Assembly (NCBI GenBank): GCA_973895155.1
Contig: OZ316891.1
Coordinates: 28,401,145 to 28,465,144 of the forward strand
Direction: 5' to 3'
Origin: Marsupella aquatica
Lineage: Eukaryota; Plantae; Marchantiophyta
DNA: 64,000 nucleotides
A model generated the notes under the pieces. The model ran no database searches, was not told the origin of the DNA, and worked only from the letters and a program-made list of their open reading frames with translations. Both the position numbers and the translations under genes were made by a program. This document shows, in pieces, positions 1-64,000 of the stretch (its first letter is position 1; every line of letters starts with the position of its first letter).

Positions 1-547
1 TCCTCGGAACGCCAGTACATAAAGCGAGAGCAGGTTCCTGCTCTGACGGAAGTAGCGACAACAACAACGACCATCAACGCATGAGTTCAAGACCTTGGTG
101 CTGTGAACGGAAGGAAGCAAAGACTCCAGACTCAAAGACGTCGTATAAGAGAAGTGAGCCAGGGAGCTGCACAGGCGGTGAGACACGACTGATGACAATT
201 CGTTGGAAACTACAGTGCCACCATTGATTTTCCTGAGTTGTGGGTGTTCACTGCGAGCCCAAGATCAATTTGACAGATGCGGTTGTACAGAGCAAGTGCA
301 GTGTCCAAGATCAACTGACAGGGAACAACAACAATTCCTCGACAGCAGTAGAGTAGAGTGATGAACTTCACTTGAGAACAGAGAACAGAGTGTTACAGTG
401 GTGATCGGAGGGGAGAGTACAGTTGGGGGCTCATTACGGTTGGATAGGGACAAAGACGAGTCCCAACTTGGTACCGTCATTTGGGGGACCCACTTTAGGG
501 TTTAAACCGCCCCTCTCCTAGAGCAAGGGTTAATGACCTTGTGAACA
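1..547. mobile_element. Possible 3' part of a retrotransposon LTR running off the window start
   Basis: Non-coding, LTR-like composition; ends in ...CTTGTGAACA (547) just before an unrelated repeat. No partner LTR, PBS or TSD is visible. Confidence 0.25.
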
Positions 548-559
548 TCGATTTTTTTA

Positions 560-710
560 GTGGCCAAATTTCGCCAAATTCCACCTCGCCATATTCCACC
601 TCCCCAAAACGCTTTCACCATTTTTTGGCAAAAATTTGCCAATTTCCACCTGGCCATATTCCACCTCCCCAAAAAGCTTTCACCATTTTTGACCAAAATT
701 TGCGAGTATG
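560..710. repeat. Short tandem sub-repeats (GCCA(A/T)ATTCCACCT...CCCCAAAA.GCTTTCACCATTTTT); related sequence occurs inverted at ~21745-21815
   Basis: Two ~66-bp units seen directly. The reverse complement of 21745-21815 reads GCCAAATTCTACCTCCCCAAATGTGTTCACCACTTTT. Confidence 0.6.
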
Positions 711-919
711 TTTTTGTCTCATTAGCCACGATTACACATAATCACAGTGCCATTAGCCAGAATGTAACGATCATCGTTAGATCTAGGGAGATCTGACAGT
801 CAGGAAAATAATTAGATAAAGAATATTTTGAGCATCTTCTCCTTCACACACTGGACATTGGCCACTCTGGAAAAAATAAAAACCTTAAAAAATACACTGC
901 TTGGGAACCAAAATTTTAA

Positions 920-1600
920 CCCATCATTTAGCCCATCATTTGGAGGCCTAGAAAGTAGAAAAGTTCCCTCAAAAAAATATATCTTAGGGGTTTAAGTCCA
1001 TCATTTGGAGACCTAGAAAGTAGAAAAACTACATCTCCTGCTGTTTATGGGTCAATGAACTCCAAAGTTTGAGGCCAAGAAATTAGAAATGCCCAAACAT
1101 ATCTGAGCATCTTTAGCAGTTCAGGGTCAATAGGGCATGTCAAAGCACAGCTGTACCTGAGTGACGGCTCAGGACATAACACACTTACGGCCAGGACAGA
1201 TTCGTATATTGGTTACCAAAATATGTACCCCATAAGGGTGGTGGTCCAAAAAAATAAAGCCGTAACCGAAGTGTTACGGGAGAACTTTGACACACCCTAA
1301 TGAACTCTGATCCCAAAATTTAGCCCATCATTTGGAGGCCTAGAAATTAAAAAAAAACCTCCATATTGAATCATGTCACCCAAAGCATCTGTTGCAGTGG
1401 TTTAAGGGTCGGGTTAAGGGTCAATGAACTTATCTAAACCCAAAATCTAGCCCATCATTTGGAGGCCTAGAAATAGGAAAGGCTCCATATTGATTTAAGT
1501 CACCTATAGATCTCCAGTACTTAAGGGTGATGAACTTCAAACCCATAATTTAGGCCCATCATTTGGAGACCTGGAAATTAGAAAGGCCTCCATATTGAAA
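920..1600 (+). repeat. Dispersed degenerate repeat with core CCCATCATTTGGAG(G/A)CCTAGAAA
   Basis: Core seen at ~932, 998, 1324, 1451 and 1555 with irregular spacing. Confidence 0.7.
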
Positions 1601-4600
1601 ATTTAGTCATCAATGGTTCCCCCCTTGTTTGACCTCTATCCTTCCCAAAATGATGTGTTGTTATACGCGGATCCAAATTAAATGTCAAGTGTATTGAGTA
1701 TCTTGTGACATGTGGTAGAATCTTTGAGGTAGATGGGAGTAGAGGCCAGTCTCCTGCTGGTTGCAATTTGTACCAAATATGGCAATTGCGATTGTGAAAA
1801 TGGACACTGGCTGCCATTTATCTAGCAACAGGGTCCACCGCTGGGAAGCCATTCCTCCAAAACCAGCCCTATACTCTCTTTTTAGAGCTTTCATGCTCAT
1901 TTGACTGTATCATTGGAGATGCTCTAGCTAGATAGTGGGAGTACAAAATAGTTCATAGCCTTTTTTACTTTGATGACAATATTTTTCACTCTTGATGGTC
2001 ATGTGTCTCCCTCAAAATACTCAATTTTTACTATTTTAAAAAATTGTATTACTAATTATGGTAACTTGAATCCACCACATCTTGCTTTGAACAGTTAGTG
2101 GTGGTTCAAGGGTTGCGTCTTTCTTTTTCTTTCAAGGCAAAGATTGTCAAGACTGGGGCAAGTGTCATGTGATATACCGTTTGTTTAATATTTTCATAGT
2201 AATTTGACTAAGGTTTTATTTGTTCCCTGTCCAAGAGTTCTTGTTCTAAATTAACATTCAAGAATGCCTCCATACACCTGCTACAGCCAACCCAAATGAT
2301 TCCCTTCACCCGTCGGGTATTCCCTCCACACAATCATCCCCTCCCCTCCCCATATTTACTCCCTAACTTCTCCCTATACACTTCCCCTTTCCCAAACAGA
2401 ATGTACGCAACCCTGTTGATTTTTGCCGCATAATGTACAAATTAAATGATTTTTGCCTCATAATGTACAAATCTCCAAGTGTATGTACATAGGGAAACAA
2501 AGGGTGCTGAAGTTATTGTGTCACATGTGGTGTGATCAGGCATAATGTATGGATGTGAGATAAGGGGTTACAAGCAGTGGTGGACCTTGCCACCCAGCGC
2601 CCACACCAATCCAAGCACCCATGCCTAAGTGTCCCTGGTGCCCAAACTCCTTCACGGAATACCTTGAGCAAACGACTTGGTGTCCCTTGCACTGCCTGCG
2701 ACCCCTCCCATACAAAGCCGTGCTTTCCCCTAAACTCGACCGCTACTCAACGGCCCTCACTGTCTACACAAGCAACCAAACATCTCGGTAACCCTTCAAG
2801 ATCTAGATCTCCCAAGTCTAGCAACCTAACTCAAGCTCAATAGACATTGGTAAGTAGGTCAGCGATAGGTCCTCCCGATGCCATAAGCCAGAACCAGAAC
2901 CGACACCCACTGTTTGTCCAGAACAACTTCTTCCTCGGGTGCAACCCGGGTTCCCCCTTGTACTATCCATCACCAACTAACCGCCCTGCCCCAGGACATG
3001 TTCATGGCCCAAATGACATAGCTTGTCCCATGCCAACACGTTGGGACCAGAATGATCTTGACTCTAACAACCAACTCCCGGTTCTCGCCCTAGTGATGGT
3101 CTAGGGGCCAAGTGCCCTTGGAACTTAACCCTCCACACCTACTTGGCATTGCCTCTCCAACGCAAGCTCCCTTGAGAGACTGAACGCGGCTTGGTTGCTA
3201 TTTCGACAGGATTTGGCAAGTGGACGAGATATCCCCCGCAAACCCCAAGAACCTATGGCACCCCTAGACCCAGCTGAGCTTAGGAGGACGTAGTTACCCT
3301 CCTCGAGAGCTTTCTAACGCACCCAAGAAGTTATCGCCGTTTTTGTTTGGTGCTTTCCCTTAGTGTCACGACTGCCGCGACTCACGACTTCGACTCGCCC
3401 TTAGCCCCCAGGGAGACACCACTCCCCTCATATATTTTTCTAGAGACCTGTCACCCCCGAACAAACTTTTGGTCCCCCACTTGGACCCCAACCCGCATGT
3501 CTAGGCGCGCCACCAACTAACAATGTCCATAACTTTCTAGTTAGGCATCCGGAAGCGGAGTGCCTTAGCTCGTTGTGATTGGGCCGACCCAGTGCTCATG
3601 CCTAGGCCTCAGATCTCCTTGTTGCCTGGGCCCCCGATCGGCCAAACTTGGATCGAGCCATAACTCGTGTCCCAAGCGTCCGTTGCCTATGGAGTAAACT
3701 CCATTGCCCTTGGGCCCAAGAGGAGCTCTCACTCAAGCCCTCAGGACTCAAAGTCCGTCTGGGGGTCCGGATAGTCGACCTTGAGCCCGGCCCTTTCCCT
3801 ATGACCTGACCAGCCCTTGACTAGTCTAAGTCCTTAATGTGTGCCACTAGCTCAACGCCTTGCCTTTGCTAGTGCCATGCCCCATTGCCTGCAAGTCTCC
3901 CCATGCTAAGTCCTCCCCGGATGGCCTTTCCGGGCTTGAACGATAGGGGAGCTCAGTGTTGGAGTCAACGACGGCGGAGCTAAACTGTGTAAGGTAGTCC
4001 AGTTCCGCGACTTAAGTGTTAAGGTAGTCGAGTTCTGCAACTCAAGCTTAGGTTGACTACATAACATTTGAAAATAGACATGTGGCGTAATATTTGGATG
4101 CAAAGGTTATTTCATAGGATCATGCGCAACAAACATGAACGTCAAAATTGACATAAGAGGGTACCTTTCCACCGCTTTGCTGGATGTAAATATTGTTGGA
4201 AAAATTAAAGTTTAATTTCATGTAAAAAACAGGCCAGCTAAATCTTTATGCCAAGCATCTCCATCTGCAATATAGGAGTGATGTACATTGTTTGATCACA
4301 TCCTCGATCACATCTTCTAGCTCACTGATCCATTTGGCTTAGTTTAAATTTGTCCCAGGTAGTAGTGCTAGGGAAAGAAGCTCCATCTTTTCTTTTCTTT
4401 TTGGTCTTGAATGGGAGTGAGGAAGAACACTTAGTAGACTCTCCCCACCCCAGTCATGACATACATTTTTTGTAGGGAACCTATTTCAAGGTGAGCCCCC
4501 AAACTCCATCTTTTTTTTTTTTTTTTGTCTTGAAAGGAAGCTAGTGAGGAAGAACACTTAGTAGCTAGACTCTCCCCACCCCAGTACGTAGTGACACATT

Positions 4601-7528
4601 TTTTGTGCGCAACCCATTTCAGGGTGAGCCCCCATGAATCTGACAAGGACCCACACAAGGACAGAGTGAGGATTAATTCGGGGTCCCAAAGTGGACAACC
4701 AGGGGTGAGGAGATAATCAGAACTCCTATCCACTACACACAAAACCCATCACACCAACACATGTATGCCCTCCGAGATACCCTCCATAACCTTGTGTGTA
4801 AGGGGGGGATTGAAACTGGGACCTCTCAGTTCCAGGTCAATCCCCTAGCCAGGTGGTTAAGCTCCATCTTTCTCCATGGAACAATGTTAAGGCTACTCTG
4901 CAATGAGCATGGAGTCAATAAGCTGCACAGCTAAACAGAGATGGAATCTATGTTCCTCGGCTGTGTAATTGCTAAGCAGGACACAGCTGAGGACTTTGAG
5001 CACTGGCGGCCTATTCTAGAGAGCAAAGGTCACATTTCAGTAAAAAGTGTAAAAAGTGCGAGTTGAGGTTGTTGCCATACTATGAGAATGGTCATGCAAG
5101 TTTTGGTAGTCCATCCAGGCTTGATAGACAATGTCTTGGTCCATATATCCAGGCATGAGACATTGATAGACAATGTCTCAGTCCATCCTAGCTTACCTTC
5201 AGTTTGCTCCTATCACCCCAGCTATCACCTCTGAATTAAAAAACATCTTGAAAAAGTAGAGTGCAATGAACTCTCTCTAAGTGCACACTCTTGGGAAGAT
5301 GATGTATTGGTAAAAAAAAGAAGGCAAATTCGGTGTATAAGAACAATGAACTCTCTCTAACTGCACACTCTTGGGAAAGAGGATTGGTGCAAAAAAAGTG
5401 CAAATTCGGTGTAAAACAACAGAAAAGAATAGGATAAGTGCAAAACAAGCGCAAACTCCGGTTAAAATAATAGGGAAGAGCTCACTTTCGTTGCTGTTTG
5501 CCTCGACTTCATGTTTGTGTTAGCTCAGTGAGATTCGTCTCTAACCCACACAGCAATCCAGCTAGCTGCCTGGGGCTATTCAGACGTGCTGCTCAGTGAG
5601 CAATCTTGGTGTCAGTCACATGATATAGTATGTCTTGGGTATATGAGCTTGGTTGCTTTTAAAAGCAGAAGTTTTGAATAAATCTGTTCTCTGGACATAA
5701 ATTGGTTGGGAAGTCACCACTCTAGTGGTTGTGGATGACTTGACTACAGGAAATTTCAATAGCAAAATGGCACTCAGGAATTGGGATGTGAAAGCCATAA
5801 GATTTTTCCGGTTGCACGGTGGGGGATGTTTAAAACACTTCGCAATTGTAACCCACGTAAGACACGCCATTTGAAGGATTCTTCATTTTGAAGGTGGGGT
5901 TCATTTCTGAAGTGGGGCGCGCTACTATAGGGCGGGAATTGTGCGACGTTTCTCCTGTGATCTGTAGATATGTCGCTCACGTCAGCTGCAAGTTCGGGAT
6001 CCGTCCATTGCGCTGCAGCAGCACCTCCCAGCCTCTCGTCTCGCTCCTCCATTGCCGACAGAAATGCGCTCTCCCGGTCGTCGCTTTCATCATCGACTTC
6101 TCGAGACCGCGGACGCATTACCTGGTACGTAAGTAGGAAGAGAGGAATTCAACGTGTATAAGCGTGTCTCATCGTCATCTCTTACCGTGCTGGAAAAAAA
6201 TCTTGGCTAGTGAGTTACGGAAATGGTGTCACTCTCACTCTCTCTGTGCATTGAATCATTCCATCCTAAAGTGCTTAAAACTGTTTAGGCACAGCTAGGA
6301 GAACATGCAGTTTTGGAGGGTACTCAGGCGGGTTTTTATTCGTATGGTGATAAGTATTGCAGTCAACTTTCTCAAACCTGGTTCCCATAATCAGTCCTTC
6401 CTTGTCTCGTCCCATAATTAGTTTTTCTGTGCAAGATCAGCTATTGGCCCCTCGGATTGGCCCAGGTTTCCATGCTGCCTATTTGAAGTTTATGGTTCAC
6501 GTATACAGTAATTGTGGGGAGCGAACCATGAATTGGAAAGATTAGTCCTTCGTTGTCTCGTCCAGGGGAAGCAATCTCAGCAGTAAGTTGCCGCTTGTTT
6601 CAGTACGTTGCTTGAAGCAAGAAAATTAAAATGCGCGAGGTTTCGGATTGTCCACAGCTTCGTGATGACTTAATGACAATGCTCATTGCTGGCCACGAGA
6701 CAACTGCTGCTGTGCTTACATGAGCAACTTATATGCTGGCGATCCTTTTCAGCTTTGATGCATTTTATCTGGTCCTCCATGATCCGCTGAGTCGAGATAA
6801 GCTTTTAACAACTTCCCTGTATCCAGAATCAAGAGACGAGAGAGATTTGCTTGGTGGGACCTCCATGGAAAAGTGCCGACTAGACCAGACCCAGAAAGTC
6901 GAAAATTGCCCGGTGGGACCCCAAAAGGAGGTCTGAACGGGTTTCGCGTGTAAAACCCGGGCTGCACAGATTTCTGACAGCTTACGTGGACGGACCCGGT
7001 AAAATTGACGATGGGACACCCCTTCAGCCTTCCAGGTCCGTAGGGAGGGCAGTCTGGCCCAGGACTTCCCATCCAGAAAGTCGGGCCCCATTGGATCCAA
7101 AATGTTAACGTTGCATTGAGAGTTGCAAGACCTTGCTCTACATTGAACCTACGATGCATGCAGACGAAGCTCTGCATTGAACCTGGGAGGGGAGGATCGA
7201 GAGCTGCAAGACGAAGCTGTGTGCTCCAAGGGGACGATCGAGGAGTGGTAAAATCTGCCAGGAGAAGATCACCCAACATTGTCAAGTTTTCAGTAATTTC
7301 ACCGAAGATATCAAGACGGGGCTGTGGATGCGGTGATGGCAGCTGAATGCACAGAAGCAAAGTGACAGAACGCCGAAGCATATTGCAGGGAGAGGAGTTG
7401 GTGGTGGAAGCTGCGCTGTGGGGAGAGCGTTGTCACTGCTGTTTGTTGCGCTGCGGGTTTAGGGTACGTGACATTATGCTGCCCCAATCATGCTAGGGAG
7501 AAGGGACTCAAAGGCAAACACCAGGCCC

Positions 7529-7535
7529 TATATAA
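7529..7535 (+). promoter_or_regulatory. TATA box of the MULE transposase gene
   Basis: TATATAA about 120 bp upstream of the ATG at 7653. Confidence 0.5.
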
Positions 7536-7652
7536 CGCAATGAGTCCATTTTGAGGTGCTTAGTAGCTGCGCGGTGGGGAGAGAAGCATTACCAGAACCA
7601 TCCTGTACTGAAATTTTTCATTGCACACTCACATTGTCAACAAAAAAACACG

Positions 7653-10626
7653 ATGGAGGCAGAAGTTCTTGAAGAAAACCTAGCGCCCGATTGGATGAGA
7701 GGGGATGCTTACCCTATATATATTCCAGATGAGGAGAGACTTCCGTTGCCTCCAAGCAATGAGTTGCAGGGCCGTTTTGCAGCTTGGAATTCTGAGATTG
7801 AACAAGTCCATCCACTATTGAAAGGAAAGTCTGTACATGAGGTGGAAGAGGAGGCTAGTCGTATGAGGCTTGGAGAATCATTCTGTAGTTTTAATGAATT
7901 CGACCGGTGCTTGGATTCATGGAGTGTGCTGCATGGGAGAGTGAGCCATAGGTTCAAGACAAAATACAAGTTCAGAGTTAGAGTTTGTCGATTTGGAGCT
8001 GCCATTAGACCTCGTTGGAGAGGAAACAACTCAAATTCTGGTCCGGATTCTTTGTTTGGAACTGCAGGTCTCCATGAAATCCTGCATGAAACTGAATTCA
8101 ATAATTCAATAGGATCCCAGAATTCAGGCCCAGATTCTGAGATCAAAACTGTAGGTCTCCATGAAGCGGATTTCATTCATTTAGCAGGATCCCAGAATGC
8201 AAGTCCAGATTCGCAGATTGAAATTGCAGGTCTCCATGAAGTTGATTTCATTAATTTGACAGGATCCCTGGAAGATTGTGGTGACAAAGAAAATACAGGG
8301 GAACTGCCACATAGTCCATTGCTCATCAATTCCAGAGCACCATTATAAGAAATTCACGCCAATACAATGCACCAGTCCATGGGAACTCATAATAGCCGGA
8401 GGGAATTCGTGGCACATACTAGGGAGTGGATCCCAGCTAGTTTTCCACAGCGCCTAGCAGGAAGGGACAAGGTTCGAAGGCAATCAAAGACTGGAGCATG
8501 TGGACAGCAATGTAGGTTCTTGCCACCACAGGATAGTGATAACACTGAACTCATGCAGCCCTGCCCATTTCGAGTTAGGTGTCAACGTGAGAAGGATGGA
8601 AAGTTTACAATCACAGTATGTGATTTGCAGCATACTTGTCCAGGATACAAGCATAAGTGGCGAGGCCCTGTCCAAAAATCTGCATGGTTGGGTGAGACGC
8701 TGGCACCTCGAGTAGTGCTAAATGTCCAAGTGCCAGTGAAGGAGATGTTAAATGGACTGAGAATGGACTACAAAAAGAGTTGCAATTACCATCAAATGTG
8801 GAGGGCTCGAGACCTTGTGCGAGACTGGTATCTGGGTGGCCAGCGTCAAAGTTTCCTCCTAATTCCTTCATTGCTGGATAGAATGAAGGATGTTGATCCA
8901 AATTGTGTAGTTGATTGGTCTAGTGTGGAAGGCGGTCGAGTTTTTAATCGAGCATTCATATGCCCTTCTGCGACCCGCACAGCTTTGCAGTACAGTCAAC
9001 CTGTGGTCTGCATTGATGCGTGCCACACCAAGAATCGAAAGTATCCGATTCAACTCTTTGTAGCTACTGCACTTGATGGGAACTCCCAAGTAAACATTCT
9101 TTGTTATGCCATTGCCCCAGTCGAGAATACTGACAACTGGACATGGTTTTTGTCATTGCTAGAGCAGTCAATTCATGGAATAGCAGACCCTACTATTCCA
9201 GTCATTTCCGATAGACAGAAGGGCCTACAAGCAGCTGTTAAAAATGTGTTCCCAACAAAGGTTCACGGCCATTGTGCCAACCATTTGAGAGCCAACTTGA
9301 GGAAACGTCATGGCAAGGGAGCAGAACGAATCTTTCTGGCTTGTGTGTATGCTAACACCAAGAGACGGTAAGGCTAGTGCATGCTTTGTACAATCCAATT
9401 TTATACTTTCAATTTGAAGAACTTACAGAGATTGGCTAAGCTTATACATTGGCACTGACATGGATTGCAGGTTTGAATTGTTGCTGAACCACTTGTCAAC
9501 ATCGGTTACAGACGGAGCTAATGCAGTAAAGTACATCAGAGACATGGACGAGAACTTGTATGCCAGGCATGCATTCCCCTTGCCCCGTCTTGGGAAGGTT
9601 ACCAGCAACCCTGTGGAGCAAGCCAACTCAGGTTTGCTTCCCATTAGGGAGTTTGCACCTTTTAAAGTGCTAGTAGAGTTGTGGTATTATGTCCAAACTC
9701 ACTACAACAACAAGGAAGCAGCTGCAATTGCAAGACAAGAGACCTATAGCCAGCAAGCATTGAAGCGATACACAACCAACTTGCAATCCTTTGGACAATG
9801 GCAAGTGCTAGATGATGGACAGAGTCAAGCAAAAGTTCAGACCACAGACCAACGGGAGGAGTATCTGGTCACATTATCACCAAAGCTCTCTTGCAGTTGT
9901 GTGGAGTTACAAGAAATGCTCTGGCCATGTGAACATATAATGGCTTGGTATGACAGGGATGGTAAAGACTTCACTCAGCTTTTCCACCACTGCTGGAAGA
10001 TGTCTTCTTTGCGAAAGTTGTATGAGCCAAAGGTACCTTGTTTCCTGGTTTGTGATTTGGACCCATCAGAGCACTGTCTTCCTCCTATTCCAGCAGTGAA
10101 AAAAGGCAGGCATAGGGTGGTGCGAATTGAGAGAGGCAACAGACCATCCACAACAGAAGATCTTGCACAGGATGAGTATGTGGATGAAGAGGGGAATTTA
10201 TTCCGACAATTTCCAATTCAAGAAGACAGTCAGAGGATGGCACCCATGCAAACTGCACAAACTACAGCTAGGTCTCACCAAGTTCCCACAGTAAGGCAGA
10301 CACCAACTGGAACAACTAGGATGCCTCAAGTGAATCCTCATCAGTGCAAATGTTCTATTTGTGGTCAAGTGGGCCACAACAAGAGAACTTGTCATGTGAA
10401 CAGAGCAACAACAGGAACTCCACAAATACAAGTACCAGAAGACAATGGGGAAGCCTTGCATGACCATGCTCGACCGACTTCTCAGACAGTAAACCCATCA
10501 GGTCCATTTGCATATTCAGAAAGCTCAGACAATTCATGTGAGTCTGATAATGTGGATACGTTGAACTCAGATGAAGAACCAAGTCAAGTCAGTGACATGG
10601 ATCATTTCATTAGCATTGCAAAATGA
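7653..10626 (+). pseudogene. MuDRA-like transposase (MULE DDE domain, SWIM finger, CCHC knuckle) with one premature stop
   Basis: ORFs 7551-8348 and 8367-9371 share a frame, separated by TAA at 8346-8348 (RAPL*EIH, versus RAPLGDLH in the paralogue). GT-AG intron 9368-9470. Motifs: CIDACH...ISDRQKGL...HCANHL, TSNPVEQANS, CSCVELQEMLWPCEH, CSICGQVGHNKRTC. Confidence 0.92.
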
Positions 10627-10818
10627 GATAGCAAGAGAAGCTATAGGAGCATTTGACCCACAAGATCTGTAGGAGAACTCATATTGCTGCGTGAGTTGCT
10701 GCAGCAAGTTAATGATTGTAACTGCAACCAAATTTTGACATCAAAATGAAATGCTCCAAATTTATTCCAAAATTGGCAAATTCAAATCACATGAGAGTTG
10801 CATTTGTGTCCGATGCCT

Positions 10819-11439
10819 CTACATGTCACCATTTCCACAAAATATCTCACAGCAACACACACATCTATAAACATGATGGCCAACATCATCTAAACCCAAG
10901 AATTCTATGTTCTGTCTGTGAAGTGAGTATGGGATGTATCCAGTGGTAGCCACCTCCCTGTCCATCCAATTCTCTGCTTGTAAGATAGACGTAAAAGACT
11001 TGTGTTTGGCCCCACTATACCTAGTGACTTGTCTGCCAGCCTCCTCCCAAGTCTTGTATATTCCAGGAGTTCTCCCTATGGCCACTGCATACCATTTTTG
11101 CTTTGAGCTCACTCCCAGGTTACAATTATATGGTCTCTTGATTGAAGAACCTAAAAAAGCGCTAGGTTTACTGCAAGAAGTAGACACTGAATGGGGACTC
11201 GGATCTCTGTGGAGATTCCCTTTGCCAGCTTCATTGTCCATAGGCAGGGGTCCTTCCACAACAGTCCCTAGCGATTCATGACTTGTAGAATCGAGTACAA
11301 CAGGGAGTGGACGGATACGCTCCAACATGAGATGAACAAAACCAAAAATCGCACTAAGTACTCCTACAAGTGACCAGAGAAATGCACGAGCTGCAACCCA
11401 AAATTGGTTGCCCGAATCGTGCTCTGTTGCTTTAGCCAT
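10819..11439 (-). CDS. MULE accessory gene: N-terminal hydrophobic helix plus RNase H1 N-terminal hybrid-binding (Cauli_VI-like) domain
   Basis: KWYAVAIGRTPGIYKTWEEAGRQVTRYSGAKHKSFTSILQAENWM matches the RNase H1 HBD consensus (YAVxxGRxxGIYxTWxExxxQVxxxxGAxxKxFxxxxEAxxW). FWVAARAFLWSLVGVLSAIFGFVHLML is a TM-like segment. Convergent with the transposase; the true 3' end may be spliced. Confidence 0.85.
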   Translation of the reverse strand: MAKATEHDSGNQFWVAARAFLWSLVGVLSAIFGFVHLMLERIRPLPVVLDSTSHESLGTVVEGPLPMDNEAGKGNLHRDPSPHSVSTSCSKPSAFLGSSIKRPYNCNLGVSSKQKWYAVAIGRTPGIYKTWEEAGRQVTRYSGAKHKSFTSILQAENWMDREVATTGYIPYSLHRQNIEFLGLDDVGHHVYRCVCCCEIFCGNGDM

Positions 11440-14400
11440 GAGCGTCCAATGCTCCCAACCAAACCTGCTATGCGTAGCCTTCCGTTTGGTGGAGGAAACC
11501 CTTTGAGTAATCAGCTTGGGACAGCAGAACGTCCGCTATCCTCCCCACAATGCAAAACAGAGCAGCACCGATCCTCTCCCACTGCAATGCACCTCAATCG
11601 ACCAACTCTTCGCCCCACAGCTAGCGCCTACGACCAAATTGTCTCCTAGCACAGCTTCGCAGCGCAGCGCAGCTTGACAGCGCAGCTTCATTGGTCTCCA
11701 TGCAATCCGCTGCCCTCCCAACACGCACCTGCTGAATCAATAATAAACTCTACCTAAACCTGTAGCCAACAAAATGGAGTGCTTCGCATTTCAGACGAAG
11801 CGATGCTCTCCTCACAACAGAGCTTGGTCTCGCAGCACTTTGGCGAACAGCACAACGCAGGGCAGGTTCAATGTAGAGCAAGGGCTTGTAGCTCTCAACG
11901 CAGCGTCGACATTTTGGATGCAATGGGGCCTGATTTTCTGGATGGGAAGTCCTGGAGCTCACTGCCCATTAGCATCCCAACGGGCCTTGAAGGCCGAAGG
12001 GGGAGTTCTGCTTCCCCTTTCCCATCGTCAATTTTCCCGGGTCCCATCCACGTAAGCTGTCAGAAATCTGTGCAGCCCGGGTTTTACACGCGAAACCCGT
12101 TCCAACTTCCTTTTGGGGTCCCACTGGGCAATTTTTGACTTTCTGGGTCTGGTCTAGTCGACAATTTTCCATGGAGGTCCCACCAAGCAAATCTCTCCAA
12201 GAGACGATAAAGAATGCAGAATCGGAGATTGATAATGTATTGGGTGGGAGGAAACCAACCTTGGAAGACCTGAAACAGCTTCAGTAAGAGCCTTTTCCTC
12301 ATTCTTTTTAGATATCAGACGGATTGTCTCCTCCTCAAAAGACTTGTTGGACTATTCTTGGACTTCGTGAATATATTGGGGATGAAAGTGAAGGATTATT
12401 TAAGTAATTCTCATTTGTTCAGTTTTGAATATATTTGCAATTAAGTCCACATTTTAATCTCCCCAAGCTTGCAATTGCTATTTAAATCCAAGAGATTCTT
12501 GAATACATAATTATGTCGATGCTCCTTGTCTAGTATCCTATTCGAATGTGAAATGATACGCCTTTAATATAAAACACAATGCTGACCGTCTAAGTTCTCT
12601 TTTGTGTTGTGATTGCGATCTAGGTACATAAGGCTCATTGTTGCCGAGTCGCTGCGTTTGTACCCTCAACCACCATTGCTCATTAGAAGCTAGGGCACTC
12701 GAACTCGAAACTATTAATTCCTGGTGAGTCCGATGTAGAGAAATTTTAATTCTTTAATGAACTTTAGTTTACTTCTAGGTGATGGCACTCTTTTTGCTAT
12801 GTGCATACTGTGGAGCTGTTGCATTAAATGGATGTGCAGGTAGAGATGGTTTGCAGTGGTGTACTGTCATGATCGTCACCTTAAACTGATTGGTGTTTGA
12901 AAGTATGCTGACCACTCCCTTTGTAATGAAACAGGTGGTTACAATGGCGATCCTACTGGGTATCCACTTCCCAAACGAGCAGGTGTATTCATTTCCGTAG
13001 GTTTCATTTACAAATAATTTGTTTGTCCATCTTGATGGTCAGTTGAGAGACTGCACTACCAGTATTCGTAGGACACTTAACCGGAGGAGAGAATTCGGTT
13101 TGTACTTATGAAATCATACCTGATCTTCGTTTTGGTCAGGTTTACGTACAATATTCACCGGTCTCCATATTTCTGGAATGAGCCTGAGAAGTTAAACCCA
13201 GAGAGGGTTTTTGGAGCCCAAGCGTAGTGAGATTGATGGGTGGGCAGGATATGATCCCGCCCGCAGCCTAGGTGCATTTTATCGTAATGAGGTGAGTGCG
13301 GCGTGTAAGAGAACTTCTATCCTGAACTTGGAGGTCGTTTAAGTGAGACTGCCATGTGGGTGTTTTGGTATCTCGCACGCTCTTCCACAGATTATTCCTG
13401 GTGAAGGAGCGGGATCCTACAGGGGATCTAGTGAGAAGCGAGTAGGCACACAAACAACAAAAGTACGGCCCAAAAAACGCCAAGGAATCCACAGGCACCC
13501 GCGTTGGTAGCAGCAAAAGCACATTAGTATCTGGGCACACTGAAAGCTCCTAGACACCCCCAATGGGAAAAGCGAGATGGAAGAGACCTTTCCAAGTTGG
13601 GCTCAACTCGAGGGGCAATAAGTGGGAGTGAGTGAATTAAATTGGGGGTGGGGAGCACAGGAGGGATTGTGAGTATTAGCTGCAGTGCGTGTCACTATGT
13701 CTAAGGAAGCAGCTGAGAAACTAGATACTCCTCACACTATGTGAGGTTTCCTGGTCCATGGTTTTACTAGAAAATGAACCAGGGCGAATCAAAATAAACA
13801 AAGATTCATAAATTACGTAGTCCACTCGGACCGTAACCAACTTATTCAATTGCACTTACTACCACTTCCAACGGAGGCAGATCCTTCCCGCCATTTCATA
13901 AACGGACGAACACAAAAAGGCTAGGAACTGCATTGAGTATTATAGTGTTAGAGACGACAGTACTGGTAGATACTCATATTAGTGAATCTATTTTTCACCG
14001 GATAGACCTCACTCTTGCCACCACCATGCAGCCAGGAGAGCTTGGCAGCGTTCCTTTGCCTAAACGTCGTCTCCTATCAAGTTATCAAGTTGTAGTTCGA
14101 CATCAACCAGTTTCGCACTAAACCTGGCGGAGGACGCATTTACATGCACTCTTCCTTTTACATGCCCTTATCACATTTTCAAACATTTACTTATGTACTT
14201 GCGCGGTCTCCAATAGTTTCTGAGACTTCTGATAATTAAAATATATCAGCATAAAAGTTGCATGCATGTAGCTTTCAGATAGAAATAGTATATCACTATT
14301 TACATATTTGCACGCTTATTTTTCCTTATCCAGTCAATGAATTGATACAAATCATATAAATCCAGCCAATAAAAATTAATAAATCACGTAAATCACACCC

Positions 14401-14464
14401 TCCTATTCCGTAGTGCTTACTACAGGGCAATTAAGAGATCCCAACCAGAACAGCTCTGATACAA

Positions 14465-14684
14465 TGTTAGAATTGCCACAATAGAATTGAGATAAAGTGA
14501 ACCGCATAAACCAGGTTCTTATACATGATTCCTATAGCCCAGGTGATCGACTGGCAGCGGGGAGCTAATGCCCTCACAATTCCGTGGTTCAAGTGCGGCT
14601 AATTCTGTCCATTCCATCGTTCAAGGGCGGCAAATTCTGTCCCATCTAAATATCAGAAGTAGACCCAACGGGTCAGTTCCAACA
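14465..14684 (-). mobile_element. Short LTR relic (TGTTGG...CTAACA) followed by a degenerate tRNA-iMet PBS, overlapping the 3' end of RING copy 1
   Basis: On the minus strand: TGTTGG at 14684, CTAACA ending at 14465, then TTGTATCAGAGC (14464-14453). Confidence 0.6.
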
Positions 14685-15213
14685 CCCTATTGAGGTGTTC
14701 AACTTGCAGATTGGCCTGTCCGGCAACACGAGCAGCAATGGCATTGACTTCATCCATAGTGAGGAAGGCGGTGGCCTCCACTTCATCCAAAAATTGGTCT
14801 TCCACTTCGTCCACACCATACCCCGCTTCTCCCCAAAAACTCTCCGCTTCTTCTAATTCATTAATCACGTACTCCACTTCAATTTGGCCCAGATGGTTGG
14901 CCACCACTTGGGGAGGACCAGCTTTGTAGCCATTTCTGTAAGGCTGTTGGCAGATCTCACACAAAGTATTTATTTTTGTGTGGCACCAATCCTGGAGACA
15001 TTTTTGATGGACGTACTTGATCGAACCGAAGCAAGAGCATGGACTGTCAAGGTTTCTGAGCTCGTCCTCGTCGTGACAAATTCGGCAAGTGGCAAAGACG
15101 CCTGTCTCCGTAGTGCTCGCTTCACTAGAACTATCGACCCTAGTTCCATTGCGCCCCAATGAATTGTCTGACAGCAGCTGGGAAGCCGATGGAATGTCGT
15201 TCGAACTGTCCAT
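14653..15213 (-). CDS. Intronless RING-CH (RINGv/MARCH-type) zinc-finger protein, copy 1
   Basis: CRICHDEDELRNLDSPCSCFGSIKYVHQKCLQDWCHTKINTLCEICQQPY (C4HC3). First true ATG at 15213; acidic C-terminus; no TM helices. Confidence 0.85.
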   Translation of the reverse strand: MDSSNDIPSASQLLSDNSLGRNGTRVDSSSEASTTETGVFATCRICHDEDELRNLDSPCSCFGSIKYVHQKCLQDWCHTKINTLCEICQQPYRNGYKAGPPQVVANHLGQIEVEYVINELEEAESFWGEAGYGVDEVEDQFLDEVEATAFLTMDEVNAIAARVAGQANLQVEHLNRVLELTRWVYF

Positions 15214-15420
15214 GTTTCCCACGTACTTCGTACTTCGTGGAAGAGAGTAGCTTGTCCTACGGGAGAGAAGGTAGTTGTCAGAGTGTGTGTCCGTTCTGAG
15301 CAAAGTCGTTCGTAGGCTTGGCACTCAAATCTTCAGAAGAGCTAATTTGGAGGAGCAAGAGAAGCAGCAACGCCAAAATGTGTTTGCACAAGTATGCCAG
15401 GAGTAGGGCCTCCACATACT

Positions 15421-15600
15421 CTTAAATGCTGCCCAATCGCCCTACTTGTCAATAGTCAATACAACCTAGATTCTGCACTCCACGTACTCGTTGCTCAATC
15501 GCCCTACTTGTCAATAGTCAATACTACCTAGATTTTGCACTCCACGTACTCGTAAATGCTGCTCAATCACGCACCCTAGTTGTCAATAGTCAGTGCTATC
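15421..15600 (-). promoter_or_regulatory. Three tandem promoter units containing TGACTATTGACAA (W-box-like) upstream of RING copy 1
   Basis: TTGTCAATAGTCA seen three times on the plus strand. The same unit occurs upstream of other RING copies (~15925-15945, 50355-50465, 57055-57145). Confidence 0.5.
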
Positions 15601-16177
15601 TACTCACTTCAGCCTCCTGCTGTAGCTAGCTAGTAGTTGCATGTTCGTCTATTTCACTCATCCAAAAGGAGCCATCCATTGGGTACACTAATGAAACGGC
15701 AGGCCTGAAATTTCAGTGTGAACGTACCTGAGTGCAAATGTAAGGTTTGCTTGATTGAACTGTGCCCAAAATGTCATTAGACACTCAATAATTAACATTC
15801 TGGAACGGAAGAGCCAACCGGTACTAAAGCCCAGACAATTTTTAATTATATTTAAAAAAAAAGAAATTTTAGAATGTCCTTATCTTGGCTTCGTCCTTGA
15901 AGTAGTTGACTGGCTAGCTATATAGCACTGACTATTGACAAGTAGGGGATTGAGTAGCATTTAAGTGTAGCAGGAAGGACCTATTCCTGGAATGCTAGTG
16001 CAAACAAATTTTTGCGTTGCTTGTTCTTTGGCTCTAAAACAACTATCTTGCTCCTCCAGAAATTTCTGAAGATTTTGAGAGTCCTTTCTACAAACAACTC
16101 TGCTCAGAACGGAGATACTCTGACCACTACCGCGTAGGACAAGCTACAGACTCTCGATCATAGACGAGTTGTGGAAC

Positions 16178-16592
16178 ATGGATAGTTCAAACGATAGTCT
16201 ATCCGCTTCTCGGCTCTCTGACAATTCATTGGGGCGATATGGAACTAGGGCTGATAGTTCTAGTGGAAAGTGCACTGCGGAGGCAGCTGTCTTTGTGACT
16301 TGCCGAATTTTGTAGCAATGAGGACAAGCTCAAAAACCTCGATAGTCCATGATCTTGCTGTGGTACGATTAAGTAGGTCCATCGAAAATATCTCCAGGAT
16401 TAGTGCAATGTGACAGTAAATGCTATCTGCGAGATCTGCCAGCAGCCTTACAAAGCTTGTAATCCATCTCTTCTTGAGCTGGAGGCCAAGCTTGCCAAGC
16501 TTGACACCCAAATTGCCAATTTCTTGGCCGAACTGCGGGAGGTCTCGCGATTCCGCACTACGGCTCAACTGGACGCTGGCTATGCCGGCTAA
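16178..16592 (+). pseudogene. RING-CH pseudogene, copy 2 (coiled-coil-type C-terminus)
   Basis: ATGGATAGTTCAAACG start homologous to copy 1. Stops and frameshifts in the RING; residual ICEICQQPY followed by LLELEAKLAKLDTQIANFLAEL. Confidence 0.85.
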
Positions 16593-19489
16593 TGGTGCCC
16601 TACTACAAGCGAATACTGTCCAACTGGTAGCTGATCTGCAAGCTGAAATTGAAAGCCTAAGATCGAGGCACTGAAGGTCAAATGATCTAATATGTGGTTC
16701 CTAATTAAAGCCATTGTGGGAGGCAACCACTGGAGGAGTTAATTTCTTTTCAGGGCTGAATTGAAATCGAACTGGATCAGTGAGGAGCAATCAGGTAGAG
16801 TACGTGCTATGAAATGAAACTGAGTTAGAGGCACTAGCTAACTGATGCCCACTAGTAGAAATATGTGACTTTGGAAGCCAATTAATGTGTGGAGGACACA
16901 ATAGGGTGTCCATGTATATATCGTAGACATTAGGACCCAGCCTGCCAGGGACATTTTCAGATACAAATGTTGTAAGTTTAGCTTTATATATCAAGAAAAA
17001 TTAAAGACCGGAGGCTTGTTGCTCGATAAGACAAATTAAGTTGTGTGCACAGATTTTTCGTTTTATGTACTAAGTAGGGTTTTCCGCTTGGTTCGTACTT
17101 TTCTGCATGGAAACCTCTTATTTGTTTTGAATTCCATTACTGGCCGTTTTGCAAGGTCTTTACGGACCCCATTAGAGGTTCCTTCCAAAATTCCTGGCAC
17201 CATAGAGTGCCACGTCAGCAACAGCCGCAACAAACAAGAATGGTCATGTTTGCGCAACGAATAAACTCCTCTCCATCTTGTTTACGTCGCTTTTCGTGTA
17301 ATTTTATGGACGCCATGCCGTCAAAACATAATGTAAAAGTAATTAAAAGTTCATCCAAATCTATTGATACAAAGGGCGAGATTAAAAACATTCACCCATA
17401 TTCTCTTTACTTAAATTTATAAATGTTTTTTTATAAAAGTAAATAGTGTTCAACGTAAACAGTAACCGTATTCCTGTGTAACTGCCGAAATAAAACCGTC
17501 AGAACAAAAGAAGCACATCAACATTTCGAAAGGGAGGAAGGCTTTTGATGAAAGTAATGAAAAGAGGAAAGCTCGAAAGGAGTTTCGCCTCTTGAAGTGC
17601 AAAGTAAAGAGGAATGTTGGAGAAACAAAATCAAAAAAGATCAGAAGCCGAATGAAGAAAGGAAAAATGAGAACTGATCGAGGACAGAAAAGAGGCGCAG
17701 CACATCTTAATCAGAAACAAATAGATCGAGCAGAAAGAAGGAGAAGCAAAGAGAATCGATAAGGACATTGACAAGATCGATAAGGACTGATCGACCTCAA
17801 CTACTCTAGCAGATCACTGAAGCTCAACGTAGTAGTCCACTAATCGAATAAAAACAGGTGGGGGTCCACGAACTAATTCGACTTTGATTATAGAGATTGT
17901 TTAGCCCCCTTTAAATCAGATGATGTTGCTATGTTTTCCTGGTGAAACACTGAGTGTGCCAAAAATGCATAAATCCGAAAGTTCCCTCCAGGCTCAGCAC
18001 AGGTGAGATCCCATCGATCAGATGAAGATATATACTGACTGTTAATGTTAATTTATGTGTATGTTGACTGCATGTTCCAAGCCCAAATCAAACTTACTGA
18101 TATAGATATTAGCATTAGACTTACATAGGATATTTATTAAAATTGAGTCGTTGAAAGAGTGACTGGTCTCGATCTGCAAGGCGTCACTTTAGTGTGCAGT
18201 TGGATTGATTATGTGGGTATAAGGAGATGACGGTCTTTCAACATTGTACTGGATGCTCTTATCCAAACTACAAAATTTTCATGGCTAACAACAAGTGATT
18301 AGAGATACAGTATGCTCGCCCTGGAACATGCTTGATTTTTGTGTCTTGTACTGATATAAAAGTGGATAACATACTAAAGTAGAAATAGACTAAATTAAGT
18401 GTGACTGGGATAGAAGAAAATAAGTAGAGCACATGCAAAGAAAAACACATAATTAGTAAGTGACCAATGAAAAGTACAGTAAAACTCTATGAGAAACAGG
18501 TCCCTTGATCTATGCACTTATTCATTAAATGCATGTGATTGTCTTATTAATGACACTCAATTCAATAAGAACCATAAACTTAGTAGAGAAAGTCAGGTCT
18601 CATAAACTTAGGGAGAAAGTATGGACCAGTTTTTTTTGTATGGCAAGGATCTACATTTTTATACGGACTAAAAAGTTGGCTATATGAATAATTCAAAATT
18701 TGAAAAAACCTGGGTTTTTCACTTTTAAAAATATTTCTAAAGGTCATAGAAAAGGTTGTGTTCTTTTTTTTTACATATTTAAGATTAAAAAATATTCTTG
18801 AATTTTTTTTAATTTTAATTAATGGTGGTTTCATTTCCACAAAAATGACACAAAACGTGCGACGAATGATAGGGTCATTTTATTGGTACAAAGAATATTC
18901 TATCTTTAGAGGGGTTAAAAATTTTGATTTTTTACATTTGAGGGGGTCCAAGGCCTAAAAACTTCACATGTGATGGGAGAGACATCCATATAGTGAGACC
19001 CTTCGGCCTGGAATAAAAAAAATGTGCTGTAAACCTGGGTTCCTCACTTCTTTTCTTCCAACCCATCACGCGCAGATAAATATAGGGTTTTTTTATTGGG
19101 TTTAGTGAAAGACTTTAAAATTTTTGTTGACTAACATTATGGTTGTTTTAATCCGGTTTTGAAAATTATAAGAATTAGAGGGTTTTCTAAAACCAAATTT
19201 GAAAACATTCCAAGAATATTCTATTAAGTTAGTGGTTAAAAGTTACTCAAAAAAACTTTATTGACTTAAATTTTAGGGTGTTTATTCTGCCAAAACTTTG
19301 AGCCTGATATGAGACATGCCTTGGATTGAGGCCCCTGAGCTATAAAAAGGGGATTTGCATTGTCGAGTCTCAATTATTACGTCCTAAGCTTGTCCAAGCT
19401 TGATCATGTTCAGTCCCCTTCACAACTTGTTGATAACGTACATAGGACCGTCACAATTGTAGCGGTATTCACTAATTTTTACTCACTAA

Positions 19490-20850
19490 CTAGCTCAATA
19501 CCCGTGCGTTGCACAAAAGATGTCGTCACGGCCAAGATGTCATTGAGAACAAAAGAGATCATGTCGGCCAAGAGGTTGTTGAGAAGAAAGATGTCGTGTT
19601 GCCCAAGATGTTGTTGAGAACAAAAGATGTCATGTCGGCCAAAATGTTGGTGATAACAAAAGATGTCATGTCGGCCAAGAGGTCGTTCAGAACAAAAGAT
19701 GTCGTGTCGACCAAGATGTCATGTCGGCCATGAATTGGTTGAGAAAAAAGATGTCGTGTCGACCAAGAGATTGTTGAGAAAAAATGTTGTATTAGCCAAG
19801 AGGTGATTGAGAAAATTGATGTTGTGTCGGCCAAGATCTCATTGATAAAAAAGACGGTGTATTGGCCAAGAAGTCATTGAGACAAAGGATGTCGTGTTGG
19901 CAAAGAAGTCATTGAGAAAAACTATGTCATGTTGGCCAAGACGTTGTTGAGAGAAAAGATGTTGTGTCGGGCAAGATGTCACTAAGAAAAAAGATGTTGT
20001 GTCGGGCAAGACATCACTAAGAAAAAAGATGTTGTGTCGGGCAAGACGTCACTAAGAAAAAAGATGTTGTGTCGGCCAAGACGTCATTGAGAAAACAGAT
20101 GTTGTGTTGGCCAAGACGTCGTTGAGGAAAAATACCCGTGCATTGCACAAAAGATTTTGTGTCGCCCAAAATGTAAAAGATGTCATTATGTGAAAGATGG
20201 CGTTAAGAAAAAGTTGTCATTTTGCCAAACTAAGTTATTGTGAAGTAAATGATGTTATAAGTAAAAAGGTGTTGTTTCACCCAATATGTCCTTAATATGT
20301 GAAAGATAGTTCAATACCCATGCGTTGCACAAAAGATGTTTTTAAGAAAAAATATGTTGTTTCGCCAAAGATGTTGTCAACAAAAAACGTGTCATGTTGC
20401 CAAAGATTTCGTTAAGAAAAAATATGTTGTGTTGCCAAAGATTTCGTTAAGAAAAAAGATGTCATGTTGCCAAAGACGTCATTAAGAAAAAAGATGTCAT
20501 GTTGCCAAAGATGTCGTTAATATGTGAAAGATGTTGTGAAGTAAGAAGATGTCATTAAGAACTATGATGTCGTGTTGCCAAAGGTGTCATGAAGAAAAAA
20601 TATTCTTATGTGAAAAATGTAGTGAAGTAAAAAGATGTCGATGCGCCAAAGATGTCTTTATGTCTAAGATGTCGTCAGGTAAAAGATGATGTTTCACCAA
20701 AGATGTTATTAAGTATTGTTTGTTAAGTACAAAATGGTCGATAAGTAAAGGATGTCGTTAGACAAAGATGTAAGTTGTGAAGTAAAAGATGTTCTTAAGT
20801 ACAATTGAAAATATTGCTAGTAAACCATGTTAAGTTAAGTAAAAAAGTTG
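19490..20850 (-). repeat. 35-bp minisatellite array (AAGAAAAAAGATGTTGTGTCGGCCAAGACGTCATT-type) carrying Helitron-like 3' termini
   Basis: Period 35 (e.g. ACTAAGAAAA at 19981, 20016, 20051). The minus strand at 19514-19489 reads GTGCAACGCACGGGTATTGAGCTAG-T, a Helitron 3' hairpin plus CTAG. Copies of the hairpin recur at ~20132 and ~20313. Confidence 0.75.
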
Positions 20851-23800
20851 TTAAGTTGTTGCCACTTTTTTGCCACCCCTTGCATCCTGAAGCCCCATTG
20901 ATAACCCCAAAGTTTTTGTTACATATTAAGCTTTTTGCTGAAAGTTACTATCATTGGCCACTTACTTAAAACTTCTTACTTAAAGTCGCCGCAATAGCTT
21001 AATTGGCGTTGTGTGCCCCGATGTCGAGACCCCTTAGGGTAACGACGCTGCTTGGTTGACTTTTCAATGGCCCTTTCCCTGCACTTGCATATATCTTGGA
21101 ACCTCATCGGTAACCCCAATTTTTTGGTTACTTTAAGCTTAGTTTGATTAAAGTTGTCTACAACCGCTTTCTTGGCTTTGGCCGCCCCAACGCCAATTCC
21201 CCTTGAGGCAACGACACGACTCAGCCCACTTTTCAACAAAACAATTTGCCTACCCCTTGCATGGAACCCCTTTGGTAACCTCATCCAAGTTTACTCGGCT
21301 CCTTAGTCGCCAATACCATGCCCCCTTGGGATAGTGGTGTGGTTTGCAACACTTTCCAATATTGGAGGACCTGCCACCCCCATACCAACTTTGGTCCAGA
21401 TATTTTGGCCCCCACCCCATGCCTCTTCCAGTGGTAAACAAAGTGGCAAGACATAACAACAACTGAGGGGTTGTTGGGGAGTTGGAACCCGGGGCAAGAT
21501 TGAGTTAGGGTTGGAGATGGGACTTTGGGGTCCCGGGTTTAAAACATTAATTTTTTGTTTTTAGCCAATGTGGCAAATGTCAGCCTCTCAAAGGTAGGAG
21601 ATGCTAGGAGTATTCTTCCACAATTTTTCTTGAATTATATCCTATTCGTCAGATATCCCTAGATTTACATATAACCGTTAGATTTTGGCAAATGAGGTCC
21701 ATGATTTGGTGGGAGAGTGGCCAATGGTATGCAAAAAATCTAGCAAGTTTTTGGCAAAAGTGGCGGAAAAAGTGGTGAACACATTTGGGGAGGTAGAATT
21801 TGGCAAAAGCTTCCACCAAAAAAATACGAGGTATATGCTTGATGGGCCCTCTACGGAACCTTTTCTTACCTGATGGGCCCCCTCTTAATGATTTGTACTC
21901 ACTGTTCTTGTGAGGGCCAAACTCTGCAGTTTACCACAACGTAACTTAACGTTGTACACTGCGTGGTCGCGTCCAGTCCTCCGTGGTCCGCGCCGTAGTT
22001 ACCATGATCCCAACTAAGTGTCCAACGCAGTCAACACCACGGTTGTAAATACGGTGTGGGCGGGTTTACATTTGAATACATATTATATTATGTATTTGGT
22101 TGTTTTGGGGGGTTTAGGGTTCCCTACCGCTAAACCCCAACAATCGTTGGTCTATGTTGTTTGGAGAGAAGAGAAGCTCTCGGGTTTTGTTGATCTGTTG
22201 GCCATGCTCGGGCGGGTGCTCGGGTTCAATCGATGCTCGACTTTTGTGGATGTCGCTGCTTGTTGATGATCGGGTTTGTTGATGATTGGGTTTGTTGATG
22301 GTCGGGTTCGGTAGGAGAAGACTGTTGCAGCACGTTGCATTTTTTGTTGGGAGCATGGGCATAAGCAAAGCGCGGGGTCCAATCTGGTTGCAGAGCAGCA
22401 GCCACTAAATGCGACATTCCCCACCTGGACGACGTTCCCCACCTCTCAAACTGGCTACCCAATGTGTTTGTAATTTTTGTCTTGTTGCATTGAGTCAATC
22501 TAATTGCCGATGGTCCAAACATTATCATTTCAGAGTACCAGAAATGAATGTAGCCCTGTTTTCACTGGTGATGACTATAGATTGGCCTCTATAAATTATT
22601 TGTGCAAACTTGCATTGCTGTTTGACCCCCTCAGTGCTGTGGCAAAGAACAGCAGCGAGCTGTCAGAACCGCTCTTTGAGGTTTGAGGTTTCGCGAGAGC
22701 CAAATGTGACCCTGTGACTCTGTGAGGTTGCAACCATTCCAACTCCCAGGGGTCCCGTACATGATTCATCGATGCGCGAGAGATTCAAGGGCATTTTGCT
22801 TTGAAGCAACGAGCCAGGCAAGCTGAAGGTTGGACGTTCTCCTATACTTAAGTTTGGCTTGCATTGCTTTATTTTTGGTAGTTGAAGAATAGTTGAAAGA
22901 CGTAGCAGACGAGAATGAACTAATGTCCCGTAGAGAGATCGGTAGTGTTTGTTGGTGGGAGACAAAAGAGGGTTTTGGAAGAGAGGCGGGTGAGGAAGAA
23001 CTGGACTGTTACATTGATCTTAGGCGGCCATCGGGAGGCCAGAAATTCGCGTTACCTCTCGCTGTAGTGTTGGTGCATGATAGTTGCTTCTCGTTGTTCT
23101 CTCTTTTCCTCTCACTCAGTCTTTAAGAGTGCTCTTTCAACCCATCAATTCGTTTGCAACGACAGTCCCCCAGGTTGAATGATTTTGTAAAAGTTCCTGA
23201 ATCTTCGTCTGTCTCCTTCAAGTTGTTCGCAACTAGGTCAAAGCATTTTCTAAAGCTCTCTAAAATAAATTGTAGTTCTACTCGCACTGTCTCGTTTCGT
23301 TTGCTACTAGATTTGGTTTAATCATTAGTCAATTGTTGGCAGAGAATTCTTAGTTTTACAAGCACTCTCTATGCACAGGCATTGCAAACATTCCATGATC
23401 TGCCCCCAGTTTGATGCAAACCAAATTTTTGCAATGACGACTTCTGTAGTTCATGGCTTTTGTAGTTCACTTCACCTCCCGTGCGGGAATCGGGACTCTC
23501 AATTATCATACTCTAAGAAGCGCGCACCTGGAAAATAAAACTTGACGCCTGGTTTCTTCCCTTGTTCCGTGTGATTATCATCATCTCCTAGGTCACTCTT
23601 TGTGTAGGGTGAAGTTTTCTTTGGAGCTTTTGATGCTGCTATATTTCCTGTGTATGTTGGTATGTCTTTTTAATTTCTTGCGTGTCATTCTAGGTGTGGA
23701 GTGGCAGTTGAAGACCACAGACGAGGGTTGGGTGAGATCTTGAGCCCAACCAAGGCTGCTTTGTAGTCTTCACAGTTGCTATGGCGCCACAGGGCACTAA

Positions 23801-25014
23801 TAACTCCATAGCCAAGGAAGATGTCCACTTCCGTCACCATGTTGATGGTAAGGGCAAACACAACTGGTTCTGCATAGTTGGGACCCATAAGCCCCGCTCC
23901 TATCCATCTTTCAAGGCATTCCAGACCCATATGTATATTGCCCACAACCTGCAGTTGCCAGCTGCACTGTTGGAGCCGGGCCTGCCTTGGTTGGCTTCAA
24001 GATTTGAACTCTCAGCTCGTGTAGACAAGAACCGCAAGCCGGGTCGGATTGCTGCTGTGAAGGAGCCTAATGAAGCAACATGGACGCGCCTAAGGTCTAC
24101 CGTTCAGCTGCGATGGAAGCAATCCAAGTCTAGGAGGATTCAAGCTATGTTGAAGAAGAAATATCTGGTTGTTGGAGAGGAGCCCACTGTTCCAACAAAA
24201 ATGCTTCTCGTTCGGGTTATCAAAGCTGCACACATTCATCCCATGTGCAACCAGGGTTGGTCCTGTTTGCTAAATGATTCTATGTTTGAGATGTTGGAAT
24301 TTCTGGAGTCTGCTGGCACTTCTCCTATTGTGTTTGGATGGATTGAGCTTATCAAACAGATGCCCATTGTGCTGCCAAGGGATAAAAAACTGGTAGCTTT
24401 AAAAATGGACAGTGCCATGCTACAATGTTGTTTCCCTCAGTTGCATGTGGAGGTGCAACCTCCCCATCTTCTGCACATTGAGGAGGTTTGGGAGAACCTC
24501 ATTGGTCAGGCAGTGGAATACTTGAAGCAGAAAAGGGCACTGCTAAAGTGGAAGATTGCGCCCAAGCTAGTAGATTTCAAAGCTGCTGCTGCTGACTACA
24601 GGGAATGGAAGCGAGACCAGAAGCCCACAATGCTTGCAAAGTCTACTGCAAATCTCATCCAAGAATACAAGAGGAGGGGCATGACAGTTCGAAGTGCTCG
24701 GGAGGCGGTAAGTCTAGGCTCCATGAATTCTTTGTTTTGTAATGTATGCCTGTGCCATGTGAGATTCATAGTGCTATGTTATTGTGTAGGCTGGAGTCTC
24801 AGAGGTGTGGTAGGACACCTCTGATGAGAGTGATTATGAGATTGGCCCTGCAAAGTGGGGTTTGCTGTGTGAGGAAAGTGATGAAGAGGGACCCAAGGAA
24901 GAACCACAGGAACCTGCAGCAGCGGAAGACCCGGAAGAAACAATGGCGGGGGATGAAGAGGATGGACCTCATGAATCAGTTCATGGGGATGACGAGCCAG
25001 CATAGGACCAAGCA

Positions 25015-25275
25015 CAGCAAGAAGCCCAAGGGGAGGATGAGGTAGCAGAGAACCCACCAGAGGACCGACCACAGGAAGAAGAGATAGGGGAGGAGGAGGT
25101 ACCAGAGAACACACCAGAGGAACAACCACAGCAAGAAGAGATAGGGGAGGAGGAGGTACCAGAGAACACACCAGAGGAACAACCACAGCAAGAAGAGATA
25201 GGGAAGGAGGAGGTACCAGAGAACACACCAGAGGACCAACCACAGCAAGAAGCCCAAGGGATGGAGGAGGTACCA
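25015..25275 (+). repeat. 57-bp coding tandem repeat (QQEEIGEEEVPENTPEEQP), ~4.5 copies
   Basis: Seen directly in the sequence. Confidence 0.85.
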
Positions 25276-25589
25276 GCTCCTATTGAGGACTGTCTATGTG
25301 AAGAGGCATTTCAAGTTCCTATCCATCCAGAGATCCCCCTCAGCTTTCAACAGAATGCACATGTGTTGGAGCCTCCCACCGACGTCTGGAACTCATTTTC
25401 TGACCTCTTTGGGCCCCAATTACTTTGGTTAGCCTACATCTAGAATTGCTTTGCACGTTGAAGACATGATCCTTCTTGTCTTTTAAGTTTGCTGTGCATT
25501 TGTTTCATTGTAGGGAGGAATGGGTGTATCCCTGGACATCCCAGATAGTCCAGCACCAGCAAAACTCCAGGTCTACTGTGTAGCGCCAA

Positions 25590-26430
25590 CCAAGCCCTCC
25601 AAGGTCTGGAATAGATCTGCCCCCAATTCCCTTGCTGTTTCCGTGTCTTGAATTGCTTTGCAGGTTGGAGACGAGAACCATGATGTCTTTCAAGTCACCA
25701 TTCATTTTTTTTCTTGTAGCGACGAAGGAGGGGGGCATTGTTGGAGATCCCAGCACTAGCAGCAGCACCGCCCCCTGCAGCGCCAACCAACCCCTCCAAG
25801 GTCTGGATTGGATCTGCCCCCAATTCCCTTGTTGTATACGCATCTTGAATTGCTCTGCAGGTTGGAGACGATAACCACAATGTCTTCCTGTTCACATTAG
25901 ATCTTTTTTTGTGTAGGGACGAATAAGGAGGGGGGCATTGTTGGAGAGCATAGCAGCACCGCCCCCTGCATCACCAACCAACCCCTCCAAGGTCTAGAAT
26001 GGATCTGCCCCCAATTCCCTTGCTGTATACGCGTCTTGAATTGCTTTGCAGGTTGGAGACAATAACCACGATGTCTTCTTGTTCACATAATTAGATCTTT
26101 TTTTTGTGTAGGGACGAATAAGGAGGGGGGCATTGTTGGAGAGCATAGCAGCACCGCCCCCTGCACCGCCAACCAACCCCTCCAAGGTCTGGAATGGATC
26201 TGCCCCCAATTCCCTTGCTATATACGCATCTTGAATTGCTCTGCAGGTTGGAGACGATAACCACGATGTCTTCCTGTTCACATTAGATCTTTTTTTGTGT
26301 AGGGACGAATAAGGAGGGGGGCATTGTTGGAGAGCAGAGCAGCAGCAGCAGCAGCAGCAGCACCGCCCCCTGCACCGCCAACCAACCCCTCCAAGGTCTG
26401 GAATGGATCTGCCCCCAATTCCCTTGCTCT
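25590..26430 (+). repeat. ~195-bp tandem repeat, each unit an intron plus a mini-exon
   Basis: Four-plus near-identical units, each with TTGTAG/GTGTAG acceptor, GRIRRGALLES...APPTNPSK exon and GTCT donor. Confidence 0.9.
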
Positions 26431-28008
26431 ATTCGTGGTTTCGCTTTGCAGGTTCAGGACGTTAACCTCCACTGCCTTTGCATGTTTGTTTGGATTGTAG
26501 GGAGGCAGGGCAAGGGGAAGAGAAAGGGTATCTGGGGTATCAGTGCATGAGCTCCCTACAGCTACTCCACCACCTGCCCCTACACCAGCACCTGCACCAA
26601 TGGGCTCCCAGGTATGCCACATTTCTATCATCAATGTTTTGCTGGTCAAACGCCTTAAGTTTTGTAATGTCAATATAGAGTTTGCAACATCTTCTGATGT
26701 TTGTTTGGATTGTATGGACTACAGAGAGAAACTACACTGGCCTTAGGACCTGTTCAAGCCTCTAAGAAGAGGAAACCGGTCTCAAAATCGCACCAGGGTC
26801 AGGCTATTAAGATAGTTCCTCTACTCGCAGTTGATCCGACTACCAATGTTGTGTTTCTGAACCCTGAAGATGATGACCTAGCAGTGCAAGACAGTGTCAT
26901 ACAAAAGCAGAAGCGGCATAAGAGCGTGGCAAGTAGAGGGAGGGGCCGAGGCAGAGGAAGAGGGGGACCATCTCATGTCACGAGTCCCTTGGATGATATT
27001 CCAATAGATGATGGTTACACTTTAGACACGTTTATGCTTTCAGAAATACTTCAGATTGACTCCCAAGTCACTTCTTCTCATGATACTTTCAGGCAGAGTA
27101 TCAACCAGCTGCTGCACCCTTCCCAATTTACCAGTTGACTTCCACACCCTTCCCCATTTTCAGTGGTATCGTCATGGGTACTTCATGAGCTCCCAACAGT
27201 GGTAGTCAGTGCGTATATATGTAGGTTGATTGAAAATGAAGGGTTTCCATATAAATGGGTCCTCATAACTTGTACAGACATTTCCTTCAGTAAATTTTTC
27301 ACCTTACAAGGTTGTGTTTGAAATTATTGTCCATAATTGATTACCAATGACACCTCATGTCTGTTTGGATACAATGCATGCTAAAGCTAGCTAGTCTCGT
27401 TCAAATGGTAAGCAGGGGCCAACTCCGTTCAACCTGGTCACAAAGTGGAGTTCCTTACTATTATAACAATCATTCCAGTCTGCTTCTGTGAAGTTTAGAA
27501 TGCAAAAGATGACACGCATCTTGTCTTCCGCACTCACAAATGGCCAAAAAAAGAGGACACTTGGAAACTTTCGGGGCAAACCTGTAGACGACATGATCTT
27601 GTCTTCATTCCACTTACAAATAATGTGAAAGACCGGGTGGGGGCGGACAGCTAGAAGAAGGGTACCCGGGTTCCTAATTACACACTTAACAAGAAGCCTT
27701 AAGGGATGAGTCCAAAGCCTTATTTCTCTTTTCAAAATCTTCATGATATTAAAAAATGTATACCAAAAAACCACCAAAAAATGGTATGTATTTTCCAAAC
27801 TAGACTCAAGAGAATTTTACCACCAAAATCTAAGCATATCTTATATGATATTCTCACAATTGTATAAACCTTGAAATATGCACTTTATAAAAGTAATCAA
27901 AATCAAACTCATCGATCAGAGTTTAAGTCAAACTCAAAGTTTTACAAAATATAACCCAACTTAAGCCCAAGTGGTTTCAAATGCTACGAGTCCCTCTATT
28001 TATCTAGT

Positions 28009-31000
28009 CTAATCCAAAGGGACCACTTCCCCTTCCTCAGTTCCGGAAGTCCCTATCGTCAATTCTGGAACAATTGTGGCATCGTCAACCACGCTATCCT
28101 CTCCGGCCTGAGGAATGTCTTCCTCACTCTCCTCATCCATCTCCCCCTGTCCGTCTTCCTCTTCAATGTTATCTGCAAGGTTAAGAATCCTCCCTTTCAA
28201 CACACTGCTCTGTCGCTCGTCAATCTCAATGGCAACGCAATGTCTCCCCATGGCCAAGGAGGAGGTTGTCGCAGTCCCTGATCCTGAATAAATATCCAAA
28301 ACCCAGTCTCCAACCTGACTAAAATGACTCACTTCCCAATCTAACAATGCACGTGGTTTCTGATAAACATTCACTGCCTTGTTATCCCCGTTGTGTTTTA
28401 GCTTCTTAGTCACAGCTGCGCATACAACCACATTGTTCCTTGATTCATTTGTGTCAAAATTGAAGTGCTCCAATGACCGTTTACCATCCTGGCTGTGAAA
28501 GCCAATTGTAAAGCACTCAAAGTTGCTGTTCAATCTTGGTCCACCAGCATTCTTCACATTATCCTTAACCCTGAAAAGTCACAAAAAGTCAAGGAGTTAT
28601 TTAAACTGAGAAACATGGTTCATGAAATCATGAATAACTAATAGTTGTTTTTTTCAAAAACAAATATTTCTTACCACACACAATTCTGGAACCCTCCATT
28701 ACACTCCGCTTTCAAAACGGTCTTGATGGCCTCATATTGGTCAAGACTGTGGTGAATGATAATACGCCACAACTTTGCAGTAGTAGCCACCTTGAACGAT
28801 TGGACCATTTTTGTGATCTCCTCAGTTCCCCATCCAATAGTGTCTTCATGAAGACATCCAGGCAATGCAAACCCGTAGGGAATATCCACTAAAGCTAATG
28901 TGTAAGCCCGACCCGGAACCACCTCATGTAATCGCTGAGCATCATGAGTAAAAATATCATAGTGCACATCACCAAACTCTGGATGCTCAAACGAATTTGG
29001 ATGAAGTTCCCCCTCTTGGGTTTGCCGACTAGAAGTCTTCATGGATAGCCAATTTTGGGCTTGCACAATATGCGCATTGAATTTGTCCGGGAATGACTTG
29101 AGATCTTTGCCTTCCTCATCTCCCTTCTTTTTCCGGGAGGTGGTATCTTTCTACAAAAAGGAACTGTAGAATTAGAAACAAGGATTCCAAATATTAAATG
29201 AATTCAAACAATCATTCGAAGAAAGGTGACAGAATCTTACCCATGTCTGGAAAACAGGTACGAAATTCTTAAGCACATTGTCTGTGCAATGCTCAGGGTA
29301 CTTGGTTTTACAACCTGACCAACTCTCCTCGTGTAGACACGTGAGGAAGGCCTTCTGCACCTGCATCTGAAATTTGTGTCGAGTAAATTCGTGACCCATT
29401 TCCTGTAAAGAGAGTTCTTTAGTAAGAACTCTCTGTAACACTGGGCAAATCATATCAGGATCTTTCAAGGCCTGCATGTGTCTCCACTCTGTTAATTTCA
29501 TGTCCTCATAAGGCAATTTGGCATCTCCAGACTTAGAGACTTTCTTCTTGCCCTTGTCTCCTTTTTGACCTTTGATCTCACACATCTCCCACTTGTCACA
29601 AATCTGCCTCACAAATGACCACACAGGATCTTGTCGGAATGCCAACTGAAATAGGTTATCATTGGCATTAAGAACCTCAGCATCCTTTCGTACACCCCAA
29701 TCCTTGAGATTGATTTCAGTAGCACACTCTTTCTTGAAATCCTGGTTGGACGACAATCCATTCTCAACAAATCTCATGTGAATATAATTTACTCTCTGGA
29801 TTGTCGTCATCTGTTGTCGAAATTCAGAATCAATATTGTGACTCCACGCCAGGTTTCTTGCCTCTTGCACACTCAATCCCGCAAATATCCAAGATTGCAC
29901 TCTCCGAAATGCCTTGTTGTTAGGGAACTGAAGAGCAAGGTCTGCTTTGGCATAGGCTGAATGGTTGCCCCCAATCACATAATAATGGTAATCAGCTTTC
30001 CTTGAAAAATCAAAGTCTTGCCTAGTAGCACACTCCTTCGAATCCACCAAGAGGACAAACAGAGCTGCAAGTGGACTGGCACCTACAGTCTTCATCCGCA
30101 AGGTCAATTGGGTCAAGAAATATGGTTGGATGTGTCGGACCTGGTAAATGGGCAAGCCCACAGCCTTCTCTCTCACTGGAGGGTAAAGTTGACCAATGTC
30201 AACCGTCACAGTCTCCTCTTGAACACCACATCTTCCCAAAATCTCCTCCTGGTACAATACCCGTGCATCCATTGACATTGATTGAGCCTTTTGCTCCAAA
30301 TGCGTTGGAATTTTCTCCAAAGAGTTCTTTTTTGACTTTGTAGCACTGGGCTCGGTAGGCTCAGGAGTCATAGCAGGTCGCTTCTTTGAAGAAATGCGAG
30401 TTCCAGTCGTACCTTGTGCCGACCCACCAGTCAAAGCCATTCCCTGGGATGATCTGCCAACTTGAGATCCCCCTCCAGATGCAGCTGCTTCCCGGGAGGT
30501 TGTAGGCGCTACCACGGTCAAAATATCATTGGGTAAAATGCTAGGCCTGGATCCAGAAGGAACACCAGAAGCCCCAAATTTGGGTGGACGACTTACCCCC
30601 TTCTCTGCCGACCTTTTCCGGAGAATCTCTCTTGATTTTCGGATTGCACTCTTTAAAGTGCTAGCATGAAATTCGAACACAAAACCGGAAATCTTTCCCG
30701 CGACGTCGTGGTAACGTTCCTCACTCGAAAGAGACTTGACAGTCTCAATGATGCTATCGATGTCCTCATCGAGATAGCAGGTGGCAGCCGTTCCAGAAAA
30801 CCTCTCCACATCCACGACAATCAAAGTTGATGTTTCCTTCGTTGTGATCAACATGTTCACAACTTCGTCGCCCCGTCGAAATACATCGATGCGGCCGTAA
30901 TTTACCCACCCTAATGCCCCCGATGGAAGCCCCTCAAATACACACAGCATTAGGAAGGGCTTCTTCCATGTTTCCGTCCCTAAGGAAATCGTCCAGGATG

Positions 31001-31070
31001 AGTTGTGGAAGTCCGTCAAAGGATGGCGCGAAAAGATGTCATCCACCAGCTCTTCTTGCGACATTGTCAT
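28009..31070 (-). CDS. ParB/Srx-like domain fused to a beta-class N6-adenine/N4-cytosine DNA methyltransferase; 3 exons, 955 aa, intact
   Basis: Exons 31070-29241, 29150-28675 and 28570-28009 join in frame through GT-AG introns (2868 nt). ParB-like: TVDIGQLYPP..YQVRHI..LTQLTLRMKTVG..YYVIGGNHSAYAK..LSVQEARNLAWSHN. MTase: motif IV LALVDIPYG, CVWVK..NSNFE, then YQKP and motif I VLDIYSGSGTAT..GRHCVAIEID (motif IV before motif I = beta order). Confidence 0.9.
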
Positions 31071-31850
31071 GTTTTTGCCTGATCTTCAAACCTGAGAACA
31101 TACCACAAAATCAGTCCACTTCAACCCCAACCTGCGAGACAAAGTGCCACAGAACCAAGGAATGTGCCAATAAATGGCTACTAAAGCCGTGTCCTTACGG
31201 ATCTAACAACGCTCTCGACCACCCCAGGACTCCTATCATGAATTCATGAAGGGAGTCTCCCTCTCGCTCCGACCTTCATGAATTCATGAAGGGAGTCTCC
31301 TCTCTCTTTGCTTGTACACCTCGGTGATGCAGAAGGCTATTTAAAATAGGGTTCGAAGGGGGGGTGACGTGAAGAAATCACCCAGGGTCTAAATTACTAC
31401 CTAAAACAGGGTCGAAATGAAGTGCGACCGTGACAACTCGCGACACGTCGCCGATGAGTGCTGAAAATGGCACGAAATTGGACAACGAGATTGTTTTTCA
31501 CTCTTTTACAAAGGAAATCCAAATGACATTGAGTGAAAATGAATGGGCTGCCCCGTGTTCCTTGGTTATACATACTAATCACGGATCAGGCGCGACTTAG
31601 TAAAATTAACCCCGAATCATGATAAATCAATGTTTTCGGGCTAATTATTCTTGAATATTTTGGGATATTAACGTGAAAAATCTTGCAAATTTCATGAATA
31701 TTTGATATTTTTGAAGTTAAAAAGTCCCAACAATCCGTGAAAAACTATAAATAGGCTCGTTTATTCATGACTCTTGGTCATTATTTTGAGAAGATTTGTT
31801 AGATTTTACTGATTTTCTGAGTTTCTTGTCAATTTGCACTAGTTTTTTGA
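31071..31850. promoter_or_regulatory. Bidirectional intergenic promoter region with TCATGAATTCATGA palindromes
   Basis: Divergent ATGs at 31070 and 31851. TATAAATA at 31746-31753 (+) and an AT-rich TATA-like box at ~31338-31348 (-). Palindromes at 31236 and 31276. Confidence 0.65.
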
Positions 31851-34800
31851 ATGGCAGCATGTTACGAATCAGATGATTATTCAGATGGAGTTTCTGATGA
31901 TGTTTCATTGCCGGATGGCCCCTGCACAGTGGTTGGCCCAGATATCCCTGGAATAACTACTGTTTTAGATATGCCACCCCCCACCCCTATGAGCAAGTTA
32001 AAACGTAGTCCTTTACGACTTGCAATTAGTGGGAAGAAATCATTGGTCGGTGGTAAAGAGAGGTCAGGGAGCTCCTCTGACTCCTTGGAGAGTATTGGTT
32101 CCCCTGGACGTCAAGTTGTATCTCCTTTGTCACCAACAAAGGACAAATTGGGGAGTAATCTGGAAGGTTCAATGCCTATTTGGATGTCTGGGAAACGGTC
32201 TCATGAATTCATGAAGACTGGATTTGGAAAGACGAAGAAGGCACTAAGTGGGGAAAATGACAGAGATTTTTGCAGTCTCCAAAGTGTTCAGCGGCTAAAG
32301 CAAATGCCAAAAAGTAAAACCTTTGGTAAGCCAACGTCGGAAACATTTCACAGGGGGATGAGGGAAGAAACTAGACGACCAGTGTTATTGAAAAGTATTC
32401 CAGAAAAGAATTCTAATGTGCGTTCCTCAGTTTTACCTAGGAGTCATGGTGTTGGGGCAGGGAGCGGATCAAGTCACGGAAACTCAAACAGGGAAACGAA
32501 CCTGGTGGAGAGGGACCCTAGGAAAATATTGAAAGGGTCCCTACACGGTAATGGAGGGATTTCTGAAATACGCCCAGGTATTCCAAGGCTGCATAGAGTG
32601 AAGGAAGAGCCTCCATCTCCGGAGGCTGCAGGTCTGGAATCTAGGCATGTTCAGAAGCAAATGTTGGTGACCATTTCATCATCGAATGAAAGCGAGTCTT
32701 CGGAGAGTGGGGAGGATGATGATGTTCCGGTGGCATCTAGTCGTTACAAACGTACGAGCAATGCCACTTTGTGTGAAACAAAGTTGAAAGAGGAGGATAT
32801 CAAGAAAACAAATAGTAAGTATTGTTGTCAGAGTCATTGTCTCCTAAGTCTATCTCCAAAAGAAATTCGTGAGGCGCGTTCTAAATTTTTGAGGCAGAAA
32901 TCTCAGGATCGATCTTTATCTTTGCAGTGGCTTATAAAGCGAGACGGAAATGAAGGAGGGAGGCAGACTATATCTTACACGTTTGGTCAAAAGAGTATTT
33001 GTCGGAAAGCTTTCAAGCTTATATTTTGCGTTGGCAATCATAGATTAAATAGAATTTTGAAATTAGACAACCAAGACTTAGGATATTCTAAACCAGTTGG
33101 ACGCCCTCCATTTGTTAAAAGATTAGTCTTGGTCAGTTGGCTTAGGTCATTTTTTGAGACACGCTTGGAAACATTGCCAAATAAAGAAGTTTCACATTTA
33201 CCGGATAATTATTCAAAGCTGGAGGTATGGAAGATCTACGACTCCAACTATGCCAAGATTGATGAATCATCAAAAATATCCTATCGACAATTCTTGAAAG
33301 TTTGGGTTCAAGAATTTGGTCATGTGAAGATTCCTCCAGTAAATCGATTCAGTGCTTGTGCGGATTGCGAGGAGTTCAAATCAATTCGTGACAAAGCTGT
33401 CTCGGAGACCGAAAAGAGTAAGTTACTTACAAGTTTGACAAGTTTTTGTTTCAAGAATATGGCTTAACACATGATTTCTAAATTTTTTTGAAGAAACTAA
33501 CAAGTTGTTTTTCCAGGGCGAGGGGAAATTATGTTACAAAAACATAGAGACCAACAATCCAAAGAACGTGAGAAACTTGCGAAGCATCGTAAGAAATGTT
33601 TTTCAAATTCTGATAAATATTTGGGAGTTGTCATTGATGGGATGGATCAGAAGAAGACAAGGTTGCCTCATTGGCCGCGGCCCCCAAAATCGGTGGACGA
33701 AACATGTTTGATCCAAATGCACGTTGTCGGATGCCTGGTTTTCAATGGTGCACTATTTTCAAGAGTGTTTCTTAATTATCCTGTATTGCATAATGATGGA
33801 AACTTGACAGTCACAATCCTGCAAAGGGTGTTTCACGAATGGGAAGAAAAGCCTGGTGGCTTGCCGCCTGTTCTCTATCTTCAACTTGATAATACCAGTA
33901 GAGAAAATAAAAATAATTTACTCTTTGCCTATCTTCATATGTTGATTCGAAGAAAGGTTTTTCGGAAAATCAAACTAGGATTCTTGTTGGTTGGACACAC
34001 ACACGACCAAATAGATCAAATGTTCAGTCGGTTTTCTAAACGACTAGCAAGGTTTAAGGCATTCACATACGAAAGCCTATGTGATATTATTTGTGAATCA
34101 TATCAACCCCAACCAAATATCACTCTTTTAAAGGAAACATATGATTTCCGTCAATATGCCTTCTCAGATCCACCTTTAGTCATTGAAAGGATTCGAAATG
34201 TTACCTTCCACCACCAGTACAAATTTGCATTTGACAAGTTGGAAAATCAAGTTCCAACCCAATGGGGGAAGAAGTTTTCCACGGACTCAACTTGGAAACC
34301 TGACGGAGGCGTGAAATTTTTGAGGGAAGAGGAGCCAGAAAAGGTGATGGGTTGTGCTCCCGGATTACCCCTTTTCAAAAAGGGGGATAAGAACGTTACA
34401 AGGACTCAACCAAATATGTCTAGTTCTTCAAGAATGACTTTGAAAGAGATGGATGATTCGTTAAATGAGATTCAAAAGGGAATACTTGCAGTTGAAACTT
34501 TATTCTCAGAAGAGGAAGTGAACTGGTGGAGAATGTTTTTTGAAGAGCAACGGGAATTGAATAAATCTTTGCTCCTTGATCAAAGACCATTGATTTTCCC
34601 TTTTCAATGGCCACGCTCCCAAAGGGAGATTGCTGTTGCTGCTGAAGTTCCCAAAGTCCTTGTCAATGAAGAGGAAATTGAAGAGAGAGTATACGGACCT
34701 ACCAGAGATATATACGTGGGTCCTTATCGGAATCAAGGAAAGATAGATGCAGAGAAGGAGAATATGGAAGGAGACTTTTCGGATCTTGAAGTCAACACTT

Positions 34801-35252
34801 ATATTTCTGTTGCTGGAGAAGAATCGGAAACATTTTGGGTGGCCAAGGTGGAAAGAATTGACCAGCGCGACGAGTTCAACATTCCAAAAATGATTTATGT
34901 TTTATGGCATGCTACAAAAACCGGGTCAGATCCTTGGAAAGCCTGCAAGTACTTACCAGAAGTCTTAAACTACGAAAAGAAGAAAAGTGGTCGTGGGAAA
35001 GGAACTTTGAAACCAATATGGTTTCACCAAGAGCTTGATTTATCTTCAACGACTGTTTTTGCTTACAACTTCATGTTGACAAAATCTGATACATTATACA
35101 AAAAGACAGTAGATCGAATCAAAATCCGATTGACTGAATTTTTGGCAGAAGAGAAAGAGCAAGAACAAGAGAATGGATCAACTAGAACCCCGCTAGGAGA
35201 TAAATCTAGGGATATTTCGTTTCAAGAATTGAGGACTTCTGGATCTGAGTAA
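31851..35252 (+). CDS. Sola-like (DUF7869-type) DDD transposase; 2 exons, 1100 aa, intact
   Basis: Exons 31851-33417 and 33517-35252 join in frame (3303 nt, GT-AG intron). Motifs: CCQSHC, ICRKAF, FSACADC..H, VIDGMDQ.K..P, LYLQLDNTSRENKN, FLLVGHTHDQIDQMFS. These resemble the Sola pattern D...SDxCxGQNKN...FLxxGHT..D. The superfamily call is by motif resemblance only. Confidence 0.8.
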
Positions 35253-36441
35253 TGAAAAGTAGTTATTGTTTGTGACATTACCATTGAAAAACATGGATAA
35301 CTTGAAATTTTACAAATTTTCAAAATGCCTTTACCACTTATTCATGAATTCATGGTTAAAGTTTCTTGAGAAATTTGTAGTTTAATATTATCTTAGTGGG
35401 TTGTGTTTCAATTCAATTAGATGGTGTCATTTCTATTCTCCTTGTCTTCTTTTCACAATAATGTGTATCAGGTTAAGTTGTAGTAATTTATTTTCTGGTT
35501 TTTAAATGACAATGGCTTTTGGAGGTGATTTAGTTGTTGTTTCAAAAGACACCTCGTGTAATTGTGAGACCATTGTAGATAATAGTGTTGTATTTGAGAT
35601 CATTTATTGGTGGAATGTAACTTCAGATGAATTTGGTCATTTTTAGGTGTCAAAACATAGCTAGTTTATGTCATATTTTGTTCGCTCCATATTTTTGCTC
35701 TAAAATAGGTGCTAATTTTTGCACTGTTTTTGACTTTTTCGTTGTTTTTCTGATTTTTTGGCTAGAGTTCCTAAAGTATGGGCTTGTTACTCATCATTTA
35801 AGGCTTCTTGTTACTTTGGAAAAAGGAAGACAACATGTATGCTGTCTTCCATAACTCTTACACATAATTTAAATGACCGGGTGCGGACGGCCAGATGAAG
35901 GGGGTGTGGGTTGTAGGCAGACTTGGGCAAATTTGGAGACACCATTAATTTTGTCTTCACTCACTATTACAAATAATCTGAATTGGGTTTCATTCAGACT
36001 CAAATATATGTAGGGCTAATTATGTGAACACAACATTAATAATGTCTTCACATATAGTTTTCCTTGTGTTAGACCCCCTCATGTTATGTGGCATCCTTGC
36101 AAAGGAAGAACATTAGGCACAGCAAGAAAGAACATTTGGCACAATATTAGTAAGAAGGCTCTTACATATGTCACATTAATGTTGGGTCTTCGGCCCCGGC
36201 ATGCTTGGGGTTCTGGGGGGCAGCAGGGACCATGGATGAAATCCACATAGATGGACAATATTAGTTTTTGCTTCAATTCAATGGTCACGTATGAGGCCAA
36301 GTGTGTTTGTGTCGTGAGATGATTCCTTACTGTAGAGGAGGTGTGTACATAAAAGCATGAACTTGTATGAGTTTAACCTTTATTTGATTTATTCTTGCTT
36401 TGTCAAATTTACCCAAATACAAGTTTAAGTAAACCATTATG

Positions 36442-36990
36442 CCCTAAACCTAAACCCTAAACCTAAACCTAAACCCTAAACCCTAAGTTACCTCCGACCT
36501 TTTGTATTGTATAAGGTGAGGCAAGAATAACAACCCCATAAAACTCATCCTATACCTCCATTGTTCAAATGAGGCCATTTAGTGAGTTATGCCTCTGGCC
36601 TAGAAGTAATGAAAGAAGGCCTACCCTAAACCCTAAACCCTCTGCCAACTCCTAGTAGCCTATACACCCTAAACCCTCTTTGAGGCTACTAGTAGGCTAT
36701 ACACCCTAAACCCTATACATTTGTTCAAAAAGTAGGGCTTCAATTACACCCAAGAATAGAATATGTATGGATGTTTGACTTGAAGTGGGTCAAGAGATTG
36801 ACAAAATTGATCCCCCTCCTACCTTTTCCTTTTCTTTTGCAAAATATGTTGTGAATAAATGGGGTACCTAAAAATTGGTATAACACCCTCAGTGCTACAA
36901 AACTCCAAAGTAAGGCCTAGTTTTGTCAATTGAGCATATATATGTACCAAGTTCATTAAGGGCCCTAAACTCTAAACCCCTAAACCCTAC
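36442..36990 (+). repeat. Interstitial plant telomere-type repeats (CCCTAAA/CCTAAA) in several short clusters
   Basis: Clusters at 36442-36486, 36624-36641, 36667-36677, 36704-36715 and 36963-36988. Confidence 0.75.
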
Positions 36991-38093
36991 TAACCTGTCC
37001 CCCAAATTACCTAATATTGCTAAGGTGCCCCCAAAACAAATTTTTTTATCAACATGTCCTCCATTTCGTATTTGTATCAATATTAAAATGTATATGGGTT
37101 CCCATTACCATCTAGCAAGTTGTTATTGGATCGTATGAGCCCATCAGGGCACCTCTTCATCGGCCTCACTTGGTTACGGGAACCCATATATGAGTTAATA
37201 TTAACCCAAATGAAAAATGGGGGACAATTAAGTTAATAATTAATTTTGTCTAAGGAACAAGTTAATAATATTGGGTAGTAGTTTAGGGGACAAGTTAGTA
37301 AAAAACTCTAAGAGCATAAGCATCCAGAGTAAGTGTGACAGGTCCATTAACATCTCCATTAACAACATAAACATCTTGATAAGTTTGTACAAACATGCTG
37401 AGTATGTATGGTGGCTACCCTGAAAAAAATGGTGATTTGAAGTCCAAAATACAACATGCAATGAATGAAACATGTGAACACAACATGATTATTGTCTTCA
37501 TTACACGCTTCCACCAAAATTGCGCCGTTGCAAGAGGGGGGCATTTTGAGTGTTTGGATGCTCCTTGGACAGAAGAACGATGGTTACCAGGGGGGGCATG
37601 GGTCAAAGTTACTTGGTTTTGTTCCCACACTGTTACACAACTTTGGGTGTATGTACATGAAGACAATATGGTTTTTGTCTTCGTACCAAAGTAGGAAAAT
37701 ATATGGGTTGTTGCAGCGGACACTCGATTGCAGATCCCGTTCAGGAAGGTCGAACGGTCGCGAGGTAGACCTTGGCACAATTTGCTGCTAAACAGACCTG
37801 GGCCAATAGTAATGGAATACAACGCCATGAGGCAGCAAAGAATAGCTCAATACACATTGCACAGTAATGGACGTCCATGCACTCAACATTGCAAATTCCA
37901 ATAATTGCTTCAATTTCTGATTTCAAAATGTGTGGAGTCTGCGTATGCAGTCTTCAAAATTTGCAAAACTACAATTACTTCTGCTGCTAGCCTCTGCCTA
38001 GTCTGCAATGAGTTACAGTGGGAGCTCAGGGAATCCTGAATTGTACCCATCACCTCAGCCAATCGTAAGCTATACCCATTACCCCGTATGGGT

Positions 38094-38648
38094 CTAACGT
38101 TCATTGCTACAGAAAATCTTGGAGATTGCATACCAATTCTTTGGAGAGGGCGCGCCTAGATAACAATTGTAAGGCAAAGCAATCGACAGCCTTCTAGGCG
38201 TTCTCCTCACAAGACCTTCTACTCGCCCATACGGTCCAGCTTTCACTACACCAGCCTCAGATTCCAGCTGAACATCACTGTCGCCTTTTGTTGTGGAGCC
38301 AACATCGACTTTCAATGGCCCAACATCAGGTTGCAGTCTTCCTACCCCAACCTCAGATTTGAGCTCAACATCAGCTCGCACAGTCCCTGCTCCAGAATTG
38401 TAAACTGCTTCACGCTCCCCATCTACTGGTCCCAAAGTAATATGGGACTTGGATTCAGGTGGCCGAAAAACAGCCAGCCTGCTCAGGCAGCCTAGATCGT
38501 CATTTCGATAGGGGAAGAGAGCACACGCGCATTCCAGCATACAATGGATGGCAAAGAAAATGTAACTGAGAATTGCCAAGATGGTCCATACACCAAAGCC
38601 CAATGCCCACAACAATTGAACCAAAAAGTCAGCATTCGCCTTTGCCAT
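38094..38648 (-). pseudogene. Paralogue of the 10819-11439 accessory gene, truncated at the start of the hybrid-binding domain
   Basis: Shares the MAKA start, the hydrophobic N-terminal helix (..LS.IF..(V/I)H.MLE) and PYNC.LG....(K/N)WYA(V/I); similarity stops after WYAI. Confidence 0.7.
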
Positions 38649-38874
38649 TGTCCCGCAGTGTGCTCAATCAACTACTCTCTGCTATCCTCTAAAGCTGCTC
38701 AATGGTCTGCTCTCTGCTCCCCTCTCCCGCTTGCACAACGTTGCAAATGGGCTACGCTGCATGCTACGTCGCGCTTAAAACAGGTTTACCTCAGGGGGAC
38801 GGTTTAAGGACGCCCTAAACCCCGCAACGGTCACCCTAATATCGCACCGTCTACATAGGATCCAAAAGTGCATG

Positions 38875-39078
38875 TGAAGACAACATGAAAAATGTCTTCA
38901 AGTAACTCGATCATGTTTTGAACACTGAAGACAACATGAAATATGTCTTCAAGTAACTCGTTCATTTTTTGAACACTGAAGACAACATGAAAAATGTCTT
39001 CAAATAACTCGATCATTTTTTGAAAACTGAAGACAACATGAAAAATGTCTTCAAAAAACACGATCACACGAACACTGA
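38875..39078 (+). repeat. 51-bp tandem repeat x4, each unit containing GAAGACA-N10-TGTCTTC
   Basis: Units start at 38875, 38926, 38977 and 39028. Confidence 0.95.
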
Positions 39079-40826
39079 AATGCCAGTTAGCTCTATGTTA
39101 GCTATTCTTGAGGGCACAACCAAAGCAGTTGTTTATTCCATATCATGAAGTATAGTTAGTCAAATGAAGTGATATCTTCCTGATACTGTGATCCAAAGCC
39201 TCGGCACTCCATGGCAACTCCATGGCAACCTCCTCTGCCAACTCTAAGTATCGTTGCATGTTTTCAGGGGGTCCATTGTAAGAGTGAAAAGGATCATCAT
39301 GTCTTGTTGCAATTGTGCTGTCTGGACCAATGCCTGTGCTTGGTGCTGTAGAAGGAATAGAATATTCAGTTGCCACCAGGTCTTCTCCTGGAAGAGGTGA
39401 CCACTGAGTATGATCTGTATGTGAACCAGCATTATCCACCTGCACAATGAAATGGTAACAAAAGCGAAGCATTACCCACCCGCACAATCAGTAATAAACT
39501 CAACAATGAACTTAGTGGTTTATTGAGGAATCCTATACCTCTGCAATTTTGGTACAAGTCCTTCTGTTGTGTCCAGCTTCTCCACAATTGGAGCACCTAC
39601 ACTTGCCGGTATACTGGCGCAGCTTCTTCTTACGTGGCTGAATTTGAATCCCTGGAAGTCCAGCAGAAGTGTTTGCACGGGGAAATGGTTCCACCCTGTT
39701 GGGGTCATCAAACACTGGATACCTCAGGAAACGTTCTCCTGAGGTGTTGTAAACCACATCTTCTCCTTCTCTAATAGCCCTAGGTCCATGCCTTGTACCT
39801 CGATCACCTTGCTGGAATCGAACCATCCTATGACGACCCCTTTTCACAGCAACCTCTGGAGGGGCACAATTAGGACTCAACTGAAGGTCACTTACAACAA
39901 AGCTAGGCATGACCTCATCATACAAAGCAAGCAATGAACCTGTTCGCCAACACCTGTGAAAATGTGCAGATGGGTTCCGCCCTTCCTGGTCATCCCATGC
40001 CATGATGTGCTCACATGGCCACACCATTTCTTGTAGTTCAAAACATGAGCAAGCTTTCTTGGGTGCTAGGGACACAAGATACTCTTCACTGCCGGATGTT
40101 GTTTGTACTTTTGCAGTGGATTGTCCATCATCAAACACCTGCCCATGTCAATTGTTTGATTACTGAATGTCAGCAGACATTGAGATCGAGACATTGAACC
40201 TTACCACACTAGTACAAGTCAGATTTGAAAGTCAGATTTGAAATGTTTACCTGCCATTGACCAAAAGTTTTCAAGTTGTTGTTGTATCTGATGAGGGCTG
40301 GAATTGTCAATGCTTCATGTCTAGCAAGTGCTGTTGTTCTCCTGTCTTTAAGCTTCTGCTACATGTAAATCCAAAGTTGAACTAATAACTTGAAAGGGGC
40401 AAATTCCCAAAATGGCAATAACCCTGAATTAGCTTGCTCACAAGGGTTACTTGTAACCTTGCCCATCCGTGGAAGTGGGAAGGCCATCCGAGAATACTGT
40501 CTAACATCAAAAGTTCTGATGTAGTTTACAACATCATCTGACTTACTTGAATCTACGGCATTGGATAGCCGCCTCAAACAAGATTCATACCTGTTATACA
40601 ACCACAGAGGGGACACCAGACGGTTACAATAGCAGAGAGAAGACAAATAATCTTGTCTACATCTAATGTACTGAGCAAAGAGAAGACATTCATCATTATG
40701 TATGCACACTTCTATACTAAAAACATTGACAAGCCATCCATACAAAGGCACACAGAAGACATTCATCATTAAATGTATGCACATTTGTGTACTGAAGCAT
40801 TCAGTACACACCCATGATATAGAGGC

Positions 40827-43800
40827 TGTGACAGGGTCCCCGTCACATAAAATCACGAATAACTTGGTCGCGGAGTGTCGCGCAGTGTAAATAACCATTG
40901 TAAATAACCATTTTTTCAATTTTTTTTAAGTTAATTCTATCACCTGTGACCGAAGAATTGTATTTATTTTTATCCCCTAATTGTTCTGCAATTATGTTGG
41001 GAGGAGGGCCCTGCCTTTGGGGGACTCCCCATTATTTTAGGGCCATTTTTAGAGAACTCAATAGCAAGGTTGATGGGAAGAAGAAATGAAACAGGACCGG
41101 GAGCAAGGAAGTTTTTGAGTAGAGGTGACCCCGGCAGTGTGATTAGGGGGAAGTTTTTTTATGGGCAGCCGGAGCCGGGCTGGACAGGGAGGAGGCTGTC
41201 GCGAGCCCTGCATAGGGCCGCGTTCAGGAGAAGAAAAGGGGGGATTAAATCCCCCGTTTGAGGGGAGCCCCGCGAGCTGAAGGAAGCGAGGCGCCGAGGG
41301 TGGGGGAGAAATTAAAATTCCCCCTTAAGGGGCACCGCAAGTACCAAGTAGGGAGGCCGGTGCAGGAAGGTCGCGGAGGGGGGTTAAATACCCCTTAAGT
41401 GGCCTGGCAGAGGGCGAGCACTTAAGGGCCCATAAGGGGCAGCCCTAGGGCCGCCACGTGGAATCCCCAGGTAAGTGCTCCCGCGAGCAGGGCAAGGGCA
41501 GCCGGGCCGCAGCCGAGGAGTAAAGGGGGGGGTATTAAAACCCTCCCATGAGCCCATAGGGCTGCGTGCCAAAGGCATTTAGGGCTCCCGCGAGCCAGGC
41601 GAAAGAGGGCGCTACGGGGGGTGGCCATGAGGCGAAAGAGGGCTGTCGGGGGGAATTAAATCCCCCGTTTGAACCACGAGTAGCCGAGCACTAAGTGCTC
41701 CCGCGAGTGGCGCAGGGGGCATCGGGGCGAGAGCGCAGCCGGGACTCCTGCGAGAAAAGTGAGATGGCAGGTGGCCGGGGTGAGCCCATAGGGCTGCGTG
41801 CCCAGGGCATTTAGGGCTCCCACGGGCCAGGCGAAAGAGGACATCGGGGAGGGCCATTAAAGGAGGGCCCGGGTCGCAAGGCGAAAGGAGGTGTCGGGGG
41901 GGATTTTTTGTTTTTTTTCCCTTCTTTTCTCCCTCTTTTGCACAACCCTCTCCTTGCCGAAAGCAAAACTCGAAGCTCTTTCCCAACACCTTGCCGAAAG
42001 CTCTCACCTTCTAATTATTTTTGAAGCTCTCTCTCATGGTAGATTGGTGGGGCTTGGTGGCCTGATTCTTCCGGGCCTTAGCGGCAGCAGCACGGACTGG
42101 CTTCTGGGGGAATTGAGAGTAATCGATTGATCGGGATGCGGGGGCTGTTTCGGGCCAGGGAATTGACATTGCTACGGGTGACGGGATTTGGTGATTGAGG
42201 ATTTGATTTCGGGATGCATGAATGCTAGATCAACCGGAGTTCAGTGTGGCACGCATTCGGAGATACAAGGCTGCTTACCGTGACTACGTGGAGACTTTGA
42301 TTGCAAGGGAGAGAGAAGAGAGAGAAGCTACGATGAGCACGGGATTGGTAGCAGGTTCCACGCCGGTGGGTAGGAGGATTTTTCGTCGAATTTATCCCAA
42401 GACCTCCGCCAAGGTGATGGAGGATTGTCGGAATATTTTCCAAGCCACCGGGGTTACAGAATTCATGAAGGTGGAGATTACCATCCCCCCGGGGAAGAGC
42501 TGGGACATTGAGGCCGGGATGGAGTTACGAACGGAGGGAATCTACTTTGAATGTCTCAAACGTGTAGTGCCCCATGTAGAGTTGGCTAGGCTGCTGTTTC
42601 TGGAGAATCAGAAATTCTCATTCACACCTCGGCACATCAGGGGAGAACTCACGTTGAAGATGGTGGCCACTTGGGTGATTAATCCCACCTCCACCACTGC
42701 CATCCCTCTTTCCGCTGTCAAGGATGTTGAGTATAAGGGATTCCTGGCCAAGGTTCATCAACGGGTCCTTGGCAACGTGCAATCAGGGGTGGTGAATGAA
42801 GAGCATTTTGTGGTAGCTATGGACATCAAGAACCACCCAGCCCATGTGTACGGATGGTGGTACTACGGGTTGAAGAAGCTGTTGGCCGCTGACCTCGGGA
42901 GTGTGAAACCAGGTGGGGCTGTACATTTGATGGGGTCATTTGTATTGGCCAGGGCAGAAGGGTTGATTGGTTCCCCGGGACAGGAAGACACGGAATCATC
43001 TCTCACCACGGAGATCCGGAGTATTGCCACTACCGTTATAGGGAAGCTCACGGAGGAATCATCGTCGGCTGGTGGGGATGAAGATAGAGGAGAAGAAAAC
43101 CAGGATGAGGACTACACATTGGAGTGGCTTGAATCACTCGTGGGAGATCCGGAAGAGCCCCTGGCCTACAACATTCCGGATGTTTACCTGGCAGAGCTAC
43201 GGGATTTCAGAGAGGGAGTCCATGAGGGACTCAAGCTAGTCCACGCATTGAGAGAGTCTCTCAAGCACACCACAGCCAGAGTAGAGACGTTCGAGCAGAG
43301 TACCCTGTCTCTGAAGGAGGTGATCAAGGCCAAGGAGGAGACCATTCATGAGAAGGTTAAGCTTCTCCAAGCAGCTCACGTAGAGATCTCCAACTTGAAG
43401 GGAGCCTTGTCCACCAAGGCCAAGGAAGCAGAAGAGGTGGGAGCATTGAGACAAGCATTGGCCAAAGAGAAGCAGAATTCTGGAGAAGTGGTGGAGTGGA
43501 GAAACCAGGTGGGAGCACTACGGAGTCAGGTGGCCGCCTTTGAGACACGAGCAAAGAGGAGTGAGGCCTTGAGTCTGGGGAAACGGAAGAGCCCCGACAC
43601 TCCTAGCTCCACACTTTCTCCGGATTTGATCTCCCAGGCTATTGAGATGGTGGTGAAGGAGGTTAGTGGGAAGTATGGGCCCTTGTTGGATGGAGCCAAG
43701 AAGAGTCAGGAGAAGAGCAAGGGCTTGGAGAAGAAGCTCCGGGAGGTACGGAAATCATTACGGGAGGCTCAGGTCAGTACAAGGATGCCACCCAGGTCTG

Positions 43801-45228
43801 TCACCCCCGGGACTCCCATGGCCACAGGGCAAGTTCTACCGTTGGAGTTGCGGTCCGGAGAAGAGGCTACCCTATGGAAGGACACCATTGGTGAGGGGTA
43901 CATTAAAGCGTGGCAGGCCTTGGCCAATTTGAGAAAGCAGGGGAGCACTAGCACAAGGAGTACCCCGGTAAAGAAGAAGAGAAGTGAAGTGGCACTCACT
44001 CCAGTGGAGAGTGATGAGGAGGCCCACTCACGGGGCTCAAGCCAGGGCACCGTGAGTGAAGAGGAGGAGGATTAGAGTGGTCGTACGGACGTGGTTGTAT
44101 GGCCCCTGGACTTTCCAACTTTTTGTGAGGGTTCACTCATGGGCTTGTTGGAAAGAGCTCGCGGAGCTGATTCCAACAAGAGGCAGCGCTCCTCAAACGG
44201 AGCCAGGATGAGCAGGTTATGGCCCGGCGAAGTTGTGTTTACGGGATACGGAAACGGTCATAACTTGGTCATCCAATGCCCGTTTAGAGAGCGGTTGAGT
44301 GATTCATGATCAGGAGGAGGAGAGCTATCCAGGGGTGAACTCAGAAGTGCAAGTGGAGGGGCGCCTAGCTTCGGCCATTGTGGGGTTCCTTGCAATTTCA
44401 CGGTTCACGGAGTAACGTTGGGGCACCGTCGAAGGCACCGTCGGCCCCATTGTTAGTTTAGGGTTTAGGGTTTTTAGATGCATGTGTGTGCCGCATGGTT
44501 TTAGTTTAGGGGTTTCTTAGTGAAGGGTTTAGCGGCGCCGCTAGGGTAAGCCGCCATCGTTGTGGCCCCGTGAGGGGTGCTTTGGTGTGTTTTTTGGTAT
44601 TTAGGGGGAGAGCCCCAAAGTAGTAGGGGGAACTCAGCGTAGTACTTGGATGCTTTGGAGTAGCTTTTGTGAGTAGCGCACCGATTAGGAGAAGTTCAAG
44701 CCAGAGTAGTGAGGTGGAAAACGTAGCACTTGTCCCCGGTGAGGCAGGAGTTGGGCAGACGGCAGGAGGCCGGGTTGTCCTTGCATGTGTTACGGGAAAC
44801 ACCAAGAGATATAGATTTGGCTTGAGGTTCCAATATTTTGTGTGTCACTTGTTGTTGCTTGTGTTGTTTGTTTTCCTCCCCTAGTGCGTGTGGTCGGTGT
44901 CGTTGTGGAAACATTTGCCCTTGTCACTAGTGTTCAAATCTTATTGTAAATGTTGGTATGCTTGCCCAAGAGAGGAGGGGGGTGGTGACAGCACTCACCC
45001 GGTGGGCATGAGTTGTAGATGGTAGGACCAGTCCCTTGGACTTGATCAAAAATGGAGAGACCAGTCGGTAGACTTGATCAAAAAGTACACTTCCGGGAGC
45101 GGAATCAAACATACTCATCCTTAGGTGTGGAACTCCTCCAAATAGCGTCCCTCCACGACCCCGTAATACGATACCAACGGTTTAAGCAAGGAAAAGTACG
45201 ATTTGCACGTATTAATTGTTGGATAGGC
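40827..45228 (+). mobile_element. ~4.4-kb insertion of uncertain class (retrotransposon-like) inside the MULE transposase intron
   Basis: Interrupts an intronic AAAGGCACA.AGAAGACAT..ATCATTA repeat present on both sides. Begins TGTGAC; possible TSD GAGGC/TAGGC; GC-rich; no gag/pol or clear TIR seen. Confidence 0.55.
42222..44075 (+). CDS. 617-aa uninterrupted ORF of the insertion, with acidic segment and long coiled coil; function unknown
   Basis: Long open frame with heptad-rich C-terminal half and basic KRK/KKKR motifs. No recognisable catalytic motif. Confidence 0.65.
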   Translation: MLDQPEFSVARIRRYKAAYRDYVETLIAREREEREATMSTGLVAGSTPVGRRIFRRIYPKTSAKVMEDCRNIFQATGVTEFMKVEITIPPGKSWDIEAGMELRTEGIYFECLKRVVPHVELARLLFLENQKFSFTPRHIRGELTLKMVATWVINPTSTTAIPLSAVKDVEYKGFLAKVHQRVLGNVQSGVVNEEHFVVAMDIKNHPAHVYGWWYYGLKKLLAADLGSVKPGGAVHLMGSFVLARAEGLIGSPGQEDTESSLTTEIRSIATTVIGKLTEESSSAGGDEDRGEENQDEDYTLEWLESLVGDPEEPLAYNIPDVYLAELRDFREGVHEGLKLVHALRESLKHTTARVETFEQSTLSLKEVIKAKEETIHEKVKLLQAAHVEISNLKGALSTKAKEAEEVGALRQALAKEKQNSGEVVEWRNQVGALRSQVAAFETRAKRSEALSLGKRKSPDTPSSTLSPDLISQAIEMVVKEVSGKYGPLLDGAKKSQEKSKGLEKKLREVRKSLREAQVSTRMPPRSVTPGTPMATGQVLPLELRSGEEATLWKDTIGEGYIKAWQALANLRKQGSTSTRSTPVKKKRSEVALTPVESDEEAHSRGSSQGTVSEEEED

Positions 45229-48200
45229 AAGTGAAAAAGGCACATAGAAGACATACATCATTATGTATATGTATTGTGAATCGCAGTGAAGACATTCATC
45301 ATTATGTATATGTACTGTGAATCGCAGTGAAGACATTCATCATTATGTATATATATAGTGTATTGAATGTCTTACAACAGGCAATTGAGAAATGAAAGGA
45401 AAGGTATGTAATGCTCACTGAATTATGTCGTTTGCATAAATGCAACCAGTGAATATATTAGCCGCTGTTCTGCCATGCCTGGTCTTGACATTTGCCCTCA
45501 AGTGATTGGCACAAGCTGCATGGATCTTACCTGGCCATACTTCTCTAACTGCAGCAACCAGACCCTTCTGGCGATCTGATATGATTGGCATGATTGTGGA
45601 TTCAATGCCATAGAGGGCTCTGTCAACTAGTTGAAGAAACCAAATCCAATTCTCAGTGTTCTCCACTGGAGCAACTGCATAACAAAGTATGAAATTCTGT
45701 GCATTGCCATCTAAGCATGTTGCCAAGAAGAGTTGAGTGGGGTACTTTTTGTTCTTGGTGTGACAGGCATCAAGCAAAATCAATGGCTGAACAAATTGGA
45801 GAGCTTTCCTTGTAGCCGATGGGCAAATAAAAGCTCTGCAGAAAATGTTAGAGTCTTCCATAGGAGACCACTTTGCAATGCAAGCAGGGTCAGCCTCCCT
45901 CAACCTAGCAATGAGTGTCGGTATCATTCTGAACGTGTCCTCCTGTCCACCAAGGTGAATATGTTTAATATAGTCCTTAGCCCGCCACATCTGGTGGTAA
46001 GTGGTACTCTTTTGTAGTCCCCCTGGAAGCCATTTAGTAATTCTTTCACTGACACTTTCAAATTTCGTGTTACTCTTGGAGCCAAGGTATCGCCCAACCA
46101 AATCGACTTCTGTGTTGGGCCTCTCCATTTGTGTTTTGACGCTGCACAAGTGTGTTTGAGATCACACACTGTGATCACATGGGCCCCTGTTTCTGCTTGC
46201 CAATGACAACGAACTCGAAATGGGCAAGACAAAGAAGTATCAACACCTTCTTCATCATAAGATTCAGGCGGCCTGAATCTGGACATCTCCCCACATGCTC
46301 CAGTTGCTGATTTGTTGCCTGATTTCCTGCCAGGCAACCAAACACTAGTATGCTTGATGATTGTTGTAGGTCTGCTTGTGAGGACTCCCAAGGCTGGTGG
46401 GAGTGTGGCGGTGACTCTGGGTTGCTTGCTCAGCAAATTGTTTGGATGAAGGTCTCCAAGAGGAGCACGAACTTGCTTTTGGGATCCTGTCATCTGTAGT
46501 ATAGCCTTCTCAAATTCAATGTCTTCCACCTACACAATGCCCAAAGACACCCATTGTCAAAAAAACTGAAAAGGCAACAAGGGATAGTTGCCGGAATTGG
46601 TGAAAGCACGTGAGCACTTACCTGTTCTACTGTGAGTATAGATTGTGCATGTGGATTTAGACTCTGAGCAGGACCCTTAGTTTTAGACTTCCCTAAACCT
46701 TTGTCACGGAAGCCAGTGTACTCCCCGTATCGACTGTCATAGTGCCAGAAGAGCTCATCTCCAGATTCCTCTTCCTCTTCATCTTGGCGATCATGTTGGC
46801 CTTCACCTTGATCATCATCATCATCAGCAGCATCTTCAACTACCATTGAACCACCATTGCAGTCTCCTGGAGTAGGTGGAATCCTGGAAGATTTTCTTAC
46901 AGGATTGCTAAATCGACACACTCTAGTTCGAAAGCTTCCTTTACTTTTATATCTGGAAACCACACGGCCATTCATGACAGCCCATGAATCTAAGCAACGG
47001 TCAAACTGTTCAAAATCACTAAATCGCTCGCCCAAGCGAATTCTGGCTGCCTCTGCTTCCACTGCAAGCGATGTTGTACATACAGTGTGAAGACAACATT
47101 ATTAACGTCTACACATACTTCTACAGTCCAGAGACACTACACCTTATGACTTATTTGGGGACATATCTATAAATCCATTATTGTGTAGGGACAGAAGATG
47201 AAATGAAATCAGGCGAATGCTTCCAAAGTCCAGAAACAATAGAGGTACAATAAGTTCAATACACTCACTCAAGGATAGTTCATTCAAGGAAAACGATAAT
47301 CTGGACACAAAATAATTTGAAGACATAATGATTTGTGTCTAAAAATGCTTCTCCAATCCAGGTTGCTAATTTCATAACAAGTGCGCCGTGCGATGGCATT
47401 CAGACATAGTAAACAACAAGTGCACCCCCACGTTTCAGCAAACCAAATTCTCACCTTGGAAAACCATAATCTGGACACAAAATTATGTGAAGACATAATG
47501 ATTTATGTCTAAAAATGCTTCTCCAATCCAGGAAGCCAATTCTTTCGTGATACAGGCAATATAGGTACTAGGCAGCAACAAAAGACCAAATCAATTGAAT
47601 CCACAGTCCAAAGAAACAGTCCAGAGAAGCATTCCATGAGTTTAAATAAATATTGATCCATATTGACAATTGAATGACAAGGAAGACAGATCTTCATGGA
47701 AGATAACAAAAGCTTGTAGATTGGAGCCAAAATGCATTGGAGTCATTTATCACCTGGTGTTTCCTCCATCGCACCAGGTTCTATTAATTTCATAACAAGT
47801 GCGCCGTGGGATGGCATCCAGGCATAGTAAACAACAAGTACACCCCCACATTTCAGCAAACCAAATTCTCACGTTGCTCAGGACTCTTCCCTTCCAGAAT
47901 TGCTGCCAGGTTTGAGGCGGGTCTCTTTCTCCTTCCAAAACATGGACTCTCTTGAGGTGGCGGTCTGTCAGCTTTCGGGATGTCCACATCGCATACGTCC
48001 CCTCTACGCCAGAGATGCACTTGCACTGCTTCATTATCCTCTTCATCTGCACATGACATGTTCATTGTCATAGGAGACTGTGATCATTGGACTTCAATAT
48101 TCACTGTGCACATTTGGAGGTACTCTGTAGGTACTCCGCACTGACGCTGTCAGCCGCACATGAAAACATTGTGAAAAACCCATGTGCAGCGTGTGAAAAC

Positions 48201-50673
48201 CAAACCTAATGACGACCCTGCGATACGGTAAAAATTTCAATCTGAATACATAATCCATATTGTATTCAAGTCACGGCTTGGGCAGCGGCGGCGGCTTTTC
48301 GTGGTTCTCCCACTTCATGTCCCCGGTTTCATGTGTTTCTCCCACATATTTCTTTGTTTCTCCCACTTCGTGTCTGCGGTTTCACGTGTTTCTCCTGCAC
48401 GGTGTTGACTCAGCAAAAACCCATACAAGCAAACGTCATGACTACCCAGCCATTGGTAAAATTGCGAATCCGAAGACATAATGAATATTGTCTTCACATC
48501 GCAGTTTTGGCAGCGGCGGCTTTTCGCGGTTTGTCCCGGATAATTTCCGTGGTTTGTCGATCGACCATGCAGGGTCGACCGCACGGTCCGACCATGCAGT
48601 TTGCCTAGAGTCATGGTTGACCATAGTCTTTTTTAAAAATGTGGTTGGTCACTGCAAGGCGGAAAATCCCATTATAGTGCCCATGATAAGAACTTCTGAC
48701 AAAAAATTCTGACAGGGGGCCTATTGGGTAAAAAAAGTTCCATAGGGGCCATCAGGTAAGAAAGGTTCCGTAGGGGGCCCATCAAGCATATAACTCAAAA
48801 AAATACATTTATTGGATAGAGGCTAGGGCCAGGGTCGTGTCAGGAGTTATCTTCCTCTTCATTCGCCCTCTTCTAGCCATTCAGTAGTTGTTGTTGCTTA
48901 AAAGTTCTCATTAAATGCCAGGAGCCCTTATGAGCTCACATAGGCTTGGAATAGAGAACTTTAAACTCCAAAGGGAAAGAAGCTACGCTCCTCCCTTTCT
49001 CTTAAAAGTAAGTTGTACTCTGCTGGTACAACTGTACCTCTCTAGAGTACCTCTATCCCTTTTGTACCTTGTACCTGGGCTCCCAAGAGTAATGAGCTCA
49101 TATTCTGTACCTGAAAGTACAATAGTACCTGTCTTGTGCATCTTTGTGTACTCGGTTTGTGCACACCATGTGCACACCCTGCCCTGTACTAGGTTTTTTC
49201 ACGTTCTTTTTTTTTCCCCTTATTGGTTCCATATTTACAGGTTTCAATTATTATCACCCAAAAGGACACCCCAAATTTGAATGACGACCACGTCATTTTT
49301 TGGCGCAACTGTGTATTATAGTTTAGTATTTTTACTTGGACTGAGGACCCGAGGCATCATATATATGACTGATGTCATACAAGTTTCTATAGGGTGCAAG
49401 ATTATAGGGGCTAATAAATAACTCAAATTTTTTCATGTCATGTATTGTCCTCCATATAGTGTGACCTCAATCCCTTCAGTTGTTATTTCTGATTTTTTAT
49501 AAAAATTTATCTTGTTACTGGTAATGATGATATGATGACAGGTATGCATTTTGTAACTAAAAAAACTTAGGATTATTTTATTTGACAACTTAGTAAGATG
49601 ATTAAAATGACCCCATTCTTTCTTGCATGTGATCGATGCATGCTCCATGTACTTCCATTTAAATGATCCCCCTCAAGCTAGTTTTTCAACCTAGATATAT
49701 ATATAAATGATAAAGTTGTTTAGCTCAAAATGAATTAAATCTTTATATAGCACATAAAGCATGACAGGTTCTTAAGTCAATCACATCCATGTAAGTTTTG
49801 TCCTTTCTTCTTACTTAAATCCACGGAAAGGTTCTTTCTTAAATCCCGTATGATGAATGAAATATATCTAATAGAAAATCTAAATGGGAAGAGAAAATTG
49901 GTCATTATTTCATGCATATTAAGAGAAGTGACCCCTAAGTTCATTGGTGTCCCTGCCGCGCCCCTCCCTCCCCCCTAGGTAATATTGGTGGTAAGTGAGA
50001 ACTAATCAGAGGTTATTTTATTCATTCCACTCAGGGTAAATTTTAAAATAATTGGTTATTTTACAACCCGTATTTCTATGGTAACCATATATGACATGCA
50101 TGTAAGAAATGTAATGTATTGAGAATTTGCTGTGTATTAGATTTTCTGTGTCATTGTTTAAGTGGACCAGGTGTCAACATGAAATTGCTAATGTGACATT
50201 ACACTTACCAAATTCATTCATTATGGCCAGGTTTAGGGTAGGATTTATTCAAAATTTTATTGGGAGGAGTGGGGTTTAAAGCTTCGGATTTTTGTTAAAG
50301 TGGAATAGACGAACAAGACAAAACTAGCTACAGCAGGAGGCTGGAGTGAGTAGATTGCACTGACTATTGACAACTAGGGTGATTGAGCAGCATTTACGAG
50401 TACGTGGAGTGCAGAATCTAGGTAGTATTGACTATTGACAAGTAGGGCGATTGAGCAGCATTTAAGAGTATGTGGAGGCCCTACTCCTGGCATACTTGTG
50501 CAAACACATTTTGGCGTTGCTGCTTCTCTTGCTCCTCCAAATTAGCTCTTCTGAAGATTTGAGTGCCAGGCCTACGAACGACTTTGCTCAGAACGGACAC
50601 ACACTCTGACAACTACCTTCTCTCCCGTAGGACAAGCTACTCTCTTCCACGAAGTACGAAGTACGTGGGAAAC

Positions 50674-51264
50674 ATGGACAGTTCGAACGACATTCCATCG
50701 GCTTCCCAGCTGCTGTCAGACAATTCATTGGGGCGCAATGGAACTAGGGTCGATAGTTCTAGTGAAGCGTGCACTGTGGAGACAGGCGTCTTTGCCACTT
50801 GCCGAATTTGTCACGATGAGGACGAGCTCAGAAACCTCGACAGTCCATGCTCTTGCTCTGGTTCGATCAAGTACGTCCATAAAAAATGTCTCCAGGATTG
50901 GTGCCACGCAAAAATAAATACTTTGTGTGAGATCTGCCAACAGCCTTACAGAAATGGCTACAAAGCTGGTCCTGCATCTCAAGTGGTGGCCAACGATATG
51001 GGTCAAATTGAGGTGGAGTACATTGACATGGGCCAAATTGAAGTGGAGGACATAGATATGTTGGAAGAAGCGGAGTCTTTTTGGAACGAAGTGGTCTTCA
51101 ATTTTTTGAATGAAGTGGAGTCCACCCCCTTCCTCACTATGGCTGAACTGGATGTCATTGCGGCTCGTGTTGCTGGGGAGGCCAATGTGCAAACTGAACA
51201 CCTTAATTCGGTGTTGGAAAGTGCCGGTTGGAGCTACTCCCTATATTCTAGGTTAGACGGATAG
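50674..51264 (+). CDS. Intronless RING-CH protein, copy 3 (inverted duplicate of copy 1)
   Basis: CRICHDEDELRNLDSPCSCSGSIKYVHKKCLQDWCHAKINTLCEICQQPY; ATG at 50674; internal duplication DMGQIEVE x2. Flanks ~50300-51620 match ~14260-15660 in inverted orientation. Confidence 0.85.
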   Translation: MDSSNDIPSASQLLSDNSLGRNGTRVDSSSEACTVETGVFATCRICHDEDELRNLDSPCSCSGSIKYVHKKCLQDWCHAKINTLCEICQQPYRNGYKAGPASQVVANDMGQIEVEYIDMGQIEVEDIDMLEEAESFWNEVVFNFLNEVESTPFLTMAELDVIAARVAGEANVQTEHLNSVLESAGWSYSLYSRLDG

Positions 51265-51422
51265 GACTGAATTAGCTGCCCTTCAAACATGGAATTGTGA
51301 AGGCATTGGCTCCCGGCTGTGAGTCGATCACCTGGGCTATAGGAATCTAGTATAAGAATCTGGTTTGTGCAATTTAGTTGATATCTCAATTATATTGTGC
51401 CAATTCTAACATGGTATCAGAG
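51212..51422 (+). mobile_element. Short LTR relic (TGTTGG 51212...CTAACA 51411) plus tRNA-iMet PBS TGGTATCAGAG (51412-51422)
   Basis: Canonical LTR-end/PBS junction AACA|TGGTATCAGAG. The relic overlaps the last ~17 codons of RING copy 3. Confidence 0.65.
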
Positions 51423-52329
51423 TGGTTCTGATTGGGATCTCGTGCCCCCTAGTAAGCATGGATGTACGGCACTACGGAATAGAAGGGTGTGATTTACATG
51501 ATTCGTTAATTTTTATTGACTGGCCAGAGTTATTGATTTGTTGATATTCATTGACTGTATGAGGAAACTTCTGCGCGCAAATATATATACCTATTTCTAT
51601 CTGAATGGGACATGCATGCAAGGAATATCTATGTTGCAGCGTCTCCAATCACTTTCTAAAACTTCTGATAAAATCAGCTGATCTATCCCCTTCCCATGTG
51701 GGACATACTCCCATTTTGTTGAGGTTTCTCCTATCATTTTGACAAATAAGTAGGAGAACGCGCAAAGTGGTAGAATTGCACACATTCCCACTTCTGAATA
51801 TAGGAGCTTCTTCGAGTTCTGATTTAAAGTGGGACCCCACGTTGGAACTAAATTTCCCAGTATGTTATGCAGTAATTCCTGAGTATATCTTTGGGTACTT
51901 TTAATACTTTTAAGTGGAACAAGGCACGTGTATTGTTTATGTAGAATGTTAGGTAATGATTCATGCATCATTACCCATTTAGAATTCATTGACACAATTT
52001 TTATAGCCCAAATTAATGCTCTGGTTGAAGATTTATGAGCAGTTTTAGTGTTTCTAGGTAAGTATACAAATTCCTGTCTGAACACAAGAGAATTGGCAAA
52101 CACCCACTTATTACCAAAGGAAAATACAAATACTCTACTATAATTGTCTTTTTTGTAAGTAGGACTTAAGAACACCAATAACAAACTAGGTAAAAGTCAC
52201 ACATAAGGTAGGATAAATTTGATTTCCGACAGGGGCATGTAAACTCAAACTTTTTGAATAGTCACAATAAATAAGATAATACGCCCTATCTGTGATGGAC
52301 AGGATCAAAACTTTAACAAGAGGTAGTCA

Positions 52330-52990
52330 AAAGTAGTCAAGGGGAGTAGTGAAACGCGTCCGCAAAATCACCCTTTTTCTACAGGTTAACTGCTTCATCT
52401 GATGCCATTTAACTTGAATGCAGGACCTGCAGGCTGTTAAACTTTTTGAATTTTGCATTTTTTGCAACTGAGTTTTTGCATGAGGGGTTCGACTGGAAGA
52501 CCATGGAGCTTAAATTTGATATGAAGAGGGCCCAAAATCTCCACAATTAAAATCGGAAGAGCTTGCAAAAATATTGTCCATGAAGGGGGAGTCAGAAAAG
52601 AAATCAAGCTCCAGGGATAGTACTTACAAACCAAGCCAGGGGAAAACCCTATTAAGCACACCAAATACAAATTAAAGACAAATTAAGGTGCAGAAAACTT
52701 AATTTGTGCGATGAAGCAACATGCAGTACTTCCCACACGTAGAATCTTAGCTGAGCGAACACGAATTTTATCCTATTTAGTCCGGGATCGATGTTGGCTT
52801 CAAAGGCCTACAATTACATTAATGGCGCGCCCTGATGGCCTCCTCCACTCATTGCTTCCCACATTGGCTTCCAAAGCTGGCACACATTCATTTGGCCATC
52901 GATCAGTGCCTCGATCTACCTATGGTGCTCATTCATTTCAGCATAGAACGCTCGCCAATCCGCCTCCAGTTGGGCAGTATTGGTTTGTAT
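52330..52990 (+). repeat. Diverged direct duplication of ~54785-55535 (downstream flank of the RING pseudogenes)
   Basis: Shared blocks AAAAGTAGTCAAG.GGAGT.GTGAAA, TGCTTCATCTGAT, GCAGGACCTG, ACATTGGCTTCCAAAGC and CCGCCTCCA..TGGGCA.TATTGGT. Confidence 0.7.
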
Positions 52991-55559
52991 GAGGGCGCCT
53001 CATAAACTAGAAAAATTGGCATCTCAAGTAGGTCTACTAGGCACTCGGGAGCACCGCAACAGGGTACAAACGTACAATTCCTTTTTGGGGTACTAAAAAA
53101 TGAGCAACCTCACTACACATTGAATGTTATATTGTATTTATTGTGAATTGGGGGGGGGTAGGGTATTCCGTAGTACAGTACATCCTTGCTCACTAAGGGG
53201 CAAGAACTTACTTTACATGCATGGCAGCTCTAGCTATTATATGAATGTATGGTATACGTGCATATATATATATATATCTTCATGGTTGATCCTCAACCTG
53301 AAAGGCTTAAACGTCAATGATCTTTCTGAAAGGTTAATTTGATATTATTGCTGAAAGGGTTTTACGTATACTGCTACCGGGCTATGGTTTTCGAAGCAGC
53401 TCTCGGTCCGTTTTCTGGCAGTGTTTCAGAGTTTCTATTGACTCTGATTAACCCATGATGATATTACGGGTTAGATAATAATCGTTTTATGTAACTCAAC
53501 TCATGTATATATGCAAGTGTTATAGCTGTGAAGTGGTAATCTCACCTATATAACATATTTGATGACTGCTCGCTGGAGTGATCAGATTTTCCATTAGTCA
53601 CATCTGGATAAACAGGGAAGAATTCATAAAACCATGCATATATAGCCTTGCATATCTAGCCCTCAGTACGTACGTACGTATATGTCTGGGCCAGCTTAGA
53701 TGATCACGTACGTTTTTGAGTGACGAGTCATCTATAAAAGCTAGCGAGCTAGTAGTCAGAAGTGGTGGCTCTCCTTGACATTAAGATAGATGAAGAAGTC
53801 GAGAGTTCCACTTAATAGACGGACCTGTACGTTCCACTTAGTCAATACATAAATTTAATTGTCTCTTAGCCAGACCTTCTTCATCGATTGAGATCCGCTA
53901 TATAGTTGATTGCCGTGATGATTCTGCGGCTCTCTCCTGAGTTTGCATCAAACTGAGATATGTAGCAGAAATCCGTGAGCTGCAGCATAATCCAATGAGC
54001 AAAACTTATCGTGCGTTTCATTATATTTCATGCATCCATAAACCCTAAAATCTCCCCTCCAGCAAAATACCGGCCGTCCTGTTCTTTACATGAATGGCCG
54101 TTTCAGTCCCCGTTTCAGTGCTTCGATATATCTGCAGTGCCAAGGGCTCATCATGGAGAACACTACATCATGTCTCTGCAGTTTCCCAGTGATTGAGGCA
54201 TCCGAATATATTTTGTGTTCCCCAAAGTTGGATCTACGTATAGCTTCATATTATATACATTCGAGACGTCTTTCATTAAAATCCACAAAACATATGATAG
54301 GCCGGTCTGAGATAGTACAGAAATTACCATGGATGACCTTTGTGCAACTAGCTAAGCTTACTGACAGTGCTTGAACTGGCTCACCTACAATTTCCGATCC
54401 AAAAGAAACCACTCGATATGGATGGCTTATATATACAAGCACTACAACTTACATTGTTTTACAACGTACGGGTTAATTTACTAAATTCTATTTAATGAGT
54501 TTGGAGCTAGCTCAGCTAGCCCAATTCAATCCCAGTCAAATGAATGGATCTTCATATATTCCATTCAGCATGATCTTTTCCTTGGTCTTGCATGGTCATT
54601 TTTACTAATCACATTGCGCAGTTAAATTAATTGAATCAGCGGCGCAGCTAGTTAATAATTGCTGCATCTAGTGATATGTGCACTCAATTGCTTGACATAC
54701 TATATCTGGTCACAATCAACAAGATAGTACCTCTTATATATGTGACTTCCAGGCTAGATAGTTATTTATAGGTGGATTCAAATTAAAAGTAGTCAAGTGG
54801 AGTCGTGAAATGCACTCACAATTAAAAGCACCCTTTGTCTACAAGTGCTTCATCTGATCCGCGCCGTGTGCTGCAGGACCTGGAGACTGGTGTACTTTTG
54901 GATGCTCCCATTTTTGTCAATTCAGGGATTTCAACAGGAGGAACGTGGAACATGGATTGGAATTAAATAGACCCCAAAATCCCAACAATCAATATTGGAC
55001 GAGCTTGCGAAGTGTTCGAGAAGGGGAAGTCAGAAAAAACGAATCACTCTCAAGAGAAAGTACAATTTAACCAAGGGGAAGCAAAGTACAAATTAACCAA
55101 GGGGGAGCCCCTATTTAGCACATCGAATGAAATATAAAGGTGCACAGAACTCACGTTGTATTATGGAGCATCAAGCTAGACTCCCGATCTTTCAATAAAG
55201 TTAACTAAACTAAACTTATATCTGAAAATGTCTGGGCACTTTGGGTACTAATGCCTACCATAGATACTTGCCCAAATGTCTCCTGCACACATTGGCTTCC
55301 AAAGCCACATTTTCCTTTGGGCATAAAGTAGTATATATGAAGTGTCCCTAACTGAGCTCAACTTCAGCACTGAATGCGGTTTAATTGCCTCCTCCACGCC
55401 TTCCTCCGATATTGGATATCAAAGCCACATATTCATCGACCATCAGTGATGAATAGGATAAACTCAACTGAGATCAGATATAGTAACGAGCACTTCCCAA
55501 ACCGCCTCCATGCATCTGGGCAATATTGGTCTGGTCATTATTAATTTAAGTGGGCAACA

Positions 55560-55972
55560 CTAGCCGCATGGGCAACGTCCAGTCGAGGCTGCGGTTCGGC
55601 AAAATAATTGTCAATTTGGGCGTCGACAAGGGTGGCCTTCAGTTGAGGACGCGATGGAGGACAATCTTTGTATATATTAATCTTCGTAAGGCTCTTTGCA
55701 GATCTCTCAGATAGTATTTATTTTCGCGTTATATTGCACCAGTCCTGGAGACATTTTCGATGGACATACTTGATCGTTCCAAAGCAGGAGCATAAACTGT
55801 CGAGGTTTTTGAGCTCGTCCTCGTCGCGAAAAATTCGGCAAGCGGCAAAGACATCTGCCTCCACAGTCCACCTAGCTTACACGTGAACTTTCAGCCCTAG
55901 TTCCATTGCGGCCCAATGAATAGTCTGACAAGAGCCGATCGAGGCGGATGAAATATCATTCTAGCTATCCAT
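55560..55972 (-). pseudogene. RING-CH pseudogene, copy 4 (C-terminus related to copy 2)
   Basis: ATG GAT AGC TAG early stop. Degenerate RING codons; tail GCCCAAATTGACAATTATTTTGCCGAA..CTGGACGTTGCCCATGCGGCTAG resembles 16500-16592. Confidence 0.8.
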
Positions 55973-56444
55973 GTTCCCCACTGCGAGATGGAGTAGGACA
56001 CCTCAAATATCATTCGAACTATACATGTTCGTCACTGCGTCTATAAGGGAGTAGATTTTCCTACAGGGGAAAAGGTAGTTGTCAAAGAAAAGGTAGTTGT
56101 CAAAGAAAAGGTAGTTGTCAAAGTGTCTCCGTTCTGAGCAAAGTGGTTCTTAGGAGAGGCTCTCAAATCTTCCAGAAAAGTTTGGAGGAGAGAGGTAGGG
56201 CCAGAGAACAAGCAACGGCAAAATGTGTTAATTTGCACTAGCATTAAAGGAGTAGGTCCTCCACGTACTCTTAAATTAAATGCTGCTCAACCACACCAGG
56301 CAGTTGTCCCTGGGTATTGTCCCCTTGTGGTTGCCTTACATAGAAATGCATGCTCCAAAGCAGGACGTCTATCCTCTCTTAGATGGGCTTGCTTTCGGTT
56401 TTCAAGGCGAAGCTACAGTGTCTAGCGTTGCCCGGCCAGTTCGA

Positions 56445-56813
56445 TCATAGTATACCAATGAACATGGTATTGAAGAAATTCTCATAAAGTTCAGCTGGAC
56501 GCCGACGAGGTGGAGGACCACCCTTGTAGCCATCTCTGTAAGGCTGTTGGCAGATCTCGCACATAGTATTTCGTTTCGCGTCGCACCAATGCTGAAGACA
56601 TTTTCGATGGACGTACTTGATTGTACCAGAGCAAGAGCATGGACTATCTAGGTTTCTGAGCTCGTCCTCATCGTGACAAATTCGGCAAGTGGCAAAGATA
56701 TATGTCCCCGCAGTGCACCCTCCACTAGAACTATGGACCGTAGTTCCATTGCGCCCGAATGAATTGTCTGACAGTAGGCGAGAAGCGGATGAAATGTTGT
56801 TCAGACCGTCCAT
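56445..56813 (-). CDS. Short intronless RING-CH protein, copy 5 (122 aa from the first ATG)
   Basis: CRICHDEDELRNLDSPCSCSGTIKYVHRKCLQHWCDAKRNTMCEICQQPY with a distinct short C-terminus. Confidence 0.8.
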   Translation of the reverse strand: MDGLNNISSASRLLSDNSFGRNGTTVHSSSGGCTAGTYIFATCRICHDEDELRNLDSPCSCSGTIKYVHRKCLQHWCDAKRNTMCEICQQPYRDGYKGGPPPRRRPAELYENFFNTMFIGIL

Positions 56814-58996
56814 GTTCCCCACTTCCTCTATGAGAGTAGCTTGTCCTATGGGAGAAAAAGCAGTTGTCAGAGTAACTCCGTTCTGAAATGAAGCTGTTAG
56901 CAGGAGTCGAGAGGCACTCAAATCTTCAGAAGAGAGAGAAGGAGCGAAATCGTTGTTGCAGAACCAGAGAAGAAGCAAGCCCAACTGTGTTCGGACTACT
57001 GTACCATTCTAGGAGTAGGGCCTCCACGAACTCTTAAATGCTGCTCAATCACCGTAGTTGTCAATAGTCAGTGCTAGCTGTACGTCTACATCCTGCACTC
57101 CACTCAAATGCTACTCAATCACCCTAGTTGTCAATAGTCAGTGAGTGCTATCTACTGTAACTCCTGCACTCGAGTCTCCTGCAGTAGGCATTGTTCTCCT
57201 GTTCCTCCACTCATTCAAAAGAAGCCATCCATTATTGGGTATACTGATGAAAACGGCAGGGATGAAATTTCAGTGAGACTCACTGCAAATCTAAAATTTG
57301 ATTGAGTGAATATATGATGCCAAAAGTGTCATTACACTCGGGATTACACTCAGTGCTTAATATTTTGCAACACAAAGGCCAACTGGCACTGAAAGCCCAG
57401 ACTATTTTTATTACTTTCTGAAAATATTTTTTCAGTGTAAGAATGCTCTTAATCTGGCTGTATCCTTGAATTATTTAGCCAGGTAAGCCACTGCCTTGCT
57501 CAAGTAATAAGTTTTCACTAAAAGTTTTAACTGACTTAAGTAATAAGTTTTCACTGCCCTGCTCAAGTAATAAGTTTTCACTAAAAGCATTTTGATTCTT
57601 TTGGGGATAATTGTGAAGCTTCCCTTGCTGTGGCTTCTGTTTGTCCTATGTGCTTCCCTTCATCCATGTATATATGGTTTAGGCCGAGACAACAAAATTT
57701 GTAATGATTTTTAATTCAGCTTGCTAGTCTTGCCCAGTTAAATATATACCAATCATTAAAATATTAAATTCTCACAAGGCAAAACTGTCACATCCCCAAG
57801 TTTATCCTACCTTGGGTGGGGCCTTTACCTAGTTTGATGTTGATATTATTAAATTCTAATTAAAAAAAGATGATCCTAGAGTGATTGTATTATCCCCTGC
57901 TAATAAGTGGGGTTTCCAAATATTTTGTGTTCATATTGCAATTTGTAAATTTACCTAGACATTTACCTACATACACTAGAACTGCCCATAAATCTTTGAC
58001 CAGAGTGTCAAATTTTCCCCTTCATTTCTTTGCACATACTCTACAATCGAAAACTATATACACTTTTGCACAAAAACAATGCACGTCTGGCCTTCTTTCA
58101 CATTTCACTAGTAGAAACCGGGGTGTTTTATGACTAAGTGTTACGACTGCCCATGACTCCTTGTGACTAAAGTTTGGGGGGTATCAAGCCAGTCGTAATT
58201 TTGACATAGAGTCTTATTTAAAGTGACTGAAATCGATTGGTCATTTATGTGACTAGGGTTTAAGACATATTTTGTGACTAATAATGACCACATCCATACT
58301 TGGGCATTTTGGGATTAGGAGAAGGTGTAGTCTTATAAATGACTGAAAAGTAGTCATTTGTATGACTCAAAATGAGGTATGAATTAGTCACAAAGAGTCA
58401 GTGAGGAAGAGTAGCCTTTCGCATATATGACTGGTGCTATGGTTCAATATCGGAACACAGGTGACTGATTATGACTACCTGGTCTTAAAAGTTTAGAGTA
58501 TATGGGCACATTAGTGACCGATGATGACTACAGATGACTAATCATTCTTAAAAATCTTAAGATTGGGCTAGACTGGTTGGTCTTATTGGGGACCACTTGA
58601 TATCTTAATGACCCAAAATGACTCATTAGTCTAGTTCACGATTGCATTCTTTGACCCTTTTGGTCAAAGATTTTGACCAAAAGGGTGAGGCAATTGCAGC
58701 CTGCACATAGTACTAGAACCATGACTAATAGACAACTGAAGCATAGAAGCATACATTCAAGCACTCAAGCAAACAAGTACACAAGTCTTACATGAAAACA
58801 TGAGGGACAACATAGTTCTATTAGAATCTTAGAACTCATATTAACTATTGAACACACATGCATAATTTCGTACAAACAAAGTTGTCACAACATGATCAGT
58901 GGATGATCCAATGAATCTCAATTCAACTCTGCATTATGAAATATCTCGGTAACATTTGGCACCATGGATGCAGTTGTTTGTAAGTTTAGGCTAAAA

Positions 58997-61900
58997 CTAC
59001 AAACCACACATTTCAGGTGTCCCTATGTATTCTGTTGGCCACAACACCAAAGAGTTCAAAGCATCTGCAATAGTTGTCTGTGGCGGGTCATCATTCAAAT
59101 TAGGAACTGGCAAAGGGGTCTTTGGCTTCACAAGCTTTGTCAACAACACTACAGAATACCCTGTTGGTACTTCTTTGCAATGGAATGTAATCTGCTCTGG
59201 GCGCAATTTTCCATACCCTACACACAACTCATTTTGCTCTGGTGAGAACAATACATACTCAGGATGTGCCTGAGTCTTCAATTCTGCATCAGCTTTACGC
59301 TTCTTTGCCGCTGCCACTCTACCACTTGCCCTGGCCCGACCCTTCACCTTCCGAATAGGTCTCCCAGCAGCTGAAAGCTCTACTTCTACTCCACCATCTG
59401 TGGCCACACCCTGTATGTCACCTGCCTGTGATGGAATTTGGGTCTCCACCTGGCCCTCTGTTTCGCATCCATTCTCACAGGCTTTGGCAACTTCTATGAA
59501 CTCTTCATATGGATCCAAACTGGGGGTATTCAGTACATTGGTAACCTCTGCAATAACAAAATAGCAAGTCAACACCCTATCAACATTTTTGCCTTATCTC
59601 CAATCATGGAAACATATAACAAAACACATTTTTTGTGTCATCTCCAATCATGGAAACATATGAGAAACCTTACCTTCCATTGTTGGGGCCATGGTACCCT
59701 CCACATCCCTTTCTGTGGGCTCCACCTCCATTTGCTGTTCAATATTACCCTCTGGATTCATCAAATTGGAGTAATGTGGCAGGTCTCTAGAGCCTCCATT
59801 CCATATTGCATTCATTATACATTTGTATTGGTCTTCTTGCACACAAATAAGCTTCTGAACATCTTCCTTTAAAGCAGTCAACTCACTTGCCATTTCACTC
59901 AATTTCACAGTCACATCATTCTCATGAGACTCCATACATTTCACACGATCTGATAAATTGCTAAGAGAACATGATCCACCTCCCTGCAAACACATATGTC
60001 CAACAGAGTCAATCCATTTGTACACCTGAAAAAGAATATATGGTCCCATTGTTCATGCAAACTATGGAATGTGGAGCGAAAAAAACACTATCTGGTATGA
60101 GTACTTACTTGGTTTGAAGGATCACTCTGGCCAGATTTCTGCTTCTGTTTTCTTGCTTCAGCTCTCACCTCTTCTTTTGTAGGGGACTGTCCATTTTGTG
60201 CCTTCTGCATACAGTGTAAATGCACACATTATTTGCTCGGACACAAAAAAACTCAAATACACTGTAGAAGCTAGGTCTGCCAATCCAACGATTATTCTTA
60301 CCAACTGCTCTACTATTGGAGCATTCCCTTTCCTTCCTGTCAAGTTAAGGTTCTGAACGTTGCCACGTGCATATGCCATCTGGGAACTCTTACTCTTGCC
60401 GGATTCACTCAAGAAGTGATGGACTAGCTTGCTCCATTGAAGAGGATCTGTCAATGGGGGAGCAGGCATTCTTTGGTCCTCTCCACCTTCTTGAAACAAC
60501 ACGTGCAATCTCCACCTCTCATTCTTCAGAATTGTCTTTGCATGAGCCTGAAGACACTCCATGGCTACTCCATCCGGATGGCCCACATATTTCCATTTTG
60601 CGGCTACATTGTCAACAACTTGTTGCCAATCCGCTGGATGCTGCTGCACAAAATTCACCACACTCAAATCCAGTCATCGCAATATTTCACCTTTCAAGTC
60701 AGCCAACCAACGATTCTTCCCTGCAGATGCACTGTTCACCCAACGGTTGCTCCCAATCTCCACTACTCCTTTCTTGGTTCTGTCAGGTCCTGCATTGCTT
60801 TCTGTGGTACTGCTTGGTGTGACAGGTTTAGGATTCGCTGGAACTTTTGTAAGTCTACCCTTTAGTGGACTTATAATGCCCCCTGCATCATCCCACATCC
60901 ATGTGACATCATACAATAGTAACATCAATACCTTTGTATATGTCAAATAGTGGATACCAATTGCAATTGTTTATTGTTTCATAAGTGTAACTTACCAGAT
61001 GCTTTGGCGACACTCTGTGGATAAGAGGCAGGCTCAACTACCTGTACATCTTCCCCACCAGCCAACCAATCAGGCTCTGGCCATTGCTCAGAACCATAGG
61101 CTACAGTTGTCTCTTGTCTTGCCTCTACTTCAGGTTCATAGTAAACCTCCTTGTCAGTTACTCCCCAATCAGGATGGGCAGAATCTGCAGTCACATAATT
61201 AAGCACTTTAATTAGGTCTTTAACATCACACTAGCATACCCTTTATTTCCAAAGTAATTTACATAAATGCCAGAATTGAAGGGCAATCCCTACTCACATC
61301 TCCAATCGTCTCTTGTTGCTCCATACTGCTCAGTATGTTGTGTTGGTCTACCTTGGCCCCGTGTAATGTGTGCTGGTGGTGGACCCGTAACATACACAAC
61401 AGTGTGCCCAGCAGGTGGTGGTGGTCCATACCCATCCACTTGTGGGGCTGCTCTCCCCTGAGAGGGTGCACTGTGTGTTGGTGGTGCTCCATACACCACA
61501 GTGTACCCCTCGCTGCGTGGGGTTTCTCTAACCTGACCTGTGCTGTGGGTATGTGTTATTGCTCTACTTGCAAAGGAGGGTGGGATGTGCCCACCATGTG
61601 GTGCAGCTCCATACACAACAGTGTGACCACCTACACCAACAGTTGTTGTTCCATACCCATTGCTCTGTTGGGTTTTACCTGGAGGTGGAGGTGGAGGTGG
61701 TATGTGCCCAGCACGCCCCACTGGTCCGGACCCACGTGCAATTTAATGCACTGTGCTTCGCCCTCCAGATGTTGTTGTACTGTGCCCACGGCCCATACCC
61801 CGAGTAGCAAGTCCACCTCTCTTAGCCTGCAAGAACATATGTGCAAGGACAATAAACTTAAAAGAAGTATCTTCCTCTGACTTGCCACACTCACATGAGC

Positions 61901-62250
61901 CAAACATATCACTACTGTGATACACTACTTCAACACTTCATAATTACCACAATTTTCCTGGGCTCCTCGACAGTACGCTTGCCCTGCCCATATTCTTCAT
62001 CATCTGCATCGGGCTCCTCCTCTGGATAGTACTCTACATCATCAAATTCCTTATGGTTTTCACCGGACCCAACATCTTGCCCATCATCTGCAGAATCTGC
62101 CATTGATGGAATGTCCTTCACTGCTAGTCTCTCACTGCGTCGTCGAGGTCCACTTGCACTGTCACTAATGCTTTGCCTAGCCCTTCTGTGCACTACACTT
62201 CTCCTGTCTGGGAGCCTGCAAGCCATCCAAAAGCAACATCCATTGAACAA
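58997..62250 (-). CDS. TnpA/TNP1-like multi-exon CACTA gene (exon structure approximate)
   Basis: 60158-60667 LKNERWRLH..PPLTDPLQWSKLVHHFLSE..KSKS (Transposase_24/PTTA-like). 58997-59575 VGYGKL..FH..VP..YSVV..LPVPN..TIADALNSLVLWP (Transposase_23-like). Gly/Pro-rich middle exons. Confidence 0.7.
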
Positions 62251-62329
62251 CTCTAGTAAACATAGCTACATTCATTCCAATTAATGAGCAAAGTTTGGAT
62301 AGGTTCTGTGGATGATAATTGTTCCCTTA

Positions 62330-64000
62330 CAAAGCGGAAAATCCCTGTCTGAGCTCAGCTCCCAAAGCTGCCAGCCTCTCATCAACATATGCTGCACGTA
62401 TCATGGCTTGCTTTTCAGACTCACTCATCTCATCATCATCTTCTTCCATCCTATTCAATGACAAACATTATTGCATACGCATGGTGTCAGGCTCAGCCTC
62501 TACAAATGGCTCCTCACCCTCCCAAGCATCCACCCGTGTTAGAGGAACATACTCTGTGCTTGTCTGAACAGTACCAACGTCTCCAGTACGTGGTTGTTCA
62601 AATGCACTATGTCTATCTAAATGAAACTCTAGCTTTGAGCCTTCTACCCTACGATTTCTGGGCTGCTTATGACACACTACCCTCCAACCTGGGTTCTCTT
62701 CCACATCCAAGAAGAAGGCCTGCTCCACCTGACTGGGATACACAAAAGGCTGCTCCCATTCGGGCAACTTGGACTTGAAATTGGCAAGCAGAAAGCCATC
62801 CCGGTCTCTTTTCATACTGGCCCTGTTACCACGCCACACTTGTCTTACCCATTCACCCTTCATCAAAATTACAGGAGTGGATGTGGCTCCATAGTCAAGA
62901 AGCCAGATATCGATCACTTAGTTCTCCTACATACCCCATCTGCAACACTCCACTACTTTCATCAGGGCTCTCATGCTGAAATACACAAATGAGCCCACAA
63001 TCATATGTTACCCTGGAAGAAGTTGTTTCATCTCTCACTCTATAGTGATTGCCATATGCTGCCATCCGTTTGTAAGACTTTACCAGCAACCGTGGAGGAT
63101 TGGAGAGGAGATAGACATCTGCATCCATATTAGGATGGCTTGCATGATGCTCTCGAACTGTGCATCTCAGCCATTCTGACATGCATGGGAATGTGGTAGA
63201 CGTGCTTGATTGAATAGCCTTCTGTGCCTCATACTCCCTACACATATAAGTGCATGGATTTAGCAATCAGAGTACACATTCTATACATATCTGCAATTTA
63301 GAAACCAAGGGCAGCAAAGAAAATTGAAAACAAGTTACATACAGGGAGACCAAAGTAGGTACTCACTCCAGCCAGGGTTGCATTGCATCAGTGTTTTCCA
63401 GAACGTACTGATGAGCCAAGTCTCTAATTTCGATGGTCAGCTTCACTGTGGTTGCAGCACCTTGTAGGACTTCCCCAGACACCCCTTCTTCTTCATCAGA
63501 ATTCCATACTCGCCTTGTCACATGCTCGTAATCTGCTAGGTACTCTGTGATGTAGCCCAGAGTTTCATCTTTTATATAACCCCGAGCCATACTTGCCTCT
63601 GGCCTATAGTAAGATCTCACATGACCCTTCATCAACTTCATGTACCGCTCCAGGGGGTACAACCAGCATGCTGTCACCGGCCCGTACTGGTCTATTTCTT
63701 CCACAACATGGATGAGCAGATGAGTCATTACATCAAAGAATGCAGGCGGGAAATATATTTCAAGATCACACAACAATAGTGCCACATCTTTCTTCAATTG
63801 GGGAAACTGTGCAGCATCCCACACCTTCACACAAACTCTGCGGAACACATCACTCAGACGCAGTATAACTTTACGCACAGGCTCTTGCATGAGGCCCCTC
63901 AGGCACAATGGCAGGACTTGTTGCATCATGACATGGTAGTCATGGGTTCATACTACCAAATTGGAATTTGTTATCCTTCACATGCCTCTTGAATGCACTA
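62330..64000 (-). pseudogene. TnpD/TNP2-like CACTA transposase, C-terminal part (DUF4218- and DUF4216-like), frameshifted
   Basis: MQQVLP..FPPAFFDVMTHLLIH..GPV...WLYPLERYMK..RPEASMARGY; YKRMAAYGNHYR; DGFLLANF..EQPFVYPSQVEQAFF..GWRVV. Frame change near 62910. Confidence 0.85.

What the first reader, a model, noticed from the sequence alone, without database searches (positions are those of the whole stretch)
28009..35252. Plant DNA transposon encoding its own ParB-fused amino-DNA methyltransferase
Seen: an intact, intron-containing gene with a ParB/Srx-like domain (GGNHS in place of the usual GxxR), a helical region and a complete beta-class methyltransferase (DIPY; QKP; DIYSGSGT; AIEID), head-to-head with an intact Sola-like transposase inside one TIR-bounded unit. 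Established: ParB-methyltransferase fusions of this class are typical of phages and prokaryotic mobile elements. Eukaryotic amino-methyltransferases of bacterial origin are rare (N4CMT in bdelloid rotifers, 4mC methyltransferases in Marchantia sperm), and plant DNA transposons are not generally known to carry them. Inference: a transposon-borne 6mA or 4mC writer that may mark its own copies, regulate transposase expression or counter host 5mC silencing, and a possible vehicle for such enzymes entering plant genomes. DIPY (DPPY-like) leans towards 6mA but does not decide it. I cannot confirm novelty without a search.
Basis: partly seen in the sequence, partly recalled or inferred. Interest (0 to 1): 0.95.

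Follow-up and report, generated by a model that had tools for sequence, protein, structure and literature searches.

The report
Plant transposon carrying self-marking DNA methylase
This is an 8-kb jumping gene, likely from a moss- or liverwort-type plant and likely mobile recently, that carries a second gene predicted to make a bacterial-style DNA methyltransferase, which likely binds a short palindrome repeated inside the element and likely methylates adenines in the element's own DNA; the same gene pairing was already described in a brown alga.

Summary
Observation confirmed. Window 27688-35812 is an 8,125-bp DNA transposon with 32-bp terminal inverted repeats and a 4-bp target duplication. 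Public contigs show an empty site and other flanks. It encodes a 1,100-aa Sola-like transposase and, head-to-head, a three-exon 955-aa protein with a ParB fold and a beta-class amino-methyltransferase domain under purifying selection. Relatives occur in Chara, liverworts, a fern, Ginkgo and marine animals; a Riccia copy has the locus tag next to the transposase.

The kind is known: Ectocarpus Sola1-1_Ec32 has the same architecture, and self-modification was already proposed (PMC12477816). This scan also noted a dead relic of this kind in a flowering plant (e1-7226250).

New here are a streptophyte lineage with a compact, polymorphic element and a palindrome, TCATG-N4-CATGA, kept at matching positions in divergent elements. 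It is a candidate binding site.

The ParB arginine is absent, so CTP clamping is unlikely. 6mA is favoured over 4mC. Activity and expression are untested. This copy looks aged (CG/CHG decay).

The parts
27684..27687 (.). left target-site duplication, ACTT
   Evidence: sequence; empty-site joint with 4 shared letters
27688..27719 (+). left terminal inverted repeat (starts AACAAG)
   Evidence: 4 contigs in X1 and 8 in X2 leave the window sequence at 27688 into differing flanks
28009..28570 (-). accessory gene exon 3: methyltransferase second half (QKP, SAM-binding motif I at 28273-28296, AIEID) and acidic tail
   Evidence: PF01555 41.3 bits vs cut-off 26.7
28571..28674 (-). intron 2 (104 nt, GT-AG)
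   Evidence: same position in L001-L003
28620..28633 (.). palindrome TCATG-N4-CATGA in intron 2
   Evidence: also in intron 2 of 3 of 3 loci
28675..29150 (-). accessory gene exon 2: catalytic motif IV, DIPY, at 28875-28886
   Evidence: DIPY in 4 of 4 aligned rows; no methyltransferase Pfam hit on this exon alone
29151..29240 (-). intron 1 (90 nt, GT-AG)
   Evidence: same position in L001-L003
29241..31070 (-). accessory gene exon 1: N-terminal beta domain (aa about 16-137), disordered linker, ParB/Srx-fold domain (aa about 275-420, window about 29811-30248; GGNHS at 29958-29972) and helical region
   Evidence: model; Foldseek Noc E 7e-5; VIA Z 10.0, rmsd 2.5 over 97 residues to ParB 7bm8
31236..31249 (.). 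palindrome, upstream pair site 1 (166 bp before the accessory ATG)
   Evidence: pair 40 bp apart here and in L001, 42 bp in L002
31276..31289 (.). palindrome, upstream pair site 2
31071..31850 (.). shared upstream region of the two divergent genes (inferred bidirectional promoter)
   Evidence: gene geometry; TATA-like stretches near 31340 and 31745 seen by eye; not tested
31851..33417 (+). transposase exon 1
   Evidence: Cys-rich motifs align with relatives
32201..32214 (.). palindrome inside the transposase coding sequence, 350 bp after the ATG
   Evidence: L001 has one about 332 bp after the matching ATG
33418..33516 (+). transposase intron (99 nt, GT-AG)
33517..35252 (+). transposase exon 2: acidic catalytic motifs DGMDQ (aa 563), LDNT (646), GHTHDQ (682)
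   Evidence: DUF7869 E 3e-51
35342..35355 (.). one-mismatch copy of the palindrome in the right subterminal region
35781..35812 (-). right terminal inverted repeat
35813..35816 (.). right target-site duplication, ACTT

Best explanation
This is a two-gene, TIR-bounded DNA transposon, likely of the Sola1 type, whose accessory protein likely binds as a dimer to the element's own TCATG-N4-CATGA palindromes and likely writes N6-methyladenine at or near them, which would tune expression of its two genes. Shown: the element, its ends, other insertion sites, an empty site, the open spliced frame, the predicted folds, purifying selection, and positional conservation of the palindrome. Inferred: splicing in vivo, dimer binding to the palindrome, catalytic activity, adenine as target, and a regulatory outcome (self-limiting, or protection from host CG/CHG silencing). 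The ParB fold likely serves as a dimerisation and DNA-binding scaffold rather than a CTP switch. The window copy is likely an older, once-silenced insertion, with better-preserved copies elsewhere.
For: Ends and mobility. Fold: ParB/Noc are the top 3 Foldseek hits, VIA Z about 10. The family profile's best PDB hits are CcrM 4.6e-11, M1.HpyAVI, MboIIA and RsrI, with rotifer N4CMT at 4.6e-5; a full-length relative's model gives the same order. Motif IV starts with D in 22 of 22 rows and YQKP is kept in 32 of 36. dN/dS is 0.04-0.20 in 8 of 10 comparisons, and dS is saturated in the other 2. Linkage: Riccia R1sor_010796 (methyltransferase) and R1sor_010795 (best Riccia transposase hit) are consecutive tags on one contig; L001 has a divergent ORF with the same first residues. 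Palindrome: 4 of 4 window matches lie inside the element, 0.13 expected; 4, 3 and 1 in L001-L003 at matching places. Dimer model: score 0.44, best of 3 controls 0.00, runs agree in at least 56% of contacts, pLDDT at least 71. The mark was reached by 21 of 30 solved pairs and 0 of 23 single chains in microbes, and by 17 of 29 eukaryotic pairs. Precedent: PMC12477816 and the Bostrychia preprint.
Against: No activity, binding, modification or expression data. Motif IV lacks the first proline of DPPY and drifts (DIPY, DFPY, DAPY, DIPH, DFPC; DTPQ, DVPN and DTRG in animals), so some or all members may be inactive. N6/N4 specificity has switched repeatedly in this domain (PMC8885841). The methyltransferase fold was modelled on relative P0185, not on the window protein. 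The dimer pass may come from solved ParB dimers: only 1 of 7 eukaryotic pairs without an older relative passed, and my alignment was not used. The palindrome pattern was defined after seeing the window and the intron-2 sites, so the shuffle counts are post hoc, and nothing ties it to this protein rather than to the transposase or a host factor. Linkage outside the window rests on one pair of locus tags (distance and orientation not seen) and a 15-of-21-residue match with E 0.13; 2 other Riccia hits have no adjacent tag among the 120 of 140 transposase hits listed. This copy itself shows 5mC-type decay, so any protection did not last here.
Confidence: 0.5

Rival explanations
1. The accessory protein is a DNA-binding regulator whose methyltransferase domain is catalytically dead and is kept as a fold, as argued for DIRS1 retrotransposon methyltransferase domains.
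For: Motif IV drift across the family and loss of the aromatic residue in animal rows; DIRS1 precedent (PMC4738411 section 9).
Against: The SAM-binding motif, YQKP and D-x-P-Y are kept in the window's clade despite saturated synonymous sites.
Confidence: 0.2
2. The palindrome is bound by the transposase or a host transcription factor, and the methyltransferase acts elsewhere: genome-wide, on single-stranded DNA, on excised intermediates or on RNA.
For: No direct link between protein and site; many eukaryote-acquired amino-methyltransferases are argued to have moved to RNA.
Against: Three of the four sites flank or interrupt the accessory gene and none is at the element's tips; the protein has a ParB fold and is predicted to dimerise; a ParB-fusion accessory gene sits beside inverted-repeat arrays in red algal Plavaka elements.
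Confidence: 0.16
3. Same targeting, but the mark written is N4-methylcytosine.
For: The same Pfam family holds both activities; several top viral fold matches are labelled cytosine-N4 specific.
Against: No row has serine at the first position of motif IV, unlike the SPPY and TSPPY 4mC enzymes; 6mA enzymes rank first among solved structures.
Confidence: 0.12
4. Chimeric assembly, bacterial contamination or chance juxtaposition.
For: No whole genome was held to check context.
Against: Spliceosomal-type introns conserved in 3 of 3 loci; contigs from 4 of 4 runs cover the element; empty site and TSD; no close viral or prokaryotic locus.
Confidence: 0.02

Closest known systems
Sola1-1_Ec32 of the brown alga Ectocarpus (PMC12477816; passages and supplement rows seen)
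   Same: Sola1-type element, 4-bp TSD, termini starting AAC, one accessory gene on the strand opposite the transposase encoding a ParB-like plus N4/N6 methyltransferase protein (1,104 aa vs 955 aa); self-modification proposed.
   Different: 21.5 kb with 282-bp TIRs in a stramenopile, against 8.1 kb with 32-bp TIRs in a streptophyte; no cis site is mentioned in the passages I saw; sequence homology could not be tested.
Plavaka accessory genes PAG2 and PAG3 of the red alga Bostrychia (10.1101/2025.02.11.637652; passages)
   Same: Transposon cargo with PF01555 and with a ParB-like domain; inverted repeats beside the ParB gene proposed as its binding sites.
   Different: EnSpm superfamily; the methylase is fused to SET and the ParB domain to a 2OG oxygenase, in separate genes; repeats form tandem arrays.
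Phage and prophage ParB plus N6_N4 methyltransferase fusions (10.1101/2025.10.10.680097; passages)
   Same: Domain pairing and order.
   Different: Only 24-28% identity and only over the methyltransferase domain in the 20 best of 554 phage records; Box II arginine absent; introns; extra N-terminal and helical domains.
Marchantia DN4MT1a/b and bdelloid N4CMT (10.1101/2021.02.12.428880, PMC8885841; passages)
   Same: Beta-class amino-methyltransferase of bacterial type in a eukaryote.
   Different: Host genes with (T)SPPY making 4mC, no ParB domain mentioned, not described as transposon cargo in the passages seen.
VANC anti-silencing proteins of Arabidopsis VANDAL transposons (passages in PMC12973397 and PMC12859917)
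   Same: Transposon accessory protein acting on its own element through sequence-specific targets; a functional analogy only.
   Different: Mutator-type elements (recalled); unrelated protein; no methyltransferase domain known (recalled).

Membership tests
beta-class DNA amino-methyltransferases (PF01555) | profile score above the curated cut-off | tested here: met
   41.3 vs 26.7 bits on exon 3; 7 of 35 longer relatives also pass
beta-class DNA amino-methyltransferases (PF01555) | catalytic motif IV before SAM-binding motif I (permuted order) | tested here: met
   DIPY aa 699, DIYSGSGT aa 861
beta-class DNA amino-methyltransferases (PF01555) | fold of CcrM, RsrI, MboIIA | tested here: met
   on relative P0185: Foldseek CcrM E 1.3e-11, M1.HpyAVI TM 0.80 by target; the window's own domain, split over two exons, was not folded
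beta-class DNA amino-methyltransferases (PF01555) | canonical (D/N/S)PP(Y/F/W) catalytic motif | tested here: inconclusive
   D, second P and Y kept; first P is I
beta-class DNA amino-methyltransferases (PF01555) | methyl transfer to adenine N6 or cytosine N4 | not testable with these tools
   needs an assay
ParB-type CTPase clamps | ParB/Srx fold | tested here: met
ParB-type CTPase clamps | Box II GxxR arginine needed for nucleotide binding | tested here: not met
   0 of 28 readable rows (29 examined) have R; Box II placed by pattern and secondary structure. Not filed as a CTPase.
ParB-type CTPase clamps | dimer bound to a palindromic site | tested here: inconclusive
   dimer model passes, possibly from memory; palindrome present; binding untested
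Sola (Sola1) DNA transposons | terminal inverted repeats and 4-bp TSD | tested here: met
   4-bp TSD given for Sola2 and for Sola1-1_Ec32
Sola (Sola1) DNA transposons | conserved acidic catalytic motifs | tested here: met
   D124 invariant and D43, D166 nearly so in 15 rows; their likeness to Sola1 rather than Sola2 or Sola3 is recalled
Sola (Sola1) DNA transposons | similarity to reference Sola1 transposases | not testable with these tools
   no Repbase; the defining paper is not held; no listed paper has the term DUF7869 (30 of 47 listed)
Sola1-1_Ec32-type ParB-methyltransferase accessory genes | ParB-like and N4/N6 domains in one protein, on the strand opposite a Sola-type transposase inside one element | tested here: met
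Sola1-1_Ec32-type ParB-methyltransferase accessory genes | sequence homology to the Ectocarpus protein | not testable with these tools
   no protein sequence seen in the supplement hits; no named stramenopile among the 30 proteins looked up
eukaryotic 4mC writers (MpDN4MT1, N4CMT) | SPPY catalytic motif | tested here: not met
   D at the first position in 22 of 22 rows

The most novel reading that the evidence does not exclude
A eukaryotic address-and-write system descended from phage ParB-methylase fusions: a nucleotide-independent ParB-fold dimer loads on parS-like palindromes built into the transposon and writes 6mA only on its own family, keeping young copies active against host CG/CHG silencing. 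It has ridden Sola elements through streptophytes since before land plants, with distant relatives in marine animals.
Probability: 0.3. Interest if true: 0.85.

Novelty: new member of a known kind. Interest (0 to 1): 0.63.

Why it matters
The idea that algal transposons methylate their own DNA with a bacterial-type enzyme is published but, in the passages I saw, untested. This element makes it testable: it is small, has two genes, is polymorphic with near-identical copies, and offers a specific 14-bp candidate site at fixed positions. If true, it would give a transposon-encoded, sequence-addressed source of 6mA in land plants, where the origin of DNA 6mA is debated (recalled), and a form of transposon self-regulation or anti-silencing distinct from VANC.

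Tried and rejected
No whole genome was held, so copy number and linkage could not be counted genome-wide. Contig depth is higher inside the element than in the flanks (X1 484-916 vs 70-116), but the tool warns that depth is no copy number. No RNA holder was listed; this says nothing on expression.

No close relative was found in viral contigs (0 of 347 stretches), prokaryotic genomes (0 of 118) or GenBank phages with exon 3, so recent horizontal transfer was rejected. The paired palindrome occurs in 7 viral loci and 47 prokaryotic stretches; the 7 viral loci hold no homologue of either gene and the 47 were not examined. Pfam and PHROGs find nothing on exon 1; ParB rests on structure. The N-terminal domain gave only weak PH-like/SANTA matches (best Z 5.1, rmsd 3.8, 91 aligned). 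TCATGA alone was rejected as the conserved unit because L002 has none. No depletion of CATG, GATC or eight other tetramers stood out. The sigma-70 scan was at chance level and is irrelevant to a plant.

My first two transposase splice trials were off by one or two bases and gave stops; this was corrected. The atlas search for the methyltransferase domain did not complete. No tree with phage, rotifer or Marchantia enzymes was built, as their sequences were not in hand; the one tree covers the ParB-helical region of 29 chosen rows, is midpoint-rooted and has long branches.

Not held: Bao 2009, the 2025 journal version of the Marchantia paper, and reference 50 of the Ectocarpus paper. Ten literature searches listed no paper whose title or the passages I read report this fusion in land plants or this palindrome. 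Subscription papers, Repbase reports, bioRxiv supplements (the Bostrychia table of accessory-gene elements) and most of the 390 ParB places in the PMC4738411 supplement were not seen and could hold such a report.
Full report
1. The element. An inverted repeat pair at 27688-27719 and 35781-35812 (27 of 32 identical) is flanked on both sides by ACTT. Contigs of four public runs from two studies were laid on 26500-37000. All four cover the element, and depth steps up in the bins that hold its ends. Runs X1 and X3 (one study) join 27683 to 35813, skipping 8,129 bases with 4 letters fitting either side, which is the element plus one copy of the duplication. That joint has only 26 letters on its short side, but an X1 contig leaves the left flank at 27687 and runs on for 255 letters whose first 30 match window 35817 onward. 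Four X1 contigs and eight X2 contigs enter the element at 27688 from differing flanks. So the boundaries are exact and the family has several insertions. The empty site could be a paralogous flank, since the flanks are repeated in some runs. Recent mobility is inferred.

2. The genes. On the plus strand, 31851-33417 plus 33517-35252 give a 1,100-aa protein with DUF7869. Named relatives are in Riccia, Adiantum, Ceratopteris, Chara, Ginkgo, amphioxus and sea urchin (140 hits among 1,303 candidates, 120 listed), and the acidic motifs are conserved. The Sola assignment rests on the 4-bp duplication, termini starting AAC as in Sola1-1_Ec32, and motif likeness that I recall; no reference Sola transposase was available. 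On the minus strand three exons give 955 aa. The same two introns occur in 3 of 3 related metagenome loci (3 of 28 pattern matches), and the second splice restores a W-x-K motif shared with CcrM.

3. The domains. The model of exon 1 (mean pLDDT 70.5, pTM 0.44) matches Noc and ParB as the top three Foldseek hits and ParB at Z 10.0, rmsd 2.5 over 97 residues. Box II reads GGNHS; 0 of 28 readable rows among 29 keep the arginine whose loss abolishes nucleotide binding in tested ParB folds (10.1101/2025.10.10.680097, passages). I therefore do not file it as a CTPase. Residues 256-610 are predicted to dimerise through the ParB domain: score 0.44, best of 3 controls 0.00, contacts agreeing at least 56%, pLDDT at least 71. 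The mark was reached by 21 of 30 solved pairs and 0 of 23 single chains in microbes, 17 of 29 eukaryotic pairs, but only 1 of 7 without an older solved relative, so the pass may reflect known ParB dimers. The methyltransferase half passes the PF01555 cut-off. A 21-row family profile ranks CcrM, M1.HpyAVI, MboIIA and RsrI first and rotifer N4CMT later, and a model of the single-ORF relative P0185 gives the same order. Motif IV begins with D in 22 of 22 rows that cover it (of 192 aligned) but varies after that; YQKP is kept in 32 of 36. dN/dS against three loci is 0.04-0.20 in 8 of 10 comparisons, and synonymous sites are near saturation, so the values are rough.

4. Range and linkage. Close homologues: 12 among 878 candidates for exon 1 and 19 among 29 for exon 3. 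A profile search gave 448 hits, 150 listed. Of 30 proteins looked up, the named ones are from Chara, Riccia, Calypogeia, Adiantum, Ginkgo, Exaiptasia, Ptychodera and Saccoglossus; none is named as prokaryotic or viral. The window protein groups with Calypogeia (93/89, not starred) inside a clade of unnamed environmental rows, and the plant and algal rows separate from the three animal rows, so the host is likely a bryophyte. Riccia R1sor_010796 is the next tag to R1sor_010795, the best Riccia transposase hit. Only 1 of the 3 loci reaches far enough upstream; there a divergent ORF shares 15 of the first 21 residues with the window transposase (E 0.13 on its own). P0001 and P0032 each come from a Logan contig of 8,829 bases, which may be the same one. 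Two other Riccia hits show no adjacent transposase tag in my list. Phage relatives are 24-28% identical and cover only the methyltransferase, which points to an old acquisition.

5. A conserved cis element. TCATG-N4-CATGA occurs 4 times in the 64-kb window, all inside the element (0.13 expected): a pair 40 bp apart before the accessory gene, one in intron 2, and one 350 bp into the transposase. L001 has the same four (pair 40 bp apart, intron 2, about 332 bp into the matching ORF). L002 has the pair (42 bp) and the intron site, and L003, which covers only the 3' part, has the intron site. The middle four letters vary. The pattern was generalised after I saw the window and intron sites, so shuffle counts are post hoc; the upstream pairs and the coding-region site in the loci were found afterwards. 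A palindrome suits a dimeric ParB-fold protein, and each half holds CATG, which offers both an adenine and a cytosine. Binding is inferred.

6. State of this copy. Among X1's 124 differing places over the 10.5 kb laid, 53 are window A or T against read G or C and 27 the reverse. Of 35 listed places inside the element, 22 are C-to-T type if the majority is ancestral, and 17 of these 22 are in CG or CHG context against 27% of the element's cytosines (listed rows only). Five changes fall on residues conserved in relatives. The window copy was likely methylated by the host and is ageing, though both frames remain open.

7. What is known. An earlier scan note (e1-7226250) pointed to algal precedents, which I checked. 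PMC12477816 (passages, part of the references, supplement rows) describes Sola1-1_Ec32 with an opposite-strand 1,104-aa ParB-like plus N4/N6 methyltransferase gene and proposes self-binding and self-modification, citing green and red algal cases. The Bostrychia preprint (passages) has a PF01555-SET gene and a ParB-oxygenase gene beside inverted repeats in Plavaka elements. PMC4738411 (passages, sections 8 and 9, 12 supplement passages) lists a ParB-HTH fusion in chlorophytes and chytrids of another structural group and says land plants have few such enzymes. PMC3627910 (passages, supplement search) reports methyltransferases in viral Mariner elements and Fanzor cargo in Sola2. The Marchantia and rotifer enzymes have (T)SPPY (passages). 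PMC12973397, PMC9033089, PMC5751038, PMC4455052 and PMC12859917 (passages) added only that Sola is rare in plants and known from Physcomitrella.

8. Verdict. A real, well-bounded element and a new member of a recently described kind, extended to streptophytes with distant animal relatives. The added value is a compact polymorphic element and a conserved candidate site that make the published self-methylation hypothesis directly testable. Anatomy about 0.95; full mechanism about 0.5; interest 0.63.

Noticed in passing
window 29811-30293 (accessory aa 260-450): Protein-language-model look-alikes at 0.96 include unnamed sponge, mollusc and cnidarian clusters and fungal DUF3723 (31% of members), and at 0.92 phage-type ParB_N. 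DUF3723 occurs in Starship papers (listing only), so it may be a ParB-fold cargo protein. A lead only.
   Followed up: partly
P0254, P0286, P0304 (Ptychodera, Exaiptasia, Saccoglossus): Animal proteins with the same ParB-helical-methyltransferase layout but a degenerate catalytic motif; their genomic context was not seen.
   Followed up: partly
window 30660-31025: Well-predicted N-terminal beta domain of the accessory protein with only weak PH-like/SANTA matches; role unknown.
   Followed up: partly
window about 34790-35130: Conserved tryptophan-bearing C-terminal domain of the transposase, by eye like a small beta-barrel; not tested.
   Followed up: no
window 14653-15324, 50563-51264, 56445-57008: Three similar ORFs with a RING-variant-like Cys/His motif (label recalled), possibly duplicated with surrounding repeats.
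   Followed up: no
window 7536-10626, 39533-40925, 45415-47098: Broken Mutator-like transposase pieces (label recalled; SWIM finger just under cut-off for one).
   Followed up: no
window 62468-63947: Fragments that look like a CACTA transposase (recalled, not tested).
   Followed up: no
window 36440-36990 and 24941-26435: Scattered telomere-like CCCTAAA units in the right flank; 57-bp and about 195-bp tandem repeats left of the element.
   Followed up: no
L004:4638-5053, L005, L010: Phage contigs with the same palindrome as a 39-bp pair plus a third site about 360 bp away, with no homologue of either gene.
   Followed up: partly
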